In this document: in pieces, positions 1 to 64,000 of the stretch | Position numbering within the stretch: the stretch's first letter is position 1 | How the letters are laid out: each line of letters begins with the position of its first letter | NCBI GenBank assembly: GCA_040768005.1 | Contig: JAXGNL010000001.1 | Coordinates: forward strand, 7,008-71,007 | Reading direction: 5' to 3' | Source of the DNA: Kiritimatiellia bacterium | GTDB lineage: Bacteria; Verrucomicrobiota; Kiritimatiellia; CAIQIC01; Lenti-01 | DNA length: 64,000 nt | Made by a program: the position numbers and the translations under genes | The notes under the pieces: model-generated | Databases searched by the model: none | Seen by the model: the letters and a program-made list of their open reading frames with translations, nothing else | What the model was told of the DNA's origin: nothing

Positions 1-812
1 TCTTCGGGGGGCAGGGCGGATTCCATGCTGAATTCCGCCACGCCGGCGGTGTAGCTGCGCTGGGCGACGCCGCGCACATCGGAGGGGCGTCCCCGCAGAG
101 AGTCGCGCAGCGCCTTGAGTTTCCAGAGCTGGTCCACGCCGCCCACGGTCAGTTCCACACGGTGGGGAAAGGCGCCGGCGCCCGGATCGCCGCCGGGCGT
201 CCATTTAGACAGCATGTCCGGGAGCAGGGAATCCAGGGCCTTCTCGCCGGCGCCGCGCAGGGCTTTGGCGCTTCCGCTGACATCTTCCAGGCCGACCACC
301 GTGACGTCTTCGGAAGCGGCGGCGAGGGTGGCGGAATTATCGGTGCGGACGGCGCGCAGGGTGGCCACGGCCTGGTAGGAGCGCAGATTGGTGTCGGAGA
401 TGCGGCGGGCGGAGGGTTTGGCCACGGCTTCGCCGATGAGGACAATATCCGCGCCGAACTGCGTGCCGAGGGCGGCGGCGCCGCGGTTGTCGCCGGCGGC
501 GATCAGCATCTGCCGGCTGCGGGCGATGTTGGCGCGCACCATGTCCTGATCCACCACGGGCACATTCTGGGCGATCAGTTTCTTCACGGCCATGGCTTCG
601 ACCTCGGCCGTGGCGATCGTGCCGAGACTCTTTTCGTCCACGATGATCATGACCCGCGGCAGGAAAGACGGGGCGACGGATTGTTTCCGGACCGTTGGGC
701 GCGGAGCGGGCGCCGGGCGGGAAGCGACCGGCGCTTGAGCGGGCCCGGTCGGGGTGACGCAGCCGGCCAGCAGGAGGAGAAGGGGGAGAAAAACGATGGA
801 ACGAATTTTCAT
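1..812 (-). CDS. lipoprotein of unknown function, C-terminus beyond the window edge (not in the ORF track)
   Basis: Own reverse translation from the ATG at 812 gives MKIRSIVFLPLLLLLAGCVTPTGPAQ..., a signal peptide plus lipobox LLAG|C. The frame stays open to position 1. AAGGAA lies 7 nt upstream of the ATG. The start is 14 nt after the stop of 827..1393. Confidence 0.6.
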   Translation of the reverse strand, partial: MKIRSIVFLPLLLLLAGCVTPTGPAQAPVASRPAPAPRPTVRKQSVAPSFLPRVMIIVDEKSLGTIATAEVEAMAVKKLIAQNVPVVDQDMVRANIARSRQMLIAAGDNRGAAALGTQFGADIVLIGEAVAKPSARRISDTNLRSYQAVATLRAVRTDNSATLAAASEDVTVVGLEDVSGSAKALRGAGEKALDSLLPDMLSKWTPGGDPGAGAFPHRVELTVGGVDQLWKLKALRDSLRGRPSDVRGVAQRSYTAGVAEFSMESALPPE

Positions 813-826
813 GATAGGGATTCCTT

Positions 827-1393
827 TCAACGCAGGTGACGGTTCAGGGCGACAGCCATGTCATGGACGACTTTCCGGGAATGCTGGGCCAGGGTATCGT
901 TCCGGCCGCCCCGCGCCGCGTGATCCACGCTCCACAGGATCTTGCCGGTGCCGCAATCGATCAGGCGGATCGTGATGCCGACGACGGGACAGGAGCGGCC
1001 GCCGAGCGCCGCGGTTTCATATTCCGAGACCGTGCCGATGATGACGGCCTGGGCGCCGGCCATCTGGCCGAGCTGGGCGGCCTGGCCGGCCGTCAGGCCG
1101 GAGAGGGCGACTTCGGTTTCGCCCAGCACGCCGGACATCTGTGCGCGTTCCACCAGTTCGTAGCGGGTCAGCTTCATCATTTCGGTGACGAACTGGTCCG
1201 ACACGGAGCCGCCGATCAGCGTGGTGGCGGCCTTGAAGGGAAGAATGCCGACTTTGGCGATGTCCAGGGCTTCGCGAGCGACATAGACATTGGGTTCGCC
1301 GGTGCCGGCACCGCCGGAGGTGGAGCCGCCGGGTGCCGCGCAACCCGCCAGCAGGGCCAGGAGGGGAAGAGGAATCAACCAGTTGAATTTCAT
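827..1393 (-). CDS. small lipoprotein with a CsgG/TolB-N-like (LpoB/FlgO-like) alpha/beta domain
   Basis: 188 aa ORF with lipobox LLAG|C in MKFNWLIPLPLLALLAGC. The core VGILPFKAATTLIGGSVSDQFVTEMMKLTRYELVERAQMSGVLGETEVALSGL...AQAVIIGTVSEY...IRLIDCGTGKILWS fits the CsgG-family pattern. It is clearly paralogous to the N-terminus of 7011..9509. AGGAG lies upstream of the ATG. Confidence 0.7.
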   Translation of the reverse strand: MKFNWLIPLPLLALLAGCAAPGGSTSGGAGTGEPNVYVAREALDIAKVGILPFKAATTLIGGSVSDQFVTEMMKLTRYELVERAQMSGVLGETEVALSGLTAGQAAQLGQMAGAQAVIIGTVSEYETAALGGRSCPVVGITIRLIDCGTGKILWSVDHAARGGRNDTLAQHSRKVVHDMAVALNRHLR

Positions 1394-1402
1394 GCGGGTC
1401 TC

Positions 1403-1789
1403 CTATTTCATTTCCAGTTTCCGGACGCGTGAATCCAGCGACTGAAGACGGGTGACGGTCTGCTCCATCTGCTGCACCCGTCGTTCCAGTTCGGCGATGC
1501 GACGTTCGATGTTGTAGGCGATGGAAGGGGGGCGGGATCCCGGTCCCAAACGGGCTTCCAGGGCGTCCAGGCGTTGCAGAAGGGCCTTCCATTCGGCTTC
1601 GGTGACCACAGGGACCGGCGGGGGCGGAGATTCCTCCATGTCGGCCGGACGGGTCGGGGCGGTGCCGGCGTCGGGGAACACGCTTTCCACCGGGCTGACG
1701 ACCTGGCCGGCGGCCGGCCCCGCGCCAAGGATCAGCAGGCAGAACAGAACGAGTGCGAACGGAGCGGTTTTCATGGGGAAGGTGTTCAT
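1403..1789 (-). CDS. small secreted coiled-coil protein
   Basis: Track ORF 1403..1825. Start placed at the ATG at 1789, which forms an ATGA overlap with the stop of 1786..4520. Hydrophobic N-terminus MNTFPMKTAPFALVLFCLLILGAGPAAG, then a heptad-like tail (RRIAELERRVQQMEQTVTRLQSLDSRVRKLE). Confidence 0.55.
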   Translation of the reverse strand: MNTFPMKTAPFALVLFCLLILGAGPAAGQVVSPVESVFPDAGTAPTRPADMEESPPPPVPVVTEAEWKALLQRLDALEARLGPGSRPPSIAYNIERRIAELERRVQQMEQTVTRLQSLDSRVRKLEMK

Positions 1790-4520
1790 TGTCCGGAGTT
1801 CGACATACCGATTTTCCAGCCGCATTTGGGACAGACGATCCAGTAGAGCACATCATCGCCGGGCCCCGGTGGTTGTTTGCCGCAGGGGTAGTGTTTGCAA
1901 CGGGCGCAGACCAGCCACCAGTCACGAGGGGGCGTGGAAGAGGCGGGAGGCGTGGTACTGGTGGCTGGAGTTGCAGACGTGGAGGTTGTCGTCGGGGGGG
2001 TGTTGGTGGCCGTGGAGACGGTTTCGCGGTCGCAGATGGGGCACCGGGAGGGCCCGGGCGGCTTGCCGGTCCAGGTGTAACTGCAGCCATAGGTAATGGT
2101 GATGGTGCCGTCATCGTTCCGGGTGCTGCTGCTGACGCCGATGGGGTCCGTGGGATCGGGCGTGGGCAGGTCGGCGGAAGCGGTACCGGCACCGGATGAA
2201 CTGGAACTGGAAGAAGCGGTGCCGGTGGGTTTGGAGCCGCCGGAGGAGGCGCTGGAAGCCGGGGGCTTTTTCTGTCCGGAGGAACCCGAAGAAGAGGAGC
2301 CGGAAGACGGGGAGGCGGCGGTCCGGGTTTCACCGGCGCCGGATTCCCCGGCGGCATCCGAATCATCTTCGTCCGAGCCGAAGATTTCGCCGACGACTTC
2401 GTCCGCGGCGCCCTGGCCGAGGGCCTGGCCGAAGGCCTTGCCGCCTTCGGTAATGCCGGATTCAACGGCATCGCCGATGGCCTTGCCCCAGCTGTTTTCC
2501 CGGTCGGCCTTGTTGACGTTCCGGGTGGAGTCGTCCCGGATATTCCGGGCATCGCGTCCGCCGGCATCCTTCGTGGTCTTGGCATCGCGGATCTGCTGGT
2601 TGCCGATATTGGAAGATTCCTCCATCTGGGCATTCTGGGCCATGGTCAGGGAACTGTCGGCCCCGCGCTGTTCCTGGTTGCCGGTCCATTGGGACGAAAA
2701 GTCGTCCGCCGTCTTGTATCCGTTGGCGGCCAGGTCCACATCCACATCGGCATCGGACGGGGGTTCCGCGTCGCGCGGATCGGGGGAACCCCGGAGTGGT
2801 TCTGCCCTCGCCGGTGCCACTTCATAGGTGGTCTGCGAGATGACATTGCCATCCGCGTCGGTTTCGGTTTCCGTGGCGCTGACGATGTTTCCGTCGGCAT
2901 CGCGGGTTTCGGTAAGCGTGATGCGGCTGCCGTCTTCGCCTTCGACATAGCCCTTGGTGATGGTGCTTTCGCCGGAAGAGGTGTCCGGCGCCGGGTCATC
3001 GGTTTCGTCCGGCATTGACGTATCGTCGGATTCCGGGATGTCCTCCGGTTCATTTTCGGCTTCGTCATCGGTGACTTCGGGTTCGTCCGCCGCGGTCTCT
3101 TCCCCTCCGCTGCTTGAACCCGTCCGATCTTCTTCCGCGGAGTCCGCAGTTTCTTTCTCTTCCGCGGATTCAGAATCGTCGTTGTCTTCGGATTCTTCGG
3201 TTTCTTCGTCTTCCGTTTCCGCCTGGGGTTCCGGGACATAGCCGGTCTCTTGCTCATCGCCGCCGGGCTCCAGGGAGGTGTCGGGCGATTCCCCGTCGGG
3301 CTCAACCGGTTCGGATTCCGCTTCCGGCTCGGTTTCCTGGCCGTCTTTCTCCTCCGGCTCCGAATCGGTGTTGCTTTCCGGATCGGCCGGGCCGGTCACC
3401 TTGTCATCCGCTTCCTTCGCTGCCTCTTCGTCGCCGTCTTCGTCTTCCTGGAGGATTTTCGGGAGAACTTTTTTGGACAGATCGCCGGCGATGGCGTCCG
3501 GGGAGAATTCCCCGATTTTCCTGGCGGCGTCTTCCAGCCGCTTGTCCCCGGTGACCCGGGCCAGGTCTTCGAAGATTTTCTGCAGGCGTTCCTGGCCTTC
3601 GCCGTATTTCTCGTATTTGTCCATCAACTCGTCGTAGCGGTCCTGGCCCAGGGCCTTTTTCAGCGCTTCATCGGCCTGGCCGAGCATTTCGCTTTTATAC
3701 TCGCCGATCTTGTCCTTGAGCCGGTCTTCAATCTGTCCCTGGACAAAATCCCGGGCGGCGCCGGAGGGATCATCGGAGATGGCCTTGGCCTGTTTTGCGG
3801 CTTCCTCCATCCATTCGACAGCCTTGGTGGAGGTGCCGACGGTGAGGGCGTCGAGCGCCTTGATATACGTGTCGGCGCCGGCGGCGACGCCTTGGCGGAG
3901 ATCCTGTTCCAGAATATCGATACCGCGGACCTTCAGTTCGCCGGCGGTGATGTTGTAATCGCTGGAAGCCTCATCCGTGGCGGTGGTCAGTTGGGAGTGC
4001 ATCTTGGTGGCCAGGCCCCGGCTGTTGTTTTCGAACGGGTCCATGACCGCCGGCGTGTCTCCGCGGGTATGGTCCTTTCCATCGAGGAAGTTCCGCCAGA
4101 ACTGGCCTGATTTTTCGCCCCGGGGATCGTCCTTTGGACTGAACCCGTACACCTTGTTCAAGGCCTTGTTGTCCTGCAGAGAGCGGTAGTACTGGTCCAG
4201 TTTGCGCTGATCCTTGACGCGGGGTTTCCCCTTCTCATCGTAGTAGATGGCGCCCTGGTAGGAGAGGACACTCAGGATGCGCTCCCGGTCGCGCTTGTTC
4301 CGCTCGGCGGGATTGACGAACTTTCCGGCCGCCGAGTCGGTGATGTACGTGCCGGCGTCGTTGACCTTTTGCTTGATCCCGCCGGCACATAATTGAATCC
4401 GTCGCCGATGGCGTCCATGACGCCGGCTCCGGCGCCAACAGGCAAGGCGAGCAGCCAGATTGCGCCGGCCGCCAGGCTGGAAACGAAGAATCGGCGGGGA
4501 GACATGGGGGGGCGGTTCAT
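1786..4520 (-). CDS. giant polyacidic secreted protein, paralog A (reading frame broken near 4383-4390)
   Basis: The body is track frame 1786..4551 from ...GGIKQKVNDAGTYITDS onward. The signal peptide MNRPPMSPRRFFVSSLAAGAIWLLALPVGAGAG is in another frame (track ORF 4272..4544), with its ATG at 4520 preceded by AGGAGAGG. The protein has a helical head, a long D/E/S/T/P-rich linker, a ~325 aa module shared with 4591..6996, and terminal CxxC pairs. Confidence 0.6.
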
Positions 4521-4590
4521 GCTGACCTCTCCTGGAAGTGCCATTGGCCATGGGCAGCGGGATCCATTCGCCGGATCACATTGAAGGGGG

Positions 4591-6996
4591 TCATTCGATT
4601 TCCACCGTGATCAAGGTGCTGCCTTTGACGAAATGGCCGTTGGCGCATTTATAGACGCGTCCATAGAGATAGTGATCGTTTTGAAACGTGACGGGTGCCT
4701 TGCAGACCGGGCATCCGGCCCGTGTTTTTTTGGGGGCGGTCGGCGGGGAGGCGGGGGCGGTCACGGCGGTTGCGGCCGGACTTGGGGACGTGGCGGTCGG
4801 CGTCGTGGGGGGTGCCGGAGGGGTGTTGGTGGCCGTGGAGACGGTTTCGCGGTCGCAGATCGGGCATCGGGCGGGGCCGGGGGGCTTGCCGGTCCAGGTG
4901 TATCCGCAGCCATAGGTGATGGTGATGGTTCCGTCGGGGTTCCGGGTGCTGCCGGTGACGCCGATGGGGTCGGCGGGATCCGGTGCGGGCAAGCCGGCGC
5001 TGGCAGTGCCTGCGCCGGACGAGCCGGACCCGGAAGAAGCGGTGCCGGTGGGTTTGGAGCCGCCGGAGGAGGCGCTGGAAGCCGGGGGATTTTTCCGGCC
5101 GGAGGAACCCGAAGAAGACGAGCCGGAAGACGGGGTGCCGGCGGTCTGGGTTTCGCCGGCGCCGGATTCCCCGGCGGCATCCGAATCCTCCTCGTCCGAG
5201 CCGAAGATTTCGCCGACGACTTCATCTGCGGCGCCCTGGCCGAGGGCCTGGCCGAAGGCCTTGCCGCCTTCGGTGATGCCGGATTCGACGGCATCGCCGA
5301 TGGCCTTGCCCCAGCTGTTTTCCCGGTCGGCCTTGTTGACGTTCCGGGCGGAGTCGTCCCGGATATTCCGGGCGTCGCGTCCGCCGGCATCCCGGGTGAT
5401 TTGGGCATCACGGATCTGCTGGTTGCCGATGTTGGCGGATTCCTCCATCTGGGAGTTCTGGGCCATGGTCAGGGAACTGTCGGCGCCGCGCTGCTGCTGG
5501 CTGTCCGTCCATTGGGACGAGAAGTCGTCCGCGGCGTTGTATCCGTCCGCGGCCAGATCCACATCCACCTCGGCATCGGACGGCGGTTCGGCGTCGCGCA
5601 GATCACGGTCCGGCCGGGTGGTTTTGCCCTCGCCGGTGCCGCCTTCATAAGTGGTTTGCGAGATGATATTGCCGTCTGCGTCGGTTTCGGTTTCCGTGGC
5701 GCTGACGATGTTTCCGTCGGCATCGCGGGTTTCAGTGAGAGTGATGCGGCTGCCGTCTTCGCCTTCGACATAGCCCTTGGTGATGGTGGACTCGCCGGGT
5801 GCGCCGCCGGCATCGGGCGCCGGGCCGGAAGCGGGCGGAGACACTTCGGGCGGGGTCCCTTCCGCATCGTCTTCCGCTTCTCCGTCGCCGGCATCATCCG
5901 GGCCGGCGTTTTCCTCGGCGTCCGTGTCCTTATCGTCTTCGCCGTCCGGGGCAGCCTCTCCGTCGTCGGAGTCTTCGTCATCGCTCTCCGTTCCGCCGCC
6001 AACGGATTCCTCCGGGATGGAATCGTCCGGCTCGTCGGGAGGGGCAGTGGATTCATCCGGTCCGCTTTCGGCATCGTCCGTTTCGGGTTGATCCGGCTCG
6101 GATTCCTCCTCCCCTTCATTTTCATCGTCCGACGGCGTTTCGCCGGTTTCTCCGGTTTCGCTGTCGGCGGGCGGTTTGGTTCCGGTTTTCTCTCCGGCGG
6201 CGGTTTCCGGGCCGTTTTCGCTGCCGGGGGGAGACACCGCTCCCGGTTCCTTTCCCGGAGATTCCGGCTGGTCAGGGGCGGTGCCGGTTTCCGGCACGGA
6301 TTCCGGCTTTGCTTCGGGCTCGGTTTTCCCGGGGGAAGCGGGTGGCTTTGGAGGAGGGGGAGGCGGCGCATAGGTGCTGACGGCGTATCCCTCCTCCTTC
6401 ATGAAGGATTTCCAGTCGTCGAGCGACATGGTGAATGCGCCTTTTCGAAAGCCGGAAAACCGGCCTTCGGCGCCGCTGTGGTACCAGAGATCCATGACAT
6501 ATTCCTTGCCATCGACCTGTACAACGGGTGCGCCATGATTCCGGTTCACGTTGAAGGGGGTGGAATAGCCGAGGCCTGCCGGTTCCACCGCGATGCTGCC
6601 GGTCTGGAAGCCGGCGCCTTCCAATGCGGAGTTGATGTTCACGGTCAGGTCGCCGCAGGTCCCCGGGGCTTCGCCGATTCCCTGCCGGCCTTTGCCGAAA
6701 TACCAGTTGTTGGGTTTGATGCCGGCGGCGTCATAGCGTTGTCCCACTTTGTCGGCCACGTACCTGGCCCGATCCAGGGGGGGCATTTTCTGCACATCCG
6801 GATCCTGGGCAATGGATTCCCCGTATTGCTTCCAGTCCTTGCCATCCCATTGGTCCAGCGGCTTGGTTTTAAACGAAGGCGCGGCGGGGGGGGCGGCGGG
6901 AGCCGGCACCGCGGCCAGCAGGACGCTGCAAAGAATCCATCGGCCGATCCATCCCGGCCGTTGAACCGGAGTCCGCGGGGGGCGGCCGGGAAACAC
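4591..6996 (-). CDS. giant polyacidic secreted protein, paralog B, with a transglutaminase/papain-like N-terminal domain
   Basis: Track frame 4591..7611. The upstream part overlaps 7011..9509 and is Arg-rich noise. The start is therefore placed at the in-frame GTG at 6996 (alternative TTG at 7002), giving MFPGRPPRTPVQRPGWIGRWILCSVLLAAVPAPAAP. Head domain motifs are GTCGD...NHGAPV...VMDLW. These are followed by a polyacidic linker, the shared module (GESTITKGYVEGEDGSRITL...ITITYGCGYTWTGKPPGP) and CxxC pairs. Confidence 0.7.
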   Translation of the reverse strand: MFPGRPPRTPVQRPGWIGRWILCSVLLAAVPAPAAPPAAPSFKTKPLDQWDGKDWKQYGESIAQDPDVQKMPPLDRARYVADKVGQRYDAAGIKPNNWYFGKGRQGIGEAPGTCGDLTVNINSALEGAGFQTGSIAVEPAGLGYSTPFNVNRNHGAPVVQVDGKEYVMDLWYHSGAEGRFSGFRKGAFTMSLDDWKSFMKEEGYAVSTYAPPPPPPKPPASPGKTEPEAKPESVPETGTAPDQPESPGKEPGAVSPPGSENGPETAAGEKTGTKPPADSETGETGETPSDDENEGEEESEPDQPETDDAESGPDESTAPPDEPDDSIPEESVGGGTESDDEDSDDGEAAPDGEDDKDTDAEENAGPDDAGDGEAEDDAEGTPPEVSPPASGPAPDAGGAPGESTITKGYVEGEDGSRITLTETRDADGNIVSATETETDADGNIISQTTYEGGTGEGKTTRPDRDLRDAEPPSDAEVDVDLAADGYNAADDFSSQWTDSQQQRGADSSLTMAQNSQMEESANIGNQQIRDAQITRDAGGRDARNIRDDSARNVNKADRENSWGKAIGDAVESGITEGGKAFGQALGQGAADEVVGEIFGSDEEDSDAAGESGAGETQTAGTPSSGSSSSGSSGRKNPPASSASSGGSKPTGTASSGSGSSGAGTASAGLPAPDPADPIGVTGSTRNPDGTITITYGCGYTWTGKPPGPARCPICDRETVSTATNTPPAPPTTPTATSPSPAATAVTAPASPPTAPKKTRAGCPVCKAPVTFQNDHYLYGRVYKCANGHFVKGSTLITVEIE

Positions 6997-7010
6997 CGGC
7001 AACGTCGGTT

Positions 7011-9509
7011 TCAATGAGCACCTCTGGGTTTGCGAATTTCCAGGGGAGGAGAGAACGGGCTTTCGAGGCCGTCCCGGTCCACAGCCGTTACCATCACCAC
7101 CAGTTTGCGGGCAAGGGATTCGACGGGGAGGAAACAGTCCGCCGTTTCCGTCACGGCGAGTTCGTCCAGCCCCATGAAGCGCTTGTTCAGGACGCGGTAG
7201 CGGGCGATGTCGCCCTGCGGCGGGGGGGTCCAGCTCAGCCGGGCACCGTCTTCGCTCCATTCCACGTCGAGGTTCGCCGGAGCGTCGGGGAGGGATTTCG
7301 TGGAGCCGGCGACCACGTCGGACCAGTCGCTTTCGAGCCCGTCGGCGTCCACGGCCTTGACGCGGTAGTAGCGGGTCAGGTCCGGGGAAAGGCTTTCCTG
7401 CTTGAGACCGCGCGTTTCGCCGACGGGGATGCGGGCGGCTTCGGCGAAGCCGCCGTCCGGGGCGGGCGAGCACTCCACCACGTATTCGGCGATGTCCGCT
7501 TCCCGGTTGGCGCCCCAGACCAGGCCGATGACGCGGGCTTTGCCCTGAGAGATTCGCAGACCGGTCGGAGCATTGGGCACCACCTTGGTGACGGCACCGA
7601 CCGGATCGCACCAGTCCGAGGGGGTGCCGGCGGTATTGATGGCCCGGACGCGATACGCATAAGCGGTGCCGTCCTGCAGGGGGGTGTGCACGCTGGATCG
7701 CATGAAGCGGCCGGTTTCGTCGCCGGTATCCGCATGGCGGCAGGTGTCGCGCCCATCCACCCGGGCGATCGCGGCAAAGGGGCCATCGCCTTCGGCGCGT
7801 TCGATTTCATAGGCGACGGTTTTTTCGTCGGACGAGGGATCCCAGGCCAGTTCGACCCGGCGCGGCAGGCCGGTCACGGCGGAGAGGCCTTCCACCGGCG
7901 GCGGCGGGGGGCGGGTGGCGGCCACGGCGATTTCCGAGTCTTCGCTTTCGGCGGACACCGAATTGACAGCGCGGATGAAGTAGCGGTAAGCCCGGTCGTC
8001 TTCGAGGCTGCCGGGGTCGCCGCCGCCGTCCAGCCAGGCGGTGGTTTCGCGTCCCGTGGCGGAACCCACGCGGGAGAAGGGGGCGGCTTCGCTGTCCGCG
8101 CGATAGATGTCGTAGCGGACGATGTCCGGCGCGGGATGGACGTCCCAGGTGAGAGGCACACAGCGGACTTCAAGGCTCATGGCTTCGAGGCCGGCCGGGG
8201 GCTCGGGCGGGGGCAGGGTGGTGATGTCGACCGGCGCCGAGGCCTCGCCCACCGAGCCGACGCGGTTGACCGAGCGCAGGCGGTACCAATAGGGAGTGGA
8301 ATCCGCCAGCGGGGAAGCGGGGGTTCCGCCTTCTTCAAAGGGGGATTCAGACACGTCGCCGACTTCCACGAACTCCCCTTCCGGATCCCCGGCGCGTTCG
8401 ATGCGGTAAGCGGTCACGCCCTCGGAGGCCGGCGGCTCCCATTCCAGGCGGACGGCCCGTCCGGCGGGGGCCGAGGCCTGGATGTTCACGGGAGGGGCGG
8501 GGGGAGGGGCGGTCATGCTTTCCATGGCCGGCGAGGGCGCGCTTTCGAGTCTGGCGCGATCGATGGCCACCAGCCGGTAGTAGTAGGTGGCGGCATCCTG
8601 CAGGGGTTCGCCGCGCGAGCCGGCATCCGCATGGCCGCCCCGGGAAGCCGCCACGGTGGCGATGGGAACAAAGGGACCTTCGGGACGGTCCGCCCGTTCG
8701 ATGCGGTATTGAAGGGAGCGGTCCGCCGGCGGATCCCACTCGATTGCCACTTCGCGCAGGCCGAAATCCGACACCGCGAAACCGCCCGGAGGGTTCGGCG
8801 GGCGGGTTTCGGGAATGGCCGCGGGGCCGGAATAGCCCACCAGGTCGTCGGGCCGGTCCCGATCGCCGCGGGCATCGTCCCGCTCCTTGCTGACCACGCG
8901 CTGGACTTTCCAGTTCTGGACCACCGCGGCGACCATTTCATGCACCACGTCCCGGGCATGTCCCGACAGGGTGTCGAGGGGCGATTCGGCGCGTCGGGCA
9001 TGCCCCACGCTCCACATCACCCGCCCGGTGTCGCAGTCAATCAGCCGGATGGACGCGCCGACGACCGGATAGGCGCGGCCGCGGTGGGCCACCGTGCCGT
9101 ACTCGTCCACCGTGCCCAGAATGACGCCGTCGGCGCCCAGCATGCGGCCGGCTTCGATGGCCGCGGATTCCGACAGGCCGGAGAGCGCGAATTCGGTTTC
9201 CCCCAGCACGCGGTCGATCTGTCCGCGTTCCACCAGGGTGTAGCGGCGGGCCCGCAGCATTTCCGTAACGAAGATGTCCGAGACGGAGGACCCGATCAGG
9301 TCGGTGGGGGCTTTGAAGGGCAGCACGGCCACCTTGGAGATGGAAGAAGCCACGGGCGCGACATAGACGTTGGCGTCGGTCTTGGTGCGGGCGAAGTATT
9401 TGACGTCCTGCGCGGACGCCGCGGCGATGCCCAGGCATCCCGCGATGGCCGCCGCCAGCCCCATGCGTCTGGTCCAACCGTTCCTGCCTTGCCGCCAACC
9501 CGCCATCAT
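7011..9509 (-). CDS. lipoprotein: CsgG/TolB-N-like domain followed by about six fibronectin type III repeats
   Basis: Track ORF 7011..9527 begins at a TTG. The ATG at 9509 has GGAGG 8 nt upstream. Lipobox AIAG|C. The N-terminal ~190 aa (VAVLPFKAPTDLIGSSVSDIFVTEMLRARRYTLVERGQIDRVLGETEFALSGL...) is paralogous to 827..1393. It is followed by ~90 aa repeats of the form PPxPxGL...WxxxxxxxxxxYxIxR......YxYRVxAVnxxGxxS. Confidence 0.8.
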   Translation of the reverse strand: MMAGWRQGRNGWTRRMGLAAAIAGCLGIAAASAQDVKYFARTKTDANVYVAPVASSISKVAVLPFKAPTDLIGSSVSDIFVTEMLRARRYTLVERGQIDRVLGETEFALSGLSESAAIEAGRMLGADGVILGTVDEYGTVAHRGRAYPVVGASIRLIDCDTGRVMWSVGHARRAESPLDTLSGHARDVVHEMVAAVVQNWKVQRVVSKERDDARGDRDRPDDLVGYSGPAAIPETRPPNPPGGFAVSDFGLREVAIEWDPPADRSLQYRIERADRPEGPFVPIATVAASRGGHADAGSRGEPLQDAATYYYRLVAIDRARLESAPSPAMESMTAPPPAPPVNIQASAPAGRAVRLEWEPPASEGVTAYRIERAGDPEGEFVEVGDVSESPFEEGGTPASPLADSTPYWYRLRSVNRVGSVGEASAPVDITTLPPPEPPAGLEAMSLEVRCVPLTWDVHPAPDIVRYDIYRADSEAAPFSRVGSATGRETTAWLDGGGDPGSLEDDRAYRYFIRAVNSVSAESEDSEIAVAATRPPPPPVEGLSAVTGLPRRVELAWDPSSDEKTVAYEIERAEGDGPFAAIARVDGRDTCRHADTGDETGRFMRSSVHTPLQDGTAYAYRVRAINTAGTPSDWCDPVGAVTKVVPNAPTGLRISQGKARVIGLVWGANREADIAEYVVECSPAPDGGFAEAARIPVGETRGLKQESLSPDLTRYYRVKAVDADGLESDWSDVVAGSTKSLPDAPANLDVEWSEDGARLSWTPPPQGDIARYRVLNKRFMGLDELAVTETADCFLPVESLARKLVVMVTAVDRDGLESPFSPPLEIRKPRGAH

Positions 9510-9625
9510 AATCCAACCTCCGGACAAGTAGTTCTGCGTTCAGTTCAAGCATGCAGAATCCGGGGCCGGAAACAAGGCAAATTGCCCGCTTGGCGGATGA
9601 TTTTGCCGTCCGGCCGGAGCGCGGC

Positions 9626-11254
9626 CTAGCCCTTGCAGCCGGCGGGGATCCGGTACAGGCCGCCCGAGGCCGTCACCAGGTCTTCCAGCGAATGCGCAGG
9701 CAGCCGGTCGGGGGTGGCGGATGCGGGATCAATGCCGAGATCGGCGACGGTCCGGATGATGCCGGCGGAACGCAGGGTGTCGCGTGCCGCGGCGGTCGAA
9801 GTGGCGCCAACGGGTGTATCACCGGCCACCGCGGCCACAGCCTGCTGGCGGGTCTCCGGATCGGGGCATCGGTCCAGGTAGGCAATGCCCAGTTCCGTGA
9901 CGATATGCGTGACCTGGTCGCCGGCGATCATCACGGGCGGTTCCGGGAAAATGCCGTCCCGGTGCAGCTGCTGGGCGTCGAGCTCCTCGACAAAGACCGG
10001 AATGTTCTTCTTTTCGGAGCGGGTGGGGGTCATCTGGACCACCAGCTTGCGCCCGCGAAAGACCTGTTCGCGGGTGCCGCCCGCGGCCGCCGTGGCGGCG
10101 GTGTTGTGGCGGCGGCCCGGCGGCGTGCCGCCGAGATTGGGCGCGCCGCCGAAGCCGGCGATCATGCCCCGGATGGCGGTGGAGGAGTTGCCGAAGCGGT
10201 CCATCTGGAGCGTCGCGCCGATGAACAGATCAATGGCATAGAGGCCGGCGATGTGCGCGCAGCACCGGTTGGAGCGCATGGAGCCGTCGGGGCCGACCGC
10301 AAAAATGTCGGGACGCGCCCGGATATAGTCCTCCATGCCCGGCTCGCCGCCGAAGGCATAGATGTGTTCGACAAATCCGGCCTCGATGGCGGGGATCAGC
10401 GTGGGATGGGGATTGAGCACCCAGCGCGTGGCCACCTGTCCTTTGAGGCCGAGTTCCGCGCCGTAGGTGGGCAGGAGCAATTCAATGGCGGCGGTGGCGT
10501 AGCCGAGCCCGTGGTTGAGCGCCTGCACGCCGTAAGGCTGGTAGATGCCCTTGAGCGCCATCATCGCCATCAGGATCTGCTGGTTCGTGATTTTGCCGGG
10601 ATTGCGGGTGAACAGCGGCTGCAGGTGATAGTCCTCCTCCGTCACCACGATGAAATCCACCCATGAGGCCGGAATGTCCACGCGGGGAAGCTGCGCCTGC
10701 TTCTGGCGGACCTGCACGATGACAACGCCCATTTTGAAGCGCGCCGCTTCGGCGATGACCGGAGAATCCTCGGTGTTGCCTCCGGTGTAGATGTTGCCGG
10801 CTTCGTCGCAGGCTTCCGCGGCCAGGATGGCGACCTGCGGATACAGGTCCACGAAGTAGCGGCCGTAGAGTTCCAGATAGGTATGGATGGCGCCGATCTT
10901 GACCTGGTTGGCGGCGGCCAGCTGATAGAGGGCCTTGGACTGCGGCCCGGAATAGGCGAAATCCAGGCGGTCGGCGATACCCCGGCGGAACAGCTCGAGA
11001 TGCTCGTCCAGGACCAGGGTGGATTGCGTCATGTGCAGGTGGTTCACCTTTGCGGGATCCAGCTGGACCAGTTCACGCGCGAAGAAATCCGCCTGCTTCT
11101 GATTGTCGCCCTCGATGCACACCCGGTCCCCGCTGCGAATCACGGACTGCAGCAGCGCCAACGCATCGGTTTTGGCCACGAATTTGCCGCGGGCGAGCGG
11201 GGCGGCGGCCTGAAGGCGGGAGTGGTAACTGTCGCGAAGATGGTCGAATTTCAT
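9626..11254 (-). CDS. mdcA: malonate decarboxylase alpha subunit-like CoA/ACP transferase (orphan)
   Basis: Strong recalled similarity to MdcA along the whole length: GDRVCIEGDNQKQADF, IGAIHTYLELYGRY, LPRVDIPASWVDFIVV, LNHGLGYATAAIELLLPTYG, LNPHPTLIPAIEAG, IGATLQMDRFGNSST, GFGGAPNLG. The ATG at 11254 is preferred over the TTG at 11260. Confidence 0.6.
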   Translation of the reverse strand: MKFDHLRDSYHSRLQAAAPLARGKFVAKTDALALLQSVIRSGDRVCIEGDNQKQADFFARELVQLDPAKVNHLHMTQSTLVLDEHLELFRRGIADRLDFAYSGPQSKALYQLAAANQVKIGAIHTYLELYGRYFVDLYPQVAILAAEACDEAGNIYTGGNTEDSPVIAEAARFKMGVVIVQVRQKQAQLPRVDIPASWVDFIVVTEEDYHLQPLFTRNPGKITNQQILMAMMALKGIYQPYGVQALNHGLGYATAAIELLLPTYGAELGLKGQVATRWVLNPHPTLIPAIEAGFVEHIYAFGGEPGMEDYIRARPDIFAVGPDGSMRSNRCCAHIAGLYAIDLFIGATLQMDRFGNSSTAIRGMIAGFGGAPNLGGTPPGRRHNTAATAAAGGTREQVFRGRKLVVQMTPTRSEKKNIPVFVEELDAQQLHRDGIFPEPPVMIAGDQVTHIVTELGIAYLDRCPDPETRQQAVAAVAGDTPVGATSTAAARDTLRSAGIIRTVADLGIDPASATPDRLPAHSLEDLVTASGGLYRIPAGCKG

Positions 11255-11349
11255 GGGCAATCATCCTTGGGTGAACAGGGATCTTCTACCTGAGGCGGCG
11301 CGAAAACACCAACGAAGAATTCCGATGGCGGCCGGGTTCAGCGGTCCGT

Positions 11350-11919
11350 TCAGAGCATATCCAGCAGGGCGGCCTGCAGGGGATGCGTTGGCGGTTTCAG
11401 ACGGTAGGAACGGCCTTCGCGGAAGAGCCAGCCGGTTTGCCGCAGGATGGCCAGATGCCGGGTCAGGTTGCTGGGGGCGGTGCGCAGTCGGCCGGAGAGC
11501 TCTTCCATGGATGCTGGTTGCTTCGACAGGATGCGGACCAAGGCCACCCGGCGTTCGCTGGCCAGGCCTTTGGCGATCCTCTCGATGTGCGGGTCGTCAG
11601 AGCGTTCCGTGGGCCAGAGGTATTTCAAAACGCGGAGCAGGGGGGCCGCCGAGGGAACCAACGGATCCGAAACGGGTGTATACACGATCGCCGGACCCCG
11701 GCTTGTTCGCCGGATAAGCCCGCGTGACTGGATCCGGCGAAGCTCCTGGCTGGCGTCGGATATGCCCGCGCCCGCTTCCTTTGCCAGTTCCAGGACATTC
11801 CAGGCCCGGGCGAAGAATGACGTGCCGAAGCAAGTCAGCCGCACGCGGCCGCTCAAGACCCGGCAGGTTCGCCAAAGAGTGGGACTTAAAGGGGGGGGAG
11901 CCATGGCTTCTCCGATCAT
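11350..11919 (-). CDS. ArsR/SmtB-like transcriptional regulator with two winged-helix units
   Basis: 189 aa. The second unit RVALVRILSKQPASMEELSGRLRTAPSNLTRHLAILRQTGWL is a typical ArsR-type HTH. The first unit (NVLELAKEAGAGISDASQELRRIQSRGLI) is more divergent. Confidence 0.55.
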   Translation of the reverse strand: MIGEAMAPPPLSPTLWRTCRVLSGRVRLTCFGTSFFARAWNVLELAKEAGAGISDASQELRRIQSRGLIRRTSRGPAIVYTPVSDPLVPSAAPLLRVLKYLWPTERSDDPHIERIAKGLASERRVALVRILSKQPASMEELSGRLRTAPSNLTRHLAILRQTGWLFREGRSYRLKPPTHPLQAALLDML

Positions 11920-11923
11920 CGAT

Positions 11924-12037
11924 ATGATTGTTTTATAAAACTGTCATTATATTTGCAATACCTTATTAAACTTATAAATGTATCTATATATCAAGCATAT
12001 TATCGAATAGAATATGATTGATTTATAAAACAATCAT
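11924..12037. promoter_or_regulatory. AT-rich islet with two 24-bp palindromic operator-like sites upstream of the ArsR-like gene
   Basis: ATGATTGTTTTATAAAACTGTCAT at 11924-11947 and ATGATTGATTTATAAAACAATCAT at 12014-12037. The arms are ATGATTG/CAATCAT. The centres are 90 bp apart. The first site abuts the start codon at 11919. Confidence 0.45.
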
Positions 12038-12103
12038 GCCGGAAAGCAGCGGAACCGGATTCAAGAGGCGGGCCGAGGTGCAGATGCAGGCGAAGCCGGG
12101 CTG

Positions 12104-14785
12104 TTAGTTGCGATCGATCAGGTTCTGTAGGACATAGGGAAGGATGCCGCCGGCGAGGTAGTAGTCGATTTCGATGGGGGTATCCATGCGGTTGCGGAGG
12201 CTGAAGGTGGTTTCCGACCCGTCGGGACGCCGGGCGGTGGCGTGGTGGAGCCCGCCGGTCTGCAACGGGCCGTCGCCGCGAATCGTGAGGACTTCCGTGC
12301 CGTCCAATCCGAGGGTGTCGGCGGTTTGGCCGTCGGTGAATTCGAACGGCATGATGCCCATTTCGACGGGTGGGCGGTGGATGCGCTCAAAGCTTTCGGC
12401 GATGACAGCACGCACGCCGAGAAGCAGGGGGCCCTTGGCGGCCCAGTCGCGGGAACTGCCCGCGCCGTAGAGTTTGCCGGCGATGACCACGGCGGGAACA
12501 CCGTCTTTCTGGTACGTCATGGCGGCGTCGAGAGATGCTCATTTCTTCGCCGGAAGGCTGGAGGCGGGTCCATCCGCCCTCCCGGGAGCATGCGGTTGCG
12601 CAGGCGGACATTGGCGAAGGTGCCGCGCATCATGACTTCGTGGTTGCCGCGGCGGGAGCGTAGGAATTGAACTGCTGATGGGGGGAATGCCTCGCTCGAA
12701 CTTGAATGGCGTGCGGCGGGGATTCGCCCCGGCGATGGAACCGGCGGGCGAGATGTGGTCGGTGGTGATGAAATCGCCGAACGGTCCGAGAACGCGGGCG
12801 CCGGCGTGTCCGGCGAAGGAGCCGGCACGGAAAGGAAGGACGGTTCGCGCACATAGGTGGAATCGGGTCGCCAGTCAAACACGGGCCGGTCGGCGACTTC
12901 GATGCGGTTCCATTCGGGGGTGTACCGGTTGACATCGCGATAGGCATCGGCAGGACTCGATGGCTGGGCCGCCGCGGATATCCAGCTGGCGGGCGAGGCC
13001 GGGACAGCAGCGCAGGAACACCGGTTGTCCGCCGGCATCCGTGCCGATCGGGTCATGGTCGAGATCAATGTCCACGCGTCCGGCGAGGGCGAAAGCGAGA
13101 ACCAGGGGGGGAACAGAGATAGTTGGCCTTGCATTGGGGATGGACGCGGCCCTCGAAGTTGCGGTTGCCGGAGAGGACGGCGGCGGCGACAAGATCCTGG
13201 TCGCGGATGGCGGCGGCGATGTCGTCGCGCAGGGGGCCGCTGTTGCCGATGCAGGTGCCGCAGCCGTAGGCGGCGACGCCGAAGCCGAGTTGTTCGAGGG
13301 CGGGGAGCAGGCCGGTATTGGCCAGATAGGCGGTGACGACGCGCGAGCCGGAATGAGGGGAGGTTTTGACGAAAGGCGGCACGGCGAGGCCGCGGGCGAC
13401 GGCTTTCCGGGCAATCAGGCCGGCGGCGAGCAGCAGCACGGGGTTGGACGTATTGGTGCAGGAAGTGATGGAGGCGATGGCAATGGAGCCGTGCCGCATT
13501 TCGGAGCCGTCGGGGAGCGGAGTGACGGTGTTCAGGCGGCCGGCGGGCACGCCGAAGCCGCCGGCGTCGGGCGCGGCGGGGAGGGCATCGAGGAAGCGCT
13601 GCTTGATTTCGCCGACAGGCTGGTGGTCATGAGGTTTCTTGGGGCCGGCGATGGAGGCGGCGACCGTGGCCAGATCGAGTTCGATCGTACGCGAATAGAT
13701 CGGATCGGGGAATTCCGGTCCTGGAAAAGGCCCTGGAGGCGGGCATAGCGTTCGACGAGCGCGCACTGGGAGGGTTCGCGGCCGGTCATGCGCAGGTAAG
13801 CGATGGTTTCGGCGTCCATGGGGAAGAAGCCGGTGGTGGCGCCGTATTCGGGGGCCATGTTGGAGAGCACGGAGCGGTCGGCGAGAGAGTTTGGCGCAGC
13901 CGAGGCCGAAGTATTCGACGAACTGGCCGACGACGTTATGCTGCCGCAGGAGGCAGGTGACGACGAGGGCGAGATCGGTGGCGGTGACGCCGGGGCGCAG
14001 GGCGCCGGTGAGCCGCACGCCGGTAGCGACGGGGGGCAGCAGGGCGATGGGCTGGCCGAGCATGGCGGCTTCGGCTTCGATGCCGCCGACGCCCCAGCCG
14101 AGAACGCCGAGGCCGTTGATCATGGTGGTGTGCGAATCGGTGCCGACGAGGGTGTCGGGCCAGGCGAGGAGGAGCTGTCGGCCTGGGGTTCGGTGTGAAC
14201 GCCGCGGGCGAGGAATTCGAGGTTGACCTGATGGCAGATGCCGACGCCGGGAGGCACGATGCGCAGTTTCCGGAAGGTCTGCTGGCCCCAGCGGAGGAAT
14301 TCATAGCGCTCGCGGTTGCGGTCGAATTCGATCTGGATGTTCCGGTCCAGGGCATCGGGAGCGGCCGCGCAATCGATCTGGACGGAGTGGTCCACGACCA
14401 TGTCCACGGGAATGAGCGGCTCGATGAGGCCGGGATCGCCGCCGCGGCGGACGACTTCCGAACGCAGCATGGCGAGGTCCACGATGCAGGGGACGCCGGT
14501 CAGGTCCTGCAGCAGGACACGGGAGGGCAGAAACGGGATTTCACCCCCGGCGGGGGCGCCGGGCTGCCAGCGGACGAGGGATTCGACATGGCGCCAGTGG
14601 TAGGCCGGATGGGATTGGTTGCGCAGGGCGGATTCAAGCAGGATGCGGACGATGTAGGGCAGCTGGGCGATAGGCGCGCCGCGGAGGGGTTCCAGGGCCG
14701 CCAGGCAGTGATAGGCGATGGTCTGGCCGTCGTGGATGAAGGTCTTGAGGCTGGAAATCGGTTGGCTCATGGGGGCTCCTGTCAT
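12104..14785 (-). pseudogene. acnA: aconitate hydratase A, disrupted by multiple frameshifts
   Basis: Aconitase motifs are spread over at least five track ORFs in all three minus frames. Examples: GICHQVNLEFLARGV (14120..14785), [38 protein letters not shown] and [35 protein letters not shown] (13065..14123). Further examples: [16 protein letters not shown] (13532..13870), [11 protein letters not shown] (12875..13414) and RRGNHEVMMRGTFANVRLRN (12517..13134). The last is SSRDWAAKGPLLLGVRAVIAESFERIH (12104..12520). Confidence 0.8.
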
Positions 14786-14848
14786 TTACAAAACGCTCAA
14801 GGAAAATACAGGCGGACAGGATTTGGGGCAATCCCAGAATCCGATGGG

Positions 14849-14919
14849 TTTTCCACAGCATGGAAAACTTTTCGAGGAATTTTCCACGGTATGGAAACTT
14901 TTTTCCAGGCTGTGGAAAA
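14849..14919. repeat. ~71-bp element of three TTTTCCA-N5-TGGAAAA palindromes (copy 1)
   Basis: TTTTCCACAGCATGGAAAA (14849-14867), TTTTCCACGGTATGGAAA (14880-14897), TTTTCCAGGCTGTGGAAAA (14901-14919). The reverse complement of 62570-62641 aligns along the whole length. Confidence 0.8.
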
Positions 14920-15146
14920 CGGACAAAATGTCGCAGCGGGAGTGCGCAAATTGTCGCAAGTGACACACGGGCGGTTGGAGATCGGGAGGGGGGGGCGGCG
15001 GGGGATTGCCGGTATTCGGTAAGGAGGAAAAGGAGCGCGGGAAAAAATCGGTTTTGTGAAAAAAATGGCACGCATTCTGCAAGCGCGGTTTTCATGTTCC
15101 ATGGATGTGTGCGTGCAGCGAATCCGGAGATACAGGAAGAGGAGCC

Positions 15147-16100
15147 ATGATCAAAGTCGAGCATCTGGTCAAGCGGTTTGGCCTGCGGAAGGCCGTGGAT
15201 GACATTTCGTTTGAAGTGGAAAAAGGGACGGTGCTGGGATTCCTGGGCCCGAACGGGGCGGGGAAGACCACGACGATCCGGATGATGGCGGGATATCTGC
15301 CGGCGACCTCGGGGCGGATCTGGGTGAACGGGATCGACGTGAACGAGGATCCGGTCCGTGCGCAGCGCCAGATCGGCTATATGCCGGAGAATACGCCGCT
15401 GTACGACGAGATGACGGCGGGCGGGTTTCTGGAATTCGTGGCGGAGATCCGGGGCTTCCGGGGGGCGGAGCGGAGCCGCCGGGTGGACGAGGTGCTGGAC
15501 TCGTGCATGCTGGGGTCGGTGCGGCATCAGCCGATTGAAACGCTGTCGAAGGGATACCGGAGGCGGACGTGCCTGGCGCAGACGCTGATTCACGATCCGC
15601 CGGTGCTGCTGCTGGACGAGCCGACGGAGGGGCTGGATCCGAACCAGAAGCAGGTGGTGCGCGACATGATCGAGCGGATGGCGAAGGACAAGATCATCAT
15701 GCTGTCCACGCACGTGCTCGAGGAGGTGGAGGCGGTGTGCTCGCGGGCGATGATCATCAGCGAGGGCCGGCTGAAAGCAGACGGCGCGCCGGCGGAACTG
15801 AAGAAGCGCAGCGCGAGCTACAACGTGCTGACGGTGGAGGTGCTCGCGCCGGCGGAGGAGGCGGCGAAGGTGTTCGGGGCGATCCCGGACGTGGAGCGGG
15901 TGGAACCGGTGACGGAGGCCGGCGGCAAGCAGGTGCTGCGGTTGATTCCGAAGGACCGGCAGTCGCTGGCGGTGGGGGTGATCGAGGCGGCGGCGCGGCA
16001 TAAATGGATGGTGGTGGGGATGCGGAGCGATTCGGGGCGGCTGGACGAGGTGTTCCGGCAGATCACCACGACGGACGATGTGATCCGGCGCAGCGCCTGA
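15147..16100 (+). CDS. ABC transporter ATP-binding protein (ABC-2/GldA-like)
   Basis: Walker A GPNGAGKTT, signature LSKGYRRR, Walker B LLLDEP. The ATG at 15147 is preceded by GGAAGAGGAG. Confidence 0.85.
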   Translation: MIKVEHLVKRFGLRKAVDDISFEVEKGTVLGFLGPNGAGKTTTIRMMAGYLPATSGRIWVNGIDVNEDPVRAQRQIGYMPENTPLYDEMTAGGFLEFVAEIRGFRGAERSRRVDEVLDSCMLGSVRHQPIETLSKGYRRRTCLAQTLIHDPPVLLLDEPTEGLDPNQKQVVRDMIERMAKDKIIMLSTHVLEEVEAVCSRAMIISEGRLKADGAPAELKKRSASYNVLTVEVLAPAEEAAKVFGAIPDVERVEPVTEAGGKQVLRLIPKDRQSLAVGVIEAAARHKWMVVGMRSDSGRLDEVFRQITTTDDVIRRSA

Positions 16101-16123
16101 GGGCGGAGAAGGAAGGACGGACC

Positions 16124-16867
16124 ATGGAAGCGATACGACACAGCGCGGCGGTGGCCAAACGGGAGTGGAAGGCGTACTTCCATTCGCCGGTGGCCTATAT
16201 TTTCATCATCATTTTTCTGGCCCTGGCGGGGTTCTTCACGTTTTCGGTGGGGAGCTTCTACGAGGCGGGGCAGGCGGATCTGCGGATCTTCTTTTTCTGG
16301 CATCCGTGGCTGTACCTGATCCTGGTGCCGGCGGTGGCGATGCGGTTGTGGGCGGAAGAGCGCCGGATGGGGACGATGGAACTGCTGTTCACGCTGTCGG
16401 TGACGCCGATGCAGGCGATTGCGGGGAAGATGGCGGCGGCGTGGGGGTTCCTGTGTCTGGCGCTGGCGCTGACGTTTCCGATTCCGCTGACGGCGGGCTG
16501 GCTGGGGAATCCGGACTGGGGGGTGGTGGCCAGCGGCTATCTGTCCAGCGCGCTGCTGGCGGGGGCCTATCTGGCGGTGGGGCTGTTCACGTCCGCGCTG
16601 ACGCGCAACCAGGTGATCAGTTTCGTGCTGGCGGTGGTGGGGGGACTGTTCCTGATTCTGGCGGGGTATGAGCCGGTGACGACGCTGCTTTCGCAGTGGG
16701 CGCCGCGCTGGCTGGTGGACGGGGTGGCGGCGGCGGGTTTCATGACGCATTTCCAGGCGATGCAGCGGGGGGTGTTGGATCTGCGCAACTTCGTGTATTT
16801 CGCGAGCGTGATCGGCTTCATGCTGTTTTTGACGCAACTGGTGCTGAACAACCGCTCGGGGCGCTGA
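16124..16867 (+). CDS. ABC-2 family transporter permease (GldF-like)
   Basis: Start placed at MEAIRHSAAVAKREWKAYFHSPVAYIFIIIFLALAGFFTF. Multiple hydrophobic spans. Follows the ATPase gene. Confidence 0.7.
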   Translation: MEAIRHSAAVAKREWKAYFHSPVAYIFIIIFLALAGFFTFSVGSFYEAGQADLRIFFFWHPWLYLILVPAVAMRLWAEERRMGTMELLFTLSVTPMQAIAGKMAAAWGFLCLALALTFPIPLTAGWLGNPDWGVVASGYLSSALLAGAYLAVGLFTSALTRNQVISFVLAVVGGLFLILAGYEPVTTLLSQWAPRWLVDGVAAAGFMTHFQAMQRGVLDLRNFVYFASVIGFMLFLTQLVLNNRSGR

Positions 16868-16902
16868 GCGGGGGGACGAACGGAATCCGGCGAGGTGAGG
16901 GA

Positions 16903-18789
16903 ATGAACAAGACGACAACGAAGGTGTTTTCGGGCGCGGCGGGCGCGGGACTGGTGCTGGCGATCGTGGTGGCGGTCAACGCGCTGCTGGCGAACGTGCG
17001 GGTGAGCAAGGATCTGACGGAGGAACAACTCTACACGCTCTCGGAGGGAACCGCGGGGATGCTGCGGGATCTGGAGCGGCCGGTGACGCTGAAGTTCTAT
17101 TTTTCGCGCAGTCATGCGCAACTGCCGGTGGCCCTGAAGAATTATGCGCAGCGCACGACGGATTTCCTGCGCGAGATTGAATCGCGCAGCGGAGGGAATC
17201 TGACGCTGGAGCTGCTGGATCCCCGTCCGGACACCGAGACGGAGGAGTGGGCGCAGCGGTACGGGCTGATGCCGCAGGCGGTCGGCGGCATCGGGGCGCC
17301 TCCGGATCTGTATCTGGGGCTGGTGGCGGTGAGCGGCACGCGGGAGGCGTCGATTCCGCTGCTGGCGCCGGCGCTGGAGCCGCAGATGGAATACCTGGTG
17401 GCACGGCTGATCCAGGAGGTGACGCAGGAACGCCGCCCGCGGATCGGGGTCATGAGCGGGCTGCCGGTGCTGGGGACTCCGCGCTTCGGTCCGCCGCCGG
17501 TCCGGCCGGACTGGCTGTTCGTGTCGGAACTGAAGGCGCAATACGAGGTGGTGCCGGTGGCGATGGATGCCGCGGAGATTCCGGAGGACATCGATGCACT
17601 GATTCTGGCGCATCCGGCGGGAATCGGAGACGAGACGCTGTTTGGCATCGATCAATATGTGCTGGGCGGCGGCCGTCTGATCGCGTTCGTGGATCCGTTG
17701 TGCCTGTCGCAGGAGGAATCCGGCGAGCCGGGGATGCCGGCGCTGTCGTCGGACCTCAACCGGCTGACCGGGGCCTGGGGGGTGCGGGTGGATGCCGGGC
17801 GGGTGGTGGCCGATCTGGCCGCGGCCACGCCGGTGAACCTCGGGGAAGGCCGCTCGGAGCTGTTGCCCGCGTGGCTGACGCTGCGCGGCGAGCCGCACCT
17901 GAATCCGGACGAGCTGGCGACCGGGTCCCTGGGCAGCCTGATGCTGCCGTTTGCGGGCCGGATCGAGGGTACGCCGGTTGAAGGCCTGAAGATGGATGTG
18001 CTGGTTCATGCGTCGGACCAGGCGGTGACGCTGGCGAGGCACCAGGCGCAGAACCCGTTCAGCCAGAGCACCCGGGACGGCGTGGCGTCGGCGGGCGCGC
18101 CGCTGGCCGTGCGGCTGGCCGGGCGGTTCCCGACGGCGTTTTCGGATGGTCCGCCGAAGTCCGGCGGGGACGGCGATGAAGATGCCGCGGAAAGCGGGGA
18201 GGAGGGCGGCGCCGGGGACTGGCGCAAAGAGGCCGAGCGTGACGGCGTCGTGGTGCTCGTGGCCGACGCGGACATGCTGGCCGACCGGATGGCGGCGCAG
18301 ACCGTGCATTTCTTCGGGCAGGTGTTTCATCAGCCCATCAACGACAACCTGAACTTCACGATGAATCTGGCCGAGCAGCTCTCGGGCAATCCGGCGTTGA
18401 TCGGATTGCGCAGCCGGGGGCAGTTCCACCGTCCGTTCGAGCGCGTGCTGGCGATGGAGCAGGCGGCGCAGGAACGCTGGCAGGAGGAGGAAGAGAAACT
18501 CCAGGCCAACCTGACGGAGGCGCAGCAGCGGCTGAACGAACTCCAGATGGCCAAGAGCGAAGATCAGCAACTGGTGCTGAGTCCCGCGCAACGGGCGGAG
18601 ATTGAACGGTTCCGGCAGGAGCGGTTCGAGACGCAGCGTCAGTTGACGGAGGTGCGCCGGAACCTGCGGCGGAGCATCGAGCGGCTGGGCCTGGTGCTGA
18701 AGGTGCTGAACATGGCGGCGGTGCCCGTGCTGGTGGCGGTGTTTGGATTGGTGCATGGCTGGAAGCGCCGGCAGCGCGCGGCGGCCTGA
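16903..18789 (+). CDS. GldG-like ABC-transport auxiliary protein
   Basis: Start at MNKTTTKVFSGAAGAGLVLAIVVAVNALL (N-terminal TM), a large periplasmic body, and a C-terminal coiled coil plus TM (MAAVPVLVAVFGLVHGW). Its position after the ABC-2 pair is typical of GldG-family genes. Confidence 0.55.
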   Translation: MNKTTTKVFSGAAGAGLVLAIVVAVNALLANVRVSKDLTEEQLYTLSEGTAGMLRDLERPVTLKFYFSRSHAQLPVALKNYAQRTTDFLREIESRSGGNLTLELLDPRPDTETEEWAQRYGLMPQAVGGIGAPPDLYLGLVAVSGTREASIPLLAPALEPQMEYLVARLIQEVTQERRPRIGVMSGLPVLGTPRFGPPPVRPDWLFVSELKAQYEVVPVAMDAAEIPEDIDALILAHPAGIGDETLFGIDQYVLGGGRLIAFVDPLCLSQEESGEPGMPALSSDLNRLTGAWGVRVDAGRVVADLAAATPVNLGEGRSELLPAWLTLRGEPHLNPDELATGSLGSLMLPFAGRIEGTPVEGLKMDVLVHASDQAVTLARHQAQNPFSQSTRDGVASAGAPLAVRLAGRFPTAFSDGPPKSGGDGDEDAAESGEEGGAGDWRKEAERDGVVVLVADADMLADRMAAQTVHFFGQVFHQPINDNLNFTMNLAEQLSGNPALIGLRSRGQFHRPFERVLAMEQAAQERWQEEEEKLQANLTEAQQRLNELQMAKSEDQQLVLSPAQRAEIERFRQERFETQRQLTEVRRNLRRSIERLGLVLKVLNMAAVPVLVAVFGLVHGWKRRQRAAA

Positions 18790-18808
18790 GAAAACGGGAG
18801 GCGAAATC

Positions 18809-19951
18809 ATGTCCAGGAAAACATTGACGATATTGGCGGGAATGCTGGCGGCCTTGCTGTGCGCGCTGTGGTGGAAGGGACGCGCGCCGGGGGGCGGGAG
18901 AGCGGACGTTCCCGAAAGCGCCGGAAGATTATTGGCGGGCATGGATTGGGAAAGCCTGCGGGCGGTTGTGCTGGAGGAGGCCGGGGACCGCATCCGCCTT
19001 GAACGGAAAGACGACGTGTGGCGTGTGGCCGAGCTCGACGGCTATCCGGCCGATTTCGAGCGGCTGCGCCGGCTGGTTCAGGCCCTCGACGAGTTGACGC
19101 CGGGGCCGGTGGTGGATTCCGGGGAGGGGGATCTGGCGGACTACGGGTTGACGGAGGACAGCGATCCGCGGCCGTCGGTTGTGACGCTGGAACATGCACA
19201 AGGCGTGACGGTGCTTCGGCTGGGGGCGCGCCGCCAGCCGCGGCGTCCGGAGGATCTGTGGGGGCCGCCGCCGGGGCGCTTTGCGCGCGTGGACGAGGGA
19301 CCGGTGGTGCTGCTGGCGGAAGACCTGCCGCTGGTGCAGAGTAATCCGCAGACCTGGTGGGATCGCGGGCTGCTGGCGGTGGAGCCGGAAACGATCGAGC
19401 AGATCCGGGTGGAGGCCGGCGGGGAATCCTTTGCCATCGAACGCACGGAGGATGGAGGCTTTGGCGTGGTGGATGGCGCAGAGACCGATTTCGCGGATGC
19501 ATCGGGGGCGAAGCGGTTGTTCGGGGCGCTGCGGAATCTGCGGGCGGACCGTCTGCTGACGGCCGAAGACTTGGATCAAGAATTGTGGCCGGAGGATCCG
19601 CGTCTGGTTGAAGCCCGGACGGCGGATGCGGTGTACCGGGTCTGGCTGGGCGGGGCACCGTCGGAGTCGCCGGAAAGCCGGATGGTTCGGATCGAAATGG
19701 AGGCAAACGCCGAGGCCCGTCCGGAGATCCGGACGCAGGCGGAGCGAACGGGACAACAAGCGGAAGGGCGCACTTTTGGGATTCCCGCCTATCTGGTGAA
19801 TGCGCTGGAGATGGACCGGGGCGCCGTGATCCAGGTCCGGGAGCCTGAAGCGGTCGAGGACCATCCGGAGGCAGAAGACACCGAAGACGCCGCGGCACCG
19901 GAATCGGAGGCGGATCAGGACCGGGCGCGGATGGTGGAATCCAGCGAATAG
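18809..19951 (+). CDS. DUF4340-like protein (usual partner of GldG-like genes)
   Basis: ATG at 18809, N-terminal TM MSRKTLTILAGMLAALLCALWW. Last gene of the exporter operon. The family call rests on context and memory only. Confidence 0.45.
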   Translation: MSRKTLTILAGMLAALLCALWWKGRAPGGGRADVPESAGRLLAGMDWESLRAVVLEEAGDRIRLERKDDVWRVAELDGYPADFERLRRLVQALDELTPGPVVDSGEGDLADYGLTEDSDPRPSVVTLEHAQGVTVLRLGARRQPRRPEDLWGPPPGRFARVDEGPVVLLAEDLPLVQSNPQTWWDRGLLAVEPETIEQIRVEAGGESFAIERTEDGGFGVVDGAETDFADASGAKRLFGALRNLRADRLLTAEDLDQELWPEDPRLVEARTADAVYRVWLGGAPSESPESRMVRIEMEANAEARPEIRTQAERTGQQAEGRTFGIPAYLVNALEMDRGAVIQVREPEAVEDHPEAEDTEDAAAPESEADQDRARMVESSE

Positions 19952-20499
19952 AGGAGTTGCGCGAGGCGGCTGTTTCTCGGAGTCCGCGCCGGCATCTGCC
20001 GCAGCACGTCGCGCACGGCGGGGGGTGCCTGTTGCACCAAAAGGCGGACTACGGCGTCGCCGATGGCGGAGTGTCCGAGGCCGTCGAGTTCGAGGGCCAG
20101 CGCGGCATAGGCGGCGGAGCCGACGATGTGCAGGGTTTGCTGAACATCCGCCAGGGGATGCGTATAGGCGCTGGCGGCGGCGTGGCCCGCCGCGCGGGCG
20201 GCGGCGGCGGCCGCGGGAGGGTCCGTCTCCCGCGCCGCGGCATGCGCTTGACAGGCCAGGGAGCGCAGCCGGGCGGCCCGTTTTCCCCCGGCGGCGAAGG
20301 CCCGGATGCCTTCGATCGCCGCACGGGGGCGCGGATCCGAATTCGCGCAGCGCTTGAATACGGGCAGCGCCCGTTCCGCGCCATCCGCGGCCCAGCCCCC
20401 GATGGCGCGGAGCGAATCGAGGCTCAGGGGAAAATACGGGGCATCGCGATTCTTCATGGCGTCCTTGCGGGGACGTTCGGGTTTCGGGCGCGGGGTCAT
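19915..20499 (-). CDS. Imm-5-like helical protein (putative immunity protein family)
   Basis: The pattern WAADGAERALPVFKRC..DPRPRAAIEGIRAFAAG......AHAAARE...PAAAAAARAAGHAAASAY matches the remembered Imm-5-like consensus. The start forms an ATGA overlap with the stop of 20496..22226. Confidence 0.45.
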   Translation of the reverse strand: MTPRPKPERPRKDAMKNRDAPYFPLSLDSLRAIGGWAADGAERALPVFKRCANSDPRPRAAIEGIRAFAAGGKRAARLRSLACQAHAAARETDPPAAAAAARAAGHAAASAYTHPLADVQQTLHIVGSAAYAALALELDGLGHSAIGDAVVRLLVQQAPPAVRDVLRQMPARTPRNSRLAQLLYSLDSTIRARS

Positions 20500-22226
20500 G
20501 CCGCCGCAGGGGAGGGGGATTCGGATTTGGACAGGATGGCCTGAAGCGCGGCAAACAGTTCGGGGGCATCTTTGGCTTCCGCGAGCCGGATGCGGTTGTC
20601 GGGCCGGGCCATGGCCCGGGCGATTTGCGCGAGAATCTGCACATGGATGTCTTCCGCAACGGTCGAACTGGCCAGGAAGAAGACATGATGGACGGGTTCG
20701 GCGTCGGGGGCGTCCCAGTCAATGCCTTCGGATGAATGGGCATAGGCCAGAATGGGATTGCGGAGATTGTCGAACCGGACATGGGGGATGGCCACGCCGT
20801 GGCCGATGCCCGTGCCGAATTCGTTTTCGCGGTTGAGGGCGGAACGGGTGACCGGCTCGATGTCGGGCGTATCGGAGTGCTCGGCCACCTTGGCGGCAAG
20901 CAGACGGATGGCATCGGCGCGGGAGGCGGTCGGCGGCAGCACCGGCAGGATGGCGGACTTCTCCAGGAACCGGACCGGCGAGACCTTGCGCCGCCGGGCG
21001 ACGGCATGGGCCATCCAGGGGCCCATGACCACCGAGGAAAACACGGCGCTGAAGACGATGGCGACGAACACGGCGGGGGTGATCAGGCCGGCTTCCAGCG
21101 CGAGCAGGGCGACCACGATCTCCATCATGCCGCCGGGGGTGTGGGAGATGGAGATGAGATGACGGTTCACGCGCGGCTGACGGGTCAGGTTGACGCCCAG
21201 CCACGCGCCGAGATAGCGCCCGGCGATGCCGACCACGCAGACCAGCAGGACCAGGCCGAAATGAAAGTGGGCGGCAAAATCGATTTTCAGGCCGATGGTG
21301 GCGAAGAACAGGGGAACAAACAGGGCATAGACCATCTGGTTGATGACCCGGCGGGTATCTTCGGACAGGCTCTTGGCTTCGCCTGCGACAATGCCGGCCA
21401 GGAAGAAGCCGAACAGGGCGTGCACGCCGAGTTTCTGCGTAATGGAGCCGAACAGCAGCCCGAGAAGCAGGGTGATGGTCAGCGAACTGGCCGGTTCGGG
21501 GAATTCCCGCGCCTTGAGGGCATCGAAAATCCGGGCGGATACGGGACGGCCAACGGTCAGCACGAGAACGGCAAACCCGACGGTGCCGGCGAAAATCAGG
21601 AGGATGGAACCGATGGCGACGGAGGTTTGCAGGAACAGGGCGAGGATGATGGCGAAGAGCACCCAGCCGATGATATCGTTGACAGCGAGCGCGGACATGG
21701 TGAGAAAGCCCAGATCGGTCTTGAGCAGGTTCAGGTCGTGCAGGGCGCGGGCGGATACCGGCATGGCGCTGATGGTCATGACCGTGGCCATGAACAGGCC
21801 GAACAGAATGCGCCGGTCGGGGTGGGCGAGCAGATGGTCCGGCAGGAACATCACCGGGACAAAAGCCACCAGCATGGGGATGAAGATGTCGGACAGGGCG
21901 ATGGCCAGGGCGCTGCCGCGCTGGCGCCAGGCGATGGAAAAGTCGATTTCCAGCCCGGTGTCCAGCAGCAGGAACAGGACGCCCAGCCAGGCGACGGTTT
22001 CCAGCATGATCTGCTGGACGGGGTCCGCCGGAAACAGCGCGGCATGCAGTTCCGGCATGAAGCGGCCGAACAGGGTGGGGCCGAGTGCGATGCCCACCAG
22101 CAGTTCGGCGGTCAGGGCGGGCTGTTTCCAGCGGCGGAACAGTTCGCCCAGCCCCCGGGCGCAGACCAGCAGGACAAAGAGCTGGACCAGGAAGAGAAAA
22201 ATATGATGCTCACCGAGAAATTGCAT
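20496..22226 (-). CDS. cation:proton antiporter (CPA2-type) fused to a C-terminal PTS EIIA-2 (EIIA-Ntr-like) domain
   Basis: About 12 hydrophobic helices with a Na_H-exchanger-like N-terminus (LVGIALGPTLFGRF). The C-terminal ~150 aa carry the EIIA-2 hallmark FGTGIGHGVAIPHVR. Confidence 0.8.
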   Translation of the reverse strand: MQFLGEHHIFLFLVQLFVLLVCARGLGELFRRWKQPALTAELLVGIALGPTLFGRFMPELHAALFPADPVQQIMLETVAWLGVLFLLLDTGLEIDFSIAWRQRGSALAIALSDIFIPMLVAFVPVMFLPDHLLAHPDRRILFGLFMATVMTISAMPVSARALHDLNLLKTDLGFLTMSALAVNDIIGWVLFAIILALFLQTSVAIGSILLIFAGTVGFAVLVLTVGRPVSARIFDALKAREFPEPASSLTITLLLGLLFGSITQKLGVHALFGFFLAGIVAGEAKSLSEDTRRVINQMVYALFVPLFFATIGLKIDFAAHFHFGLVLLVCVVGIAGRYLGAWLGVNLTRQPRVNRHLISISHTPGGMMEIVVALLALEAGLITPAVFVAIVFSAVFSSVVMGPWMAHAVARRRKVSPVRFLEKSAILPVLPPTASRADAIRLLAAKVAEHSDTPDIEPVTRSALNRENEFGTGIGHGVAIPHVRFDNLRNPILAYAHSSEGIDWDAPDAEPVHHVFFLASSTVAEDIHVQILAQIARAMARPDNRIRLAEAKDAPELFAALQAILSKSESPSPAAA

Positions 22227-22413
22227 CCGTCGGGGGGCTCCTTTTCTTCAGAATACGGGTCTGGATGCTCCGGCGCAAGTTTTCCGCTTCCGGAGGCGGG
22301 CTGTGGATGACCCACTCCCATGCCGCCGGGTTTCGCCTTCCCCGGGTGTCATGGAGAAGGGGGGGTGAAAAAAGCGGGAGGCGCGAACACCTCCCGCTCA
22401 GGTCTGCGGGGGA

Positions 22414-22908
22414 TCAATCCCCTTGGCGCTTGCCGAACTGGCGGTCCAGCATGAACGTGCCGTTCGCGGAACCGGCGACATGCTGGAGGGCGCTGATGGC
22501 TTCGTTGCAGTTGGCCTCTTCCTCGACCTGCTCGTCAATGAACCACTTGAGCATGCTTTGGGTGGCGTAGTCTTTTTCCTCGAGGGCGAGGGTGTACAGG
22601 TCGTTGATCCAGGCGGTGACCTTCTTCTCGTGCAGCAGGGCGTCTTCAAACATCTCCAGGATGCCGTTCCATTCGGTCTTGGGGGCCTCCATGGCGTCCA
22701 GCACGACCTTGTGGCCCTGGTTCTGAACGTATTTTGCGAATTTCAAGGCGTGTTCCTGCTCCTCCTCGAACTGGAGGGTCATCCAGCGGGCGGTGCCGTT
22801 GTAGCCCTTGTCGGCGGCGTCGTTGGCCATGGCCAGATACAGGAACGCGGAGAAGAATTCACGGTTGATCTGGGCATTGATTTCCCGGGCCATTTTGTTG
22901 CTGATCAT
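22414..22908 (-). CDS. ftn: ferritin (non-heme)
   Basis: 164 aa from MISNKMAREINAQINREFFSAFLYLAMA. Ferroxidase-centre pattern EEEQEHALKF and IDEQVEEE. Start at 22908, within track ORF 22414..23286. Confidence 0.85.
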   Translation of the reverse strand: MISNKMAREINAQINREFFSAFLYLAMANDAADKGYNGTARWMTLQFEEEQEHALKFAKYVQNQGHKVVLDAMEAPKTEWNGILEMFEDALLHEKKVTAWINDLYTLALEEKDYATQSMLKWFIDEQVEEEANCNEAISALQHVAGSANGTFMLDRQFGKRQGD

Positions 22909-23098
22909 GAGTCGGAGTCCTTTCGTTGTTGAAATAGCGCGGCCAAAGCCGCGCGTGAATGGATTCGTTTGCGCGGAAGATATCACGGGGCAGCGCCCTT
23001 GTCCAGCTGTGGCAAACAGTTGCGCTTTGGGCGGGCCGGAACCCCGGGGGGCGAAATCCTCGACAAGCGTCCGGACGGCAGGTAGAGTGCCCGACTTT

Positions 23099-24250
23099 AT
23101 GCCCGAGATCGGTACATTCGAGGTTTTGCAGGAGGACCCGGGGACAAAGGCCCGGCTGGGGCGGCTGTGGACGGCCCACGGACCGGTGGACACCCCGGTA
23201 TTCATGCCGGTGGGCACGCAGGCCACTGTCAAGTCCATGGCGCCGTGGGAACTGGAGGCGCTGAACTGCGAAATCCTGCTGGGCAATACCTACCACCTGA
23301 ACATCCGTCCCGGCATGGACGTGATGGAACGATTCGGCGGCCTGCACCGGTTCCAGGACTGGAAGCGGGCGATTCTGACGGACAGCGGCGGCTACCAGGT
23401 GTTCAGCCTGACCCACCTGCGCAAAATGACCCCGGACGGGGTCTGGTTCCAATCGCATGTGGACGGGACGAAGATGTTCATGGGACCGAAGGAAAGCATG
23501 GCGATTCAGCGGACGCTGGGGTCGGACATCGCAATGGTGTTTGACGAGTGTCCGCCGTGTCCGTGCACGCCGGAATACGCTTGCCAAGCGGTGGATCGCA
23601 CCCTATCGTGGGCGGCCAAATGTGCCCAACAGCCCCGGGCCCCGGGACAGTTGGTGTTCGGCATTGTCCAGGGCGGCGTTCATCCGGAACTGAGGGAGCG
23701 CTGCGCCAAGGGGTTGCTGGCGCTGGGCGCGTTCGATGGCTATGCCATCGGCGGCGTCAGCGTGGGCGAGCCCGAGGAGCTGATCATGCCGGGCGTGCGC
23801 ATGACGGCGGACCTGCTGCCCCGGGAGCGTCCGCGCTATCTGATGGGCGTCGGCCAGTTCTGGCAGATGGCCGAGTCGGTGGCGCTGGGCGTGGACATGT
23901 TCGACTGCGTCATGCCGACACGGCTGGCCCGGCACGGGACGGTGTTCACCCGCCAGGGCCGTTATTCGGTGCGGGCGGCGGTGAACCGCCTGGACGAGCG
24001 GCCGCTGGAAGAGGGCTGCACGTGCCCGGCCTGCCGGCGGTTCAGCCGGGGCTATGTGCGGCACCTGCTGAACACGGGCGAGATCCTCGGGGTCCGCCTG
24101 ACGGCCCTGCACAATATGCAGGCCTATTTTGATTTCATCGCCCGGATGCGGCAGAGCCTCCGGGAGGGACAATTTGAAGCGTTCCGCGCGGAGACGGCCC
24201 GGGTGTACGGGCCGGACGCGGCGGGACCGGGAGCCGCGGCCGGAGCCTAG
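23099..24250 (+). CDS. tgt: tRNA-guanine transglycosylase
   Basis: GPVDTPVFMPVGTQATVK, ILLGNTYHL, LTDSGGYQVFS, and the zinc site CTCPACRRFSRGYVRHL. ATG at 23099 inside track ORF 22808..24250. Confidence 0.9.
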   Translation: MPEIGTFEVLQEDPGTKARLGRLWTAHGPVDTPVFMPVGTQATVKSMAPWELEALNCEILLGNTYHLNIRPGMDVMERFGGLHRFQDWKRAILTDSGGYQVFSLTHLRKMTPDGVWFQSHVDGTKMFMGPKESMAIQRTLGSDIAMVFDECPPCPCTPEYACQAVDRTLSWAAKCAQQPRAPGQLVFGIVQGGVHPELRERCAKGLLALGAFDGYAIGGVSVGEPEELIMPGVRMTADLLPRERPRYLMGVGQFWQMAESVALGVDMFDCVMPTRLARHGTVFTRQGRYSVRAAVNRLDERPLEEGCTCPACRRFSRGYVRHLLNTGEILGVRLTALHNMQAYFDFIARMRQSLREGQFEAFRAETARVYGPDAAGPGAAAGA

Positions 24251-24269
24251 GCGGCAGGAGGAGAACAGA

Positions 24270-24620
24270 ATGAACTGGATGATGGGACTGGCGATGGCGC
24301 CGCCGCCGGGCGGCGAGGGCTCGGCGCAGAATTCGAGTGTCTTCATGTTTGTGTGGCTGGGGCTGATGGTGGCCTTGTTCTATTTCATGCTGATCCGGCC
24401 CCAGAAGCGGCGCGAAAAGGAACGCCAGGCGCTGCTGTCGGCCGTGAAGACCGGCGACCGGGTGCTGTTTGGCGGCGGATTTCTCGGCGTGGTGGCCAAC
24501 GTGAAGGAGAATACCCTGGTGGTGAAGATCGCCGACGGGGTGAAGGTGGAAATCGTCCGCGGCGCGGTGTCGCAGGTGCTCGAAAAGGGCGAGACGCCGG
24601 CGGAGAGCGACAAGGCCTGA
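24270..24620 (+). CDS. yajC: preprotein translocase subunit YajC
   Basis: FYFMLIRPQKRREKERQALLSAVKTGDRVLFGGGFLGVV is the YajC signature. AGGAGGAG lies upstream of the ATG at 24270. Confidence 0.85.
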   Translation: MNWMMGLAMAPPPGGEGSAQNSSVFMFVWLGLMVALFYFMLIRPQKRREKERQALLSAVKTGDRVLFGGGFLGVVANVKENTLVVKIADGVKVEIVRGAVSQVLEKGETPAESDKA

Positions 24621-24684
24621 CGCATCCGCGGCAGGCGGAGAGGATTTCCGGCGCAACCGCCGGGCAACAACGGGAAGCAAGGAC

Positions 24685-27117
24685 ATGAAGGCATCGATCT
24701 GGAAATGGCTGATCTTGGTGGTGGCGACGGCATGGAGCGTGGCGCTCGTGACGCCTCCGAAAGAGAAGGTGAAACTGGGTCTCGATCTGCAGGGCGGCAC
24801 CAGCTACACGCTGGAAATCGACGATTCCCAGGGGCTGGAAGGGTCGGTGGCCGATGCCCGCGACCGGGCCCTGGAAGTCATTCGCAACCGCGTGGACTCG
24901 ATGGGCGTGGCGGAGCCGAACATCTATCCCGACGGAGAGAAGCGCATCGTGGTGCAGATTCCGGGCATGAAGGCCGAAGACCGTGCGCGGGCGTCGGCGA
25001 ACATCCGCAAGGCGGCCTTCCTGGAGTTCCGGATGGTGCATCCGAAGAACGACGAGCTGATTGCCAATCTGTTCCGGGACCGCAAGGTGCCGGACGGCTA
25101 CGACATGGTGTCGCTGCCGGGCCGCGCCCAGGGCGATGTCTGGATGCGCAAGGGGCCGCCCCCGAGCGAGGCCGAGCGCGCCGCGCTGCGCGAGTTCGAA
25201 GGCAAGCCCGGCTACGACCTGCTGCTGGAGCGGGAAGTTACGGACGGCAAGACCTATTTCCGGCCCTACTATGTCAGCCGCAAGGCGGAATTGACCGGCG
25301 ACAGCCTCAAGAGCGCCAACGTGGGCTACGGGCAGTTCAACCAGAAAAACGTGGAAATTTCCTTCGATGCCCGGGGCCGCCGCATTTTCGGAATGGTGAC
25401 GGCGGACCACGCGCCGGGCGGGGCGAAGAATCCCGATCCCAACGGCCGGCACTATCTGGGCATTGTGCTGGACGGCACCCTCTACTCCGCCCCGTTCATC
25501 CGCCAGGCGATCCCGGGCGGCCAGGCGGTGATCGAAGGCAGCTTCACGCTGGAAGAAGCCCGCGATCTGGCCCTGGTGCTGCGCGCGGGCGCCCTGCCGG
25601 CGCCGCTGCGGGTGCTGGAGGAGCGCTCGGTGGATCCGACACTCGGCACGGACTCCATCGAGAGCGGCTGGCGGGCGGCGGCCATTGGCTTTGCGTCCGT
25701 GGCCGTGTTCATGGTGATTTATTATCACTTTGCCGGCATTGTCGCCGTGATGGCCCTGCTGCTGAACCTGGTGCTGCTGCCGCTGGGCATGATCATCACC
25801 GCCGGGTTCTTCGGCCTGATCGGCGGAGCCGGCATGGGCAGTTCCGCCACGTCGCTGCCGGTGCTGACGCTGCCGGGCATCGCGGGTATCGTGCTGACGG
25901 TGGGCATGGCGGTGGACGCCAACGTGCTGATCTTCGAGCGCATCCGCGAGGAGATGCGCACGGGCAAGCGGTTCGGCGCGGCCATCTCGGCGGGCTATGA
26001 CAAAGCGTTTTCCACCATTCTGGACGCGAACATCACGACGCTGCTGACGGCGATCATCCTGTTCTGGCAGGGGTCGGGCCCGGTCAAGGGCTTCGCCATC
26101 ACCCTGAGCGCCGGCATCATCGCCAGCATGTTCACGGCGATTGTGGTCACCCGCATGGTGTTCGAGGCCCTGGAGAGCCGCGGCCTGCTGCATAACCTGA
26201 AGATGACCCAGTGGGTCAAGGAAACCCGCATCAACTTCATGGGCCTGCGCGGCGCCGCCGCCGTCCTGTCGATCGTGCTGCTGGCCGGCTCGCTGGCCTG
26301 GGGCGTGCATCGCGGCCAGGACAACTTCGGAGTGGACTTCACCGGCGGCCAGCAGCTGACGCTGGACTTCGCGGAGAAAGCCGATGTGGACGGGTTGCGC
26401 GGGGCGCTGACCGGCGCGGGGATCGTCAATCCGGCGATCCAGTACCAGCGTTCCGGCCGCGGCGAGGAACAGAACGAGGTGCTGGTGCTCAAAATCGCCG
26501 GGCCGGAGGACGGCGAGAAGGCGCTGGCGGTGCTGACGGAGCAGTTCCCGGACAACCGCTTCAAACTCCTGCAGGAGGATACGGTGGGTCCGCAGGTCGG
26601 CAAGGAACTGCAAAAGAGCGGGCTGATGGCCATCGGGCTGTCGCTGGTGGGCATGATCATTTACATCACCATCCGCTTCGAGTTCTCGTTCGCAATCGGC
26701 GCGGTGGTGGGCCTGCTCCACAACGTGCTGATCACCATCGGCATCTACTTCCTCCTGGGCCGCCAGCTCACCATGACCAGCATCGCGGCCCTGCTGACGG
26801 TGCTGGGCTATTCGGTCAACGACACGATCGTGGTCTTCGACCGCATCCGCGAGACGCGCAAGCTGCGCGGCGGGCGCCTGGATGCCTCCGTGGTCAACGA
26901 GAGCATCAACTCGACCCTGTCGCGCACGCTGCTGACCTCGCTGACCACGCTGCTCAGCGTGGGCATGCTGATGGTGTTCGGCGGCGGGGCGATCTTCGAC
27001 TTCGCGCTGGCGATTTTCATCGGCGTGATCGCGGGCACCTATGCCTCGGCATTCATCGCGTCGCCGGTGATGCTGGCGGTGCGGCCCAAGGCCGCCGCCT
27101 CCGGGGCCGGGAAGTAG
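24685..27117 (+). CDS. secDF: protein translocase subunit SecDF (fusion)
   Basis: 810 aa with two six-helix SecD/SecF halves: LTLPGIAGIVLTVGMAVDANVLIFERIREE and TVLGYSVNDTIVVFDRIRE. Confidence 0.9.
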   Translation: MKASIWKWLILVVATAWSVALVTPPKEKVKLGLDLQGGTSYTLEIDDSQGLEGSVADARDRALEVIRNRVDSMGVAEPNIYPDGEKRIVVQIPGMKAEDRARASANIRKAAFLEFRMVHPKNDELIANLFRDRKVPDGYDMVSLPGRAQGDVWMRKGPPPSEAERAALREFEGKPGYDLLLEREVTDGKTYFRPYYVSRKAELTGDSLKSANVGYGQFNQKNVEISFDARGRRIFGMVTADHAPGGAKNPDPNGRHYLGIVLDGTLYSAPFIRQAIPGGQAVIEGSFTLEEARDLALVLRAGALPAPLRVLEERSVDPTLGTDSIESGWRAAAIGFASVAVFMVIYYHFAGIVAVMALLLNLVLLPLGMIITAGFFGLIGGAGMGSSATSLPVLTLPGIAGIVLTVGMAVDANVLIFERIREEMRTGKRFGAAISAGYDKAFSTILDANITTLLTAIILFWQGSGPVKGFAITLSAGIIASMFTAIVVTRMVFEALESRGLLHNLKMTQWVKETRINFMGLRGAAAVLSIVLLAGSLAWGVHRGQDNFGVDFTGGQQLTLDFAEKADVDGLRGALTGAGIVNPAIQYQRSGRGEEQNEVLVLKIAGPEDGEKALAVLTEQFPDNRFKLLQEDTVGPQVGKELQKSGLMAIGLSLVGMIIYITIRFEFSFAIGAVVGLLHNVLITIGIYFLLGRQLTMTSIAALLTVLGYSVNDTIVVFDRIRETRKLRGGRLDASVVNESINSTLSRTLLTSLTTLLSVGMLMVFGGGAIFDFALAIFIGVIAGTYASAFIASPVMLAVRPKAAASGAGK

Positions 27118-27121
27118 GCCG

Positions 27122-28858
27122 ATGCTGGTCCGCTCGGAAAAACGCTGGGTGACGGCGGAGGCCGATCCCCGGGTGGCCGAGGACATCGCCCGGACCCATG
27201 GGTTTTCCCGGGCGATGGCGCGGGCGCTGGTGACCCGGGGCCTGGTGGACCACGCGGAGATCGAAAAGTTCCTTCAGCCTCGCCTGGCGGATCTGACCGA
27301 TCCGTTTGCCCTGCCGGGCATGCAGACGGCCGTGGACCTGATTCTGTCGCATATCGAGCAGGGCAGCGCCATTCTGGTATACGGCGACTACGACGTGGAC
27401 GGGGTGACCGCCACCGCCCTGATGATCCAGGTGCTCAGCGGGCTGGGGGCGGTGGCCGTGCCTTTCCTGCCGCATCGCATCGAGGACGGGTACGGGCTGG
27501 GAGTCGAGACGCTTCACCGCTGCATTGAGAACTACCATCCCAACCTGATCATCACCGTGGACTGCGGCACCAGCTCCGTCGAGGCCGTGCGGGAGGCCGC
27601 GCGCCTGGGCATTGACGTGATCGTGACCGATCACCACGAGCCCGCCGCCGAAGGCGTGGCGGAGGCCTGCGCCATCGTCAATCCCAAGCTCGGCGGCGGC
27701 CCGGAGGAGATCCGGATGCTGGCCGGCGTGGGCGTGGCTTTCAAGGTCTGCCACGGTCTGGTCAAGGCGGCCCGCCAGCGCCGGATGGAGGCCGCCGAAA
27801 AGCTCGACCTGAAGACCTTCATGGAACTGGTGGCGGTCGGCACGGTGGCGGACATCGTGCCGTTGCTCAAGGAAAACCGCATCCTGGTCTACCACGGCCT
27901 GACGCTGCTGAACCGCACCCAGTCGGTCGGGCTGCGCACCCTGATCGAAGCCGCCGGCATCAGCGGCTATGTGGACACCTATCACATCGGTTTCATCATC
28001 GGGCCGCGGATCAACGCCGCGGGGCGCCTGGGCAACGCCGAGGCGGCCCTGGAGCTGGTGCTGACGGAGCAGGAGCCCCGTGCCCGCATTCTGGCCCAGC
28101 AGCTCGACGATGCCAGCCGCAAGCGGCAGGAGATCGAGGACAAGATCGTGCAGGAGGCCTGCGGCGACCTCGACGGGCGGTTCGACGCCGGACGGGATTT
28201 CGGCCTGGTGGTGGCGCATCCGCACTGGCACGCCGGCGTGATCGGGATCGTGGCGTCGCGGATCGCGAGCCGCTACAACCGTCCCGTGGTGGTCATCGGC
28301 ATGGACGACGACGGGGTGGGACGCGGGTCCTGCCGCAGCGTGCCGGGTTTCGACCTGCTCAAACACCTTCAGCAGTGTTCGTCCATGCTGCGGCGCTACG
28401 GCGGACATGCCATGGCGGCGGGCCTGGAAGTGGACCATTCGCGCATCGAAGAGTTCGCCGCGCGCTTCAACGAAGTATGCGCCGCAACGCTGAGCCAGGT
28501 GGATCAGCGCCGCCAGCTTCTGGTGGATGCCTGGATCACGCCGGGCGACATCGGCGATCCCCTGTACCACGATCAGAACCGTCTGCGTCCCTTCGGTCAT
28601 TCCAATCCGCTGCCGGTTTGGGCCATTCGCAACGTGACGCCACTGTTCCCGCCGCGCGTCATCGGCGGCAAGCACCTGAAAATCCTGTTCTCCATGGGCG
28701 GCCGGCAGCGCGAAGCCATCGGGTTCGGCATGGGCGACCGCGAGGTGCCCGACGGCCCCCTGGACATCGCCTTCAATCTGATCCTGAACCGCTACAACGG
28801 CCAGGAATACCTGCAGCTGCATTTGCAGGACCTGCGCCCGACGCAGCACGCGGAATAA
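27122..28858 (+). CDS. recJ: single-stranded-DNA-specific exonuclease RecJ
   Basis: DHH-family motifs YGDYDVDGVTA, TVDCGT, VTDHHEP, and a DHHA1-like GGHAMAAG. Confidence 0.9.
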   Translation: MLVRSEKRWVTAEADPRVAEDIARTHGFSRAMARALVTRGLVDHAEIEKFLQPRLADLTDPFALPGMQTAVDLILSHIEQGSAILVYGDYDVDGVTATALMIQVLSGLGAVAVPFLPHRIEDGYGLGVETLHRCIENYHPNLIITVDCGTSSVEAVREAARLGIDVIVTDHHEPAAEGVAEACAIVNPKLGGGPEEIRMLAGVGVAFKVCHGLVKAARQRRMEAAEKLDLKTFMELVAVGTVADIVPLLKENRILVYHGLTLLNRTQSVGLRTLIEAAGISGYVDTYHIGFIIGPRINAAGRLGNAEAALELVLTEQEPRARILAQQLDDASRKRQEIEDKIVQEACGDLDGRFDAGRDFGLVVAHPHWHAGVIGIVASRIASRYNRPVVVIGMDDDGVGRGSCRSVPGFDLLKHLQQCSSMLRRYGGHAMAAGLEVDHSRIEEFAARFNEVCAATLSQVDQRRQLLVDAWITPGDIGDPLYHDQNRLRPFGHSNPLPVWAIRNVTPLFPPRVIGGKHLKILFSMGGRQREAIGFGMGDREVPDGPLDIAFNLILNRYNGQEYLQLHLQDLRPTQHAE

Positions 28859-28949
28859 GATCCGGCAATCCGCCCCGAAAACCAGGGGGCATGGACGGGG
28901 GCTTTCCATAGGAAAAGCTGTTTTTCAGCCGCAAAAACCGCCTCGAAAT

Positions 28950-29090
28950 GTTAAGCATTATCGTCCATAATATATTATCATAGATATATTAATAATAATA
29001 CGTAATACCATATATTAAGGAGAGATAGATATATTCATATTCCACACAGTTAATTAACACTGTGGTAAAGAAATTCCGAAAAACCATCTC
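28950..29090. other. AT-rich islet in a convergent intergenic region
   Basis: A run of TA-rich sequence (ataatatattatcatagatatattaataataatacgtaatacc...) in an otherwise GC-rich window. It contains the imperfect hairpin CCACACAG-TTAATTAACA-CTGTGG at 29041-29064. Confidence 0.6.
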
Positions 29091-29253
29091 GTTTTCTCAG
29101 GGGGCTATTTCGAGGGAGAAAACAGAAAATGCCGGAATCCGGCGGGCAGGGTGCGGGCGGCCCGGAGGGGCATCTGCTCGGTGACGGCGCGCTTCTGCTC
29201 ATGCTGCTGCACGCGGGCCAGGGCGCGGCTGGTGCCCTGGTCGAGTGGAAAGC

Positions 29254-30063
29254 TCATGCCGGCAGGGCGTCCAACAGGCGGCGGATGCGGTCCGGGTCCA
29301 GCGGATTGGCCCAGTATCCGCCCTCCTTGAACGCCGATCCGATAATGAGCCCGTCCGCCAGCGGGGCGTAGTCCCGCACATTTTCCGCGGTGATGCCGGA
29401 GCCGATCAGCACGGGAAGCCGGGCGTCGGCCTGGACGGCGCGGAGTTCTTCCAGGCTGGCCGCCTCGCCGGTGGCGGCTCCGGTCAGGATCAGCCCGTCG
29501 GACAGAAAGAACCCGGCGGCATGCGCGGTCTGCACAATATCCACGTCGGCGGTGACGGCATGCGCGGAGTGCTTTTTCTTGATGTCGGTGAAAATGGCAA
29601 TGTGCTCGGCGCCGATGGCGCTGCGGTGGCGCAGCAGGTCGCCGGCACAGGCGTCGATGTAGCCTTCGTCGGCGACATGACCGAACACGAACCCTTCGGC
29701 GCGGATGAAGTCCGCGCCGGCGGCCAGGGCGGCAGAAAGGGCTTCGCGGTTGGCGCCGGCCAGGATCTGGATGCCCAGCGGAACGGCGGGGTGGGCGCGT
29801 TTGACCTCGCGGGCCAGGACGGCCATGGCGGCCAGCACCTCGGGGCCGGGCCGGCGCACATAGGGAACGTCGTGCATGTTCTCGATCATCAGCGCCTGAA
29901 GGCCGCAGGCGCGGTAGATGTCGGCTTCGGCCAGGGCCTGGTCCAGAATCGGGCCCATGCCGCCGGCATGGCCGGGCGCGCCGGGCAGGGCGCGCACATG
30001 AATCATGCCAATGACGGCGGTAGAGCGCTCGCCGAACAACCGGGCAAAACGTGACGTCTTCAT
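29254..30063 (-). CDS. BtpA/SgcQ family TIM-barrel protein
   Basis: VIGMIHVRALPGAPG..., ALMIENMHDVPY, and GSGITAENV resemble BtpA/SgcQ family members. Confidence 0.7.
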   Translation of the reverse strand: MKTSRFARLFGERSTAVIGMIHVRALPGAPGHAGGMGPILDQALAEADIYRACGLQALMIENMHDVPYVRRPGPEVLAAMAVLAREVKRAHPAVPLGIQILAGANREALSAALAAGADFIRAEGFVFGHVADEGYIDACAGDLLRHRSAIGAEHIAIFTDIKKKHSAHAVTADVDIVQTAHAAGFFLSDGLILTGAATGEAASLEELRAVQADARLPVLIGSGITAENVRDYAPLADGLIIGSAFKEGGYWANPLDPDRIRRLLDALPA

Positions 30064-30079
30064 GGGGCGGGAACCGGGA

Positions 30080-31114
30080 CTATTTTTCCTCCGGCCAGCC
30101 GGAGGCCAGAGTTCCTTCCAGGATGCGGCGCTGGATATCCATGATTTCCTTCTTCAGACGATCGGGGATCTGTTCGTCGAAATCATGATAGGGGGCCAGA
30201 CCGACGCCGTGGTTGGCGAGGGTGCCGACATAGCGGGTGCCGCCCCAGAACTGGTTCTCCAGCGCGGCGGAGACCACCTGGGCCACGGCCCGGTCCATGC
30301 GCTTGAGGCAGGAGGTGAGAATGATGTCCTGCTCGTTGAGCAGCGTATAGTACTGGTCTGTATCCACGCCGATTGCCCACTTGCCGTATTCCTTGGCCGC
30401 GGCAATGGCCCCGTTGCCGGTCAGCGATCCCGCGCCGAAAACCACATCCGCGCCGTCATCGAGGAATTCCTCCGCCCGCTTGCGGCCGCCCTCGAAATCG
30501 TCAAACGATCCGACATGCCCGCCCAGGACGCGGACGGACTTCCCCTTGACCTCGTTGTAGCGGGCGACGCCGTTGCGGAAGCCGACGATGAACTGATTGA
30601 CGCTGTCCACGTCCATGCCTCCGACCCAGGCCACTGCGGGGCCCTTGGGGTCTTTCAGGTCGGCCCAGGCCGCGGCGAGATAGCCGGCGGGATAGGCGCA
30701 TTCATCCACTTGAAACGTCAGGGCCCAGACATTGTGCGGGGGATCTTCGTAACGGGCGTCCACGCAGGCGAAGAGGGTGCGGGGGTATTCCGCGGAGACC
30801 GTCTCGATGGCGGAGGCCATTCGGAAGCCGATGCCGATGATCAGCCGGTAATCGCGCTCGGCATAGGACGCCAGTTTGCGTTCGAAGTTGGCGGGAGCGA
30901 GGGTCTCGCCGAACTGGACGAAAATGGGCGCCCCCGCGGCCATCAGCGCTTCGATGCCTTCCCTGCAGTTCTGGTTGAAGCCCTGGTCGTAGAAGGTGCC
31001 GCCATCCGACAGCATGGCGACGCGCATGGGGGGGTGGTCCGGGGGGGCCCCGCGGGCAGCGGAACCCGCGGCCAGGAACAGGACGGCGCAAATCGGGGCA
31101 AAACGGCGGATCAT
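30080..31114 (-). CDS. BMP-family (Med/PnrA-like) ABC-transporter substrate-binding protein
   Basis: Signal peptide MIRRFAPICAVLFLAAGSAARG, then DGGTFYDQGFNQ, YRLIIGIGF, ADVVFGAGSLTGNGAIAAAKE, AIGVDTDQY. Confidence 0.75.
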   Translation of the reverse strand: MIRRFAPICAVLFLAAGSAARGAPPDHPPMRVAMLSDGGTFYDQGFNQNCREGIEALMAAGAPIFVQFGETLAPANFERKLASYAERDYRLIIGIGFRMASAIETVSAEYPRTLFACVDARYEDPPHNVWALTFQVDECAYPAGYLAAAWADLKDPKGPAVAWVGGMDVDSVNQFIVGFRNGVARYNEVKGKSVRVLGGHVGSFDDFEGGRKRAEEFLDDGADVVFGAGSLTGNGAIAAAKEYGKWAIGVDTDQYYTLLNEQDIILTSCLKRMDRAVAQVVSAALENQFWGGTRYVGTLANHGVGLAPYHDFDEQIPDRLKKEIMDIQRRILEGTLASGWPEEK

Positions 31115-31340
31115 GGCGAATCTCCCTGGGTCGATGGATTCATCTTGCCGGCCAGTATAGGAGACCGGATCCCGCGATGCACGTCATTTCGCGTCCCGCG
31201 CCGGATTCCCGGGATCCGGATCGTCCGGGGCCTCGAGCAACCGATGGAACGCAGTGATAGAAGGATGGCACCCGGTTCGCCCGCCAGTTGAAATTCGCGG
31301 CGGATTGCGCTATTCTGGCCGCTGAAAAGGAAGGCGAATC

Positions 31341-33965
31341 ATGAACAGCGACCAATTGACAACCAAGGCCCAGGAGGCGCTGCGGGAGGCCCAGCGGCTT
31401 GCCGCGGACCATCATCACGGCGAGGTGGACACCACGCACCTCGTCCTGGCGCTGGTCCGGCAGGAGGGCGGCGTCGTGCCGTCGATTCTGGAGCGCATCG
31501 GGGTGAAATCCGCGCTGTTTGCGGATGTACTGGAGCGGCAGCTGGCGTCGCGTCCGCAGGTGCAGGGCGAAGGCCTGCAGCGGGGCGTGTCGCGGGAGCT
31601 GCAGACGACGCTGGAGGCGGCGGCGAAGCTCGCGGCGCAGATGAAGGACGAATACATCAGCGCGGAGCACCTGTTTCTGGCGGCGCTGGGGCGCAAGCAC
31701 GGCGACGTGGCGCAGGCGGCGGGCGGACTGGGGATCACGGTGGACACGGTGCTGCAGGCCCTGCAATCGGTGCGCGGCAGCCGGCGGGTGACGGACGAGG
31801 CTCCCGAAGACAAGTACGAGGCGCTGAAAAAGTACGGGCGGGACCTGACGGACGACGCCCGCAAGGGCAAGCTCGACCCGGTGATCGGGCGGGACGCGGA
31901 AATCCGCCGGGTGGTGCAGGTGCTGTCGCGCCGGACCAAGAACAACCCGGTGCTGATCGGCGAACCCGGCGTGGGCAAGACGGCGATCGCGGAAGGGCTG
32001 GCGCGGCGGATCGTGGCCGGGGACGTGCCGGAGGGGCTGAAGAACAAGCGGGTGGTGGCGCTGGACCTCGGCGCGATGCTGGCGGGAGCGAAATACCGCG
32101 GGGAATTCGAGGACCGCTTCAAGGCGTTCATCAAGGAAGTCGTGGACAGCGCGGGGGCGATTGTCCTGTTCATTGACGAACTGCACACGCTGGTGGGGGC
32201 GGGCAAGGCGGAAGGGGCGGTGGACGCCTCCAACATGATCAAGCCGGCGCTGGCGCGCGGCGAGCTGCGCTGCGTGGGGGCGACGACCCTGGACGAATAC
32301 CGCAAGTACATCGAAAAAGACCCGGCCCTGGCGCGGCGGTTCCAGCCGGTGCTGGTGGACGAGCCGAGCGTGGAAGACACGGTGGCGATCCTGCGCGGGC
32401 TGAAGGAGCGCTACGAGGCGCATCACGGCGTGCGCATCCAGGACGGCGCGCTGGTGGAGGCGTCCAAGCTTTCCCACCGCTATATCTCCGACCGGTTCCT
32501 GCCGGACAAGGCGATCGACCTGGTGGACGAGGCGGCCAGCCGCCTGCGAATGGAGATCGACAGCATGCCGGTGGAGATCGACGAGCTGGAGCGGCGCATC
32601 ATGCAGCTGGAGATCGAGCGCGAGGCGCTGAAGAAGGAAAAGGACGCGGCGTCGAAGCAGCGGCTGAAGGCGCTGGAAAAGGATCTCGCGGAGCAGCGGG
32701 AGAAAAGCGCGGCGCTGAAAGCCCACTGGGAACGCGAAAAAGAGATCATCGGCGCGATTCGCGGGGGCACTGCGGAACTCGACGCGCTGCGCACTGAGCA
32801 GGAGCAGGCGCAGCGCCGAGGCGAATACGAAAAGGCCGCCGAAATCCAGTATGGCCGGTTGCCGGCGGCAGAAAAAAAGATTCAGCAGGCCCAGGCCGCG
32901 CTGGCGGAACTGCAAAAAGGCCAGCGCATGCTGCAGGAGGAGGTCACGGCGGAAAACATCGCCGAGGTGGTGGCGGCGTGGACGCACATTCCGGTGAGCA
33001 AGCTGCTGGAGGGCGAGAAGGACAAGCTCCTGCGGATGGAAGACCGCCTGCGGGAGCGGGTGGTGGGGCAGGACGAAGCGGTCGAGGCGGTTTCGCGGGC
33101 GGTGCGCCGCTCGCGGGCGGGGCTTCAGGATCCGAACCGTCCGATCGGGTCGTTCATTTTCCTGGGGCCGACGGGCGTGGGCAAGACCGAGCTGGCGCGG
33201 GCGCTGGCGGAGTTCCTGTTCGACGACGATCAGGCCATGGTGCGCATCGACATGAGCGAATACATGGAGAAGCACTCCGTCAGCCGCCTGATCGGCGCGC
33301 CTCCGGGCTACGTGGGCTACGAGGAGGGCGGTGCACTGACGGAACACGTGCGCCGCAAGCCGTATTCGGTGGTGCTGTTCGACGAGATCGAAAAGGCGCA
33401 TCCGGACGTGTTCAACGTGATGCTGCAGATCCTCGACGACGGGCGGCTGACGGACGGGCAGGGGCGCACGGTGGATTTCAAGAACACGGTGCTGATTCTG
33501 ACGAGCAATCTCGGCAGTTCGGTGATCCAGGAGACGCTGGAAAAGCATCCGAACCTGGTCCGCGGCGACGCGGCCTACGACGACATGGAGAAACAGGTGC
33601 TGGCGGCGCTGCGGCTGAGCTTCCGACCCGAATTCCTGAACCGCGTGGACGAAATCATCCTGTTCCGGAGCCTGGGTATCGAGCAGCTGCGCCGGATCGT
33701 GCAGATCCAGCTTTCCCGCGTGCGCGGATTCCTGGCGGAACGCAGCATCCGGCTGGAGGTGACGGAAGCCGCTGCCGAAAAACTGGCGGGAGAGGGCTAC
33801 GACCCGGCGTTCGGCGCGCGGCCTCTCAAGCGCGTGATCCAGCGGATGGTGCTGGACGAACTCGCCACGAAAGTGCTGGCGGGCGAGATTCCCGACGGCG
33901 CGACGGTCGAGGCCGACTTCGATCCGGACCATCCGGACAAGATGGCCTTCACGGTCAGGGCTTGA
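31341..33965 (+). CDS. clpB: ATP-dependent chaperone ClpB
   Basis: 874 aa. Two AAA+ modules ([15 protein letters not shown] and [15 protein letters not shown]) flank a long coiled-coil M-domain. [13 protein letters not shown] is also present. Confidence 0.95.
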
Positions 33966-34080
33966 CCTGATTCACCCACGACACAAGGTTGTGGGGGGCT
34001 GCGGGCGGGAGGGGCCGCGAAAAGCTGACCTGATTCATCCGCGGGACAAGCCAGCGGGGTGTGAGGGCGGTTTTCGCGCC

Positions 34081-34212
34081 AAAACAGCAAAAAAATGCAT
34101 AAAATTGGCCAAAATGGCCAGAAATGGGGGGCAAAATGGCCAAAAAGCCATAAAATGGCCCAAAATGGCGGTATTTTTGCGATTCATTGAAAAAAATCAT
34201 GAAAATTGGGTC
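34081..34212. repeat. helically phased A-tract / AAAATGGCC iteron-like array
   Basis: A-tracts start at 34081, 34089, 34101, 34111, 34122, 34133, 34142, 34152, 34162, 34190 and 34202. The core is five to six degenerate AAAATGGCC units with a ~10 bp period. Confidence 0.75.
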
Positions 34213-34350
34213 TTTATAAGTCAATCATTACAATTGTTCTTCCTTTTTATATAATTCATAATATACTGCAATACATAAAGATGCGGACATAAATCTAGGT
34301 GTTGAACATCTTGTGGAATTCTAGCAGTAATATAATATTGCGTCATGGTC

Positions 34351-34379
34351 TTGACATCAGTGCGGTATTCTGATACTGT
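34351..34379 (+). promoter_or_regulatory. candidate sigma70-type promoter of the R-M operon
   Basis: TTGACA (34351-34356), 17 nt, TACTGT (34374-34379), ending 8 nt before the ATG at 34388. This would give a near-leaderless transcript. No SD is visible. Confidence 0.3.
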
Positions 34380-34387
34380 GTTGGACA

Positions 34388-34969
34388 ATGAAAGTTCGAG
34401 ATGTCAGTGAAATCCGCACGGGGCACGGCTTCCGGGAACGGCTCCAGAGCCAGCCGGAAGGCGAGTATCGGGTGATCCAGCCGAAAAACATCGGCATGAA
34501 TGGACTGGTTTCTTTCGACAAGGGGGAGCCGTTGCGGATGGATGCGGTTGCGCCGAGGGTTCTGCGTCCGAAAGAGGTTCTATTGCTCAACCGCGGTCGT
34601 TTTTGCGCGGCCGTTTTCGAGCCGGAGGATGCCGGGCCATGGATTGTGCCGTCCTCGGTGCTAGTCCTGACCCTGAAGTCGGACCGGGTGCGGCCGGACT
34701 ACGTGGCGTGTTTTTTCAATTCCGCCCATGGGCAGGCGCTGCTGCAACGCCATTGCGAGCAGACCACGGTGCCGTACATCAGTGCGCAGACGCTGGGCGA
34801 CATCGAGATGCCGGTGCCCTCACTGGTCCGCCAGGATGCGCTGGTGGCGTTGGACCGGGCGGCCGCGAAGCAGGCGCGCCTGTTCGGCCGGAAGCAGGAA
34901 TTGATCCGGCAGATTTTGAACCATGAATTGACGAGCACGATGCAAGCGACAACCGGGAGCGAGCCATGA
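34388..34969 (+). CDS. hsdS: half-size type I restriction specificity subunit (single target-recognition domain)
   Basis: 193 aa with one TRD-like region followed by an S-subunit conserved helix (PVPSLVRQDALVALDRAAAKQARLFGRKQELIRQIL). ATGA overlap with hsdM. Confidence 0.6.
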   Translation: MKVRDVSEIRTGHGFRERLQSQPEGEYRVIQPKNIGMNGLVSFDKGEPLRMDAVAPRVLRPKEVLLLNRGRFCAAVFEPEDAGPWIVPSSVLVLTLKSDRVRPDYVACFFNSAHGQALLQRHCEQTTVPYISAQTLGDIEMPVPSLVRQDALVALDRAAAKQARLFGRKQELIRQILNHELTSTMQATTGSEP

Positions 34970-36483
34970 AAGAACCGAAGGCCTACAGCCAGGACCAATT
35001 GAACCAGACCCTGTGGGATGCCGCGAACTCCTCCCGGGCCAACGTGGATGCCGCAATCTACAAGGACTATGCCCTGCTGTTTCTGTTCTACAAATACATC
35101 AGCGATCTCCACAAGCACGAGGTGGAGAAACTGGCGAAGCGGTACGGGAAGGACCAGGACCGGATCGCCATGCGCCTGAAAAAATTCCGTTTTGTGCTGC
35201 CGAAGGGAACGAGTTTCGCGGAGGTGTACAAGAAAAAGAGCGAGGACAACATCGGCGAACTGATCAACATCGCCCTGCATGCCATAGAAGACGCCAACGG
35301 CGACCGGCTGGAAGGGCTGGTGTCGATCGACTTCAACTCCGATGCGGTGCTGGGGCGGACCGAGCAGCGCAACAAGATGCTCCGGAATCTGATGGACAGT
35401 TTCGCCAAGATGGATCTGACGCTGGCGGGCGATGACGTGATCGGCAACGCCTACATGTACATGATCGAGCGGTTCGGGTCCGATGCCGGGAAAAAGGCGG
35501 GGGAGTTCTTCACGCCGCATTCCGTGGCGGCGCTGGTGGCGAAACTGGCCGCGCCGCGGCCCGGCTGGCGCATCTGCGATCCGGCCTGCGGGTCGGGCGG
35601 CCTTCTGCTGCTGGCGGGAGCCGAAATCGAGGCGCAGGGGTCGAAGGATTACGCGCTCTACGGGCAGGAAAGCATCGGGTCCACCTACAACCTCGCCCGG
35701 ATGAACATGTTCCTGCACGGCAAGGATTCGGCGCGCCTGGAATGGGGCGACACGCTGAATCATCCGCTCCTCAAAGAGGGCGATTCGCTGATGAAGTTCG
35801 ACCTGGTGCTGGCCAATCCGCCCTTCTCGCTGAAAAAATGGATGGGGGACAGCACCGAGAACGACCCGTACAACCGCTTCCACCGCGGCCTGCCGCCGAA
35901 AACCAAGGGCGACTATGCGTTCATCAGCCACATGGTCGAGACGGCCAAGGCCGGGGAAGGCAAGGTGGTGGTGATTGTGCCGCACGGGGTGCTGTTCCGC
36001 GGGGCCGCCGAAGGCCGGATCCGGAAGTGCCTGCTGGAGGAAAACCTGGTGGATGCGGTGATCGGCCTGCCGTCGAACCTCTTCCAGACGGCCGCCATTC
36101 CCGTCGCCATCCTGATCCTCGACCGGTCCCGGGAGGCGGGCGGCAGGAACGAAAAGCGCAAGGATGTCCTGTTTGTCGAAGCCTCCAGGCTCTTCAAACC
36201 CGGGAAGGCCCGGAATTATCTGGAGCCGGAGCACATCGCCCGGATTCTGGACGTGGTGCGGAAGCGGAAGGATGTCGAAAAGCTCTGCCGCGTGGTTCTG
36301 CCGGAGGAAATCCAGGAAAACGACTACAACCTCAACATCACCCGCTATGTGGACACCTTCGAGGAAGAGGAGGCGGTGGACATCAAAGCCAATCTGAGGG
36401 AACTGGTCCAAATCGATGCCGAACTGAAGGTGCTGGAAAAGGAAATGGCCGGGCATCTCAAAGCGCTGGGGCTGGTGAATTGA
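34966..36483 (+). CDS. hsdM: type I restriction-modification system DNA methyltransferase subunit
   Basis: HsdM N-terminal domain (YKDYALLFLFYKYISD), AdoMet motif ICDPACGSGGLLL, catalytic LANPPFS. Confidence 0.9.
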   Translation: MKEPKAYSQDQLNQTLWDAANSSRANVDAAIYKDYALLFLFYKYISDLHKHEVEKLAKRYGKDQDRIAMRLKKFRFVLPKGTSFAEVYKKKSEDNIGELINIALHAIEDANGDRLEGLVSIDFNSDAVLGRTEQRNKMLRNLMDSFAKMDLTLAGDDVIGNAYMYMIERFGSDAGKKAGEFFTPHSVAALVAKLAAPRPGWRICDPACGSGGLLLLAGAEIEAQGSKDYALYGQESIGSTYNLARMNMFLHGKDSARLEWGDTLNHPLLKEGDSLMKFDLVLANPPFSLKKWMGDSTENDPYNRFHRGLPPKTKGDYAFISHMVETAKAGEGKVVVIVPHGVLFRGAAEGRIRKCLLEENLVDAVIGLPSNLFQTAAIPVAILILDRSREAGGRNEKRKDVLFVEASRLFKPGKARNYLEPEHIARILDVVRKRKDVEKLCRVVLPEEIQENDYNLNITRYVDTFEEEEAVDIKANLRELVQIDAELKVLEKEMAGHLKALGLVN

Positions 36484-36484
36484 A

Positions 36485-36624
36485 CCGCAGAGGACGCCAA
36501 GGAACGCAGAGGAATTTAAGAGGGTTGTCACAATGAAAAAACAACGGCATGGAACCTCCGCGGGCCTCTGCGCCCTCTGCGGTGGAAGAGGATAACCGCT
36601 GAGGACGCCAAGGAAGGCTGAGGG
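36485..36624. repeat. REP-like hairpin repeats (ACGCAGAGG-type 9-mers), left flank of the GxxExxY cassette
   Basis: Forward CCGCAGAGGACGCCAAGGAACGCAGAGG (36485-36512), reverse CCTCCGCGGGCCTCTGCGCCCTCTGCGG (36555-36582), forward CCGCTGAGGACGCCAAGGAAGGCTGAGGG (36596-36624). A ~70 bp homolog lies at 37007-37077. Confidence 0.7.
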
Positions 36625-36627
36625 AAG

Positions 36628-37092
36628 ATGATGAAAGAGCTTACGGGTCAGATTATTGCTGCAGCAATGAAGGTGCATTCGCAGTTGGGTCCGGGACTTC
36701 TGGAATCGGCATATGAGGCGTGTCTGGAGTATGAACTCAAGAAACAGAGGCTGAACGTTGAGCGGCAGAAGTTATTGCCGGTAGTCTATGACGAGGTGAA
36801 GCTGGATTGCGGTTACCGAATTGACCTGCTGGTTCAGAATCAGGTCGTTCTGGAATTGAAGGCAGTCGATCAAGTGGCACCCATTCACGAGGCCCAGCTT
36901 CTTTCCTATCTGAAGATGTCAGGCTGTCAGGTTGGGCTTCTCATCAACTTCAATGTTCTGCATCTGCGGGATGGCATCAAACGCCTTGTGAACCAATATA
37001 CAGAATCTCCGCGAACCTCTGCGTCCTCTGCGGTGGAAGAAGTTGAACCGCCGGGGACGCAGCGGAGCGCAGAGGGGGGGGGATTGCGATGA
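36628..37092 (+). CDS. GxxExxY protein (PD-(D/E)xK nuclease superfamily)
   Basis: GLLESAY is the GxxExxY motif. YRIDLLVQNQVVLELKAV is a D..ExK-like core. The C-terminal tail (ESPRTSASSAVEEVEPPGTQRSAEGG) is encoded by the right-hand hairpin repeat. Confidence 0.8.
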   Translation: MMKELTGQIIAAAMKVHSQLGPGLLESAYEACLEYELKKQRLNVERQKLLPVVYDEVKLDCGYRIDLLVQNQVVLELKAVDQVAPIHEAQLLSYLKMSGCQVGLLINFNVLHLRDGIKRLVNQYTESPRTSASSAVEEVEPPGTQRSAEGGGLR

Positions 37093-38063
37093 GTAAAAAA
37101 CCGACTGATATTGTTCTCTACAAGAGCCGGGATGGCTCTGTTCAGCTGGATGTGCAGATGGAAGAGGAAACCGTTTGGCTTTCCCAAAAGCAAATGGCTC
37201 AGCTTTTCGGCAAAGACACCGATACGATCGGCCTTCATATTCGTAACGCTTATAAAGAGAGGGAGTTGGATGAGTTAGCAACTGCCGAGGAATCCTCGGT
37301 AGTTCGGCGGGAGGGAAACCGGAAGGTCACTCGTAAAATCCGCTTTTACAACCTGGATGTCATTATTTCCGTGGGCTACCGTGTGAACTCCAAGCGCGGC
37401 ACGGAATTCCGGATCTGGGCCACGAACATCCTCAAACAACACCTGGTGCAGGGCTACAGCGTCAATGAAAAGCGCTTGAAGGCCCTGAAGCAGACCCTGA
37501 AGCTGGCGTCCGACATCACCAAGCGCAACCTCCTTTCCGGCGATGAAGCGGCCGCCCTCCTGCAAACGGTGACCGAATATGCCTATGCGCTGGACCTGCT
37601 GGACGATTACGACCACCAACGGGTGGTCCTCCGCAAGACCTCGCCCCGCCCGGCAAAGCCGGTGACCTATGAGGAGGTGATGAGCCTGGTCGAACAGATG
37701 CGGGTACATTTCGGTGATTCGGCGGTGTTCGGACGGGAAAAAGACCGGAGCCTGCACAGTTCGCTGAATGCGGCGATGCAGGGGTTCGGCGGCAAGGACC
37801 TGTACCCCTCGGTCGAAGAAAAGGCCGCCCATCTTCTCTACTTCCTGGTGAAGAACCACAGTTTTGTGGACGGCAACAAGCGCATCGCCGCCGCCGTGTT
37901 CCTGCGCTTCGCGGAAAAGAACAAGCTGCTTTACGGCCAAGAGGGCCAAAAACGCATCGCCGACAACGCCCTCGTCGCCATGACCCTCATGATCGCCGAA
38001 AGCAAGCCCAAGGAAAAAGACGTCATCACCGCCATGGTCACCAACCTGATTGCGGGGAAATGA
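37089..38063 (+). CDS. RhuM-like N-terminal domain fused to a Fic/Doc domain
   Basis: N-terminus VWLSQKQMAQLFGKDTDTIGLHIRNAY...ISVGYRVNSKRGTEFRIWATNILKQ (RhuM family). C-terminus HSFVDGNKRIAAAVF (Doc-type HxFxDGNKR motif). ATGA overlaps on both sides. Confidence 0.75.
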   Translation: MSKKPTDIVLYKSRDGSVQLDVQMEEETVWLSQKQMAQLFGKDTDTIGLHIRNAYKERELDELATAEESSVVRREGNRKVTRKIRFYNLDVIISVGYRVNSKRGTEFRIWATNILKQHLVQGYSVNEKRLKALKQTLKLASDITKRNLLSGDEAAALLQTVTEYAYALDLLDDYDHQRVVLRKTSPRPAKPVTYEEVMSLVEQMRVHFGDSAVFGREKDRSLHSSLNAAMQGFGGKDLYPSVEEKAAHLLYFLVKNHSFVDGNKRIAAAVFLRFAEKNKLLYGQEGQKRIADNALVAMTLMIAESKPKEKDVITAMVTNLIAGK

Positions 38064-39397
38064 GCGAGTCAATGCAAGGACGGGTTCAACTGATGCCTCC
38101 TAACGCCATGCCGGGATTCAGGAAAACAAAGGTGGGGTGGATTCCAGAGGGATGGGTGCACTCGGTAATCGGTGAAGCAACGCATTACCTGACCAGTGGC
38201 TCTCGTGGGTGGTCGCAATACTACAATAATACAGGTGAACTGTTTGTACGGATCACGAATCTAACCCGAGAGGCTATCCGTTTGGACTACGCTGATTGTT
38301 GCTTTGTGAAACTGCCATCCGGCACCAGCGAGGGTACTCGAACTCGTCTTAAGGCTGGTGACATACTGATATCCATCACAGCGGATCTTGGCATTATTGC
38401 ATATTTCTCTTCGGAAGAGCCGTACCCGCTTGCATATGTAAACCAGCATGTGGCCTTGCTAAGACTTTATGATAAAAACATTAGCTCCAAGTTCGTTGCT
38501 TATCAACTTGCGGCCCCTCATGCGCAGCGCCGTTTTCAGGAAATCACAGATCAGGGAGCAAAAGCTGGACTGAATCTGGCCTCAATTAGGTCGTTTCCCG
38601 TAGTTCTCCCCTCCCTCCCCGAGCAGGAGGCGATAGCGGGGGTGCTGGAGTGCTGGGACAAGGCGATTCGGGGGGGTGAGCGGAAGATCGAGAAAAAGCG
38701 GCAGGTCAAGAAGGGGTTGATGCAGCAGCTCCTCAGCGGCCAACGCCGTTTGCCGGGGTTCAAGGGGAAGTGGGGAGAAGTGAAACTGGGGGATATTGCG
38801 GCACCCATCAAAACAGTGGTCGGTGAAAAGGTCGTCACGCCGATGAGTTTGTCAGCTGGGATCGGCTTTGTGCCTCAGGAAACGAAATTCGGCAAGGACA
38901 TTTCAGGGGCCCAGTATCAACGCTATACGCTGCTGACCAAAGGGTGCTTTGCTTACAACAAGGGGAATTCGAAAAAGTATCCTCAGGGGTGCATCTATCT
39001 GCTCGAAGAGCATGATGAAGTGGCGGTTCCGAATGTCTTTGTATGCTTCAAACTGGACCCTTCTGCGGCTGTCGATGAGTATTTCCGCCAAGTGTTCTTA
39101 GCCAACATGCATGGGCCCGCGCTTGTGCGTTTTATCAACAGTGGTGTCCGCAACAACGGACTATTGAATCTTACCGCCTCGAATTTCTTTCAGATCAAGC
39201 TGCCGTTGCCGCCCCTGCCCGAGCAACGCGCCATTGCGGCGGTTTTATCGGCGGCGGATGCGGAAATTGCGGCGTTGGAGCGGAAGCTGGGGGCATTGCG
39301 GGAGCAGAAGCGGTTTTTGCTGAACAACCTGGTGACGGGGGCGATCCGGTTGCCGGCCTTCTGCCGCCGTCGCACGCACCGCAAGGAACGAAAATGA
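38060..39397 (+). CDS. hsdS: type I restriction specificity subunit (two target-recognition domains)
   Basis: 445 aa. Two TRDs are separated by conserved helices LPSLPEQEAIAGVLECWDKAI and LPLPPLPEQRAIAAVLSAADAEIAALERKL. Confidence 0.9.
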   Translation: MSESMQGRVQLMPPNAMPGFRKTKVGWIPEGWVHSVIGEATHYLTSGSRGWSQYYNNTGELFVRITNLTREAIRLDYADCCFVKLPSGTSEGTRTRLKAGDILISITADLGIIAYFSSEEPYPLAYVNQHVALLRLYDKNISSKFVAYQLAAPHAQRRFQEITDQGAKAGLNLASIRSFPVVLPSLPEQEAIAGVLECWDKAIRGGERKIEKKRQVKKGLMQQLLSGQRRLPGFKGKWGEVKLGDIAAPIKTVVGEKVVTPMSLSAGIGFVPQETKFGKDISGAQYQRYTLLTKGCFAYNKGNSKKYPQGCIYLLEEHDEVAVPNVFVCFKLDPSAAVDEYFRQVFLANMHGPALVRFINSGVRNNGLLNLTASNFFQIKLPLPPLPEQRAIAAVLSAADAEIAALERKLGALREQKRFLLNNLVTGAIRLPAFCRRRTHRKERK

Positions 39398-41190
39398 CCT
39401 CGCGAAGCACACCGAACAAACTGACGCGCGCCGATTTGTTGGATGCGGCCGGGCCGGTATACTTCGCGCGGGGCGAGGGCTACCATGCCGCGGGGGCGGT
39501 GCAGGCGGTGCGCGAGCGGAACGGGGTGGTGCGCGCCACGGTCCGGGGCGCACAGGCGTACAAGACGACGCTGGCGTTTATCGACGGTCACGTGGATGGC
39601 CACTGTTCGTGCCCCTTGGGGCGGGACGGCGAGTTTTGCAAGCACCTGGTGGCAACGGGCCTGGCCTGGATGGCGGAACAGGCCGGCGGCGAGGCGGCAA
39701 CGGAGGAGACCCGGTCCGTCACGCCGAAAGAGATCGAGGCGTATCTGTTGAAGCTGAAACGGCCGGAGCTGGTGCGGTTGGTGATGGAGCAGGCGGATCA
39801 GGACGATGATTTCCATGCCATGCTCAAGCTGCGGGTGGCGGCCGCCGGGGCGTCGTCGGACACAAAGGAAATGCGGCAGGTGCTGCGTCAGGCGATGACG
39901 ATCCGGGGCTTTGTGGAATGGCGCGGGACGGGCGCATACACGCGCAGGGTGGACCGGGTGCTGGATCAGCTTCGCACGATGCTGACGCCCCGGCACGCGG
40001 CGGCGGTGATCGAGCTGGCGGAATACGGTCTGGATTTATGGGAGAAGAACATCGAGCGAATCGATGATTCGGACGGCTGCATGGGGATGATCCGCGACGA
40101 GTTGCATGAGCTTCATCTGGAGGCCTGCCGCCTGGCCCGGCCGGACCCGGTCGCCTTGGCGGACCGCCTGACCCGGCGCGCCATCGAAACCCACTGGGAC
40201 ATGTTTCATGGGTTTGCCGACACCTACCGGGAGATTCTGGGGGAGGCGGGCCGGGCGCGGCATCGCGAGATTGTCGAAGCGGAGTGGGATGCCCTGCCCA
40301 CGCTGGCGCCGGGCGAGGAAGACCCGGAATGCTTTGGCCGCACCGGCACGATCGAGAACATGATGCTGGCGATGGCGGAAGAAGAAAAGGACTTGGATTG
40401 GATCATCCGCGTTCTCAGCCGGGACCTCTCCAGCTCGTATGACTATCTTCGGATTGCGCAACGCTGCCGCGAGGCGCGCCAATATGCGCTGGCGCGCGAC
40501 TGGGCGGAACGGGGCCTGGCGGCGGCCCTCGACCTCCGCACGTCCGACCTCCGGAGTTTCCTGGCGGAGGAATATCTGCGCGCCAAGCGTCCCGATGATG
40601 CGATGGCCATGGTCTGGGCCAATTTCGAGGGGCGGCCCGATTTGAAAACCTATCAGGATCTCGCCGCGCTGGCGCAGAAGCTGAAGGGCTGGGAAGATTG
40701 GCGGCCGAAGGCGTTTGCGCACATCCGCCAGACGATCCAGGCCGCCAAGAGCAAGCATGAACGGCAAGCGGATGGCCATTCGGCCGGGGGGCGCGGCGCC
40801 GCCTTTCGCTGGGTTCCTCCGGCGCCGGACCATTCGTTGCTGGTGGCGGTTTTGCTGTGGGAGAAGCGGGAGGAGGAGGCGTGGGAGGAAGCGCAAGCGG
40901 GAGGCTGCGCGGATCACTTGTGGCTGGACCTGGCCCAACGCCGGGAGGAGAAGCATCCGGCCGATGCCGCCGGGATTTATCGCCGACTGGTGAAGCCCTT
41001 GATTGAGGCGGGCAACAATCCGGCATACGAACAGGCGGTTGTGTTTCTGGGACGGGCCCATGGGCTCATGAAGACGCTGGGCCAGGAAGCGGAGTTTCGC
41101 GTGTGGTTGCTGCAACTCAAGGTTGAATACCGGCGCAAGCGCAATTTCATCAAATATGTCGAGCGCACGCCATGGGGGAAGGGCGCGTGA
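39394..41190 (+). CDS. SWIM zinc-finger protein with a large C-terminal helical domain
   Basis: SWIM signature HCSCPLGRDGEFCKHLVA (CxC...CxH) near the N-terminus, followed by ~480 aa of helical-repeat-like sequence. ATGA overlap with the hsdS stop. Confidence 0.75.
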   Translation: MTSRSTPNKLTRADLLDAAGPVYFARGEGYHAAGAVQAVRERNGVVRATVRGAQAYKTTLAFIDGHVDGHCSCPLGRDGEFCKHLVATGLAWMAEQAGGEAATEETRSVTPKEIEAYLLKLKRPELVRLVMEQADQDDDFHAMLKLRVAAAGASSDTKEMRQVLRQAMTIRGFVEWRGTGAYTRRVDRVLDQLRTMLTPRHAAAVIELAEYGLDLWEKNIERIDDSDGCMGMIRDELHELHLEACRLARPDPVALADRLTRRAIETHWDMFHGFADTYREILGEAGRARHREIVEAEWDALPTLAPGEEDPECFGRTGTIENMMLAMAEEEKDLDWIIRVLSRDLSSSYDYLRIAQRCREARQYALARDWAERGLAAALDLRTSDLRSFLAEEYLRAKRPDDAMAMVWANFEGRPDLKTYQDLAALAQKLKGWEDWRPKAFAHIRQTIQAAKSKHERQADGHSAGGRGAAFRWVPPAPDHSLLVAVLLWEKREEEAWEEAQAGGCADHLWLDLAQRREEKHPADAAGIYRRLVKPLIEAGNNPAYEQAVVFLGRAHGLMKTLGQEAEFRVWLLQLKVEYRRKRNFIKYVERTPWGKGA

Positions 41191-42203
41191 ACGCGGCGAC
41201 GTACGATCCGCAGATTCATCATCGCCGGTCCATTCGGTTGAAGGGGCATGATTATGCCGGGGGCGGGGTGTATTTCGTGACGATTTGCGCGCATCGGGAG
41301 TTCATCGGATGGGCGGGGGGCCATCCATTTGGCGGAGGGGCGGAACGCATTCCGTCCTCTTCCGGGGCGACATGCGAGTCGCGTTCTGCTGGGGCGACAT
41401 GCGTGTCGCCCGTACGGGAGATGATTGTGGATGAATGGCGGCGTTGCGGCATGATTCGCGATGATGTATTTCCCGGCGAATTCGTGGTGATGCCGGATCA
41501 TGTGCATGGATTGATTCGCATTCGGAAGGGGCCGTCCGAATTGGGGCATGTCATCGGCGCATTCAAAGCCGCCGCATCCCGCCGCATCCGTAGGGGCGAC
41601 ACGCCTGTCGCCCGCCCGCCTGTCGCCCCATTTGCCACGCCGCCCCGGAAGATCCGCATCTGGCATCGCAATTATTATGAGGCCATCGTCCGCACGCCGG
41701 AGGCGGCGGAGAAGATTGCCGGGTATATCCGCATGAATCCGTGGCGGTGTGTCACGGATTTCGGCGACGGCCTGCGCGGCATGGGGAACCCGGCGTTGTG
41801 GAATCTGCCCAAGCTGGGGGTTTTGTGCAGCCGCAATGCGCCGCGCCCGGAAAGCCTGCCCGCCGCCGCCGTCTATTTCGGGGGATTCCATTCGCCGATG
41901 GAGAAGGACCTCTTTGGCCGGTTGCTGGAGCGGAAGCAGCCGCTGATCTGGTGTCCCGCCTGGGGGCTGGAGCATGCGGCGTTCGCGCCCGGGGTGCTCG
42001 AAGCCCTCGAACAGAACCGGATGCTCCTTCTCGAAATGCGCAACCGCGACGGCGATCTGGCCGCCGCCGAAGAGCGCAACCGGTTTGTGATTGAGAATGC
42101 CGATGCGCTGTGGCTGCCGCATGTCGCGCCCGGGGGGATGCTCGACCGGCTGATGACTGCACTTGATGCGCACGGCAAAACCCTGGGAGAACCATCCTCA
42201 TGA
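41172..42203 (+). CDS. HUH/Y1 (RAYT/IS200-like) nuclease domain fused to a DprA/SLOG-like domain
   Basis: N-terminal half: HDYAGGGVYFVTICAHRE, HUH motif MPDHVHGLI, Tyr motif WHRNYYEAIVR. C-terminal half: GVLCSRNAP...VYFGGFHSPMEKDLFGRLLERKQPLIWCPAWGL...ERNRFVIENADALWLPHVAPGG resembles DprA-like Rossmann proteins. The start overlaps the SWIM gene by 19 nt, and the stop forms an ATGA overlap with hsdR. Confidence 0.55.
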   Translation: MGEGRVNAATYDPQIHHRRSIRLKGHDYAGGGVYFVTICAHREFIGWAGGHPFGGGAERIPSSSGATCESRSAGATCVSPVREMIVDEWRRCGMIRDDVFPGEFVVMPDHVHGLIRIRKGPSELGHVIGAFKAAASRRIRRGDTPVARPPVAPFATPPRKIRIWHRNYYEAIVRTPEAAEKIAGYIRMNPWRCVTDFGDGLRGMGNPALWNLPKLGVLCSRNAPRPESLPAAAVYFGGFHSPMEKDLFGRLLERKQPLIWCPAWGLEHAAFAPGVLEALEQNRMLLLEMRNRDGDLAAAEERNRFVIENADALWLPHVAPGGMLDRLMTALDAHGKTLGEPSS

Positions 42204-45200
42204 GCGAGACGCCACGAACTCACATCGGCGATGCGGCGGATGTCGCCCGCGCCTCACTGGACCTGCCGGATTTCGACGAGGCGTCGGTTTCCCAGATCCC
42301 GGCGTTGCTGGAGCTGGTGAACCTGGGGTACACGTATCTGCCGCGGGCGGACGTCGCGAGCATGCGGGAAAGCGCGTCGCAATATGTGCTGCGGGATATC
42401 GCTTTCGCGGCGCTGCGCCAGATCAACGGGGAGAACATCTCGGACAAGAGCATCCGCGATGCGGTATTCGAAATGGAGCAGATCCATCTGGGCGGCGGGG
42501 TGTTCCGCGCCTCGGAGGAAGTGTATGCGCTGCTGCTGGCGGGCCGGTCGGTGCCGGAGCTGGCCGGGGGGCGGCGGGTGTCGCCGCAGATGCGGTTTGT
42601 GGATTTCCGGGAGCCGGAGAACAACGCGTTCCATGTCTGCGCGGAATTCGAGATCGCCGAGGGGCATGACCGTCGGCTGGACATCGTTCTTTTCGTGAAC
42701 GGGTTTCCGTTCGCGGTGATCGAGAACAAGAAGGAGTCGGTGAAGGTTGGCGAGGCGGTGGCGCAGATGGTGCGGAACCAGGGGCGGAACGAGACGCCGA
42801 AGTTCTTCCTGTTCCCCCAGATTCTCGTGGCGACCAACGTGCGGGAGCTGAAATACGGGACGATGCTGACGCCGGCGCGGTTTTATGCGCAGTGGAAGGA
42901 GAAGGATGCCGATCCCCAGGTGGTGGATGCGGCGGTGGCGGCGGTGATCCACAAACCGGTGGCCCCGGAGGTGGTGCGGCGGATTGCCGGCGACCTGATC
43001 CGGCAGGAGTATGTGCCGCCGGAGGCGCGGACGGTGACGGAGCAGGATCGGGGCATCCACGGCCTGCTGCGCCCGGAGCGCCTGCTGGATCTGGTGCGGA
43101 ACTTCATTCTCTACGACAACAACGTCAAGAAAATCGCCCGGTATCCGCAGGTTTTCGCGATCAAAAAGGCCATGAGAGGGCTGAAGACCTTCGACCGGAA
43201 CGGGCGTCGCAAGGGCGGGCTGATCTGGCATACGCAGGGCTCGGGGAAAAGCCTGACGATGGTGATGCTGGTGAAGTGCCTGATCGATGATCCGGAGATC
43301 GTGCTGCCGCGCGTGGTGGTGGTGACGGACCGGCGGGACCTGGACCGGCAGATCAGCGACACCTTCGCGGCCTGCAACATCAAGAAGGACGTGGTGCGCA
43401 CGCGGAGCGCCAAGGAACTGCTGCGCCTGATCCGGGACAAGGACCAGCGGGTCGTTACGGCCCTGATCCACAAGTTCGAAGCCTCGAAGGCGGAGCGGGA
43501 CTTTGTGGATGACGACCCGAACCTCTTCATCCTGATCGACGAAGCGCACCGGACCCAGGGCGGGCAGGCGAATACAGAATTGAACCTGATTTTGCCCAGG
43601 GCCTGCCAGATCGGATTTACGGGCACGCCGCTGATGAAAAAGGAGAAGGTCAAGGGCCGGAAGGGCCCGGCCCACGTGGTCAAGGCCAGCGAGCGCAAGT
43701 TCGGGGGGATCATCGACGCCTACACGATCTCCGAAGCGGAGGCGGATGGCGTGGTGCTCCCGCTGATCTATCAGCCGCGGTTCGTGGAGCAGACGGTCCA
43801 GCAGGCGCTGCTGGACCGGTTTTATGACCAGATCACCCGGGAGCTGACGGACAAGCAGAAGAAGGATTTGCAGAAGAAGTTCAATTCGTCCCAGATCGTG
43901 GAGGAGACGTCCCAGCGGATCGAGACGATTTCATTGGACATTCTGGAACATTTTCGCCCGTTCCGGAACACCGGGCTGAAGGCCCAGATCGTGGCGCCGT
44001 CCAAATACGCGGCGGTGATGTTCCGGAAGGCCTTCGACCTGCTGGGGGAAGACGCGGTCGAGGTGATCATTTCGGACACGGCGGACCAGGAGACGGACGA
44101 TCAGCTTCCGGCGCACAAACGGGAGGTGGCGGAATGGCTGGAGGAGGAAAAGCACCGGCACGGCGCCTCGCTGGAGGCCCGCGAGAAAAAGCTGATCAAG
44201 GAGTTCCGGGACAATCCCGAGGGCGTACGCATGCTGATCGTGGTGGACAAGCTGCTGACCGGGTTTGATGCGCCGCGCAATTCCTTCCTGTATCTGGCGA
44301 AACAGCTCAAGGACCACAATCTCCTGCAGGCGATCGCGCGAGTGAACCGCCTGTTCGACGGGGACGAAGGCCATGAGGCCAAGGTCAACGGGTTCGTGAT
44401 CGATTATTCCAAGAACGCAAAAAATCTGCGCGATGCGATGGAGCTGTTCTCCAGCTACGACCCGGAGGACGTGGACGGGGCGCTGCTGAACACCGGGGAG
44501 AAGATCCGGGAGCTGGAGCGCGTGGTCCAGGATTTGCATGCGATGTTCAATGGCGTCCGGGACAAACGGGATACCGAGGCGTATGTCCGGGTGCTGGAAG
44601 AAAGCGTGGTGGCGCGCGAGCGGTTCTACGAGCTGGTGAACGAGTTCATCAAGCAGTTCGCGACCTGCCGGATGCTGCCCGACTTCGCGCAGCAGTTCCC
44701 GGCCGACAAGCTGCACCGGTATCAGAGCGACCTGAAGAAGTTCGTGGAGTTGAAGAAAATCCAGAAAATCAAGAACGCGGAAGAAATCGATTTCTCGAAG
44801 TACGAGGACCAGATCCGGCGGATTCTGGACAAGTATGTTTCCTCGGAATACGTGATCGAGCTGTCCCGGCCCCTGTTGATCCGGGAGTCCCGGGAGTTCA
44901 ATGCCTACATCGAGAATGCGGAGCGCGGGCTTTCGGACAAATCGAAGGCGGAGGCCATTGCCGCCCAAACCCAGCGGACCATCCGCGAGAATCTCCACCG
45001 GGATCCCGAATTCTACAGGCGGTTCAGCGAAAAGATCGAAAAGCTGATTGCCGATCTCCGGGCGGCCAAGAAAGAAGACCTGAAGGCGCTCTTGGAACGC
45101 GCCCGGGATGTCCAGGGAAGGGTTGCTGCCTATGAGGCGAACGACATTCCGGTGGCGATCCGGCGACAGACGGCGCTGCACCCGTTTTATCGCAGCCTCC

Positions 45201-45457
45201 AGTCCGGACTGAAGGCCCATGCGGTGCCGGAAGAGCGGCTTTGCGAGATGACCCAGGCCATGGCCGGGCGGATTGAGCCGCACAAGATCGTGGATTGGTG
45301 GCAGAACATCGAGGTGGAACGGCAGGTGCGGACGGATCTGGAGGATTACCTGTTTGATGTGGTGAAAGAGAAAATCGGCATTCCTCTGTCCGCCGGGGAA
45401 ATTGAACGGCTGACCTCGAAGGTCTGGGAGCTGGCCGTGGAGAACCGGTCGCCATGA
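42200..45457 (+). CDS. hsdR: type I restriction enzyme R subunit
   Basis: 1085 aa. PD-(D/E)xK-like RLDIVLFVNGFPFAVIENKK, helicase motifs WHTQGSGKSLTMV and ILIDEAHRTQGG, and VVDKLLTGFDAP. Confidence 0.9.
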   Translation: MSETPRTHIGDAADVARASLDLPDFDEASVSQIPALLELVNLGYTYLPRADVASMRESASQYVLRDIAFAALRQINGENISDKSIRDAVFEMEQIHLGGGVFRASEEVYALLLAGRSVPELAGGRRVSPQMRFVDFREPENNAFHVCAEFEIAEGHDRRLDIVLFVNGFPFAVIENKKESVKVGEAVAQMVRNQGRNETPKFFLFPQILVATNVRELKYGTMLTPARFYAQWKEKDADPQVVDAAVAAVIHKPVAPEVVRRIAGDLIRQEYVPPEARTVTEQDRGIHGLLRPERLLDLVRNFILYDNNVKKIARYPQVFAIKKAMRGLKTFDRNGRRKGGLIWHTQGSGKSLTMVMLVKCLIDDPEIVLPRVVVVTDRRDLDRQISDTFAACNIKKDVVRTRSAKELLRLIRDKDQRVVTALIHKFEASKAERDFVDDDPNLFILIDEAHRTQGGQANTELNLILPRACQIGFTGTPLMKKEKVKGRKGPAHVVKASERKFGGIIDAYTISEAEADGVVLPLIYQPRFVEQTVQQALLDRFYDQITRELTDKQKKDLQKKFNSSQIVEETSQRIETISLDILEHFRPFRNTGLKAQIVAPSKYAAVMFRKAFDLLGEDAVEVIISDTADQETDDQLPAHKREVAEWLEEEKHRHGASLEAREKKLIKEFRDNPEGVRMLIVVDKLLTGFDAPRNSFLYLAKQLKDHNLLQAIARVNRLFDGDEGHEAKVNGFVIDYSKNAKNLRDAMELFSSYDPEDVDGALLNTGEKIRELERVVQDLHAMFNGVRDKRDTEAYVRVLEESVVARERFYELVNEFIKQFATCRMLPDFAQQFPADKLHRYQSDLKKFVELKKIQKIKNAEEIDFSKYEDQIRRILDKYVSSEYVIELSRPLLIRESREFNAYIENAERGLSDKSKAEAIAAQTQRTIRENLHRDPEFYRRFSEKIEKLIADLRAAKKEDLKALLERARDVQGRVAAYEANDIPVAIRRQTALHPFYRSLQSGLKAHAVPEERLCEMTQAMAGRIEPHKIVDWWQNIEVERQVRTDLEDYLFDVVKEKIGIPLSAGEIERLTSKVWELAVENRSP

Positions 45458-46188
45458 CGGCGGAACTGTCGAGTACCGGGGTGCCCATCCGCCAGTTGAC
45501 GTTTGACCATCACGCGCTGGACTATTGCCTGATCCGGGAGGACCGGAAAACCCTGTCGGCAACGGTATTTCCGAGCCGGGTCCTGCTGGTGAAGGCCCCG
45601 CGGGAGGTCCAAGACGCGCGTATCGACGACTTTCTGCACCGGAAACTGTGCTGGATCCTGAAACAGCAGCGCTATTTTGCCCAGTTCAAGATTCCGGGGA
45701 AGAAACAATATGTGAGCGGAGAGACCTTCCGGTACCGGGGGCGGGGCTACAAGCTGCTGGTTCGCAGGGGGGGGGCGGAGGAACGGGTGTCCTTGCGGCA
45801 CGGGGTGTTGACGGTATTCACGACGTCGACCGGCACCCCGTCCCATGTGAAGGGGTTGCTGGACCGATGGTATGCGGAACGGGCCCGGCACGTATTCGGC
45901 GAGCGGCTGGCGGTTTGCTCGGGGCTCTTTGATTATGAGGAGACACCCGGCCTGGTGATTCGCAAGGCGACCCGGCGGTGGGGCAGCTTTTCCCGCAAAA
46001 CCCGGCGGATCATGCTGAACCTGGATTTGATCAAGGTGGCGGCCCGATATCTGGACTATGTCATCATCCATGAGTTGTGCCATGTGGCGCACAAGAACCA
46101 CGATGGGGCCTTTTACCGCCTCATGGAATCGAAGCTCCCGCAATGGGAGAAGCTCAAGACCGAGCTGGAGCTGAATCTGTTTGGCTGA
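45454..46188 (+). CDS. YgjP-like (DUF45/M48-type) zinc metallopeptidase
   Basis: WGSFSRKTRRIMLNLDLIKVAARYLDYVIIHELCHVAHKNH (HExxH). A common accessory gene of type I R-M loci. ATGA overlap with the hsdR stop. Confidence 0.75.
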   Translation: MTAELSSTGVPIRQLTFDHHALDYCLIREDRKTLSATVFPSRVLLVKAPREVQDARIDDFLHRKLCWILKQQRYFAQFKIPGKKQYVSGETFRYRGRGYKLLVRRGGAEERVSLRHGVLTVFTTSTGTPSHVKGLLDRWYAERARHVFGERLAVCSGLFDYEETPGLVIRKATRRWGSFSRKTRRIMLNLDLIKVAARYLDYVIIHELCHVAHKNHDGAFYRLMESKLPQWEKLKTELELNLFG

Positions 46189-46227
46189 AACGGGGTGGTT
46201 TCCCGGTGCCATAACCATGAATGGGGG

Positions 46228-46686
46228 CTACAGTCCGCGGGGAAGCGTGTCGAAACCGGGGCGGGGGTGGCCGCAGTGGAGGCAGGCGGCACGGTGGACG
46301 CTGAGGGGTTTCCCGCAGGCGGGGCAGGCCCAGCGGATTTTTTCGCGGGCGACGAACGCTCGCAGGCCGGCGTCGCGGATGGAGGCGAGATTGTCGAGCA
46401 TGCTCATGCCGTAGCGGGTGCGGTAGCGTTTGTCCAAATCGCGGAGGCGTCGGCAGGGGTAGTCGGGGCAACGGAAGCAGAACCGGTTGGGCCGGCCTTG
46501 CCGGGTGCAGAGCTTGATGGTGCATTGGCGGCAGGCGCCGGCCTTGATCTGATCATCGCGGTGGTTGCAGCCCGGGCACCGGTTTTTCTCCCGGAGGTGG
46601 CCGATGCACAGCGCGCAGTTCATGCCGCAGGGGGCGATCATCGCCGCCTGGATGGGCCGGAGCCGGATGGGGGGCCGTCGGGTCAT
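46228..46686 (-). CDS. Cys-rich DUF3795-like protein
   Basis: 152 aa from MTRRPPIRLRPIQAAMIAPCGMNCALCIGHLREKNRCPGCN..., with many CxxC pairs. The start at 46686 forms an ATGA overlap with the stop of 46683..47021. It lies inside the longer track ORF 46228..47244. Confidence 0.45.
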   Translation of the reverse strand: MTRRPPIRLRPIQAAMIAPCGMNCALCIGHLREKNRCPGCNHRDDQIKAGACRQCTIKLCTRQGRPNRFCFRCPDYPCRRLRDLDKRYRTRYGMSMLDNLASIRDAGLRAFVAREKIRWACPACGKPLSVHRAACLHCGHPRPGFDTLPRGL

Positions 46687-47021
46687 GTGGCCTTCCTCCT
46701 GGGCTTCTTTTTCGCGCCGGGCGGGGGCAGGTCGCGTGCAGTGGCCCGGACGAGGCCGGCGATCCAGTCGCGGTCCTCGAAGGCGTCCTCGATCAGGAAG
46801 TAGTCCTTGGCCCCGGGATAGGGCGGGGCTTCCGTGACATGGCCGATGAAGGCGCGGCCGGCGGGGGTGGGCTTGATGAACAGCTGGTTGTCGCACACGA
46901 GTGCCACGACCTTGCCGTTGCAGTAGAGCGCGTATTCGCCGAACATCTTGCGGAACGAGATGTCGCCCGCCTCCGCCATCTGGTCCGCCAGAAATTCCAT
47001 GAAGCTTGAATCGGTTGCCAT
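46683..47021 (-). CDS. TfoX N-terminal domain family protein
   Basis: FMEFLADQMAEAGDISFRKMFGEYALYCNGKVVALVCDNQLFIK resembles the TfoX/Sxy N-terminal domain. Confidence 0.55.
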   Translation of the reverse strand: MATDSSFMEFLADQMAEAGDISFRKMFGEYALYCNGKVVALVCDNQLFIKPTPAGRAFIGHVTEAPPYPGAKDYFLIEDAFEDRDWIAGLVRATARDLPPPGAKKKPRRKAT

Positions 47022-47116
47022 GGGACCTCCCGTCTTGGAAGATCAGTGTACGGGACGGGAGGCGGGGAGGGAAAGGGGATTTCGGGTTTGTCTGGACGGA
47101 CGAATTGAAACCCCAA

Positions 47117-47315
47117 CCACGGATGGGCGGATCAACCCTTGCCGATGCGCCCGGCGGGCGCGCTGGAACAAGAGAACAGCCGGCTACGGATTTCACGGAT
47201 GATACGGATTCAACCCATAGGTGCCTGTAGCGAATCCGGTTCATCCGTAGCTGAACCGGGTCCCCGCCGGTTATTCCGGGCGGATCCGTCTGTGTTGATC
47301 CGTGTCCATCCGTGG
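47117..47315. repeat. inverted-repeat-bounded non-coding element (REP/MITE-like)
   Basis: CCACGGATGGGCGGATCAAC (47117-47136) is the near reverse complement of GTTGATCCGTGTCCATCCGTGG (47294-47315). Internal copies of the (C/T)ACGGAT motif, or its complement ATCCGT(A/G), occur as CTACGGATTTCACGGATGATACGGATTC and TCATCCGTAGC. Confidence 0.55.
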
Positions 47316-47325
47316 TTGTCTTGTT

Positions 47326-48498
47326 TTACAGCCTGGCGTGGCGGTCGGCGATGGCGTCGGCGAGGGCTTCGAGCTGCAGATAGGTTTCCGCGCGGGGGTC
47401 GCCGCGGCAGATGACCGGGTCGAGCAGTTCGACCTTGAGGTTGGGAATGAGGGCGGCCACCTGCTCGACGACCTTGGTGCTCCAGCCGTAGGAGCCGATG
47501 ATCGAGGCAAAGCGAACCTTGGGGCGGATGGCGTTGGCAAGGTGGGCGGCGTAGTGCGCGGCGGGGTGGGGCCCCACGTGCACCGTGGAGGTGCCCAGCA
47601 CCAGCGTGGCGGCATCCACCAGGGACATCGCCAGTTTGCCGATGTCGGTGACGACGAGATCGAAGAGGTGGACCTTGACGCCGCGGGCCACGAGGGCGTC
47701 GAGCAGGGCATGCGCCATTTTCTGCGTACTGCCGTGCATGGAGACATAGGGCAGGACCACTTCGTTCTTCACGGCGTCGGAGGCCCAGTCCCGGTAGGCG
47801 TCCAGGATGAACTGCGGCTGGTCGTAGACCGGCCCGTGGCTGGGGGCGATCATGCCGATGTCCCTGGCGAGCACCTTGTCGAGGTTGCGCCGGATGGGCT
47901 GGCGGAAGGGCATCATGATTTCGGCATAATAGCGCTTGGCGGCCTCGAGGGTGGCGGCGGGATTCGTGACGTACAGGTCGGAGGTGGCCAGATGCGAGCC
48001 GAAGAAATCGCAGGAGAAGAGAATGCGGTCTTCGGGCAGCCAGGTGGACATGGTTTCGGGCCAGTGAACCCAGGGCGTGTAGAGGAATTCGAGGGTTTTG
48101 CCGCCGAGGTCGAGGGTTTCGCCGTCGGCAACCGTTTGAAAGACATCCTCGGGGAGCTGCAGCAGGTCGATCAGCATGTCGCGGCACTTGGGATTGGTGA
48201 CGACCTTGGCGCCGGGATATTTTTCCAGCACGAACGGGATGGAGCCGGAGTGGTCCTGTTCGGCGTGCTGCGAAACAATGTAGTCCACGCGGTCGACGTC
48301 TTCGAGCTGGGCTTTCAGCACTTCCCACTGGTCGGGATCCGCGGTATCGATCAGGGCGGTTTTATCCTTTCCGCGGACGAGATAGGCGTTGTAGCTGGTG
48401 CCGTCGGGCAGAGGAATCAGCGAGTCAAACAGCCGCCGGTTCCAGTCGGCGGCGCCGAGGAACTCCACTCCATCCGCCATGTTCCGGATTTTCATCAT
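47326..48498 (-). CDS. flavodiiron protein (FprA-type, metallo-beta-lactamase plus flavodoxin domains)
   Basis: Di-iron site HAEQDHSG, WPETMSTWLPEDRILFSCDFFGSH, and a C-terminal flavodoxin-like VLPYVSMHGSTQKMAHAL. AAGGAGA lies upstream of the ATG. Confidence 0.85.
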   Translation of the reverse strand: MMKIRNMADGVEFLGAADWNRRLFDSLIPLPDGTSYNAYLVRGKDKTALIDTADPDQWEVLKAQLEDVDRVDYIVSQHAEQDHSGSIPFVLEKYPGAKVVTNPKCRDMLIDLLQLPEDVFQTVADGETLDLGGKTLEFLYTPWVHWPETMSTWLPEDRILFSCDFFGSHLATSDLYVTNPAATLEAAKRYYAEIMMPFRQPIRRNLDKVLARDIGMIAPSHGPVYDQPQFILDAYRDWASDAVKNEVVLPYVSMHGSTQKMAHALLDALVARGVKVHLFDLVVTDIGKLAMSLVDAATLVLGTSTVHVGPHPAAHYAAHLANAIRPKVRFASIIGSYGWSTKVVEQVAALIPNLKVELLDPVICRGDPRAETYLQLEALADAIADRHARL

Positions 48499-48720
48499 AT
48501 TCTCCTTGGCATAAAGCTCATCTGTTCAGCCCGGCCTGTGCCCCCGGGTTGTGCCCTATCCATACCATGTCGCGGCAAAACTGCAAGTCATCGGCCGGGA
48601 TTCGCCCGAAGCGGCCAGGGAAGCTGCCAGGGGCCATGGTTGGGGTTGAAGGGGGGGGCGGGGGATGGTACAAGGGCGGACGTGAAATGCCCCGCGGCGG
48701 GGCGGAAAAGAGCTGGAACC

Positions 48721-49026
48721 ATGGCGATGAATTTTTCGGAAAACGCGGATCGGATGGATGTCCGGTACGTGGCGGGGCTGGCGCGGATCGCGCTGTCGGA
48801 CGAAGAAGCGGCGCAGCTGCAGGGGCAGCTTGACGACATCCTGGCGTTCGTGGGCGAGCTGAAGACGCTGGAGGTGGAGGGGGTGGAGGCCACGGACGTG
48901 GCGGGCGAGGCGCAGAACGCCATGCGGGAGGATGAACCGCAGGCCGGCCTGCCGCGGGAAGCGGCGCTGGCGAACGCGCCGCTGGCGCGACACGGGCAGA
49001 TCGTGGTGCCGAAGGTGGTTGAATGA
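48721..49026 (+). CDS. gatC: Asp/Glu-tRNA amidotransferase subunit C
   Basis: VRYVAGLARIALSDEEAAQLQGQLDDILAFVGELKTLEVEGVEA. ATGA overlap with the gatA start. Confidence 0.85.
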   Translation: MAMNFSENADRMDVRYVAGLARIALSDEEAAQLQGQLDDILAFVGELKTLEVEGVEATDVAGEAQNAMREDEPQAGLPREAALANAPLARHGQIVVPKVVE

Positions 49027-50489
49027 GCGCGGACCTGTGCGAACTGGGCTTCCTGGAGGCGGCGGACGCGCTGGCGAAGGGGCAGATGACTTCCGCTGAG
49101 CTGACGGCGGCGCTGCTGGCGCGGGCGGAACAGCTGGAACCCGCCCTGAACGCGCTGACCTGGCGGGATGCGGAGGCCGCGCAGGCCGCCGCGAAGGCGG
49201 CGGATGAGGCCCGTGCGGCGGGGGACGAGCGTCCGCTGCTGGGCGTGCCGATCGCGATCAAGGACCTGCTGAACGTGAAGGGCCAGCCCTGCACGGCGGG
49301 TTCGAACATCCTGAAGGGGTACACGGCACCGTACGACGCAACGGTGATCGAGCGCCTGCGGGCAGCGGGATGCGTGTTCATTTCGCGCACGAACACGGAT
49401 GAATTCGCGATGGGCGGCAGCACGGAAACGAGCGCCTACGGCACGACGCGCAATCCATGGGATCCGGAGCGGGTGCCGGGCGGATCGAGCGGCGGTTCGG
49501 CGGCAGCGGTGGCGGCGCGGCTGGCGCCCGCGGCGCTGGCGTCGGACACCGGCGGCAGCATCCGCCAGCCGGCGGCCTTCTGCGGGGTGACGGGACTCAA
49601 GCCGACCTATGGCCGGGTGTCGCGCTACGGCTGCACGGCGTTCGCGTCGTCACTGGACCAGGTGGGGCCGATGGCGCGGACAGTGGAGGATGCCGCGGCG
49701 GTCTATCAGGTCATCGCCGGGCTGGATTCGCACGACTCGACGACTTCGGCGCGTCCGGTGGGTGATTGCCTGGCGGACGTGCGCGCGGCGGCGGACCTGA
49801 AAGGGATGAGGCTGGGACTGCCGAAGGAATATTTCGCGGAGGGGCTTGATCCGGAGGTGGAGCGGCTGACGCGGGCGGCGGCGGAGCAGTGCCGCGAACT
49901 GGGGGCGGAGATTGTGGACGTGGACCTGCCGCACAGCCGGTACGGCATTGCCTGCTACTACATCCTGGCGCCGGCCGAGGCCTCGGCGAACCTGGCGCGC
50001 TACGACGGGGTCCGCTACGGATTCCGCGCCGGGGCGGAAGAGCTCCAGGAGATGTACGAGAAGACCCGCGCGCAGGGGTTTGGGGCCGAGGTGAAACGGC
50101 GGGTGATTCTGGGCACCTACGTGCTCAGCAGCGGCTTCCATGATGCCTACTACCTGCGGGCGCAGAAGGTGCGCACGCTGATCCGCGGCGATTTCGACCG
50201 GGCCTTCCGGCAGTGCGACGCGATCATCGGGCCGGTGACGCCGACGGCGGCGTTCCGGGTGGGCGAAAAGAGCGCGGATCCGGTGCAGATGTACCTCGGT
50301 GACATCTTCACGGTGAACGTGAACCTGGCGGGGATCTGCGGGCTGAGCGTGCCGTGCGGATTCACGGCGGCCGGGCTGCCGGCGGGCCTGCATGTCGTGG
50401 GACCGGCCTTCGAGGATGCGCGCGTCCTGACCATCGGCGCGGCCTACCAGCATGCGACGGAGTGGCACAAGAAACAGCCGGAGATTTAA
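49023..50489 (+). CDS. gatA: Asp/Glu-tRNA amidotransferase subunit A
   Basis: Amidase signature [36 protein letters not shown]. Confidence 0.95.
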
Positions 50490-50497
50490 CAGCCATG

Positions 50498-50619
50498 AAC
50501 GCAAAAGACGCAAGAGACGCTAAAGGAACGCAAACGCCGGACATGAAAAGGGTATTTCAATCCAAGTCAGAGAGGGTTCGGTGCTTGCGAAACCTTGCGT
50601 CGTTTGCGCCTTTTGCGTT
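50498..50619. repeat. long inverted repeat (REP-like hairpin) between gatA and gatB
   Basis: AACGCAAAAGACGCAAGAGACGC (50498-50520) pairs with GCGTCGTTTGCGCCTTTTGCGTT (50597-50619), with 20 of 23 positions complementary. It shows the same 9-nt ACGCA-type periodicity as the repeats at 36485-37077. Confidence 0.7.
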
Positions 50620-50640
50620 GACGATTTCAAGGGATTCAAG

Positions 50641-52068
50641 ATGAGCGATTACATTCCATCCATCGGCTTGGAAGTGCATGTGCAGTTGAAGACGCGCACG
50701 AAAATGTTCTGCGCGTGCCCGGCGCACGAGGAAGGCGAACCGAACACGGCGGTGTGCCCGGTGTGCATGGGCCTGCCGGGGGCCATGCCGGTGATGAACC
50801 GCGAGGCGATCCGCAAGACGGTCCTGGTGGGCCTGATGATCGGCTCCGAGATTTCGCTGCGCAGCACGTTCGACCGGAAAAACTACTTTTATCCCGACAT
50901 GCCCAAGAACTTCCAGATCTCGCAGCAGGCGGCCCCGCTGTGCATCGGCGGCGCGGTGGAGATCGAGGCGGGCGGGAAGAAGAAGACCATCCGCGTGAAC
51001 CACATTCACCAGGAGGAGGACGCGGCGAAGATCACGCATCTGGCGAACTCCTCGGAAATCGACTACAACCGTGCCAGCACGCCGCTGATGGAGCTGGTGA
51101 CGGAGCCGGACATGTCGAGCCCGGACGAGGCGATCGCCTTCCTGACGGCCCTGAAGGAAATGCTGCTCTATGCGGGGATCAGCGACTGCAACCTCGAGCT
51201 GGGTCAGATGCGCTGCGACGTGAACTCGTCAGTGCGCCCGGCCGGCACGGACAAGCTGGGCGTGAAGTGCGAGATCAAGAACATGAACACCTTCAAGGGC
51301 ATTCACCGGGCGCTGACGTATGAACTGCAGCGGCAGGTGGAGACGCTGGAAGCCGGCGGCACGCTGGTGCAGGAGACGCGGCGCTGGGACGACGAGGCGG
51401 GCGTCACGCTCTCGATGCGGTCGAAGGAATACGCGCACGACTACCGCTATTTCCCGGAGCCGGACCTGCCGCCGGTGGTGCTGGATGCGGCGACGGTCGA
51501 GGCATGGCGCGCGGAACTGCCGGAACTGCCGGCGGCGCGGCGCGCACGGTTCACCGCTGACTACGGCCTGCCGGAATACGACGCCGGGGTGCTGACGGCC
51601 GACCGGGCGATCGCGGAGTACTTCGAGGCGGTTGCCAAGGCATCGGGCAACTTCAAGGCGGCGTCCAACTGGGTGATGGGCGAGGTGCTTCGGGCGCTGG
51701 GCGAGCAGGGCAAACCCGTCGCCGACGCGAAGATCACGCCCGCCGCGCTGGCGAAGCTGATCGCGCTGGTGGATGCCAAGACCATCAGTTCCTCGGCGGC
51801 CAAGGAGGTTTTCCAGGTGCTGTTCGACGAGGGCGGGGAGCCGGCGGCGGTCGTCGAGCGGAAGGGCCTGGCGCAGGTCAGCGACACGGGGGCGATCGAC
51901 GGCTTCGCGGAGGAAGCCATCGCCGCCAATCCCAAGGTGGCCGACGATTACCGGAGCGGAAAGGAAGCCGCGCTGAAGTTCCTGGTGGGGCAGGTCATGA
52001 AGCTGTCGCGCGGCAAGGCCAATCCGCAGCTGGCGGCCGAAGCGCTGAAGCAGCGGCTGGGGGGATAA
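50641..52068 (+). CDS. gatB: Asp/Glu-tRNA amidotransferase subunit B
   Basis: Start at MSDYIPSIGLEVHVQLKTRTKMFC. GLPGAMPVMN and RKNYFYPDMPKNFQISQ are present. ATG at 50641 inside track ORF 50581..52068. Confidence 0.95.
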   Translation: MSDYIPSIGLEVHVQLKTRTKMFCACPAHEEGEPNTAVCPVCMGLPGAMPVMNREAIRKTVLVGLMIGSEISLRSTFDRKNYFYPDMPKNFQISQQAAPLCIGGAVEIEAGGKKKTIRVNHIHQEEDAAKITHLANSSEIDYNRASTPLMELVTEPDMSSPDEAIAFLTALKEMLLYAGISDCNLELGQMRCDVNSSVRPAGTDKLGVKCEIKNMNTFKGIHRALTYELQRQVETLEAGGTLVQETRRWDDEAGVTLSMRSKEYAHDYRYFPEPDLPPVVLDAATVEAWRAELPELPAARRARFTADYGLPEYDAGVLTADRAIAEYFEAVAKASGNFKAASNWVMGEVLRALGEQGKPVADAKITPAALAKLIALVDAKTISSSAAKEVFQVLFDEGGEPAAVVERKGLAQVSDTGAIDGFAEEAIAANPKVADDYRSGKEAALKFLVGQVMKLSRGKANPQLAAEALKQRLGG

Positions 52069-52124
52069 TTCCGCGGGAGGCGGGGGGGCGGAATCCGGCA
52101 AAGATTCGACGGGAGGGGTCAACT

Positions 52125-52143
52125 CCCCGCTTGCCAAGCGGGG
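52125..52143 (+). terminator. candidate stem-loop terminator after gatB
   Basis: CCCCGCTT-GCC-AAGCGGGG is a perfect 8-bp stem 57 nt after the gatB stop. The downstream tract (tcaggcgtttcattc) is only weakly T-rich. Confidence 0.3.
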
Positions 52144-52174
52144 TCAGGCGTTTCATTCTGTGGGCGAAAACCCG

Positions 52175-55100
52175 ATGACGTCGCAACCGCCCAGTCCCGT
52201 TTCGCCGTCTCCGGTTCCCGGGTACGGTTCCGGCCCGGGTCCCGTGCGCTGGAAAGAGGCGTATGACCGGCTGCAGGCCACCCTGGAGGCGCTGCCCGAT
52301 CTGCTGTTCGTGCTGGATCGCGACGGTCGCATTTACGATTACCACGCTCCGGCCCTGGACCGGCTTTATGTTCCGCCTGACAGTTTCCTGGGGCGGACCA
52401 TGAACGAAGTGCTGCCGGAGCCCGCCCGGGGGATTGTGGACTGGGCCATCCAGGACGCCGTAGTGCACGGATTCCATCGGGGAAGCGTCTATCCGCTGGC
52501 GACTCCGTCCGGCAACCGCTGGTTTGAAATATCCATCGCGGCCCAGGGCGACCCGGGCCGTCCCGAGGGCCGTCTGGTCGCCATCATACGGGATGTGACC
52601 GACCGCCGGACAACGCTGGAGGCTTTGCGGGAGAGCGAGCAGCGGTACCGGCTGCTGGCCGAAGGCATGAAGGACGTGATCTGGGTGCTGGATGTGGAGG
52701 CGGGAAGATTCACCTATGTGAGTCCGTCGGTGGAAAAGCTGCGCGGCTACACGCCGGAGGAAGTCCTGGCGCAGCCGCTGGAAGACACCTGGGCGCCGGC
52801 GGAGCGGGCGCGACTGGCGGAAATGACCGCGGGCTATGTCCGGGAATTCCAGGCGGGACGCATCGGCGAGCAGACCTATGTCACGTTCGAGCTGCAACAG
52901 CCCTGCAAGGACGGTTCGCTGATTCCCTCCGAAGCGGTGGCCCGTCTGGTGCGGAATTCCCGAACCGGCCGTCTGGAAGCCCACGGGGTGACGCGCGAGA
53001 TCCGGGACCGCAAGCGGGTGGAAGACGCCCTGCGGGCGAGCGAAGAGCGCTTTGCCCAGAGTGCGCGCCAGAGCCGCACCTTTCTGTGGGAAACGGACGA
53101 GAACGGGTTGTATACCTTCGTAAGCCCGGTGGTGGAAGATGTGCTGGGATACCGTCCGGAGGAACTGATTGGAAAGCGGCACTACCATGACCTGTTTCCC
53201 GAATCGGAACGCCGGCGCCTCAAGAAGGAGGCGGCGCACGTCATCCGGGGGGGGCATGATTTCCGGGATTTCGAGAACGCCTGCCGGGCGAAGGACGGGC
53301 GAACCGTATGGGTGGTGACCAGCGGGGCCCCGATGCGGGACGCGCAGGGCCGGGTGCGCGGTTACCGGGGAAGCGACACAGACATCACCCAGCGCAGAGA
53401 GGCCGAACGGGAACTGCGCGAAAGCCGGGACCGCCTGAACCGCGCCCAGGAGCTGGCGCATCTGGGCAGCTGGGAGCTGGATGCCGTCACCGACGAATTG
53501 ACGTGGTCCGACGAGGTGTTCCGGATTTTCGATCTGGAGCCGGAGGAATTCGCCGGGACCTACGAGGCCTTTCTGGAATGCGTGCATCCGGAAGACCGCG
53601 CGGACGTACACGCCGCCTTTGCGGAATCGCTGCACAACGGAACCGGCGTCTATGAGATCGAGCACCGGATCGTGCGCCGGAAGAGCCGGGAGGTGCGCTG
53701 GCTTCACGAAAAATGCTTCCATGTCCGGGACGATAGCGGCCGCCTGATCCGCTCCACGGGGATGGTCATGGACATCACAGAGCGGCGGCAGGCGGAAGAT
53801 GCCCTGAAAGAGAGCCAGGCCCGCTGGCGGGCGCTCAACGACAATCTGCCCGGCGGGCTGGTGTATCAGATTGACTCCGGCGTGGACGGAGGCCTGCGCC
53901 GGTTCCGGATGATCAGCCGGGGGGTCGAACAGCTGCACGGGCTGACCATTGCCGAGGTGCTGGCGGATGCCGAATCCCTGTACGGGCAGGTGCTGCCGGA
54001 GGACCGTCCGCAGCTGGCCTCCCGAACGGTCCAGGCCGCCAAGGCCATGACGCCGATGCACGTGGAGATGCGTTGCCGGCTGCCTTCCGGGGAGATCCGC
54101 TGGATCTACGCCTGTGCCGCTCCGCGGCGCATGCCCAACGGCCACACGATCTGGGACGGGATCGAACTGGACATCACCGAGCGCAAACGGGCGGAAGAGG
54201 CGCTGCGGAAATCGGAGGCCAAGTACCGCCTGCTGCACGAAAGTATGCGCGATGCCTTCTGCCGCACGGATCTGAACGGCCGGGTCCTGGAAGTCAACGC
54301 CGCCTTCCAGACCCTGGTCGGCTACACCCAGGAACAACTGCAGGCGCTGACGTATCAGGATCTCACTCCGAAACGCTGGCATGCCGCGGAAAAGAAGATT
54401 CTGGCGGAGCAGGTCCGGGTTCGCGGCTATTCGGACATCTACCAGAAGGAATACCGCCACCGGGACGGCACGATCATTCCCGTCGAGCTGCGCACGGTGC
54501 TGATCCGGGACGAAAGCGGAGAAGCGGCCGGCATGTGGGCGACGGTGCGCAACATCACGGCCCGGCTGCGGGTGGAACGGGCGCTGCATCAGGCCACGGT
54601 GGAACTGGAACACCGGGTCAAGGAGCGCACGGCGGAGCTGGAAGCCTCCCGCCAGGCGCTGGCCGAGAGCGAAGCCCAGTTCCGGCAGATGACGGACATC
54701 ATCCAGGAAGTGTTCTGGCTGATTGACGCGAAGACCGGCGACGCGCTGTACGTCAGCCCCGCCTTCGAGCAGATCTGGGGCCGGCCGCCCACGACCAACC
54801 ATCCCAGCGTGTTCACCTGGGTGGACAGTCTGCATCCGGACGACCGGGCCCACGCCCTGGAGGTGTTTCACAAGGGTCTCAAGGAAGGCCGATTCGATCC
54901 GCTGGAGGTGCGGGTGGTGCGGCCGGACGGTTCGCTCCGCTGGATCGAAGTCCGCGGATGGCTGATGAGTCCGGCGCTGGGCGGTGGCCCTCGCGTGGCC
55001 GGAACGATGCGGGACATCACGATGCGCCGCCAGCTGGAGGCGGAGATCCTCAACGCCAGCGAGGCCGAGCGGCAGCGGATCGGGCGCGACCTGCACGACA

Positions 55101-55690
55101 GCCTGGGCCAGTCGCTGACCGGCATCGGCTATCTGGCGGAAGCGATGAAGGAAGAACTGTCGCGGGCGGGGCGGCCGGAATCGGCGGAAGCGGGCAAGCT
55201 GGCGCGGCTGGTGGAGGAAGCGGCCGACCGCGCCCATGCCATGGCCCGGGGATTGATGCTGGTGGACATGCGCCGGGGAGGGCTGACGGCCGCGCTGCAG
55301 GAACTGGCGCTGCGCACCCAGGAACTGTTCGGCATCGAATGCCGGTACGAAGGGCCGGATGAAATCACGCTGGACGACATGGATGCGGCGGGTCAGTTGT
55401 ACCGGATCGCCCAGGAAGCGGCAACAAACGCGGCCAAGCATGCCCGTGCCGACCGCATTGTGATCCGCCTGGAGTCCACCCCCGCGAAGCTGGCACTGAC
55501 AGTGCAGGATACGGGGAGGGGGCTGCCGGAGGGCGCCGCCGACTCCGCGGGAATGGGGCTGGGCATCATGCGGTATCGGGCCGGCCTGATCGGCGCATCG
55601 TTCTGGATCGAGGGAGCGGCCGGTCGGGGCACGGCGGTCCACTGCCTGCTGACCCGCACCCCGTTGAATCACAAGGAGGAACCCAGATGA
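52175..55690 (+). CDS. multi-PAS sensor histidine kinase (HisKA_3/NarX-type)
   Basis: At least six PAS/PAC-like repeats (recurring ...TERKRAEEALR.SE.RYR...). Dimerisation/phospho-acceptor box RQRIGRDLHDSLGQSLTGI and a C-terminal HATPase domain. The ATG at 52175 is preferred over the GTG at 52160. Confidence 0.85.
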   Translation: MTSQPPSPVSPSPVPGYGSGPGPVRWKEAYDRLQATLEALPDLLFVLDRDGRIYDYHAPALDRLYVPPDSFLGRTMNEVLPEPARGIVDWAIQDAVVHGFHRGSVYPLATPSGNRWFEISIAAQGDPGRPEGRLVAIIRDVTDRRTTLEALRESEQRYRLLAEGMKDVIWVLDVEAGRFTYVSPSVEKLRGYTPEEVLAQPLEDTWAPAERARLAEMTAGYVREFQAGRIGEQTYVTFELQQPCKDGSLIPSEAVARLVRNSRTGRLEAHGVTREIRDRKRVEDALRASEERFAQSARQSRTFLWETDENGLYTFVSPVVEDVLGYRPEELIGKRHYHDLFPESERRRLKKEAAHVIRGGHDFRDFENACRAKDGRTVWVVTSGAPMRDAQGRVRGYRGSDTDITQRREAERELRESRDRLNRAQELAHLGSWELDAVTDELTWSDEVFRIFDLEPEEFAGTYEAFLECVHPEDRADVHAAFAESLHNGTGVYEIEHRIVRRKSREVRWLHEKCFHVRDDSGRLIRSTGMVMDITERRQAEDALKESQARWRALNDNLPGGLVYQIDSGVDGGLRRFRMISRGVEQLHGLTIAEVLADAESLYGQVLPEDRPQLASRTVQAAKAMTPMHVEMRCRLPSGEIRWIYACAAPRRMPNGHTIWDGIELDITERKRAEEALRKSEAKYRLLHESMRDAFCRTDLNGRVLEVNAAFQTLVGYTQEQLQALTYQDLTPKRWHAAEKKILAEQVRVRGYSDIYQKEYRHRDGTIIPVELRTVLIRDESGEAAGMWATVRNITARLRVERALHQATVELEHRVKERTAELEASRQALAESEAQFRQMTDIIQEVFWLIDAKTGDALYVSPAFEQIWGRPPTTNHPSVFTWVDSLHPDDRAHALEVFHKGLKEGRFDPLEVRVVRPDGSLRWIEVRGWLMSPALGGGPRVAGTMRDITMRRQLEAEILNASEAERQRIGRDLHDSLGQSLTGIGYLAEAMKEELSRAGRPESAEAGKLARLVEEAADRAHAMARGLMLVDMRRGGLTAALQELALRTQELFGIECRYEGPDEITLDDMDAAGQLYRIAQEAATNAAKHARADRIVIRLESTPAKLALTVQDTGRGLPEGAADSAGMGLGIMRYRAGLIGASFWIEGAAGRGTAVHCLLTRTPLNHKEEPR

Positions 55691-56367
55691 AATCCACCCC
55701 GGAAAAACACAATGCACGCAAGCGGATCCTGATTGTGGACGATCATCCGCTCCTGCGCGATGGTCTGGCCAAGGTGCTGAACCAGCAGGCCGACCTGATG
55801 GCCTGCGGGGAGGCAGGCGATGCCCGCGGCGCGCTGGCCGCCATTCGCACCTGCCGGCCGGATGCCGTGATCGTGGATCTGACGATGGAAGACGGCAACG
55901 GGCTGGACCTGATCAAGGACCTCCATGCCCTGCATCCTGGGTTGCCGATGCTGGTGTTGTCCATGCATCATGAGAACCTGTATGCCGAACGGGCCATCCG
56001 GGCCGGTGCCAAGGGATATGTCATGAAGCGCGAGCCGGTCGGCGTGGTGCTGGACGGATTGCGGAAGGTCCTGGAAGGGCATCTGGCGCTGAGCGAGAAC
56101 ATGGTCTGCCGGATGCTCAGCCAGCCCAAGCGCGCCCGGGAGTCGGGAGAAGGGTCGCCGTCGGACCTGTTGAGCGACCGGGAACTGGATGTGTTCCGTT
56201 TGCTGGGGGAAGGACTGGGGACCCGCCAGATTGCCGCCAAGCTGCATGTCGCCACCAGCACGGTGGAGACCCACCGGGCGGGCATCAAGCAGAAACTCGG
56301 CCTGGACAGCGCCACCGAACTGGTGGCACGGGCCGCCCAGTTTGTGCTGGACGAGCAGGACCAATAA
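55687..56367 (+). CDS. LuxR/NarL-family response regulator
   Basis: REC domain (ILIVDDHPLLRDGL...DAVIVDLTMEDGNGLDL) plus the LuxR HTH LSDRELDVFRLLGEGLGTRQIAAKLHVATSTVETHRAGI. ATGA overlap with the kinase stop. Confidence 0.9.
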   Translation: MKSTPEKHNARKRILIVDDHPLLRDGLAKVLNQQADLMACGEAGDARGALAAIRTCRPDAVIVDLTMEDGNGLDLIKDLHALHPGLPMLVLSMHHENLYAERAIRAGAKGYVMKREPVGVVLDGLRKVLEGHLALSENMVCRMLSQPKRARESGEGSPSDLLSDRELDVFRLLGEGLGTRQIAAKLHVATSTVETHRAGIKQKLGLDSATELVARAAQFVLDEQDQ

Positions 56368-56497
56368 AGTCCATCGGGTTGCCCCCCCATGGAGGTGGGG
56401 GGTGAGGCTCGCGGATTCCGCCACCATCGAAACGTTTTTTCCGCGAATTGCCGTGGAATGGGGATGTTGTTACGGTTGCATTAGAAATTGATGACAA

Positions 56498-56890
56498 ATG
56501 TTAGCCATGCAAACGGACAAGATTATGGATGGGACCAAGGCAAAGCAAGTGGATGCCCAGACCTGGAGGGTGGAACTGAACTGGCCGGATGCGAATGGGT
56601 TGCATGGGCGGGAAGCGGCGACCCTGCTGAAGCTGGAGCAGATACACAAAGCCACGCTCGTATTGGAATGCTCCGGCCAGAAGGCCGAGGTAGAGAGCCT
56701 GTTGGGGTTGCTGTCCATGGAGACATCCGGCAATGCCCCGCTGGTTGCCACGGCCAGCGGACCCGACGCCGAACCCTTGATCCGCGCGATTGAAAAATGC
56801 TTCCAGCAGGGATTTGAAGCCATGGCCGGAAGCATGGGGAAAAACTGTTTCCAGAAGAAATTCGAACGGCACTTTCATCTTCCTCACTAG
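56498..56890 (+). CDS. HPr-family phosphocarrier-like protein
   Basis: DANGLHGREAATLLKLEQIHKATLVLECSGQKAEVESLLGLLSMETSGNAPLVATASGPDAEPLIRAIEKCF parallels HPr (GLHARPA..., KS(I/L)(M/L)G(V/L)(M/L)(S/T)L, G.DE..A). The N- and C-terminal extensions are atypical, and the start is uncertain. Confidence 0.5.
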   Translation: MLAMQTDKIMDGTKAKQVDAQTWRVELNWPDANGLHGREAATLLKLEQIHKATLVLECSGQKAEVESLLGLLSMETSGNAPLVATASGPDAEPLIRAIEKCFQQGFEAMAGSMGKNCFQKKFERHFHLPH

Positions 56891-57020
56891 GGGGAGGGGG
56901 ACTCTGCCGGCGGCTTTCGGGCCGGGCCGAAGGCTCTGGCGGATTCCGCCATGCCACGTCAACAAGAACCGCCATATCCGTGGCCGTTTGCCCTATGCTA
57001 GACCTTAACAGCAGTAGGCC

Positions 57021-57386
57021 ATGAGTCAGACAATCATTCCAACTTCGCTGGTCCGTTGGGCCCTGGTGGAGCGCCTGTATCCCGACGACATCGCGGAACA
57101 GGTTCGCCGGAGCCTGCGGGTATTTCATCTGGCGCCGGACTTGTATGACAGCCCGGGTCTGAAAGGGCCGGCCAAGCGTGCGGAACTGATCATCAAGCTG
57201 GCCTATTGGCTGGCCAAGGGGCGGCTGACGGCCAAGGAGTTCCGGGAATGGGCGGAGCGGATTCCGGCGGAAGACAACGAGGGCTGGGATATCGACCTGT
57301 GCGCCGCATCCCATGGATCGCTGCTCACCAACGTATTGAAAATGGGTGTGTTTGTTCCGCTGCAAGAAGCCTGCCTGCGGGGGTAG
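57021..57386 (+). CDS. hypothetical protein
   Basis: 121 aa ORF with balanced composition and no competing ORF of better quality. No motif recognised. Confidence 0.4.
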   Translation: MSQTIIPTSLVRWALVERLYPDDIAEQVRRSLRVFHLAPDLYDSPGLKGPAKRAELIIKLAYWLAKGRLTAKEFREWAERIPAEDNEGWDIDLCAASHGSLLTNVLKMGVFVPLQEACLRG

Positions 57387-57464
57387 AGCGCGGCTGGATG
57401 CCGCATCTCGTGGGGGGGGGCAACACGGTCTCGAGGGAACGGATTCCGTCCTTCGGGGCGGGGA

Positions 57465-58598
57465 TCAGGCGCTTTCGGATTCCGCGGGGTCTGAATACCG
57501 GGCACAAATGGCCCCGGCGGGACCGGCTTGCCGCCGCAGGGCCTGGACCCCGCGGGAGTCCAGTTGCCCATTGGCGGCCAAGCGCTCCATTTCCTCCAAC
57601 GCCTGTGTCACGGACCACGGCTCCTTGTAGGGGCGGCGCGAGGTGAGCGCATCGAAAATGTCCGCAATGGTTACGATGCGGGCTTCGATCGGGATGGCGT
57701 CGCCCATCAGGCCCCGGGGATAGCCGCTTCCATCCAGCAGCTCGTGGTGGGACTCGACGATGTGGCGGAGAATGTCCACGCCGGAAAGCGAACCGAGCGA
57801 CAGGTCGTCCACCATGCGCTCGATGATTCGGATGCCCCGTTCCACATGCGTTTGCATGATCCGCCGCTCTCCGGGGTCGAGCCGGCCGGGCTTGAGGAGG
57901 ATGGCGTCGGGGATGCCGATCTTGCCGATGTCATGGAGCGGGGCGAAGAGAAAGACCTGTTCGACAAACTCGTCGGACAGGCCGAGAGGTTCGGCCAGAT
58001 CCCGGGCGATCAACCGGCTCAGGCGGGCCATGCGTTCCAGATGGGCGCCGGTTTCAAAGTCGCGCAGGTCGCAGAAGGCCCGGGCGATGCTCACGGAGCC
58101 CAGCAGGGCGCGGATGGCGAGGCACTCGTTGGCCAGCATGAGGGAGATCAGGCCGGCATGAAGGCGAAGCGTGCGCTGGTCGGCCGGCGAAAAGGCATCC
58201 GGCCGGCGGGAGTCAAAAAAGACAAAACCGATGAACGAGTCCTGAAGGTACATGGGCACGGTGAAGGAAGACCGGTAGCCTTCCTGCAGCACCCAGGCGG
58301 AGTGGGGCACGCGGCCATCGAGAGCCGAGGGCAAATCCGGCAGGAAGCGGACCTCCCGCCGCCGGGCCAGGTCGCTCAGGGACGGGCTGCCGGCCATCCG
58401 GAATTCATACTGTTGCAGGGCGCGGCCGGCACAGGTGCTGTGGACAAAGGTTTTCAGCAGATCCTCGGCCGGATCATACAGGGCGCACCCGATGCGTTCT
58501 GTCTGCGGCAGCTCCTGCCGGAGCTCCCGATGCAGGATTTCCAGCCGTTCCCCAAGGCGGGGTGTCCGGGAACCGGGCGGCATGCGTGGGTTGTCCAT
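57465..58598 (-). CDS. GAF-domain HD-GYP phosphodiesterase
   Basis: HD-GYP motifs LHDIGKIGIPDAILLKPG and HHELLDGSGYPRGL. N-terminal ~170 aa are GAF-like. AAGGAA lies upstream of the ATG. Confidence 0.85.
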   Translation of the reverse strand: MDNPRMPPGSRTPRLGERLEILHRELRQELPQTERIGCALYDPAEDLLKTFVHSTCAGRALQQYEFRMAGSPSLSDLARRREVRFLPDLPSALDGRVPHSAWVLQEGYRSSFTVPMYLQDSFIGFVFFDSRRPDAFSPADQRTLRLHAGLISLMLANECLAIRALLGSVSIARAFCDLRDFETGAHLERMARLSRLIARDLAEPLGLSDEFVEQVFLFAPLHDIGKIGIPDAILLKPGRLDPGERRIMQTHVERGIRIIERMVDDLSLGSLSGVDILRHIVESHHELLDGSGYPRGLMGDAIPIEARIVTIADIFDALTSRRPYKEPWSVTQALEEMERLAANGQLDSRGVQALRRQAGPAGAICARYSDPAESESA

Positions 58599-58626
58599 GA
58601 CGGGTTCCTTTACAGCGGCCTGTTCT

Positions 58627-60333
58627 TCAAGGGGGGGGCCAGCGGCCGACCTTCTCGATGTCGCCGTGACAGCGCTGGAAGGCCTCCACCACGGCGGGAT
58701 CGAACAGCGTGCCCTTGTGGCGGAGGATTTCGGCGAGAGCCTCGTCGGGGGGGCGTCCCGGGGAGTAGGGCCGGTCGGAACGAATGGCGTCGTAGGTGTC
58801 GATGACGGCGAAAATGCGGGCGCCCAGGCAGATTTCCTCGCCCTTCAATCCGCGGGGATAGCCGCTGCCGTCATAGCGTTCCTGGTGGGCCAGGACGATT
58901 TCCGAGACCTCTTCGAGGCCGGGGCCCGCCTTGATGATGTTATAGCCGGTATGCGGGTGCAGATTCATGACGGCGCGTTCGTCCGGCGTCAGGGGGCCGG
59001 GCTTGAGGAGGATGGCATCGGGCACGGCGATCTTGCCGATGTCGTGCAGCAGGGCGCCGGTTTCGATGGTCTGGATTTCCTCGGGCATGGCGCCCATTTC
59101 GCGGGCGAGGACGATGGCGAGCCGCGCCACCCGCCGGCTGTGTTCGCCGGTTTTCTGTTCGCGGGCGTCGAGAATGTCGGTGATGGCCTCCAGGGTGAAC
59201 TGATAGGTGTCGCTGATGTTGTCCAGCGCGCGGGACAGCGCGGCGTTTTTTTCGCGGACCATGTCTTCGAGATGCATCTGGTAGCGCCGGTTTTCCAGCA
59301 GGATGCGGCGGTATTTGACGGCGCGATCCAGAACGGCCCCGAGCTGTCCGGGGGAGATGGGCTTCTGGACGAAATCGAAGACCCCCAGGCGCATGGCTTC
59401 CACCGCGCTGTCCAGGGTGGCCGCGCCCGTGATGATCACGCCGACGGCGGAGTCGTCGATGTCCCGCAAGGTCTTGAGCACGTCCAGTCCGCTATGTTCG
59501 CCCAGGCCCAGATCCACCAGCGCCACGTCAATCAACCCCTGCGCCTGACGCATGATTTCGATGGCCTCGGGGCCGTCATGGGCGGTGAGGACACTGTAGT
59601 TCTTGCGGAGCAGGACTTTTTCAAAGGTGGCGCACAGGTCCAGATCGTCGTCGGCCAGCAGCACGGTCCGGCGGGAGTCCGCCTGTCCGGCCGGGGCGGC
59701 GACCGCCGCCAGGTCTCCGGTGTCGCCGATGGCGTCCGGCAGATCGTCCGAGAAGCAGATGCGGTTGCGACCGGTCTGTTTGGCGCGGTAGAGGGCGCGA
59801 TCGGCCAGGATGAGGAACCGGTCGGGGGTGGGGTCGGCGTTGGACGGGACATGGCAGACGCCGACGGAAATTGTCACATGCAGGTCATAGGATCCCTTGC
59901 AGATCCGTTCGGTACGGAAATTCTCCAGCATGCGTTCGGCGATCAGGCGGGTATCCGCGGTCGTGGCGCAGGGCAGGAGAACCACCATTTCGTCGCCGCC
60001 GTAATACCGGCAGACCGCATCGGAATCGCGGACGCTGGCCTGCATCAGGCGGGCGCATTCCTTGAGCACCTGGTCGCCGACGAAATGTCCGAAGGAATCG
60101 TTGATGGCCTTGAAATGGTCGATATCCACGATCAGCAGGCCCAGGGGAAACGCCTGGCCGGCATCCAGCGTCCAGATCCGGCGGAGTTCTTCGTCAAAGC
60201 CGCGCCGGTTCAGCAGGCCGGTCAGCGGATCCCGGTAGGCCAGTTCCTTGAGCTGCTCGGCCAGGGCCTTGAAATCCACGGACGATTCCGCGCTGTCGCT
60301 CTTCCGCCTGTGCTCTGCATCGGCCATGGGCAT
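58627..60333 (-). CDS. GGDEF(GGDEM)-REC-HD-GYP three-domain c-di-GMP turnover protein
   Basis: The ATG at 60333 is preceded by AAGGAGG. The GGDEF domain reads DPLTGLLNRRGF...RYYGGDEMVVLL. The receiver domain reads VLLADDDLDLC...LVDLGLGEHSGLDVL. The HD-GYP motifs are LHDIGKIAVPDAILLKPG and HQERYDGSGYPRGL. Confidence 0.85.
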   Translation of the reverse strand: MPMADAEHRRKSDSAESSVDFKALAEQLKELAYRDPLTGLLNRRGFDEELRRIWTLDAGQAFPLGLLIVDIDHFKAINDSFGHFVGDQVLKECARLMQASVRDSDAVCRYYGGDEMVVLLPCATTADTRLIAERMLENFRTERICKGSYDLHVTISVGVCHVPSNADPTPDRFLILADRALYRAKQTGRNRICFSDDLPDAIGDTGDLAAVAAPAGQADSRRTVLLADDDLDLCATFEKVLLRKNYSVLTAHDGPEAIEIMRQAQGLIDVALVDLGLGEHSGLDVLKTLRDIDDSAVGVIITGAATLDSAVEAMRLGVFDFVQKPISPGQLGAVLDRAVKYRRILLENRRYQMHLEDMVREKNAALSRALDNISDTYQFTLEAITDILDAREQKTGEHSRRVARLAIVLAREMGAMPEEIQTIETGALLHDIGKIAVPDAILLKPGPLTPDERAVMNLHPHTGYNIIKAGPGLEEVSEIVLAHQERYDGSGYPRGLKGEEICLGARIFAVIDTYDAIRSDRPYSPGRPPDEALAEILRHKGTLFDPAVVEAFQRCHGDIEKVGRWPPP

Positions 60334-60854
60334 GACAACCTCCTTGGGATTCCGTGACGACCGGCCAACCTCCGATCGCGAAGAGCACGGTATCCGCATA
60401 TAGAACTATGAACCCGGTGAAGATGACGTCAAGCCGCGAATGATCGGAACTCCCTTTTCCGCAACAAGATCCCTCGTGCTTTCCGCTACCCGCCTGCTGT
60501 TTTCCGCCACAGGGGCCTGCGATGCCGTGCCAGGTCATCCCCGGATTCTTCCATGACCCCCGAATGCCGCTTAACACGATATTCATTTTCGCCCCCGGGA
60601 CTTTAGTCTGTTGTTCACAGAGATGAAAGAGATGCACAACAATCCGGCGGCGATGCGTATTCCTTACCTCCGCAAAGAGGGATCGGGGCCGGGGGGCGGC
60701 CTGCAGAAAATGAGGTGGCGCGGTTTTGTCCAACGTATTTTGAAGGAAACAGCGAAGGGGGGCAACAAAGGGCGTGAAAAAGGATCGGATTCGGTGGAAT
60801 GCCCGACGTGCGGGGTCGAGCATGGCCGGATGCCGGTCGCGAGGAGGACGGCAC

Positions 60855-61916
60855 ATGTGGACGCTTGAAGAGTTGCTGGAAAAAGTATCCTCGTCCGGCG
60901 GGTCGGACCTGATCCTGACGCCCGGCGCGCCGCCCCAGCTCAAGATCCTGGGACAGATGCATGCGGTGGGTGACACACCGCTGACGGCCCGGGAAACAGA
61001 ATCCCTTTCGCTCTCCGCGCTGAATGATTACCAGAAGAACCAGCTGGTCCAGAACCGGAGCGTGGATTTGTCGCGTGGATTTTCCGGCCTGAACCGGTTT
61101 CGATTCAATATATTCCGCCAGCGGGGGGCGCTGGCGCTGGTGGCGCGGCTGATTCCCAGTCGGATTCCGTCGTTCACTGAACTGGGACTGCCGCCGATCG
61201 TGCAGGAATTCGCCTTGCAGCCGCACGGGCTGGTTCTGATCACCGGCCCGGCCGGCAGCGGCAAGTCCACGACGCTGGCGGCGATGATCGAACACATCAA
61301 TGTCCACCGTTCGGTGCACATCATCTGCCTGGAGGATCCGATCGAATACCTGCACGCTCACAAGCGCAGCCTCATCGAACAGCGGGAGATCTACGAAGAT
61401 GCGCCGTCGTTCGCGCAGGCCCTGCAGTCCGTGTTCCGTCAGTCGCCGGACGTGATCATGGTGGGGGAAATGCGCGACCTGGAGACCATGCAGCTGGCGC
61501 TGACGCTGGCGGAGACCGGGCACCTGATTCTGGGCACGCTGCACACCCAGGACGCCGCCCAGTCGGTGGACCGCGTGATTGACCTGTTTCCCGCGGACCA
61601 GCAGCATCAGATCCGCCTGCAGTTCTCCCAGGTGGTCCTGGCCGTCCTGTCCCAGATCCTGTTGAACCGCATCGGGGGCGGACGCATCGCCGCGTTTGAA
61701 ATCATGCTGGCCACGCCGATGATCCGCAAATTCATCCGCGAAGGGAGCACCGGCGAGATTCCGGCGAATCTGGAAATGGGCGCGTCCGAAGGCAAGCAGT
61801 CCCTGGACCAGGCCATGGCCGAGCTGGTCCGCCGGGGCCTCGTGGCCCGCGAAGAGGCCTTGCTGGCCAGCAGCCATCCGGCCCATCTGGCCGATCTGCT
61901 CGCCGCCGGTCCCTGA
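60855..61916 (+). CDS. pilT: type IV pilus retraction ATPase PilT family
   Basis: Walker A GPAGSGKSTT, CLEDPIEY, Walker B/Asp box DVIMVGEMRD, GHLILGTLHT. GAGGAGGA lies upstream of the ATG at 60855. Confidence 0.85.
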   Translation: MWTLEELLEKVSSSGGSDLILTPGAPPQLKILGQMHAVGDTPLTARETESLSLSALNDYQKNQLVQNRSVDLSRGFSGLNRFRFNIFRQRGALALVARLIPSRIPSFTELGLPPIVQEFALQPHGLVLITGPAGSGKSTTLAAMIEHINVHRSVHIICLEDPIEYLHAHKRSLIEQREIYEDAPSFAQALQSVFRQSPDVIMVGEMRDLETMQLALTLAETGHLILGTLHTQDAAQSVDRVIDLFPADQQHQIRLQFSQVVLAVLSQILLNRIGGGRIAAFEIMLATPMIRKFIREGSTGEIPANLEMGASEGKQSLDQAMAELVRRGLVAREEALLASSHPAHLADLLAAGP

Positions 61917-62048
61917 GCGGGCAGGAAGCGCCGCCGGCCTGGCGGATTCCGCTACCCGGCAATCCAACGGGCCGCGATGGTCTTTCAGACCGGAATACAG
62001 GTACAAATCAACGCATAGGCAAACAGGATTTTTCCAAGGAGGGAAATC

Positions 62049-62519
62049 ATGAGCGAGCCGGCCGTGGAGCGCAGAGGAGCAGGAGGACGTCTCCCGGACG
62101 GTGTGGATAGACGGCAGCGCCGCCAGGATCCGTGGCGCAAGGTGTTGAACTGGCTGGCGTATGTCGTCTATCCGCTGCTCATTCTCAATGTGTTCCTCTT
62201 CATGGCCGTGGCCAGCGAGGACCAGAAGGGGGCGATGGCGGCGCGGATGGAGGAAAAGCGCGTGGAATCGTCCACGGTGCAGATTCCGCAAACAGCGTCC
62301 GGCCGCACCGCCGCCCAGGGGGTCAGCGAATGGGTGCACCTGAACGCGTTTCTGCCGGTCATGGTGGCCGGCGTGGGCATCGGGATCATCGGCATCGTGC
62401 TGGATCGCAAACGGTCCCGGCGGAGATCGGATTACAGCCTGATGACGCCGCTGGTGCTGGTCATCCTGTCGGTGGTCGGCCTGTTCGTCTATTTCATCGT
62501 CCGCGCCGTCTGGGTCTGA
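62049..62519 (+). CDS. small membrane protein, unknown function
   Basis: 156 aa with three hydrophobic helices (WLAYVVYPLLILNVFLFMAV, FLPVMVAGVGIGIIGIVL, LVLVILSVVGLFVYFIV). AAGGAGGG lies upstream of the ATG. Confidence 0.6.
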   Translation: MSEPAVERRGAGGRLPDGVDRRQRRQDPWRKVLNWLAYVVYPLLILNVFLFMAVASEDQKGAMAARMEEKRVESSTVQIPQTASGRTAAQGVSEWVHLNAFLPVMVAGVGIGIIGIVLDRKRSRRRSDYSLMTPLVLVILSVVGLFVYFIVRAVWV

Positions 62520-62569
62520 TCCGCCGGCATGCCGGCGCCCAGGGGGGGCGGGCGCGGGATTTTTCCGGA

Positions 62570-62641
62570 TTTTCCACGGTGTGGAAATTCTTTTTCCATG
62601 GCGTGGAAAATTTCCGGAAATTTTTTCCATGCCGTGGAAAA
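62570..62641. repeat. ~71-bp element of three TTTTCCA-N5-TGGAAAA palindromes (copy 2, inverted relative to 14849-14919)
   Basis: TTTTCCACGGTGTGGAAA (62570-62587), TTTTCCATGGCGTGGAAAA (62592-62610), TTTTCCATGCCGTGGAAAA (62623-62641). The palindrome TTTCCGGAAA lies at 62611-62620. Confidence 0.8.
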
Positions 62642-62782
62642 TCCGGATGGAAGAGCGGCACATCCGCTGTTGGGTGCATACCCAGTCAACTTGAGCGAAG
62701 ACGCGCAATGCCGAAGTCGGAATCGCTTGTCCCGCCACCGCGGAATTTCAGCAACACACCGCCAATATGCAAGGGCGTGACG

Positions 62783-62904
62783 GTCATCCCGAGCTTGTCG
62801 AGGGATCTCAATCCCGATCCCGCAGGCAAACCGAAGTGGCGAGGCCGAGATGTCTCGACCCGTCTTCACGCAAGGCTTCGGCGAGGCACGCAGACTCGGG
62901 ATGG
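62783..62904. repeat. inverted-repeat-bounded structured element (GTCATCCCGAG...CTCGGGATGGC)
   Basis: Terminal 11-mers are complementary apart from one mismatch. Internal complementary pairs include CCGAAG/CTTCGG. The sequence gtcatcccgagcttgtcgagggatc belongs to a repeat type seen translated as spurious ORFs in many genomes. Confidence 0.45.
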
Positions 62905-63136
62905 CAGCCGCTTCCCGCCCGGCAAAGCCGGCGGGAGCAACCTGATCAAGATCGAAACCGTGCCATAACCTTGTCCGCCGGACTTATGCTTGTTATAACA
63001 TCCATAGTATGGTTGTTATAATAACCATACTCTCCGTAAGACCCTGGGTTACGAAGGGGTCGGATGTTTTTCGCGTGATTCGGGCGGGGGGATGTGCGAC
63101 AGTCGCGGACATGTGTTCAACCCTTGAGGAGACCCC

Positions 63137-64000
63137 ATGAAAGTACCGCTGTTGGATTTGAAGCCTCAATATGCCCAGATCCGGGAGGAGATCGAGCCCG
63201 CGCTGCTGGAGATCTGCCGGTCGCAGGCGTTCATCCTGGGCCCGAAGGTGCAGGAATGCGAGGCGGCGGTGGCGGCGTACTGCGGCGCGGCGCACGCGGT
63301 GGGGGTTACGTCGGGTTCGGATGCGCTGATCCTGGCCCTGATGACGGAAGGCATCGGCGCCGGCGACGAGGTGATTACAACGCCCTACACGTTTTTCGCG
63401 ACGGTCGGGGCGATCTCGCGGCTGGGGGCGAAGCCGGTGTTCGTGGATATTGACCCGGTGACGTTCAATCTGGACGTCTCGAAGCTGGAAGCGGCGGTGA
63501 CGCCGCGGACGAAGGCGATCATTCCGGTGCATCTCTACGGCCAGATGGCGGACATGGATGCCGTGATGGCGGTGGCGAAGGCGCACGGCCTGATCGTGAT
63601 CGAAGACGCCGCGCAGGCGATCGGTTCGGAATGGAAGGGCCGGCGCGCCGGGAGCATCGGCGACTACGGGTGCTTCTCGTTCTTCCCGTCCAAAAACCTC
63701 GGCTGTTTCGGCGACGGGGGCATGGTGACGATGCAGGAGGAGGCCAAGGCGAAAAAGGCGGTGATTCTGCGCAATCACGGCTCGGAGCCCAAGTACTACC
63801 ATCAGCTCGTCGGCGGCAATTTCCGGCTCGACGCCCTGCAGGCGGCGGTGGTGACGATCAAACTGAAGCACCTGGACGGCTGGACGGCGGGTCGTCAGGC
63901 CAATGCCGAGCGCTACCGCCGGCTGTTTGCGGCGGCCGGCCTCGAGGCCGCCGGGCAGGTGGTCCTGCCGCAGGCGGTGGCCAACCGCCACATCTACAAC
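63137..64000 (+). CDS. DegT/DnrJ/EryC1/StrS family aminotransferase (3' end beyond the window, not in the ORF track)
   Basis: Own translation from the ATG at 63137: [42 protein letters not shown]...[13 protein letters not shown]...[13 protein letters not shown]...[16 protein letters not shown]. The frame is open to 64000. Confidence 0.85.

What the first reader, a model, noticed from the sequence alone, without database searches (positions are those of the whole stretch)
1..9509. Six-gene envelope cluster: three lipoproteins (two with a CsgG-like fold), a coiled-coil protein and two giant acidic secreted paralogs
All six ORFs are on the minus strand. Junction gaps are 14 nt or less, or an ATGA overlap, with one exception of 70 nt (4521-4590). 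Three products carry lipoboxes (AIAG|C, LLAG|C, LLAG|C). Two of them share a short CsgG/TolB-N-like alpha/beta domain, and one is extended by about six FN3 repeats. Between them lie two signal-peptide proteins of roughly 800-900 aa, dominated by polyacidic low-complexity linkers. The nearest known logic is curli, where a CsgG-fold lipoprotein is encoded beside its exported cargo. However, nothing here resembles CsgA/B/E/F, and the putative cargoes are of a very different kind. I do not recognise this gene combination as a described system.
Basis: partly seen in the sequence, partly recalled or inferred. Interest (0 to 1): 0.75.

Follow-up and report, generated by a model that had tools for sequence, protein, structure and literature searches.

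The report
Conserved Kiritimatiellia envelope operon, function unknown
This is a real gene cluster, kept together in at least 53 species of a little-studied bacterial group, that pairs small ring-type outer-membrane lipoproteins with huge acidic exported proteins whose front ends differ between species but whose tail module stays the same; it matches no described system, and what it does has not been shown.

Summary
The six minus-strand ORFs exist at the stated coordinates, but four points need correcting. P4 has a 1-nt frameshift in this window. P6's lipobox is not conserved. The first gene is cut by the window edge, and the operon continues with a 328-aa gene (P0) and a 126-aa lipoprotein. 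The two giants are paralogous only over a ~330-aa C-terminal module.

The "CsgG-like" domains are the short type. Their nearest solved relatives are PelC and GNA1162, and they lack the CsgG membrane hairpins, so a curli-type channel is unlikely.

The giants' module contains an L-x-D-A-E motif, polar helices, a glycine-zipper helix and Cys/Zn-ribbon elements. Its core also forms the C-terminus of P0. It defines about 175 clusters of exported proteins, and every one that carries an organism label is from Kiritimatiellia. Their N-terminal heads are unrelated to one another and include a transglutaminase-like head (P5) and an RHS head.

In 53 species-level genomes, P0 follows P1 in 51 of 51 loci with room, and a module-bearing giant lies upstream in 34 of 38.

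Best model (inferred, confidence ~0.4): a PelC-type ring-lipoprotein platform plus P1 and P0 docks or exports these polymorphic proteins through their shared module. No named homologue or paper was found.

The parts
1..812 (-). P1, a lipoprotein (LLAG|C). Only the first 270 of 303 codons are in the window. It has a long Pro/Ala linker followed by two domains. It is the most conserved gene of the module.
   Evidence: Translation. The full-length 303-aa gene is in L001 and L014. More than 408 homologue clusters were found; the best 120 listed are 56-96% identical and none has a functional name. Pfam LpoB matches only at E 0.025, below threshold. hhalign against the PelC-like domain gives probability 57%. 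The lipobox Cys is invariant in alignment A7.
827..1393 (-). P2, a 188-aa lipoprotein (LLAG|C) with a short PelC/GNA1162/CsgG-superfamily alpha/beta domain.
   Evidence: Pfam CsgG E 2e-12, 47.3 bits against a cut-off of 20.8. PDB sequence hits are PelC 9h80_C at E 1e-4, or 5.8e-6 with the profile, and GNA1162 4hrv. It lacks the CsgG membrane hairpins.
1403..1789 (-). P3, 128 aa: signal peptide, Pro-rich spacer and a C-terminal coiled coil. Its ATG overlaps the P4 stop (ATGA).
   Evidence: Only sub-threshold coiled-coil Pfam hits. A P3-like gene lies upstream of P1 in 28 of 49 loci. The sequence is conserved whichever giant head lies upstream.
1786..4520 (-). P4, a giant acidic exported protein of 911 aa once repaired. 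It has a helical head of unknown fold, an acidic disordered linker, the shared C-terminal module and a terminal CxxC...CPxCG zinc-ribbon-like tail. In this window it is broken by a 1-nt deletion between 4385 and 4386.
   Evidence: Intact orthologues are P0007 (L014) and the gene in L016. There are no Pfam, NCBIfam or PDB hits. The AF2 model of the orthologue is poor, with mean pLDDT 43, and Foldseek finds nothing useful.
1993..2975 (-). The P4 copy of the block shared with P5: beta module, L-x-D-A-E motif, polar helices, glycine-zipper helix, S/G linker and a small Cys domain.
   Evidence: blastn of P5 against P4 finds one 984-nt block at 89.7% identity.
4591..7014 (-). P5, a giant acidic exported protein of 807 aa with a TTG start that overlaps the P6 stop (TTGA).
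   Evidence: Only 27 homologue clusters were found among 5.8 billion proteins, none with a functional name. AF2 model, mean pLDDT 50.
6370..6867 (-). The P5 head (residues ~50-215), with a transglutaminase/papain-like fold. The candidate catalytic residues are Cys120 (6655-6657), His160 (6535-6537) and Asp175 (6490-6492).
   Evidence: pLDDT is about 75-90 across most of the domain. The only long (~165-column) Foldseek matches are a putative protease (3kd4), the Rad4 transglutaminase-homology domain and, over shorter stretches, arylamine N-acetyltransferases. All are weak, with E >= 0.05. Cys, His and Asp are unchanged in all 11 family members that carry this head.
5800..6342 (-). The P5 acidic, Pro/Ser/Thr/Gly-rich disordered linker (residues ~225-405).
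   Evidence: Composition per 50-residue block reaches 23 D+E against 0 K+R. pLDDT is below 40.
4816..5798 (-). The P5 copy of the shared block. The module core (L-R-D-A-E-P ... NSWGKAIGDAVESGITEGGKAFGQALGQGAADEVVGEIFG) is residues 467-606, window 5197-5616. The GCGYTW...CPIC element is at about 4855-4932.
   Evidence: A profile of the module finds 175 representative proteins at E<=1e-3, 112 of them at E<=1e-10, and the match is C-terminal wherever the protein is complete. hhalign against the P0 family gives probability 94%, E 1e-7, over 138 columns ending at the C-terminus of P0.
7011..9509 (-). P6: signal peptide, a PelC-like domain (about 8883-9350) 51% identical to P2, then six FN3 repeats (about 7014-8756).
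   Evidence: Pfam CsgG E 1e-9 and fn3 E 9e-27. Alignment A8. Orthologues of 816-828 aa are present in L005, L009, L012 and L013, and the lipobox Cys is not conserved among them. A gene with this domain combination lies within 10 kb of P1 in 18 of 27 loci with enough sequence.

Best explanation
The cluster is one operon-like module of the cell envelope, specific to a Kiritimatiellia lineage.

Shown:
- All products carry export signals.
- P2 and the N-domain of P6 are short members of the PelC/GNA1162/CsgG lipoprotein superfamily and lack membrane hairpins.
- P5, P4 and P0 (the gene just beyond the window edge) share a C-terminal module core: an L-x-D-A-E motif, about 90 residues of polar helix, and an amphipathic glycine-zipper helix that ends in IFG.
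- In the giants, S/G-rich linkers and Cys/zinc-ribbon-like elements follow this core.
- The module is constant, while the N-terminal heads differ between species at the same genomic position.

Inferred:
- P2, anchored by its lipid in the inner leaflet of the outer membrane, forms a ring, as PelC, PqiC and CsgG do. The paralogous P6 probably joins it and adds a roughly 20-nm FN3 stalk.
- P1 is a further lipoprotein subunit.
- The helical module cores of P0 and the giants bundle together, and the bundle docks in or under this ring.
- The ring then either holds the giants at the outer membrane or hands them to an outer-membrane channel encoded elsewhere.
- The variable heads (a Cys-His-Asp transglutaminase-like enzyme in P5, an unknown helical domain in P4, an RHS shell in another species) are thereby presented on long acidic tethers.

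In this model the module acts as a C-terminal sorting or anchoring signal, and P0, P1, P2 and P6 act as its platform.
For: - Export signals are read directly from the sequences, and the lipobox Cys is conserved in P1 and P2.
- The PelC-type assignment rests.
- Ring formation by this superfamily is documented: a PelC 12-mer on the PelB barrel (PMC12141448), and the common core and ring habit of PqiC, PA3214, PelC and CsgG (PMC13631591).
- The shared module is supported by a 984-nt block at 89.7% identity between P4 and P5, and by hhalign of the giants' module against P0 at probability 91% and 94%, end to end.
- The module family has 175 representatives. Most full-length members begin with a signal-peptide-like N-terminus, the module is C-terminal, and CxxC pairs follow it.
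- Synteny in 53 species-level genomes: P1-P0 adjacent in 51 of 51, a module-bearing giant upstream in 34 of 38, and the short lipoprotein immediately upstream in 32 of 49.
- The module moves as a unit relative to its neighbours: compare the window with L005 and L009.
- Heads at the syntenic position vary: P4-type 7, transglutaminase-like 3, two other types 1 each, and none of these four in 39 of 51 giants. One giant, in L029, has an RHS head.
- The platform genes are strongly conserved (P1 56-96% identical) while the giants are not (33-50%).
Against: - Oligomerisation, localisation and interaction were not tested. Both structure-prediction jobs went to the giants, and no multimer tool was available.
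- The cluster encodes no outer-membrane barrel, ATPase or inner-membrane component, so export across the outer membrane has no identified route.
- Zinc-ribbon-like Cys motifs are unusual outside the cytoplasm.
- The module helices were modelled only at pLDDT about 50. Similarity between polar, alanine-rich helices can inflate profile scores.
- The transglutaminase-like assignment rests on weak Foldseek hits (E >= 0.05).
- Some module proteins, such as P0027 in L007, are encoded away from any such cluster. This fits scattered cargo genes but shows that linkage is not obligatory.
- The short lipoprotein was detected immediately upstream of P1 in only 32 of 49 loci.
Confidence: 0.4

Rival explanations
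1. This is a curli-like type VIII secretion system. P2 and/or P6 form a CsgG-type oligomeric pore in the outer membrane, and the neighbouring giants are its cargo.
For: Pfam CsgG matches above the gathering score for P2 and P6. Exported proteins are encoded next to them. There is a precedent from memory, not tested here, for CsgG homologues serving non-curli cargo: Caulobacter HfaB.
Against: P2 is about 170 aa when mature. The Pfam match covers only profile positions 34-157 of 210. The P2/P6 profile hits PelC and GNA1162 in the PDB but no CsgG chain at E<1. The alignment to E. coli CsgG has a 13-residue gap at hairpin TM1 and stops before TM2, leaving 28 residues in P2 against 83 in CsgG. No CsgA/B/E/F-like genes are present.
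Confidence: 0.05
2. This is an accessory to exopolysaccharide export. A PelC-like ring funnels a polysaccharide to a porin, and the acidic giants are matrix or capsule-associated proteins rather than clients of the ring.
For: The closest solved relatives of P2 are PelC proteins. In L005 and L006, MBOAT and AlgX-like genes lie a few genes downstream.
Against: No PelA, B, D, E, F or G, no TPR-porin and no glycosyltransferase lies in or next to the module in any locus examined. The MBOAT and AlgX genes are absent from the window, so that linkage is not conserved. The conserved linkage is with module-bearing giants and P0.
Confidence: 0.08
3. This is an envelope-architecture or peptidoglycan-linked module. 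LpoB-like lipoproteins (P1, P2) regulate or tether wall enzymes, and the acidic giants with P0 and P3 are periplasmic structural spacers or cation-binding proteins.
For: Weak LpoB Pfam/NCBIfam matches for P1, P2 and P6. P1 has a long Pro/Ala linker after the lipid anchor, as LpoB does (from knowledge of LpoB). P1 is very strongly conserved, as expected for a housekeeping role. The P5 head has a papain-like fold, a fold class that also includes wall hydrolases.
Against: The LpoB matches are below or barely at threshold (22.9 bits against 22.3 for P2, 14.9 for P1). No PBP or wall-synthesis gene is linked in any locus. The strong between-species polymorphism of the heads, the RHS head and the linkers of about 180 disordered residues fit surface or extracellular proteins better than housekeeping periplasmic ones.
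Confidence: 0.15
4. This is a polymorphic toxin or effector system for competition between bacteria. The module is a trafficking domain, the variable heads are toxins, and a neighbouring small gene encodes immunity.
For: Heads swap over a constant module. One member has an RHS/YD shell. P5 has a Cys-His-Asp protease-like head. Copy number varies from 0 to 4.
Against: The orientation is the reverse of classical polymorphic toxins, with the variable part N-terminal. The gene downstream of the giants (P3) is conserved whatever the head type, so it does not behave as a cognate immunity gene. No T6SS, T5SS/CDI or T7SS marker is present, and PADLOC and Pfam give nothing. This reading overlaps with the best explanation in treating the module as a trafficking signal.
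Confidence: 0.1

Closest known systems
[quoted passage not shown]
   Same: It is a lipoprotein of about 170 aa with the same alpha/beta core. It is the best solved sequence relative of P2 and the P6 N-domain (E 5.8e-6 with the profile). It has no membrane hairpins. PelC forms a 12-mer periplasmic ring under the outer membrane (PMC12141448).
   Different: No PelB porin or any other pel gene is linked. The partners here are acidic proteins, not a cationic polysaccharide. A second paralogue carries six FN3 repeats. Ring formation was not tested.
GNA1162 / DUF799 lipoproteins (PDB 4hrv)
   Same: Similar size and fold, with sequence similarity as strong as for PelC (E 6.5e-6; Pfam GNA1162-like E 2e-4 and 3.5e-5, both below the cut-off).
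   Different: The function of GNA1162 is itself unknown. From memory, its usual partners are a CsgG-family lipoprotein and DUF4810; these are not present here.
CsgG curli secretion channel (type VIII secretion)
   Same: The Pfam family PF03783 matches above threshold. Both are lipoproteins encoded next to exported proteins.
   Different: Both membrane hairpins are missing. No CsgA/B/E/F is present. The neighbouring proteins are giant acidic multidomain proteins, not small amyloid subunits.
PqiC / PA3214 ring lipoproteins capping the helical needle of the MCE protein PqiB
   Same: They belong to the same lipoprotein superfamily core and form outer-membrane rings that bind the C-terminal helical bundle of a partner (PMC13631591). 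This is the closest precedent for the proposed ring-and-helical-bundle docking.
   Different: No MCE, PqiA or PqiB genes are present. No sequence match to PqiC was seen. The analogy is mechanistic only.
C-terminal sorting domains of exported proteins (T9SS CTD, PEP-CTERM and similar)
   Same: The logic is the same: an N-terminal Sec signal, diverse functional domains, a conserved C-terminal module shared by many paralogues, and conserved lineage-specific machinery genes.
   Different: There is no sequence or fold relation. The module here is helical with a glycine zipper and zinc-ribbon-like motifs. No sortase, exosortase or T9SS gene is linked. No transmembrane anchor follows the motif.
LpoB and the flagellar H-ring proteins FlgO/FlgP/FlgT
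   Same: They belong to the same broad TolB-N-like lipoprotein fold class, and there are weak Pfam LpoB and FlgO matches.
   Different: The matches are at or below threshold. No PBP or flagellar genes are linked.

Membership tests
CsgG / curli type VIII secretion | Match to the CsgG family profile (PF03783) | tested here: met
   P2 scores 47.3 bits and P6 38.3 bits against a gathering score of 20.8.
CsgG / curli type VIII secretion | Two beta-hairpin insertions per subunit (TM1, TM2) that build the 36-stranded outer-membrane barrel | tested here: not met
   hhalign of the P2/P6 profile against E. coli CsgG (sequence verified against PDB 3x2r) aligns CsgG residues 72-194. There is a 13-residue gap at TM1, and the alignment ends before TM2. 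P2 has 28 residues left where CsgG has 83. The hhalign probability is low (8.7%), so this rests mainly on length and gap positions. No CsgG chain is hit at E<1.
CsgG / curli type VIII secretion | Linked curli genes (CsgA/B subunits, CsgE/F accessory proteins) | tested here: not met
   No such Pfam or NCBIfam hits in the window cluster or the downstream genes, and none in the related loci.
PelC (Pel export) | A small lipoprotein with the PelC alpha/beta fold | tested here: met
   The lipobox LLAG|C is conserved. The best PDB sequence hits are PelC 9h80_C at E 5.8e-6 and 5t11, 5t10 and 5t0z at E 3e-4 to 6e-4. The fold itself was not modelled.
PelC (Pel export) | Encoded in a pelABCDEFG locus with the PelB TPR-porin | tested here: not met
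   No pel genes, porin or glycosyltransferase in the window cluster or in the loci whose gene tables were read.
PelC (Pel export) | A dodecameric ring at the periplasmic face of the outer membrane | not testable with these tools
LpoB (PBP1b activator) | Match to the LpoB equivalog model (TIGR02722, cut-off 110.55 bits) | tested here: not met
   P2 scores 22.6 bits, P6 14.5 bits and P1 gives no hit. Pfam LpoB gives 22.9 bits for P2 (cut-off 22.3) and 14.9 bits for P1.
Flagellar H-ring FlgO/FlgP/FlgT | Match to the FlgO/FlgP/FlgT profiles and linkage to flagellar genes | tested here: not met
   FlgO Pfam matches P2 at E 0.031, 14.6 bits against a cut-off of 22.6. No flagellar genes are in the loci examined.
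Transglutaminase-like / papain-fold cysteine enzymes (P5 head only) | Cys at a helix N-terminus, with His and Asp on the following strands, on a transglutaminase core fold | tested here: inconclusive
   In the AF2 model the helix starts at Cys120, and His160 and Asp175 lie on strands 162-167 and 170-174. The triad is unchanged in all 11 head-bearing members. However, the Foldseek matches to 3kd4, Rad4 and N-acetyltransferases are weak (E 0.05-0.7), and there is no Pfam hit.
Polymorphic toxin systems (Rhs/CDI type) | A variable toxin domain with a co-varying immunity gene immediately downstream | tested here: not met
   The variable part is N-terminal. The downstream gene P3 is conserved between loci with different heads.
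Known anti-phage defence systems | Match to any PADLOC model | tested here: not met
   No hit at E<=0.01 for any of the eight proteins.

The most novel reading that the evidence does not exclude
The cluster encodes the core of an undescribed protein sorting and surface-display (or secretion) pathway in diderm bacteria, found so far only in Kiritimatiellia. In it, a helical C-terminal module (an L-x-D-A-E motif, a polar coiled coil, a glycine-zipper helix, and often zinc-ribbon-like motifs) is the address tag on about 175 families of polymorphic exported proteins. A platform built from PelC-type ring lipoproteins (one with a six-FN3 stalk), lipoprotein P1 and the tag-bearing adaptor P0 recognises this tag and anchors or exports the proteins.
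Probability: 0.25. Interest if true: 0.8.

Novelty: new variant of a known kind. Interest (0 to 1): 0.6.

Why it matters
Ring-forming outer-membrane lipoproteins of the PelC/PqiC/CsgG superfamily are known from only a few systems: Pel, curli, MCE transport and LPS insertion. Here the same building block sits in an operon conserved across a lineage, with a completely different partner set: a newly delimited C-terminal module carried by hundreds of large exported proteins with interchangeable heads.

If the module proves to be a sorting or anchoring tag, this would be a new way for a diderm bacterium to place proteins at or beyond its outer membrane. It would also give a handle on the cell-surface biology of Kiritimatiellia. 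In this case the genes were seen only in metagenome-assembled genomes, from wastewater, sediment and rumen samples among others.

Even without a known function, the work assigns family definitions to several large groups of 'hypothetical proteins': P1, P0 and the module. It also gives a precise synteny rule that can be used for annotation.

Tried and rejected
- **Family searches.** Pfam, NCBIfam and PDB sequence searches on P4 and P5 gave nothing significant. A PDB profile search with the module gave no hits. With the P0 family it gave only chance hits at E>0.1, and with P1 a chance hit to T4 lysozyme.
- **Homologue search with the module.** The search for homologous proteins with the 8-sequence module alignment A4 returned no hit at all, not even the family's own members. 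That search was wasted. The exhaustive profile search replaced it.
- **Pairwise BLASTP of P0 against P5.** Not significant (E 3.2 for the relevant segment). Only profile-profile comparison supports the shared module.
- **Structure of the P4 orthologue.** The AF2 model was too poor to use (mean pLDDT 43). Foldseek matched only the small four-strand sheet to generic curved sheets. The same SnoaL/WRKY-type matches for P5 were discarded as uninformative.
- **Lpp-like attachment of P3.** P3 ends in Lys in the window, which suggested covalent attachment to the wall as in Braun's lipoprotein. This was rejected because the orthologues end in ...MKQP.
- **c-type haem sites.** The CxxC motifs were considered as haem-binding sites and rejected because no CxxCH is present (read from the sequences).
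- **Downstream regulatory genes.** The response regulator, KaiC-like and ExeA-like genes beyond the window were considered as part of the system. They were rejected because they are absent next to the module in L005 and L009.
- **Promoter and terminator scan.** Uninformative: no promoter-like sites, and terminator-like sites close to the shuffled expectation.
- **Literature.** Searches for Kiritimatiell* with CsgG, and for at least three of PelC, CsgG, LpoB and GNA1162 together, found nothing.

Full report
**1. What is in the sequence**

The region 1-9527 is 62-70% G+C. It holds six co-directional ORFs on the minus strand:
- P1, <1-812. Lipobox LLAG|C. It runs off the window start.
- P2, 827-1393, 188 aa. 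Lipobox LLAG|C.
- P3, 1403-1789, 128 aa. Signal peptide plus coiled coil.
- P4, 1786-4520.
- P5, 4591-7014, 807 aa, TTG start.
- P6, 7011-9509.

One thing was missed. The P4 signal peptide and the P4 body lie in different frames. Aligning the 5' end with the 98%-identical locus L014 shows a single missing G between window positions 4385 and 4386. L014, and L016 from the same or a very close species, carry an intact 911-aa gene. The aconitase gene at about 12116-14770 is also broken, with at least three or four frame changes. Assembly indels and recent pseudogenisation are therefore both possible, and I cannot tell which applies.

**2. The cluster extends beyond the window**

Contigs that encode exactly the same P2 (L001-L004, and L014) show that P1 is 303 aa long. 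After it come a 328-aa exported protein, here called P0, and then a 126-aa lipoprotein on the opposite strand. Further downstream in those contigs lie a response regulator, a KaiC-like ATPase and an ExeA-like AAA protein. These last three are not next to the module in other species, so I do not count them as part of it.

**3. The 'CsgG-like' lipoproteins**

P2 and the N-domain of P6 match Pfam CsgG above the gathering score. They are 51% identical to each other. They are, however, the short form of this superfamily:
- By sequence, the nearest solved structures are PelC (9h80_C; E 1e-4 with P2 alone, 5.8e-6 with a nine-sequence profile), GNA1162 (4hrv, E 6.5e-6) and three further PelC entries. 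No CsgG chain appears at E<1.
- I verified my recalled E. coli CsgG sequence against PDB 3x2r and aligned the profile to it. The alignment covers CsgG residues 72-194. It has a 13-residue gap at the position of the first membrane hairpin and stops before the second. P2 has only 28 residues left at that point, where CsgG has 83.
- The hhalign probability for that alignment is low (8.7%). The argument therefore rests mainly on length and gap positions, together with the PDB ranking.

I conclude that P2 and P6 cannot build a CsgG-type barrel and are better compared with PelC. The literature describes PelC as a 12-mer ring mounted on the periplasmic rim of the PelB barrel (PMC12141448). It also describes PqiC, PA3214, PelC, CsgG and LptE as outer-membrane lipoproteins that share one alpha/beta core, several of which form rings (PMC13631591).

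P6 adds six FN3-size repeats (Pfam fn3 E 9e-27; boundaries read). Its 'AIAG|C' is not a conserved lipobox. The orthologues in L005, L009 and L013 have no Cys and end in AxA-type cleavage sites, while the one in L012 has LLAG|C.

P1 is a conserved lipoprotein with a Pro/Ala linker of about 35 residues and two domains. Its link to the same fold class is weak: Pfam LpoB at E 0.025, and hhalign probability 57%.

**4. The giants**

P5 and P4 have net charges of -75 and -90 and pI about 4.2. Stretches of 150-180 residues contain up to 23 acidic and no basic residues per 50. At the DNA level they share a single 984-nt block at 89.7% identity. The heads, the acidic linkers and the last 70-80 residues are unrelated.

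The AF2 model of P5 has mean pLDDT 50. The folded parts are residues 50-215 (pLDDT 75-90 over most of the domain), a four-strand sheet at 405-466 and a small sheet at 680-720.

For the P5 head, the only long Foldseek alignments are to a putative protease (3kd4) and the Rad4 transglutaminase-homology domain, with shorter alignments to arylamine N-acetyltransferases. All have E >= 0.05. In the model, Cys120 starts a helix, and His160 and Asp175 sit on the next two strands. All three residues are unchanged in the 11 homologues that carry this head. I read it as a transglutaminase/papain-like domain, with moderate confidence.

The P4 head (model of the orthologue P0007) gave nothing usable.

**5. 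The shared module and P0**

The block shared by P4 and P5 contains, in order:
- a short beta module;
- an invariant L-x-D-A-E-P motif;
- about 90 residues of polar helix;
- the most conserved element, NSWGKAIGDAVESGITEGGKAFGQALGQGAADEVVGEIFG, an amphipathic helix with glycine-zipper spacing;
- an S/G-rich linker;
- a small Cys element, GCGYxWTG..PPGP.RCPIC.

In other members the Cys element is replaced by clear CxxC...CPxCG zinc-ribbon motifs.

P0 ends in the same core. hhalign of the giants' module against the P0 family gives 91% (E 1e-6) for the helical part. With the L-x-D-A-E motif included it gives 94% (E 1e-7) over 138 columns, ending exactly at the C-terminus of P0. Pairwise BLASTP alone is not significant, and helical, alanine-rich sequence can inflate such scores. 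What persuades me is the conserved spacing of about 92 residues between L-x-D-A-E and NSW in both families, together with the end-to-end register.

A profile of the module was searched against 1.84 billion representative proteins. It finds 175 at E<=1e-3 and 112 at E<=1e-10. These proteins range from short fragments to 2813 aa, and in those that look complete the module is C-terminal. Most full-length members start with a signal-peptide-like N-terminus and carry CxxC pairs after the module. Of 40 members scanned, none has a Pfam domain in the head apart from one with RHS repeats. Where a source gives an organism label, it is Kiritimatiellae or Kiritimatiellia, and the product name is 'hypothetical protein'.

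**6. Conservation of the gene set**

Close relatives (giants about 49% identical: L005, L006, L009, L010) keep the following order: CsgG-FN3, one giant, the coiled-coil gene, the short lipoprotein, P1, P0, and the 126-aa lipoprotein on the opposite strand. In those genomes the module sits between aconitase and an ArsR/MdcA-like gene pair. In the window, ArsR and MdcA lie between aconitase and the module, so the module has moved as a unit.

A scan of one genome per species found 53 loci with P1. All are MAGs labelled Kiritimatiellae, Verrucomicrobiota or Lentisphaerae, apart from some with generic labels such as 'uncultured bacterium' and two labelled Desulfobulbus, which I take to be mis-binned contigs. 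I scored these loci with profiles built here, counting only loci with enough flanking sequence:

| Feature | Loci |
|---|---|
| P0 directly follows P1 | 51 of 51 |
| Short PelC-like lipoprotein immediately upstream of P1 | 32 of 49 |
| P3-like gene upstream | 28 of 49 |
| Module-bearing giant upstream on the same strand | 34 of 38 |
| CsgG-FN3 gene within 10 kb | 18 of 27 |

Among the 38 loci with at least 5 kb upstream, 27 have one giant, 6 have two, 1 has four and 4 have none. The window's tandem pair is therefore a minority state, shared with L016.

The head at this position differs between species. Of 51 giants, 7 have the P4-type head, 3 the transglutaminase-like head, 1 each has two other types seen in close relatives, and 39 have none of these four. 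The giant in L029 has an RHS/YD head.

The platform genes are far more conserved (P1 56-96% identical among its best 120 hits) than the giants (33-50%).

**7. How it most likely works**

Shown:
- Every component is exported.
- Two components are PelC-type domains.
- Three proteins encoded by this genome share a helical C-terminal core.
- The set is syntenic across a lineage.
- The heads are polymorphic.

Inferred:
- The lipid-anchored P2, probably together with its paralogue P6, forms a ring under the outer membrane as its relatives do.
- P1 is a further lipoprotein subunit of the platform.
- The module cores of P0 and the giants associate through their glycine-zipper and polar helices.
- That bundle docks at the ring. 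The closest precedent is the PqiC ring capping the helical tip of PqiB (PMC13631591).

The ring would then either anchor the giants at the outer membrane or pass them to a channel encoded elsewhere. Disordered acidic linkers of about 180 residues could, by my own estimate, extend further than the width of a typical periplasm. Together with the species-to-species turnover of heads, this favours surface or extracellular exposure.

I put this model at about 0.4. Its weak points are:
- no test of oligomerisation or binding;
- no outer-membrane channel in the cluster;
- the oddity of zinc-ribbon-like motifs in exported proteins;
- modest model confidence for the helices.

**8. Rivals**

- **Curli-type channel (0.05).** Contradicted by the missing hairpins and the absence of Csg partners.
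- **Pel-like polysaccharide accessory (0.08).** It has only the PelC similarity and a non-conserved MBOAT/AlgX neighbourhood in its favour.
- **Housekeeping wall or envelope-architecture role (0.15).** It fits the strong conservation of P1 and the weak LpoB matches. It fits the polymorphic heads poorly.
- **Polymorphic-toxin reading (0.1).** It fits the head swapping, the RHS head and the protease-like head. It lacks a co-varying immunity gene and has the reverse domain order. It overlaps with the best model in treating the module as a trafficking signal.

PADLOC gives no defence-system match.

**9. Comparison with known systems, and novelty**

The building block, a PelC/GNA1162/CsgG-superfamily lipoprotein, is known. 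The set is not a member of the curli, Pel, LpoB or flagellar H-ring systems, because defining features of each were tested and not met (see the membership table).

I found no curated family, functional name or paper for:
- the P1 family;
- the P0 family;
- the C-terminal module and its roughly 175 families of carriers;
- the FN3-stalked PelC paralogue;
- their conserved linkage.

I therefore rate this as a new variant of a known kind: an envelope system based on ring lipoproteins. There is about a one-in-four chance that it is a truly new protein sorting or display pathway.

**10. Verdict**

The curli analogy should be replaced by a PelC/PqiC-type analogy, and the cluster should be redefined to include P0 and the shared module. 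Interest is 0.6. This is a well-delimited, lineage-wide and completely uncharacterised envelope module with an unusual modular cargo family, but its function remains inferred.

Noticed in passing
window 12116-14770 (-): The aconitase gene is split across frames -1, -3 and -1, with a further internal shift. That makes at least three or four frameshifts in 2.7 kb relative to the intact 892-aa orthologue in L005. The adjacent MdcA-like gene (9629-11254) is intact at 86% identity. This is either a pseudogene or a locally error-rich stretch of the assembly.
   Followed up: partly
window 4385/4386: A single-base deletion (GTGGCC to GTGCC) breaks P4 between its signal peptide and its body. L014 and L016 carry the intact gene.
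   Followed up: yes
L001 3731-6134 and L014 6529-8932 (beyond the window start): A response regulator, a KaiC-like ATPase (PF06745), an ExeA-like AAA_22 protein and a 118-aa Pro-rich protein follow the module in this species. They do not follow it in L005 or L009.
   Followed up: partly
P5 residues ~470-475 (window ~5590-5607); P0 residues 195-199 (L001 ~2732-2746): An L-x-D-A-E-(P/A) motif lies about 92 residues upstream of the NSW/glycine-zipper helix. Leu and Glu are invariant across the 40 distant module proteins aligned, and the motif is also present in P0. It may be a recognition or processing site.
   Followed up: partly
L012 4725-5366 and 16922-17428; L013 3895-4401 and 8783-9385; many of L031-L056: In more distant species the module also includes a DUF2059 protein and a ~200-aa lipoprotein, where the window has the coiled-coil P3. 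L012 additionally has a 351-aa acidic protein consisting only of a signal peptide, a disordered region and zinc ribbons.
   Followed up: partly
L013 4402-8748 (giant, residues ~440-500): A ~55-residue, strongly hydrophobic, glycine-rich segment (…GVAAGGFLGGLGGATAVGLGAVAILGAPVTAVGAAAVIGVGLVAGAVGYGVG…) lies inside the head of one distant giant. It looks like a membrane hairpin.
   Followed up: no
window 42200-45457 (+): A type I restriction enzyme R subunit (HSDR_N, SWI2_SNF2, ResIII, T1R_D3). It is unrelated to the finding.
   Followed up: no
L005 and L006 18187-20906: MBOAT and AlgX-like genes (polysaccharide O-acetylation type) lie a few genes downstream of the module in one relative. tblastn finds no copy of them in the window.
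   Followed up: partly

Follow-up and report, generated by a model that had tools for sequence, protein, structure and literature searches.

A type I restriction-modification operon with four added genes, two of which resemble selfish cassettes

Results

The 64,000-nucleotide stretch of a Kiritimatiellia bacterium contig analysed here (the window) contains a type I restriction-modification (R-M) operon with four added genes, and we consider it probable that this working operon has been a landing pad for unrelated passengers, combining a restriction core, two defence candidates and two selfish-looking cassettes. Nine co-oriented open reading frames occupy positions 34388-46188 of the plus strand in the order half-HsdS, HsdM, GxxExxY, RhuM-Doc, HsdS, SWIM-DUF6880, Y1-DprA, HsdR and YgjP. 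All coordinates of the original prediction, which had been made from the sequence alone, were reproduced, including the exact ATGA overlaps at six junctions (34966, 37089, 38060, 39394, 42200 and 45454), the 19-nt overlap at 41172-41190 and the 144-nt gap between hsdM and the GxxExxY gene (36484-36627), which is filled with hairpin repeats; its domain assignments, among them an HUH-SLOG-like fusion, likewise agree with profile searches and AF2/Foldseek models. Overlaps of 4 nt occur at 6/8 junctions of the locus, compared with 4/22 co-directional junctions in the rest of the window (Fisher p=0.007), a comparison confined to the window and to our own rough gene calls.

The restriction core begins with a half-HsdS of 193 aa (34388-34969; PADLOC Specificity_I 1.6e-13, weak Pfam Methylase_S match) that has one target-recognition domain (TRD) and is ATGA-coupled to hsdM; a small ORF takes the same position in locus L006, and a half-HsdS-like match lies 5' of hsdM in L026. 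The N6-adenine DNA methyltransferase HsdM (34966-36483) was identified by PF02384 (1e-95), HsdM_N and TIGR00497 (263 bits, cutoff 242.75), the full-length HsdS with two TRDs (38060-39397) by PADLOC Specificity_I (9.5e-80), and the restriction endonuclease/translocase HsdR (42200-45457) by HSDR_N, SWI2_SNF2, ResIII, T1R_D3 and TIGR00348 (486.6 bits, cutoff 284.55). HsdM and HsdS would together methylate a bipartite target and HsdR would restrict unmethylated DNA, and the half-HsdS probably provides a second specificity by dimerising. The final gene of the operon, followed by a convergent gene, encodes a YgjP-like zinc metallopeptidase (45454-46188; PF01863 4.7e-49, 168 bits; weak WLM and SprT matches) with HELCH as its HExxH motif. 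YgjP had originally been counted as a fifth passenger. However, ygjP lies directly 3' of hsdR also in L006, L011, L038, L060 and L092, and on this evidence of gene order it is a regular partner of HsdR, which leaves GxxExxY, RhuM-Doc, SWIM-DUF6880 and Y1-DprA as passengers. By analogy with WLM/SprT-type proteases, YgjP would turn over or release HsdR.

Judged from sequence scans, the nine genes look like a single transcription unit. Six phased copies of a AAAATGGCC-like unit (repeat family D1; 34081-34169, spacing 10-11 nt) are found 5' of the operon's AT-rich leader, in a region about 98.5% identical in L001. When 33800 to 46600 was scanned, sigma-70-like promoter matches were confined to the AT-rich segment 34196-34357; the best, ATTACA-17-TATAAT (34227-34255; 10/12, a consensus match only), is the sole promoter-like site on the plus strand in that interval. 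Within the operon no promoter-like sites and no excess of terminator-like sites over chance were found by these scans, whose E. coli-type consensus sequences may not suit this phylum. A single promoter near 34.2 kb probably drives the whole operon. The transcript could, however, be attenuated or processed by the 5' hairpin in the gap between hsdM and GxxExxY, in which case the operon would be split. Tight coupling had been taken to mean that the passengers are co-expressed with the restriction enzyme and are not accidental insertions; the first part is consistent with a single transcription unit, whereas the second is not supported, since the two cassettes described below are coupled equally tightly in housekeeping operons. 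Such coupling points to co-transcription and does not imply a shared function, and the start/stop overlaps would let inserts persist without polar effects, as marks of co-expression rather than co-function.

PADLOC, which had been proposed as a check of the locus, assigns two of the passengers to defence candidates. RhuM-Doc (37089-38063), a fusion of an N-terminal RhuM and a C-terminal Fic/Doc domain (PF13310, PF02661) with the Doc-type motif HSFVDGNKR in its translation, matches PDC-S23 over its full length (1.4e-133). The SWIM-DUF6880 protein (39394-41190) matches PDC-S62, also over its full length (1.4e-50), and joins a SWIM zinc finger (C71, C73, C82, H84; Cys/His columns invariant) to a TPR-like helical solenoid (PF21810); the fold of its AF2 model (pLDDT 88) matches solely TPR/ZSWIM8-type proteins, and no catalytic domain was detected. 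These two genes would represent a first passenger layer of single-gene defence candidates moving among defence loci, in which RhuM-Doc, combining a sensor domain with a Doc-type kinase toxin, would act by abortive infection and DUF6880 would serve as a non-enzymatic sensor or scaffold.

The GxxExxY gene (36628-37092), which encodes a small protein of PD-(D/E)XK fold (PF13366 1.7e-44; TIGR04256 155.8 bits), is by its sequence context a repeat-bounded cassette. It is preceded by a 5' repeat block (36484-36622, plus strand) with imperfect hairpin arms (36484-36512/36555-36583) and a third arm copy (36595-36622), and it closes with a 3' hairpin overlooked in the original prediction (inverted repeat I3, 37007-37074, plus strand; arms 37007-37034/37047-37074, 12 nt apart). 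The latter lies within the end of the ORF: the Pfam domain covers residues 3-120, and the C-terminal tail beyond it, which leads to the ATGA at 37089, is encoded by the hairpin. The inverted repeat unit is about 30 nt long with the core ACCGCAGAGG / CCTCTGCGGT, and two local hairpins are favoured over one long enclosing stem in the predicted fold of the region. Several observations support the cassette reading. In L040, whose HsdM is 83-84% identical, the hsdM-ATGA-rhuM junction is unbroken and represents an empty site. Terminal repeats are conserved across unrelated genomes, with the ACCGCAGAGG-type core also beside the GxxExxY genes of L178, L179 and L175 and analogous but diverged repeats in L092, and the motif reaches a density of 3.75/kb near GxxExxY genes compared with 0.045/kb elsewhere (83-fold). 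GC3 is 0.58 in GxxExxY, 0.73 in both RhuM-Doc and Y1-DprA, 0.84-0.85 in hsdM/hsdR and 0.8-0.9 in host genes. Homologues with 65-87% identity include some annotated as Bipolaricaulota and one from a Methanophagales archaeon, and elsewhere the gene is found ATGA-coupled between a miaB-like gene and glnS or inside a glycosyltransferase operon. GxxExxY would thus be a selfish-looking cassette inserted exactly at the former hsdM-ATGA-rhuM junction. However, related operons retain GxxExxY in this slot at 81-87% identity, a persistence not easily squared with purely selfish hitchhiking.

Structural modelling (AF2, pLDDT 81) confirmed that gene 7 (Y1-DprA; 41172-42203, 343 aa) joins a RAYT-like Y1 nuclease to a domain resembling DprA. 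Its N-terminal part corresponds to an HUH tyrosine nuclease of the RAYT/IS200-like type, in which the HUH motif lies at 41499-41507 and the putative catalytic Tyr185, within YIRMNP, at 41724-41726. A DprA/SLOG-like Rossmann domain makes up the C-terminal part (about 41754-42160). H110, H112 and Y185 do not vary across 48 sequences. Foldseek matches comprised ShosA (8zva, the best), DprA (3maj/4ljl), TnpA_REP (4er8) and ISDra2/IS608 TnpA. The NF047646 score (55.5 bits) is below the cutoff of 80, and in Pfam searches PF02481 matched standalone relatives of the C-terminal domain but not the window protein itself.

Two REP-like elements are located within this gene. The first (41392-41415, minus strand) consists of GTAC and the perfect hairpin GGGCGACA-CGCA-TGTCGCCC, encodes 'GATCVSP' in a low-confidence loop (pLDDT <50 at residues 61-77) and is accompanied by an imperfect extra copy at 41365-41384. 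The second (41590-41629, plus strand), inverted relative to the first, consists of GTAG and the hairpin GGGCGACA-CGCC-TGTCGCCC (41594-41613) followed by a duplicated loop-plus-3'-half-stem (41617-41629), with pLDDT again <50 at residues 144-152. GC hairpins of this kind number 63 in 46 kb of Y1-DprA genes compared with 6 in 686 kb of flanking DNA, an enrichment of about 150-fold, and 65/85 hairpins bear a GTAG or GTAC foot, the REP signature that TnpA_REP requires (PMC3479197). Y1-DprA would accordingly be described as a selfish-looking cassette as well, in which a putative ssDNA hairpin nuclease and a DprA-like ssDNA-binding domain come with footed hairpins in their own reading frame. Only two blocks are replaced between the roughly 99%-identical operons, namely the Y1 core (41300-41657, plus strand), which holds both REP-like elements and the HUH motif and is swapped between the window and L001-L003 (flanks about 99% identical), and the TRD2 of HsdS (38793-39220, blastn boundaries), swapped relative to the otherwise 99%-identical L001; HsdS amino-acid identity is 76%, compared with at least 99% for the adjoining genes. 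The swap of the Y1 core alongside TRD2 was unexpected for Y1-DprA, as were its in-gene hairpins and its R-M association across families.

Discussion

The same nine genes are present at about 99% identity in four or five further metagenome contigs (L001-L004, L091), in four of which the conserved operon is placed between clpB and DUF3795/tfoX. All the passengers are intact, and their dN/dS values of 0.07-0.38 indicate purifying selection. Passenger sets vary between operons that share 74-84% identity in HsdM/HsdR. In related operons the order is halfS-M-Fic-RhuM-DUF6880-180aa-S-R-YgjP in L006, S-DUF6880-Y1DprA-R in L009, M-GxxExxY-RhuMDoc-Y1DprA-S-R in L172, M-RhuMDoc-SMODS/AGS-C cyclase-S-Y1DprA-R in L040 and S-DUF6880-GxxExxY-R-YgjP in L092, and in L010 the R-M genes are lost while Y1-DprA and DUF6880 are intact.

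It is unlikely, though the strongest of the alternatives to a landing pad, that Y1-DprA is no hitchhiker but a genuine type I R-M accessory, in which a RAYT-type nuclease has been domesticated together with its DprA-like, ssDNA-binding domain. Its substrates could then be single-stranded or hairpin DNA that type I enzymes are unable to restrict (for example conjugative, transforming or ssDNA phage DNA); otherwise it could tune how incoming DNA is restricted, or promote the exchange of cassettes at the hsd locus. In favour of such a role, 16/43 Y1-DprA loci have hsdM/R/S no more than 5 kb away and are dispersed across the family tree (context counts, on 43 loci here and 80 for DUF6880, derive from tblastn with the window proteins and our rough gene calls). 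They represent at least five unrelated R-M families with differing gene orders, the R-M genes being co-oriented; the ten commonest Pfam families among the neighbours are without exception domains of type I R-M, and Y1-only relatives from cyanobacteria and Chromatiales (L077, L082, L085, L087) are embedded too. The invariant HUH and Tyr residues, the exclusive replacement of the Y1 core and TRD2, and the best fold match to ShosA, a defence-system component, are also consistent with an accessory. Moreover, the published embedding screen (10.1101/2024.01.29.577857) deliberately left out mobility-like proteins, transposases included, so that the Y1-DprA family would have been missed. On the other hand, about 60% of the sampled members have no R-M genes nearby and some are tightly coupled in plain housekeeping operons, PADLOC returned no match for the protein, and hairpins with tandem half-stem duplications resemble traces of a selfish DNA process. 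Genomes carry several old Y1-DprA paralogues that are 43-46% identical. A purely selfish hitchhiker would hardly be expected to show the R-M association of about 35% seen in these gene neighbourhoods, and Y1-DprA or GxxExxY may contribute to R-M function.

Somewhat less likely still is a single integrated defence machine of several layers, made up of all nine genes, in which the passengers are dedicated partners held at fixed ratios by translational coupling. The six ATGA overlaps and the 19-nt overlap, the identical operon in further contigs, purifying selection across all genes, the presence of RhuM/Fic in every related operon with that region visible and the recurrence of Y1-DprA and GxxExxY in type I R-M operons of other families would fit such a machine. 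However, passenger sets vary among related operons, DUF6880 is mostly found alone (an R-M neighbour at only 7/80 sampled loci, and in Thiocystis a position inside the trp operon), GxxExxY and Y1-DprA are coupled as tightly within housekeeping operons, and L010 retains two passengers after loss of its R-M genes. There is very little to be said for neutral or decaying junk, tolerated because its removal breaks R-M translational coupling, since the lower GC3 of three passengers and their variable presence in relatives are outweighed by ORFs of full length relative to family models, retained catalytic and zinc-binding motifs and pN << pS for each passenger against orthologues at 53-75% identity, which already largely refutes this reading.

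Among known systems, RAYT/TnpA_REP proteins with their REP/REPIN elements (PMC3479197, PMC5581495) share with Y1-DprA the Y1 HUH fold, with 4er8 among the top matches, the HUH motif and YIxxNP tyrosine, and GC-rich GTAG/GTAC-footed hairpins in two inverted copies as in a REPIN. In contrast to RAYTs, whose hairpins flank the gene or are dispersed, Y1-DprA carries them within its own coding sequence, and it differs further in its DprA-like fusion, old paralogues, sub-cutoff NCBIfam score and frequent R-M embedding. With IS200/IS605 elements it shares the catalytic fold and presumably ssDNA hairpin recognition, but it has no near-identical copies and no TnpB partner, and, as its ORF runs into the genes on either side, it lacks subterminal left/right end hairpins beyond the gene. 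Its C-terminal domain has the DprA/SLOG Rossmann fold of DprA and of ShosA, the DprA-like component of ShosTA, although only the Rossmann core is present and the operon contains no ShosT-like partner gene. For GxxExxY, rRNA intervening sequences, in which small ORFs are bounded by stems, offer a lead, as both are inverted-repeat-flanked small ORFs that leave a transcribed unit undisrupted; GxxExxY differs in its preference for two local hairpins and in lacking an rRNA context.

The embedding phenomenon itself is already known and common, given that PDC-S23 and PDC-S62 stem from a 'guilt-by-embedding' screen for genes within type I R-M, BREX and DISARM operons (Payne et al., bioRxiv 10.1101/2024.01.29.577857), in which PrrC in type I R-M loci was labelled almost exclusively embedded. 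The operon described here resembles those loci in the nesting of extra genes between hsd genes, with a SMODS/AGS-C cyclase in the equivalent slot of a related operon, and differs from them in combining four passengers in one operon, two of which, GxxExxY and Y1-DprA, are without a PADLOC model and seem to be hitherto undescribed, self-contained cassettes that bring their own hairpins.

Operon layout and co-transcription

The locus at 34388-46188 is best read, from its sequence, as a putatively functional type I restriction-modification (R-M) operon with a YgjP partner and four passengers of two kinds, namely two published single-gene defence candidates and two self-contained, hairpin-bearing cassettes. 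The nine co-oriented ORFs of the original prediction are all present (in the order half-HsdS, HsdM, GxxExxY, RhuM-Doc, HsdS, SWIM-DUF6880, Y1-DprA, HsdR and YgjP), and their junctions were found as described, with six ATGA overlaps (34966, 37089, 38060, 39394, 42200 and 45454), one 19-nt overlap (41172-41190) and one gap of 144 nt. The hairpin repeats said to fill this gap were likewise recovered: arms at 36484-36512 and 36555-36583 form an imperfect hairpin, and the arm sequence recurs a third time at 36595-36622. By our own rough gene calls, 4-nt overlaps occur at six of the eight junctions within the locus versus 4 of 22 elsewhere in the window (Fisher p=0.007). Scans with E. coli-type consensus sequences, which are weak evidence for this phylum, placed sigma-70-like promoter matches only in the AT-rich leader (34196-34357) and none within the operon, and returned terminator-like sites at chance level. 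The gap hairpin was considered as an intrinsic terminator and rejected, as it is followed by no T-run and is absent from the terminator scan list. Each passenger is intact and evolves under purifying selection (dN/dS 0.07-0.38 versus orthologues at 53-75% identity). Co-expression of the nine genes is likely, and to this extent the argument from tight coupling stands; its second part, that the passengers are no accidental insertions, does not, since the cassettes show equally tight coupling within housekeeping operons. A start/stop overlap thus shows membership of an operon and not a function in common, and this caution is the main lesson of the locus. Functional integration of the passengers with the R-M system is unproven and, for GxxExxY, unlikely.

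The operon is flanked by clpB and DUF3795/tfoX/gatCAB, its top homologues come from Kiritimatiellota (e.g. Pontiella and Tichowtungia), and its location looks chromosomal. Directly after the clpB stop (33963-34059) come two direct TGACCTGATTCAYCC... copies, both with a short GC hairpin behind them; these may be terminators in tandem or mark an old boundary at which the R-M island inserted. Six AAAATGGCC-like units with 10-11 nt phasing (34081-34169), just upstream of the AT-rich leader (34170-34387), could represent bent DNA, an array of regulator sites or an iteron-like element; the local GC content of this whole region (34081-34387) is ~0.35-0.45 in a 0.65 genome, and the stretch is kept in L001, a contig with a near-identical operon. 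At the opposite end, genes for a competence regulator-like TfoX_N protein and a DUF3795 protein converge on the operon (46228-47244 and downstream; 15036-15829 in L001 by identity), which deserves mention because gene 7 encodes a DprA-like domain. Contigs L001-L004 and L091 carry the same nine-gene set at this location. The window aligns collinearly with L001 over 21 kb, at 98.5-99.3% identity except in exactly two replaced blocks, one covering the second target-recognition domain (TRD2) of HsdS (38793-39220) and the other the Y1 core of gene 7 (41300-41657); both have sharp edges at conserved motifs.

The R-M core, its YgjP partner and the variable slots

All components of a type I R-M system were recognized by profile matches. 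The half-HsdS matches PADLOC Specificity_I (1.6e-13), and the full HsdS has two TRDs, seen as two Methylase_S stretches (Specificity_I 9.5e-80, residues 21-431). HsdM belongs to the N6-adenine methyltransferase family with an HsdM N-terminal domain (PF02384, 1e-95; PF12161; TIGR00497, 263.2 bits above a cutoff of 242.75), and HsdR combines the N-terminal nuclease domain with the SF2 translocase (HSDR_N, SWI2_SNF2, ResIII and T1R_D3; TIGR00348, 486.6 bits above a cutoff of 284.55). The YgjP-like metallopeptidase (PF01863, 167.6 bits versus a cutoff of 26) carries its HExxH motif as HELCH in translation, and its gene follows hsdR wherever that end is visible, unrelated R-M families included. Five passengers had originally been counted; GxxExxY, RhuM-Doc, DUF6880 and Y1-DprA retain that status, and YgjP, the constant follower of hsdR, is better called a partner.

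Nested genes are frequent in type I R-M, BREX and DISARM loci, and the PADLOC defence candidate (PDC) families were derived from them as candidates predicted by embedding, with mobility-associated proteins such as transposases excluded (Payne et al., bioRxiv 2024). Embedding in a type I R-M operon is not new, and RhuM-Doc and DUF6880 are two of the published candidates. The PADLOC check proposed for the locus, once run, assigned RhuM-Doc, a fusion of RhuM and a Doc-type Fic domain with the motif HSFVDGNKR, to PDC-S23 (PDLC04965, E=1.4e-133) over its full length (residues 5-322 on model positions 4-324 of 327), and SWIM-DUF6880 to PDC-S62 (PDLC05053, E=1.4e-50; PF21810, 8.4e-12), again over the full length (residues 5-590 on 4-559 of 566). 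The DUF6880 protein is modelled as a TPR-like solenoid preceded by a SWIM zinc finger, with no catalytic domain. An R-M-specific partnership of this protein was rejected, as an R-M gene neighbours it in only seven of 80 sampled loci; the gene is mostly solitary, and its commonest neighbour cluster, an HsdR-like ATPase, likewise reaches 7 of 80. In Thiocystis violacea (L007/L008, 10001-11746) a 36%-identical SWIM/DUF6880 gene lies co-oriented between trpE and trpG-trpD-trpC and is another "defence candidate" within a housekeeping operon.

Related operons have a stable core and changing slots. The expectation that neighbourhood comparison would find the passengers again was borne out in that they recur in related R-M operons, but their sets vary and they also occupy housekeeping contexts. 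Contig L006 (HsdM 79%, HsdR 74%) has the order half-HsdS, HsdM, Fic, RhuM, DUF6880, a 180-aa protein, HsdS, HsdR and YgjP; L009 has HsdS, DUF6880, Y1-DprA and HsdR; L172 has HsdM, GxxExxY, RhuM-Doc, Y1-DprA, HsdS and HsdR; and L092 has HsdS, DUF6880, a GxxExxY remnant with an intact GxxExxY, HsdR and YgjP. The 180-aa gene of L006 shows no similarity to the C-terminal domain of gene 7 and was dismissed as a standalone version of it. In L040 (HsdM 83-84%) the order is HsdM, RhuM-Doc, a SMODS/AGS-C cyclase, HsdS, Y1-DprA and HsdR; the SMODS/CD-NTase protein with its AGS-C sensor domain lies between RhuM-Doc and HsdS (2921-4594), a slot that evidently turns over among defence-type genes. The 6.9-kb contig L010, which adjoins gatC, has lost hsdR, hsdM and hsdS, and of YgjP (53 aa) and RhuM it keeps only fragments; its Y1-DprA and DUF6880 genes are intact and still ATGA-coupled, in the order opposite to that of the window.

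A GxxExxY cassette with terminal repeats

The GxxExxY protein (TIGR04256/PF13366; 155.8 bits versus a TIGR04256 cutoff of 35) shows its motif as G-LLE-SAY in translation. A second hairpin (37007-37034 / 37047-37074) lies within the 3' end of its ORF, so that repeat sequence encodes the protein tail past the Pfam domain and leads up to the ATGA at 37089. Contig L040, in which hsdM and rhuM-doc share an ATGA, represents the empty site, relative to which the window lineage carries ~600 nt inserted at this junction. In unrelated contigs GxxExxY is flanked by the same inverted repeats as in the window, with ~30-nt arms (core ACCGCAGAGG / CCTCTGCGGT or near variants): the arms are 33 nt long and 88% complementary in L178, L179 has these repeats too, and L175 has 75-nt direct repeats with an inverted pair in each. 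The repeats of L092 are analogous and diverged. Across ~2 Mb of fetched DNA the core motif reaches a density of 3.75/kb near GxxExxY genes compared to 0.045/kb elsewhere. A long IVS-like stem around the whole ORF found no support, as the minimum free energy fold favours two local hairpins and the whole region folds at z=-0.9 versus shuffles; the 5' gap region alone gave z=-2.3.

The closest homologues in this very large family are 65-87% identical and include members annotated as Bipolaricaulota and one Methanophagales archaeon; multiple transfers were noted in a published survey (PMC3424549). In the present R-M lineage the gene is kept in the same slot at 81-87% identity. Elsewhere it occurs in an unrelated type I R-M operon alongside NYN and SEC-C passengers, in a miaB-like/glnS/era/der operon with an ATGA overlap, and in a glycosyltransferase operon. 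Since GxxExxY is ATGA-coupled in housekeeping operons too, tight coupling is a property of the cassette and not a sign of partnership with HsdR. This unrelated R-M operon (L175-L177; HTH-HsdM, a 74-aa ORF, NYN RNase, GxxExxY, HsdS, DUF1186/SEC-C and HsdR) stacks several passengers, among them the GxxExxY cassette with its 75-nt flanking direct repeats. In L092 a remnant coding for the N-terminus of a second GxxExxY (MSNLIFEKESYAICGAAFEVYK, 2338-2405) lies just upstream of the intact copy and suggests repeated insertion or replacement at one junction. For a family with almost no literature and no assigned function, the conserved terminal repeats together with the empty and filled sites make mobility testable.

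R-M association and in-gene hairpins of Y1-DprA

Y1-DprA is the most interesting passenger, and its R-M bias and internal REP-like hairpins merit follow-up. Among 43 sampled full-length loci, 16 have hsdM, hsdR or hsdS within 5 kb, scattered over the family tree. These R-M genes are co-oriented with Y1-DprA; they represent different families (HsdM 28-84% identical; one EcoEI-type HsdR) and differ in gene order. The ten Pfam families most often encoded nearby are without exception type I R-M domains. Embedding extends to Y1-only relatives in cyanobacteria and Chromatiales, and other Y1-DprA members are tightly coupled in housekeeping operons, e.g. with epimerase/Lnt, RmuC or DctP.

Perfect GC hairpins (GGGC-N4-loop-N4'-GCCC) number 63 in 46 kb of Y1-DprA genes versus 6 in 686 kb of flanks, a comparison of densities inside and outside the genes that we preferred since covariation on preselected perfect hairpins is circular. 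The stems are lineage-specific, yet common to 2-4 sites within one gene, and many sites show half-stem tandem duplications. A GTAG or GTAC foot is present on 65 of 85 in-gene hairpins; TnpA_REP needs a GTAG-type tetranucleotide foot to bind and cleave REP sequences (PMC3479197). The two copies in gene 7 (41392-41415, minus strand; 41590-41613, plus strand) bracket the HUH-coding segment in a REPIN-like manner, both in low-confidence loops of the protein model. Their GGCGACA...TGTCGCC hairpin was discounted as a dispersed REP, the window holding no copy outside gene 7. At the second hairpin site the family falls into two classes, one hairpin-bearing and one "standard" class resembling the Y1-only relatives, and window and L001 belong to different classes in an otherwise 99%-identical operon. 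Y1-only relatives of other phyla also have in-gene hairpins. Between GxFK and WHRNYYE, five loci (L018, L052, L060, L026 and L020) carry 2-5 tandem loop and half-stem copies beside the hairpins (e.g. four copies of TGCCTGCCTCGCCCC in L018 and four of GGGGCGAGA in L060), which are translated into low-complexity peptide and suggest that the hairpin is a site of slippage or of repeated nick-and-rejoin. Neither Rfam (gathering thresholds) nor a search for tRNAs gave a match in the whole window, and no known RNA family accounts for either hairpin set. We found no description of the R-M bias or the in-gene hairpins in the searchable literature, and nothing relevant on GxxExxY/PF13366, RAYT with restriction-modification, RAYT with DprA, or COG1451.

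A wider reading that takes both cassettes together, and that we consider rather improbable, is that type I R-M systems have in Y1-DprA an accessory or defence module not recognised before, and that GxxExxY is an undescribed class of mini mobile element. Y1-DprA would then be a RAYT-type nuclease of ssDNA hairpins that has been domesticated and fused to a DprA-like domain for ssDNA binding, and the REPIN-like pair of GTAG-footed hairpins in its gene might act as a cis-acting switch or specificity determinant, exchanged through cassette replacement in the manner of HsdS TRDs; GxxExxY, bounded by its conserved terminal repeats, would target gene-gene junctions in operons. Published embedding screens would have missed Y1-DprA because it is transposase-like. 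The locus offers two concrete, testable leads, the Y1-DprA family and the GxxExxY cassette, and the occurrence of Y1-DprA in type I R-M operons (~35% of the 43 sampled loci) together with REP-like hairpins in its own gene bears on the roles of domesticated RAYTs; the family may also be a new class of R-M accessory, of a kind that screens set aside as "mobilome".

Comparison of Y1-DprA with known systems

By profile, gene 7 (41172-42203) shows a weak Y1_Tnp/RAYT match and a C-terminus without assignment. In its AlphaFold model (pLDDT 81) the N-terminal half matches the fold of Y1 HUH transposases (TnpA_REP 4er8, ISDra2 and IS608) and the C-terminal half that of DprA, ShosA and YpsA. H110, H112 and Y185 (in YIRMNP) do not vary among 48 homologues, and standalone ~200-aa relatives of the C-terminal domain match Pfam DprA; together these results bear out the earlier "HUH-SLOG" call. 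Residues 197-343 gave no Pfam match to the DprA family (PF02481), even at E up to 1, and the link to DprA runs through fold and through transitive sequence links via the standalone relatives. ShosA is the best fold match only, and the ShosT toxin of ShosTA systems has no counterpart in the operon. An active IS200/IS605 copy was rejected: such elements have ends with subterminal hairpins outside the ORF and near-identical genome copies, whereas the ORF of gene 7 overlaps both neighbours, leaving no external ends, and Y1-DprA paralogues in one MAG are only 43-46% identical.

More than 4,000 homologues of gene 7 were found, a RAYT-like family whose closest members are full-length Y1-DprA fusions from PVC bacteria, confined among the loci sampled here to Kiritimatiellota, Lentisphaerota and Verrucomicrobiota. 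No contig matched the gene 7 sequence of the window exactly. Gene 7 scores below the RAYT cutoff of NCBIfam NF047646 (55.5 versus 80 bits), and RAYT hairpins are extragenic, gene-flanking, dispersed and present in many copies, unlike those of Y1-DprA as scanned in the window, the genes and their flanks. However, both have the HUH motif, the predicted catalytic tyrosine and the Y1 fold, and both are associated with hairpins that carry a conserved 5' tetranucleotide foot.

Follow-up and report, generated by a model that had tools for sequence, protein, structure and literature searches.

Two independent accessory genes, one encoding a RAYT–DprA-like fusion, nested in a type I restriction-modification operon of a Kiritimatiellia bacterium

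Analysis of a 64,000-nucleotide stretch of a Kiritimatiellia genome (contig JAXGNL010000001.1, hereafter the window) revealed an intact type I restriction-modification (R-M) operon in which at least four independent accessories are nested, namely a PD-(D/E)XK_3 gene, a RhuM–Fic gene and, between hsdS and hsdR, two genes referred to as gene 1 and gene 2. Gene 2 encodes an undescribed RAYT–DprA-like fusion. With somewhat better than even confidence, we favour the reading that genes 1 and 2 are two independent nested accessories and that gene 2 encodes a domesticated RAYT–DprA enzyme with ssDNA as its substrate and with an R-M-linked function. The analysis establishes the architecture, the conserved catalytic residues, the repeated nesting in operons, that gene 2 is independent of both the SWIM gene and R-M, and an internal REP-like pair.

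The operon, which is located on the plus strand, is preceded by an AT-rich island leader (33966–34387) that contains the only promoter-like site found on this strand (34227–34255) and AAAATGGCC repeats at a period of ~10 nt (34081–34169). A short HsdS-like gene with one TRD (34388–34969), for which the Pfam Methylase_S match was weak, forms the operon head and is conserved upstream of hsdM in related operons. It is followed by hsdM (34966–36483; N6_Mtase, E 1e-95, and HsdM_N), the nested PD-(D/E)XK_3 gene (36628–37092) with 29–38-nt repeats on its flanks, and the nested RhuM–Fic/DOC gene (37089–38063), which corresponds to PADLOC PDC-S23. Domain searches identified hsdS with two TRDs (38060–39397), hsdR (42200–45457) and a YgjP-like metallopeptidase (45454–46188), a frequent companion of type I R-M systems.

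Gene 1 (39394–41190, 598 aa) and gene 2 (41172–42203, 343 aa; assigned by profile, homologue and fold searches) are both on the plus strand, as given in the first-pass annotation. Their embedding through overlapping start and stop codons was likewise verified, with 4-nt ATGA overlaps at hsdS/gene 1 and at gene 2/hsdR, and both genes are translationally coupled to hsdS and hsdR. Between genes 1 and 2 the overlap is 19 nt, or a GTGA with the gene 1 stop codon if gene 2 starts at the GTG at 41187. In lying between hsd genes, in being translationally coupled and in sharing an operon with other nested genes, genes 1 and 2 are reminiscent of PrrC, RloC, RhuM and Fic nested in type I operons (Payne et al. 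2024 preprint). However, the HUH plus DprA-like content of gene 2 is not among these catalogued systems; the same survey set transposase-like genes aside as mobility proteins.

The SWIM CxC...CxH finger and the helical domain previously recognized in gene 1 were borne out, as residues C71, C73, C82 and H84 (nt 39604–39645) do not vary across 39 homologues, and the structure model places a TPR-like alpha-solenoid after the SWIM domain. In Pfam, the SWIM match was weak and the match to DUF6880 significant. Gene 1 thus combines a SWIM finger with a TPR-like scaffold and lacks an enzymatic domain. The supposition that it is undescribed did not hold, since PADLOC already lists the candidate PDC-S62, which gene 1 matches end to end (E 1.4e-50). 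PDC-S62 is a SWIM/DUF6880 single-gene defence candidate based on guilt-by-embedding; the family occurs as a single-gene element in many phyla and within type I operons in PVC bacteria. The location of gene 1 in a type I operon is what guilt-by-embedding predicts, and no feature sets it apart from this family.

The first-pass annotation had combined both genes into one candidate defence module, in which the SWIM protein and the HUH–DprA protein could add an ssDNA-targeting arm to the type I system. The two genes are adjacent and overlap in the window and in sibling strains, both gene types nest in type I operons, and the pair otherwise recurs in only two close lineages, in the same order in L087 and in swapped order next to decayed R-M genes in L088. 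However, a SWIM homologue was present in 0 of the 80 sampled gene 2 loci, and among 80 metagenomic SWIM loci gene 2 was found in the window's own locus only. Homologues of gene 1 also occur on their own or within type I operons without gene 2, the close SWIM homologues in L089 and L090 being examples of the latter, whereas a near-isogenic strain (L014) has gene 2 alone, in the arrangement clpB–gene 2–fprA with neither R-M genes nor a SWIM gene. In PADLOC, moreover, the SWIM gene forms a candidate by itself. The co-occurrence test largely refutes the module, which we regard as very improbable. The pairing of genes 1 and 2 is not obligate; they are independent accessories.

The N-terminal part of gene 2 (41172–41750, plus strand) is a Y1-HUH nuclease domain according to profile, alignment and fold (PMC6006769). 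It matches NCBIfam REP_Tyr_transpos with an E value of 5.6e-15, yet stays under the curated thresholds of the two Y1 models (NCBIfam and Pfam), a point against the favoured reading, and a Foldseek search with the AlphaFold model of gene 2 returned RAYT 4er8, IS200-family TnpA, ShosA and DprA. The HUH motif is indeed intact: PDH110VH112 (H110, 41499–41501; H112, 41505–41507) is invariant in 107 homologues and kept in 70 of 71 locus translations. In contrast, WHRNYYEAIVR, which had been taken for the catalytic tyrosine motif, is the conserved W/beta4 motif. The catalytic tyrosine is Y185 (41724–41726) in IAGY185IRMN189PW, because it aligns with the catalytic Y132 of ISDra2 TnpA and fits the RAYT motif YIxxNP, where the Asn four residues after the Tyr, here N189 (41736–41738), acts as the third metal ligand (PMC6006769). 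Of the 71 gene 2 sequences, 69–71 retain the catalytic and DprA-motif residues; the catalytic centre is thus conserved, which argues that gene 2 is no transposase in decay, a possibility that had been raised at the outset.

The remainder of gene 2 (41751–42203, plus strand) encodes a short DprA-like Rossmann domain with the motifs LCSR, GGFHSPME, CPAWG, RNRF and PGG. The C-terminal motifs that had prompted the earlier comparison with DprA are conserved, and the resemblance itself was substantiated by Foldseek matches with a probability of 1.0 to ShosA 8zva, the best PDB match, and to the DprA structures 3maj, 4ljl, 3uqz and 5mll. The domain has no direct Pfam or PADLOC match, but a two-step sequence link leads from it via ~210-aa standalone proteins (phmmer E ~1e-12 to 1e-13), which pass the cut-off of PF02481, to the DprA family. 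Moreover, the conserved motif order xSR, RNR, PGG is the same as in DprA/Smf and in ShosA of ShosTA. Two sampled standalone homologues of the domain are located in defence or toxin-antitoxin islands, and ShosA is likewise found in defence loci (PMC11961720). Gene 2 differs from DprA in that the SAM and winged-helix domains are missing and GGFHSPME occupies the position of SGxAxGID, from ShosTA in the missing ShosT phosphoribosyltransferase partner, and from both in the fusion to a nuclease. No RAYT–DprA fusion is represented by a PADLOC model, in the TnpA_Y1 classification (Quentin et al. 2018) or in the literature searched, so that the claim of an undescribed composition stands for gene 2 and falls for gene 1, being PDC-S62.

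The closest known relatives of the nuclease are the RAYT/TnpA_REP proteins, especially subclasses 2.4 and 2.7 (Quentin et al. 2018, PMC6006769), which have in common with gene 2 the Y1-HUH fold, the motif set [ND]H[VF]H, W motif and YIxxNP with the Asn ligand, and GC-rich cognate hairpins with a 5′ GT[AG]G-type foot. Gene 2 deviates in its W motif (WH instead of WQ), in its sub-threshold profile scores, in the DprA-family fusion, which is absent from all 12 described subclasses, in the several diverged paralogues per genome, and in the nesting of about one third of the sampled copies in type I R-M operons.

The first-pass annotation saw no transposon terminal inverted repeats, and no such ends flank gene 2; it overlooked, however, a REP-like pair inside the gene. 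H1 (41392–41417, minus strand) is the hairpin GGGCGACA-TGCG-TGTCGCCC with a GTAC foot on the minus-strand reading, and encodes G-A-T-C-V-S-P-V-R in a disordered loop, while H2 (41588–41613, plus strand) consists of a CCGTAG foot and the hairpin GGGCGACA-CGCC-TGTCGCCC and encodes R-R-G-D-T-P-V-A in a different frame. These inverted 26-nt elements within the coding sequence are 92% complementary and represent the only two such hairpins in the window, compared with 0.02 expected. The hairpin stems covary, and the motif is ~64-fold enriched within members of the gene 2 family. REP copies inserted in frame within loops of the RAYT gene itself, between HuH and Y, are reported to be typical of subclass 2.4 (PMC6006769), and by analogy the pair most likely represents the cognate site of the gene 2 enzyme itself, inserted in frame into surface loops; it may have a role in autoregulation or in gene conversion between paralogues. 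Classical REPs flank the RAYT gene or populate the genome, whereas the hairpins described here are confined to the gene and essentially absent outside it, which speaks against the interpretation we favour. The pair lies in an exchangeable middle cassette (41300–41657, plus strand; type A with REPs). In sibling strains and L014, this segment is instead a divergent, REP-free cassette (type B), bordered by flanks that are identical in the sibling strains and about 85–89% identical in L014. Mosaic cassette exchange between gene 2 paralogues is seen within one species.

The gene 2 family is multi-copy and specific for Kiritimatiellia, with more than 4000 protein matches and several genomic loci in each genome, at least 545 in total. 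Among the 80 sampled loci, 28 are situated in type I R-M operons, whose architectures vary (hsd genes detected in 26 by jackhmmer and in 2 by tblastn), a figure of one third that may be inflated, as the 80 loci are those closest to the R-M-nested query, and for which the background rate is an estimate. R-M-nested members are dispersed across the family tree, and their upstream gap is at most 10 nt in 18/25 R-M loci versus 9/27 other loci, the downstream gap in 15/25 versus 7/29. Two thirds of the family members reside in housekeeping contexts. Given these contexts and the retention of gene 2 without R-M genes in L014, any function of gene 2 cannot depend on the R-M enzyme.

The dispersal of a multi-copy family over many unrelated contexts, the mosaic exchange among paralogues of one species and the REP-like sites inside the gene would also be expected of a selfish or formerly mobile RAYT/IS200-like element that spreads or persists by gene conversion and plays no defence role. 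Among embedded genes, mobility-associated proteins indeed form a small class that has been described (10.1101/2024.01.29.577857). We consider this explanation unlikely, and similarly doubt its corollary that copies build up in R-M operons because these are addictive, often exchanged islands. The absence of flanking transposon ends, together with 4-nt overlaps on both sides that recur in many operons, argues against it, as do the strong purifying selection on both domains, the mutual identity of only 45–70% among paralogues, which are not near-identical copies, and the lack of copies on viral contigs. Moreover, with about one third of the copies, a single operon type accounts for a far larger share than is seen for transposases.

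The DprA-family domain suggests a further possibility, in which gene 2 modulates restriction as a factor for recombination or DNA uptake, for instance by protecting or processing incoming ssDNA or by driving the exchange of hsd modules at a chromosomal hot spot. H. pylori DprA alleviates the restriction barrier (PMC3597690), and ShosA has been proposed to promote homologous recombination (PMC11961720). In line with such a role, gene 2 is constant at the clpB–fprA/gatC hot spot, where the R-M genes vary around it, it often adjoins hsdS (15 HsdS among its immediate neighbours in the sampled loci), and the same variable island also contains a TfoX_N gene. However, the canonical SAM and winged-helix domains are missing, these bacteria are not known to be competent, the repeat search revealed no hsdS repeats suggestive of shuffling, and known DprA pathways give a HUH nuclease no role. 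We judge this explanation to be quite unlikely.

In the favoured reading of a domesticated RAYT–DprA enzyme, the DprA-like domain would bind ssDNA, and the HUH/Tyr centre would nick, and possibly rejoin, the bound strand at REP-like hairpins via a 5′-phosphotyrosine intermediate. The host or the R-M operon would thereby gain an activity on ssDNA, for instance on replication intermediates, on ssDNA phage or on strands entering by transformation or conjugation. If so, gene 2 acts on a substrate that is beyond the reach of the type I enzyme. That gene 2 matches no PADLOC model counts against this reading. Finally, gene 2 distances partly correlate with those of hsdM and hsdR (Mantel r 0.47 and 0.50, respectively), a correlation that organismal phylogeny alone may explain.

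Genes 1 and 2, encoding a SWIM/DUF6880 protein and a RAYT–DprA fusion, respectively, are embedded in a single operon of nine genes on the plus strand (34388-46188) in a Kiritimatiellia bacterium. In order, the operon encodes a short HsdS-like protein, HsdM, a PD-(D/E)XK_3 protein, a RhuM–Fic protein, HsdS, gene 1 (39394-41190, plus strand, 598 aa), gene 2 (41172-42203, plus strand, 343 aa), HsdR and a YgjP-like peptidase, and thus comprises an intact type I restriction-modification (R-M) system with hsdM, hsdS and hsdR. ATGA overlaps join hsdS to gene 1 and gene 2 to hsdR. Genes 1 and 2 overlap by 19 nt, or by a GTGA if gene 2 starts at the GTG at 41187. The sole promoter-like site on the plus strand is located upstream of the entire operon.

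The first-pass annotation had taken the two genes for a candidate undescribed defence module. Homologues of gene 2 number more than 4000, all of them from Kiritimatiellia and allied PVC metagenome-assembled genomes (MAGs); species-representative genomes contain at least 545 such loci, several per genome. Searches by tblastn and jackhmmer revealed no SWIM homologue in any of the best 80 of these at least 545 loci. Conversely, gene 2 was present in one of 80 metagenomic loci encoding SWIM homologues, namely the window's own locus. The pair recurs only in L087, in the same order, and in L088, where the order is swapped and only remnants of the R-M genes are left. Moreover, close homologues of gene 1 are found within type I operons in which gene 2 is absent (L089, L090), and distant ones are solitary, e.g. 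between trpE and trpG in Thiocystis. The SWIM and HUH–DprA genes are therefore not a module.

A PADLOC scan yielded a match for gene 1, which corresponds end to end to candidate PDC-S62 (residues 5-590, E 1.4e-50), and none for gene 2. By this profile match gene 1 is already catalogued, as a candidate defence gene; the PDC families were drawn from BREX, DISARM and type I R-M loci by guilt-by-embedding (10.1101/2024.01.29.577857), and a literature search found no mention of PDC-S62. Gene 1 also matches Pfam DUF6880 and, weakly, the Pfam SWIM family, and its homologues are spread over many phyla. The residues of the SWIM CxC..CxH finger (C71, C73, C82 and H84) are invariant across 39 homologues. 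In the AlphaFold model (pLDDT 86.9), a small domain of sheet plus helix at the N terminus precedes a solenoid made up entirely of helices. Since Foldseek retrieved only generic TPR proteins and ZSWIM8 with this model, the gene 1 product is predicted to be a scaffold or sensor devoid of a catalytic domain.

The structure of gene 2 was modelled from a 107-sequence alignment (pLDDT 81.6, above 90 for the C-terminal domain). Foldseek comparison with the PDB returned the RAYT 4er8 and the TnpA proteins of IS200, ISDra2 and IS608 with a probability of 1.0 each, and the matches 4er8, 2xm3, 2f4f and 2vih, likewise at 1.0, support a Y1 transposase fold. The profile scores remain below their cut-offs, with 55.5 bits against 80 for NCBIfam REP_Tyr_transpos (E 5.6e-15) and 20.7-22.5 bits against 23 for Pfam Y1_Tnp. 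The proposed assignment to Y1_Tnp (PF01797) is thus borne out by the fold but not by the curated Pfam threshold; a precomputed PF01797 match is present in many homologues. The HUH centre is intact, as had been noted from the sequence, since H110 and H112 of the PDH110VH112 motif are invariant in the 107 homologues, and the motif is kept in 70 of 71 locus translations. Tyr185 is likewise kept in 70 of the 71 and Asn189 in all of them. However, the WHRNYYE stretch, at first held to contain the catalytic tyrosine, turned out to be the W/beta4 motif. The predicted catalytic tyrosine is Y185 in YIRMN189P, which aligns to the catalytic Y132 of ISDra2 and fits the RAYT motif YIxxNP with its Asn ligand four residues past the tyrosine (PMC6006769).

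Direct searches with the C-terminal half of gene 2 were negative in Pfam (E ≤ 10), in NCBIfam and, with respect to DprA, in a sequence search of the PDB, and for this reason the structure model and intermediate sequences were required. The best fold match is ShosA (8zva), followed by the DprA structures 3maj, 4ljl, 3uqz and 5mll. In addition, when residues 194-343 served as the query of an exhaustive phmmer search, the fusion family was retrieved together with numerous standalone proteins 160-250 aa long (E 1e-8 to 1e-14), several of which pass PF02481. Among them, P0287 (E 2.6e-13) and P0298 (E 3.0e-12) do so with 42-44 bits against a cut-off of 29.6. When the standalone proteins were made into a profile, more than 2400 proteins were retrieved, nearly all of which belong to PF02481, many being named DprA. 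Fusion and standalone proteins share the motifs LCSR, GGFHSPME, CPA(W/R)G, RN(R/x)F and PGG. Because of these fold matches, PF02481-passing intermediates and common motifs, the initial guess of a DprA/SLOG-like domain was correct, although homology to DprA/Smf (PF02481) is established via intermediates and the common fold and a direct profile match is absent. Gene 2 comprises only the ~150-aa Rossmann core and lacks the canonical SAM–Rossmann–winged-helix architecture. ShosA is the DNA-binding partner of a defence toxin-antitoxin pair (PMC11961720); unlike ShosTA, the operon encodes no PRTase, the ShosT partner, and gene 2 matches no PADLOC/ShosA profile.

The genomic context was sampled for two ~210-aa standalone DprA-like proteins (L179 6001-6627 and L180 5641-6288) of the GGFHSPME subfamily, which belongs to PF02481 and has more than 2400 members. 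One is located between a PLD–SNF2 helicase, an MmeI/Eco57I-type methyltransferase and a large AAA_30/UvrD_C helicase, i.e. in a DISARM-like/type IIG locus, and the other within a toxin-antitoxin cluster or island. The GGFHSPME standalone proteins may thus represent a defence-linked DprA subfamily. Moreover, four short DprA-like relatives outside the Kiritimatiellia family (P0299, P0284, P0320 and P0292) display an N-terminal sequence of the RAYT type (SLRLKGWDY…, WHRNYWD), for which reason the fusion may extend beyond this one lineage. Literature searches for RAYT with DprA, HUH with SLOG and RAYT with type I restriction found no description of such a protein. The supposed novelty of the pair therefore does not hold for gene 1, which PDC-S62 already covers, but it does for the RAYT–DprA fusion with its recurrent type I R-M link, which is new in that PADLOC, the TnpA_Y1 classification and the searched literature do not contain it.

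This link is apparent from the 80 best gene 2 loci, 28 of which contain hsd genes and in which 15 HsdS genes are immediate neighbours of gene 2; the other loci represent varied housekeeping contexts. If hsd-adjacent genes make up less than 1% of a genome, which is an assumed background, R-M genes are enriched ~50-fold. At least four layouts occur (hsdS|gene 2|hsdR; hsdM..gene 2|hsdS..hsdR; hsdR..hsdS|gene 2|hsdM; and short hsdS|hsdM..gene 2|hsdS|hsdR|ygjP), and HsdM identity among the operons that bear gene 2 ranges from 26% to 97%. The R-M-nested members usually lie within 10 nt of their neighbours. A single R-M-specific clade was considered and rejected, as these members are dispersed over the gene 2 tree (nearest-neighbour test, p ~0.07). 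Distances between gene 2 proteins correlate moderately with those of HsdM and HsdR (r ~0.5). HsdS models dominated a PADLOC scan of the gene 2 neighbours and made it uninformative. Viral contigs contained no gene 2 relatives. A family of ~190-aa proteins, absent from the window, adjoins gene 2 homologues in five loci (L007 792-1385, L012 1410-1991, L023 7941-8528, L051 7404-7985 and L065 1038-1607), each with type I hsd genes. These proteins are neither standalone DprA-like domains nor HsdS fragments, having no Pfam match and falling outside the hsdS set.

The near-isogenic MAG Kiritimatiellae bacterium SV3-B9.1, whose DNA is 91-96% identical to the window flanks, carries an orthologue of gene 2 (L014 7983-9076) on its own between clpB and fprA, starting 6 nt past the clpB stop codon. 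The ClpB and FprA proteins are ~97% identical between the two genomes. The clpB–fprA interval of this MAG contains no hsd, SWIM, DUF3795 or TfoX_N genes, and the 13-kb R-M island (33966-47325 in the window) is missing. Gene 2 is therefore independent of both the R-M enzyme and gene 1. The same right-hand junction is present in locus L041. Between clpB and fprA/gatC lies a variable hot spot, with gene 2 as its constant element.

Sibling strains (L001-L006) harbor the same operon with nt 41300-41657 of gene 2 swapped for a strongly divergent segment (L001 10129-10466). The borders of this cassette are sharp and lie inside conserved motifs, and across the family there are two cassette types, type A with REP-like hairpins and type B (VHEYIAGVKAG...) without any. 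Sharp borders and two types together suggest gene conversion between paralogues. Cassette type and R-M nesting showed no link (16 of 38 type A and 7 of 23 type B members are nested).

The strongest inverted repeat of the island is formed by 41392-41417 and 41588-41613 within gene 2 (26 nt, 92% complementary). The two arms each have the form of a hairpin, GGGCGACA-N4-TGTCGCCC, and their inward-facing feet read GTAC or GTAG; a third such hairpin does not occur in the 64-kb window, where 0.02 were expected. Translation runs through the two hairpins in different frames, giving GATCVSPVR and RRGDTPVA, and both hairpins map to low-confidence loops of the model. Scanning the 80 loci for this motif gave 111 copies within family genes, spread over 52 loci (1.36/kb), as opposed to 19 copies in 895 kb of flanking DNA (0.021/kb), a ~64-fold enrichment within the genes. 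Of the 113 hairpins that lie inside family genes or no more than 30 nt away from them (80 loci and the window), 89 have a GTAnG foot on one side. At the two conserved hairpin sites, ~95% of the stem cells pair, as compared with 32-56% when the partners are slid, and the 10-16 double-change cells indicative of covariation were matched by none of 500 shuffles. There is free variation in the encoded peptides (DTHVA, EACLA, DILIA, GILPA), which argues that selection, or repeated renewal, acts on the nucleic-acid hairpin. An Rfam scan of both genes revealed nothing credible, and no family for the hairpins. We rejected the idea that internal hairpins are a wholly new phenomenon, as in-frame REP insertions within tnpA_REP genes are typical of RAYT subclass 2.4 (Quentin et al., PMC6006769).

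Gene 2 thus resembles RAYT/TnpA_REP proteins in its HUH motif, YIxxNP motif, Y1 fold and hairpins with a GT[AG]G-type foot. Unlike in REPtrons, in which REPs flank the gene and are present in copies genome-wide, no REP lies outside the gene in the 64-kb window, and this confinement to the gene itself also differs from subclass 2.4. One alternative reading takes gene 2 for a selfish element, as the several family members per genome might suggest. However, in contrast to IS200/IS605 elements, gene 2 overlaps both neighbours and has no flanking subterminal hairpin ends, its paralogues are 42-76% identical rather than near-identical, and its tyrosine motif is YIRMN and not Y---Q. In line with the first inspection, transposon ends were not found around gene 2, nor were repeats hinting at hsdS shuffling, the internal REP pair being the sole strong inverted repeat.

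In gene 2, the HUH/Tyr centre is intact, the DprA-family domain retains its conserved SR and RNR positions, the hairpins look cognate, and the gene is nested in an operon. We infer that its product would bind ssDNA via the DprA-like domain and nick or rejoin ssDNA at the REP-like hairpins. Alternatively, gene 2 may encode a recombination factor. The protein could plausibly act in defence or guard incoming DNA, given that ShosA is a defence partner, that DprA of H. pylori modulates restriction of incoming DNA (PMC3597690), and that the two sampled standalone relatives reside in DISARM-like/type IIG and toxin-antitoxin loci. A more specific proposal, which we consider possible but rather unlikely, is that RAYT–DprA is a new immune or genome-guarding effector, in which a DprA-like ssDNA sensor gates a hairpin-specific HUH nuclease, which Kiritimatiellia type I R-M operons repeatedly recruited against single-stranded invaders or replication intermediates, and in which the in-frame REP pair serves as a built-in regulatory or decoy site. 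If so, this would be the first defined cellular role for a RAYT, the host benefit of which has been in question since their description, and would reveal a defence-linked subfamily of short DprA-like proteins including the standalone GGFHSPME family; the large ~210-aa DprA-like family may be linked to defence as ShosA is. Gene 2 also reveals a blind spot of guilt-by-embedding surveys, in which transposase-like genes are discarded. With two handles, the fused DprA-family domain and the strong recurrent type I R-M link, and with a minimal, self-contained set of cognate hairpins, the biochemistry and biology of the gene 2 family are directly testable.

Several further features were observed in the surrounding island. 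An AT-rich leader upstream of the operon contains six AAAATGGCC-like repeats spaced by ~10 nt (34081-34169). The GC content of the left part of the island (34000-39400) is 0.52-0.60 as compared with ~0.65 in the surrounding genome, suggesting that the hsdM–hsdS part was recently acquired. Repeats of 29-38 nt of the CCTCTGCG…CGCAGAGG type (36484-36512, 36552-36589 and 37003-37040; 79-89% matching) are located upstream of and within the 3′ end of the PD-(D/E)XK_3 gene in inverted and direct orientation, and may mark a small mobile or recombinogenic unit. The RhuM–Fic/DOC gene (37089-38063) matches the PADLOC candidate PDC-S23 (E 1e-133), so that, gene 2 aside, two or more genes of the operon are catalogued defence candidates. 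The right end of the variable island carries, on the minus strand (46228-47021), a DUF3795-like and a TfoX_N gene. Both are in the neighbourhood of a DprA-like protein, and both are absent from the island-free strain. The competence regulator TfoX has TfoX_N as its N-terminal domain.
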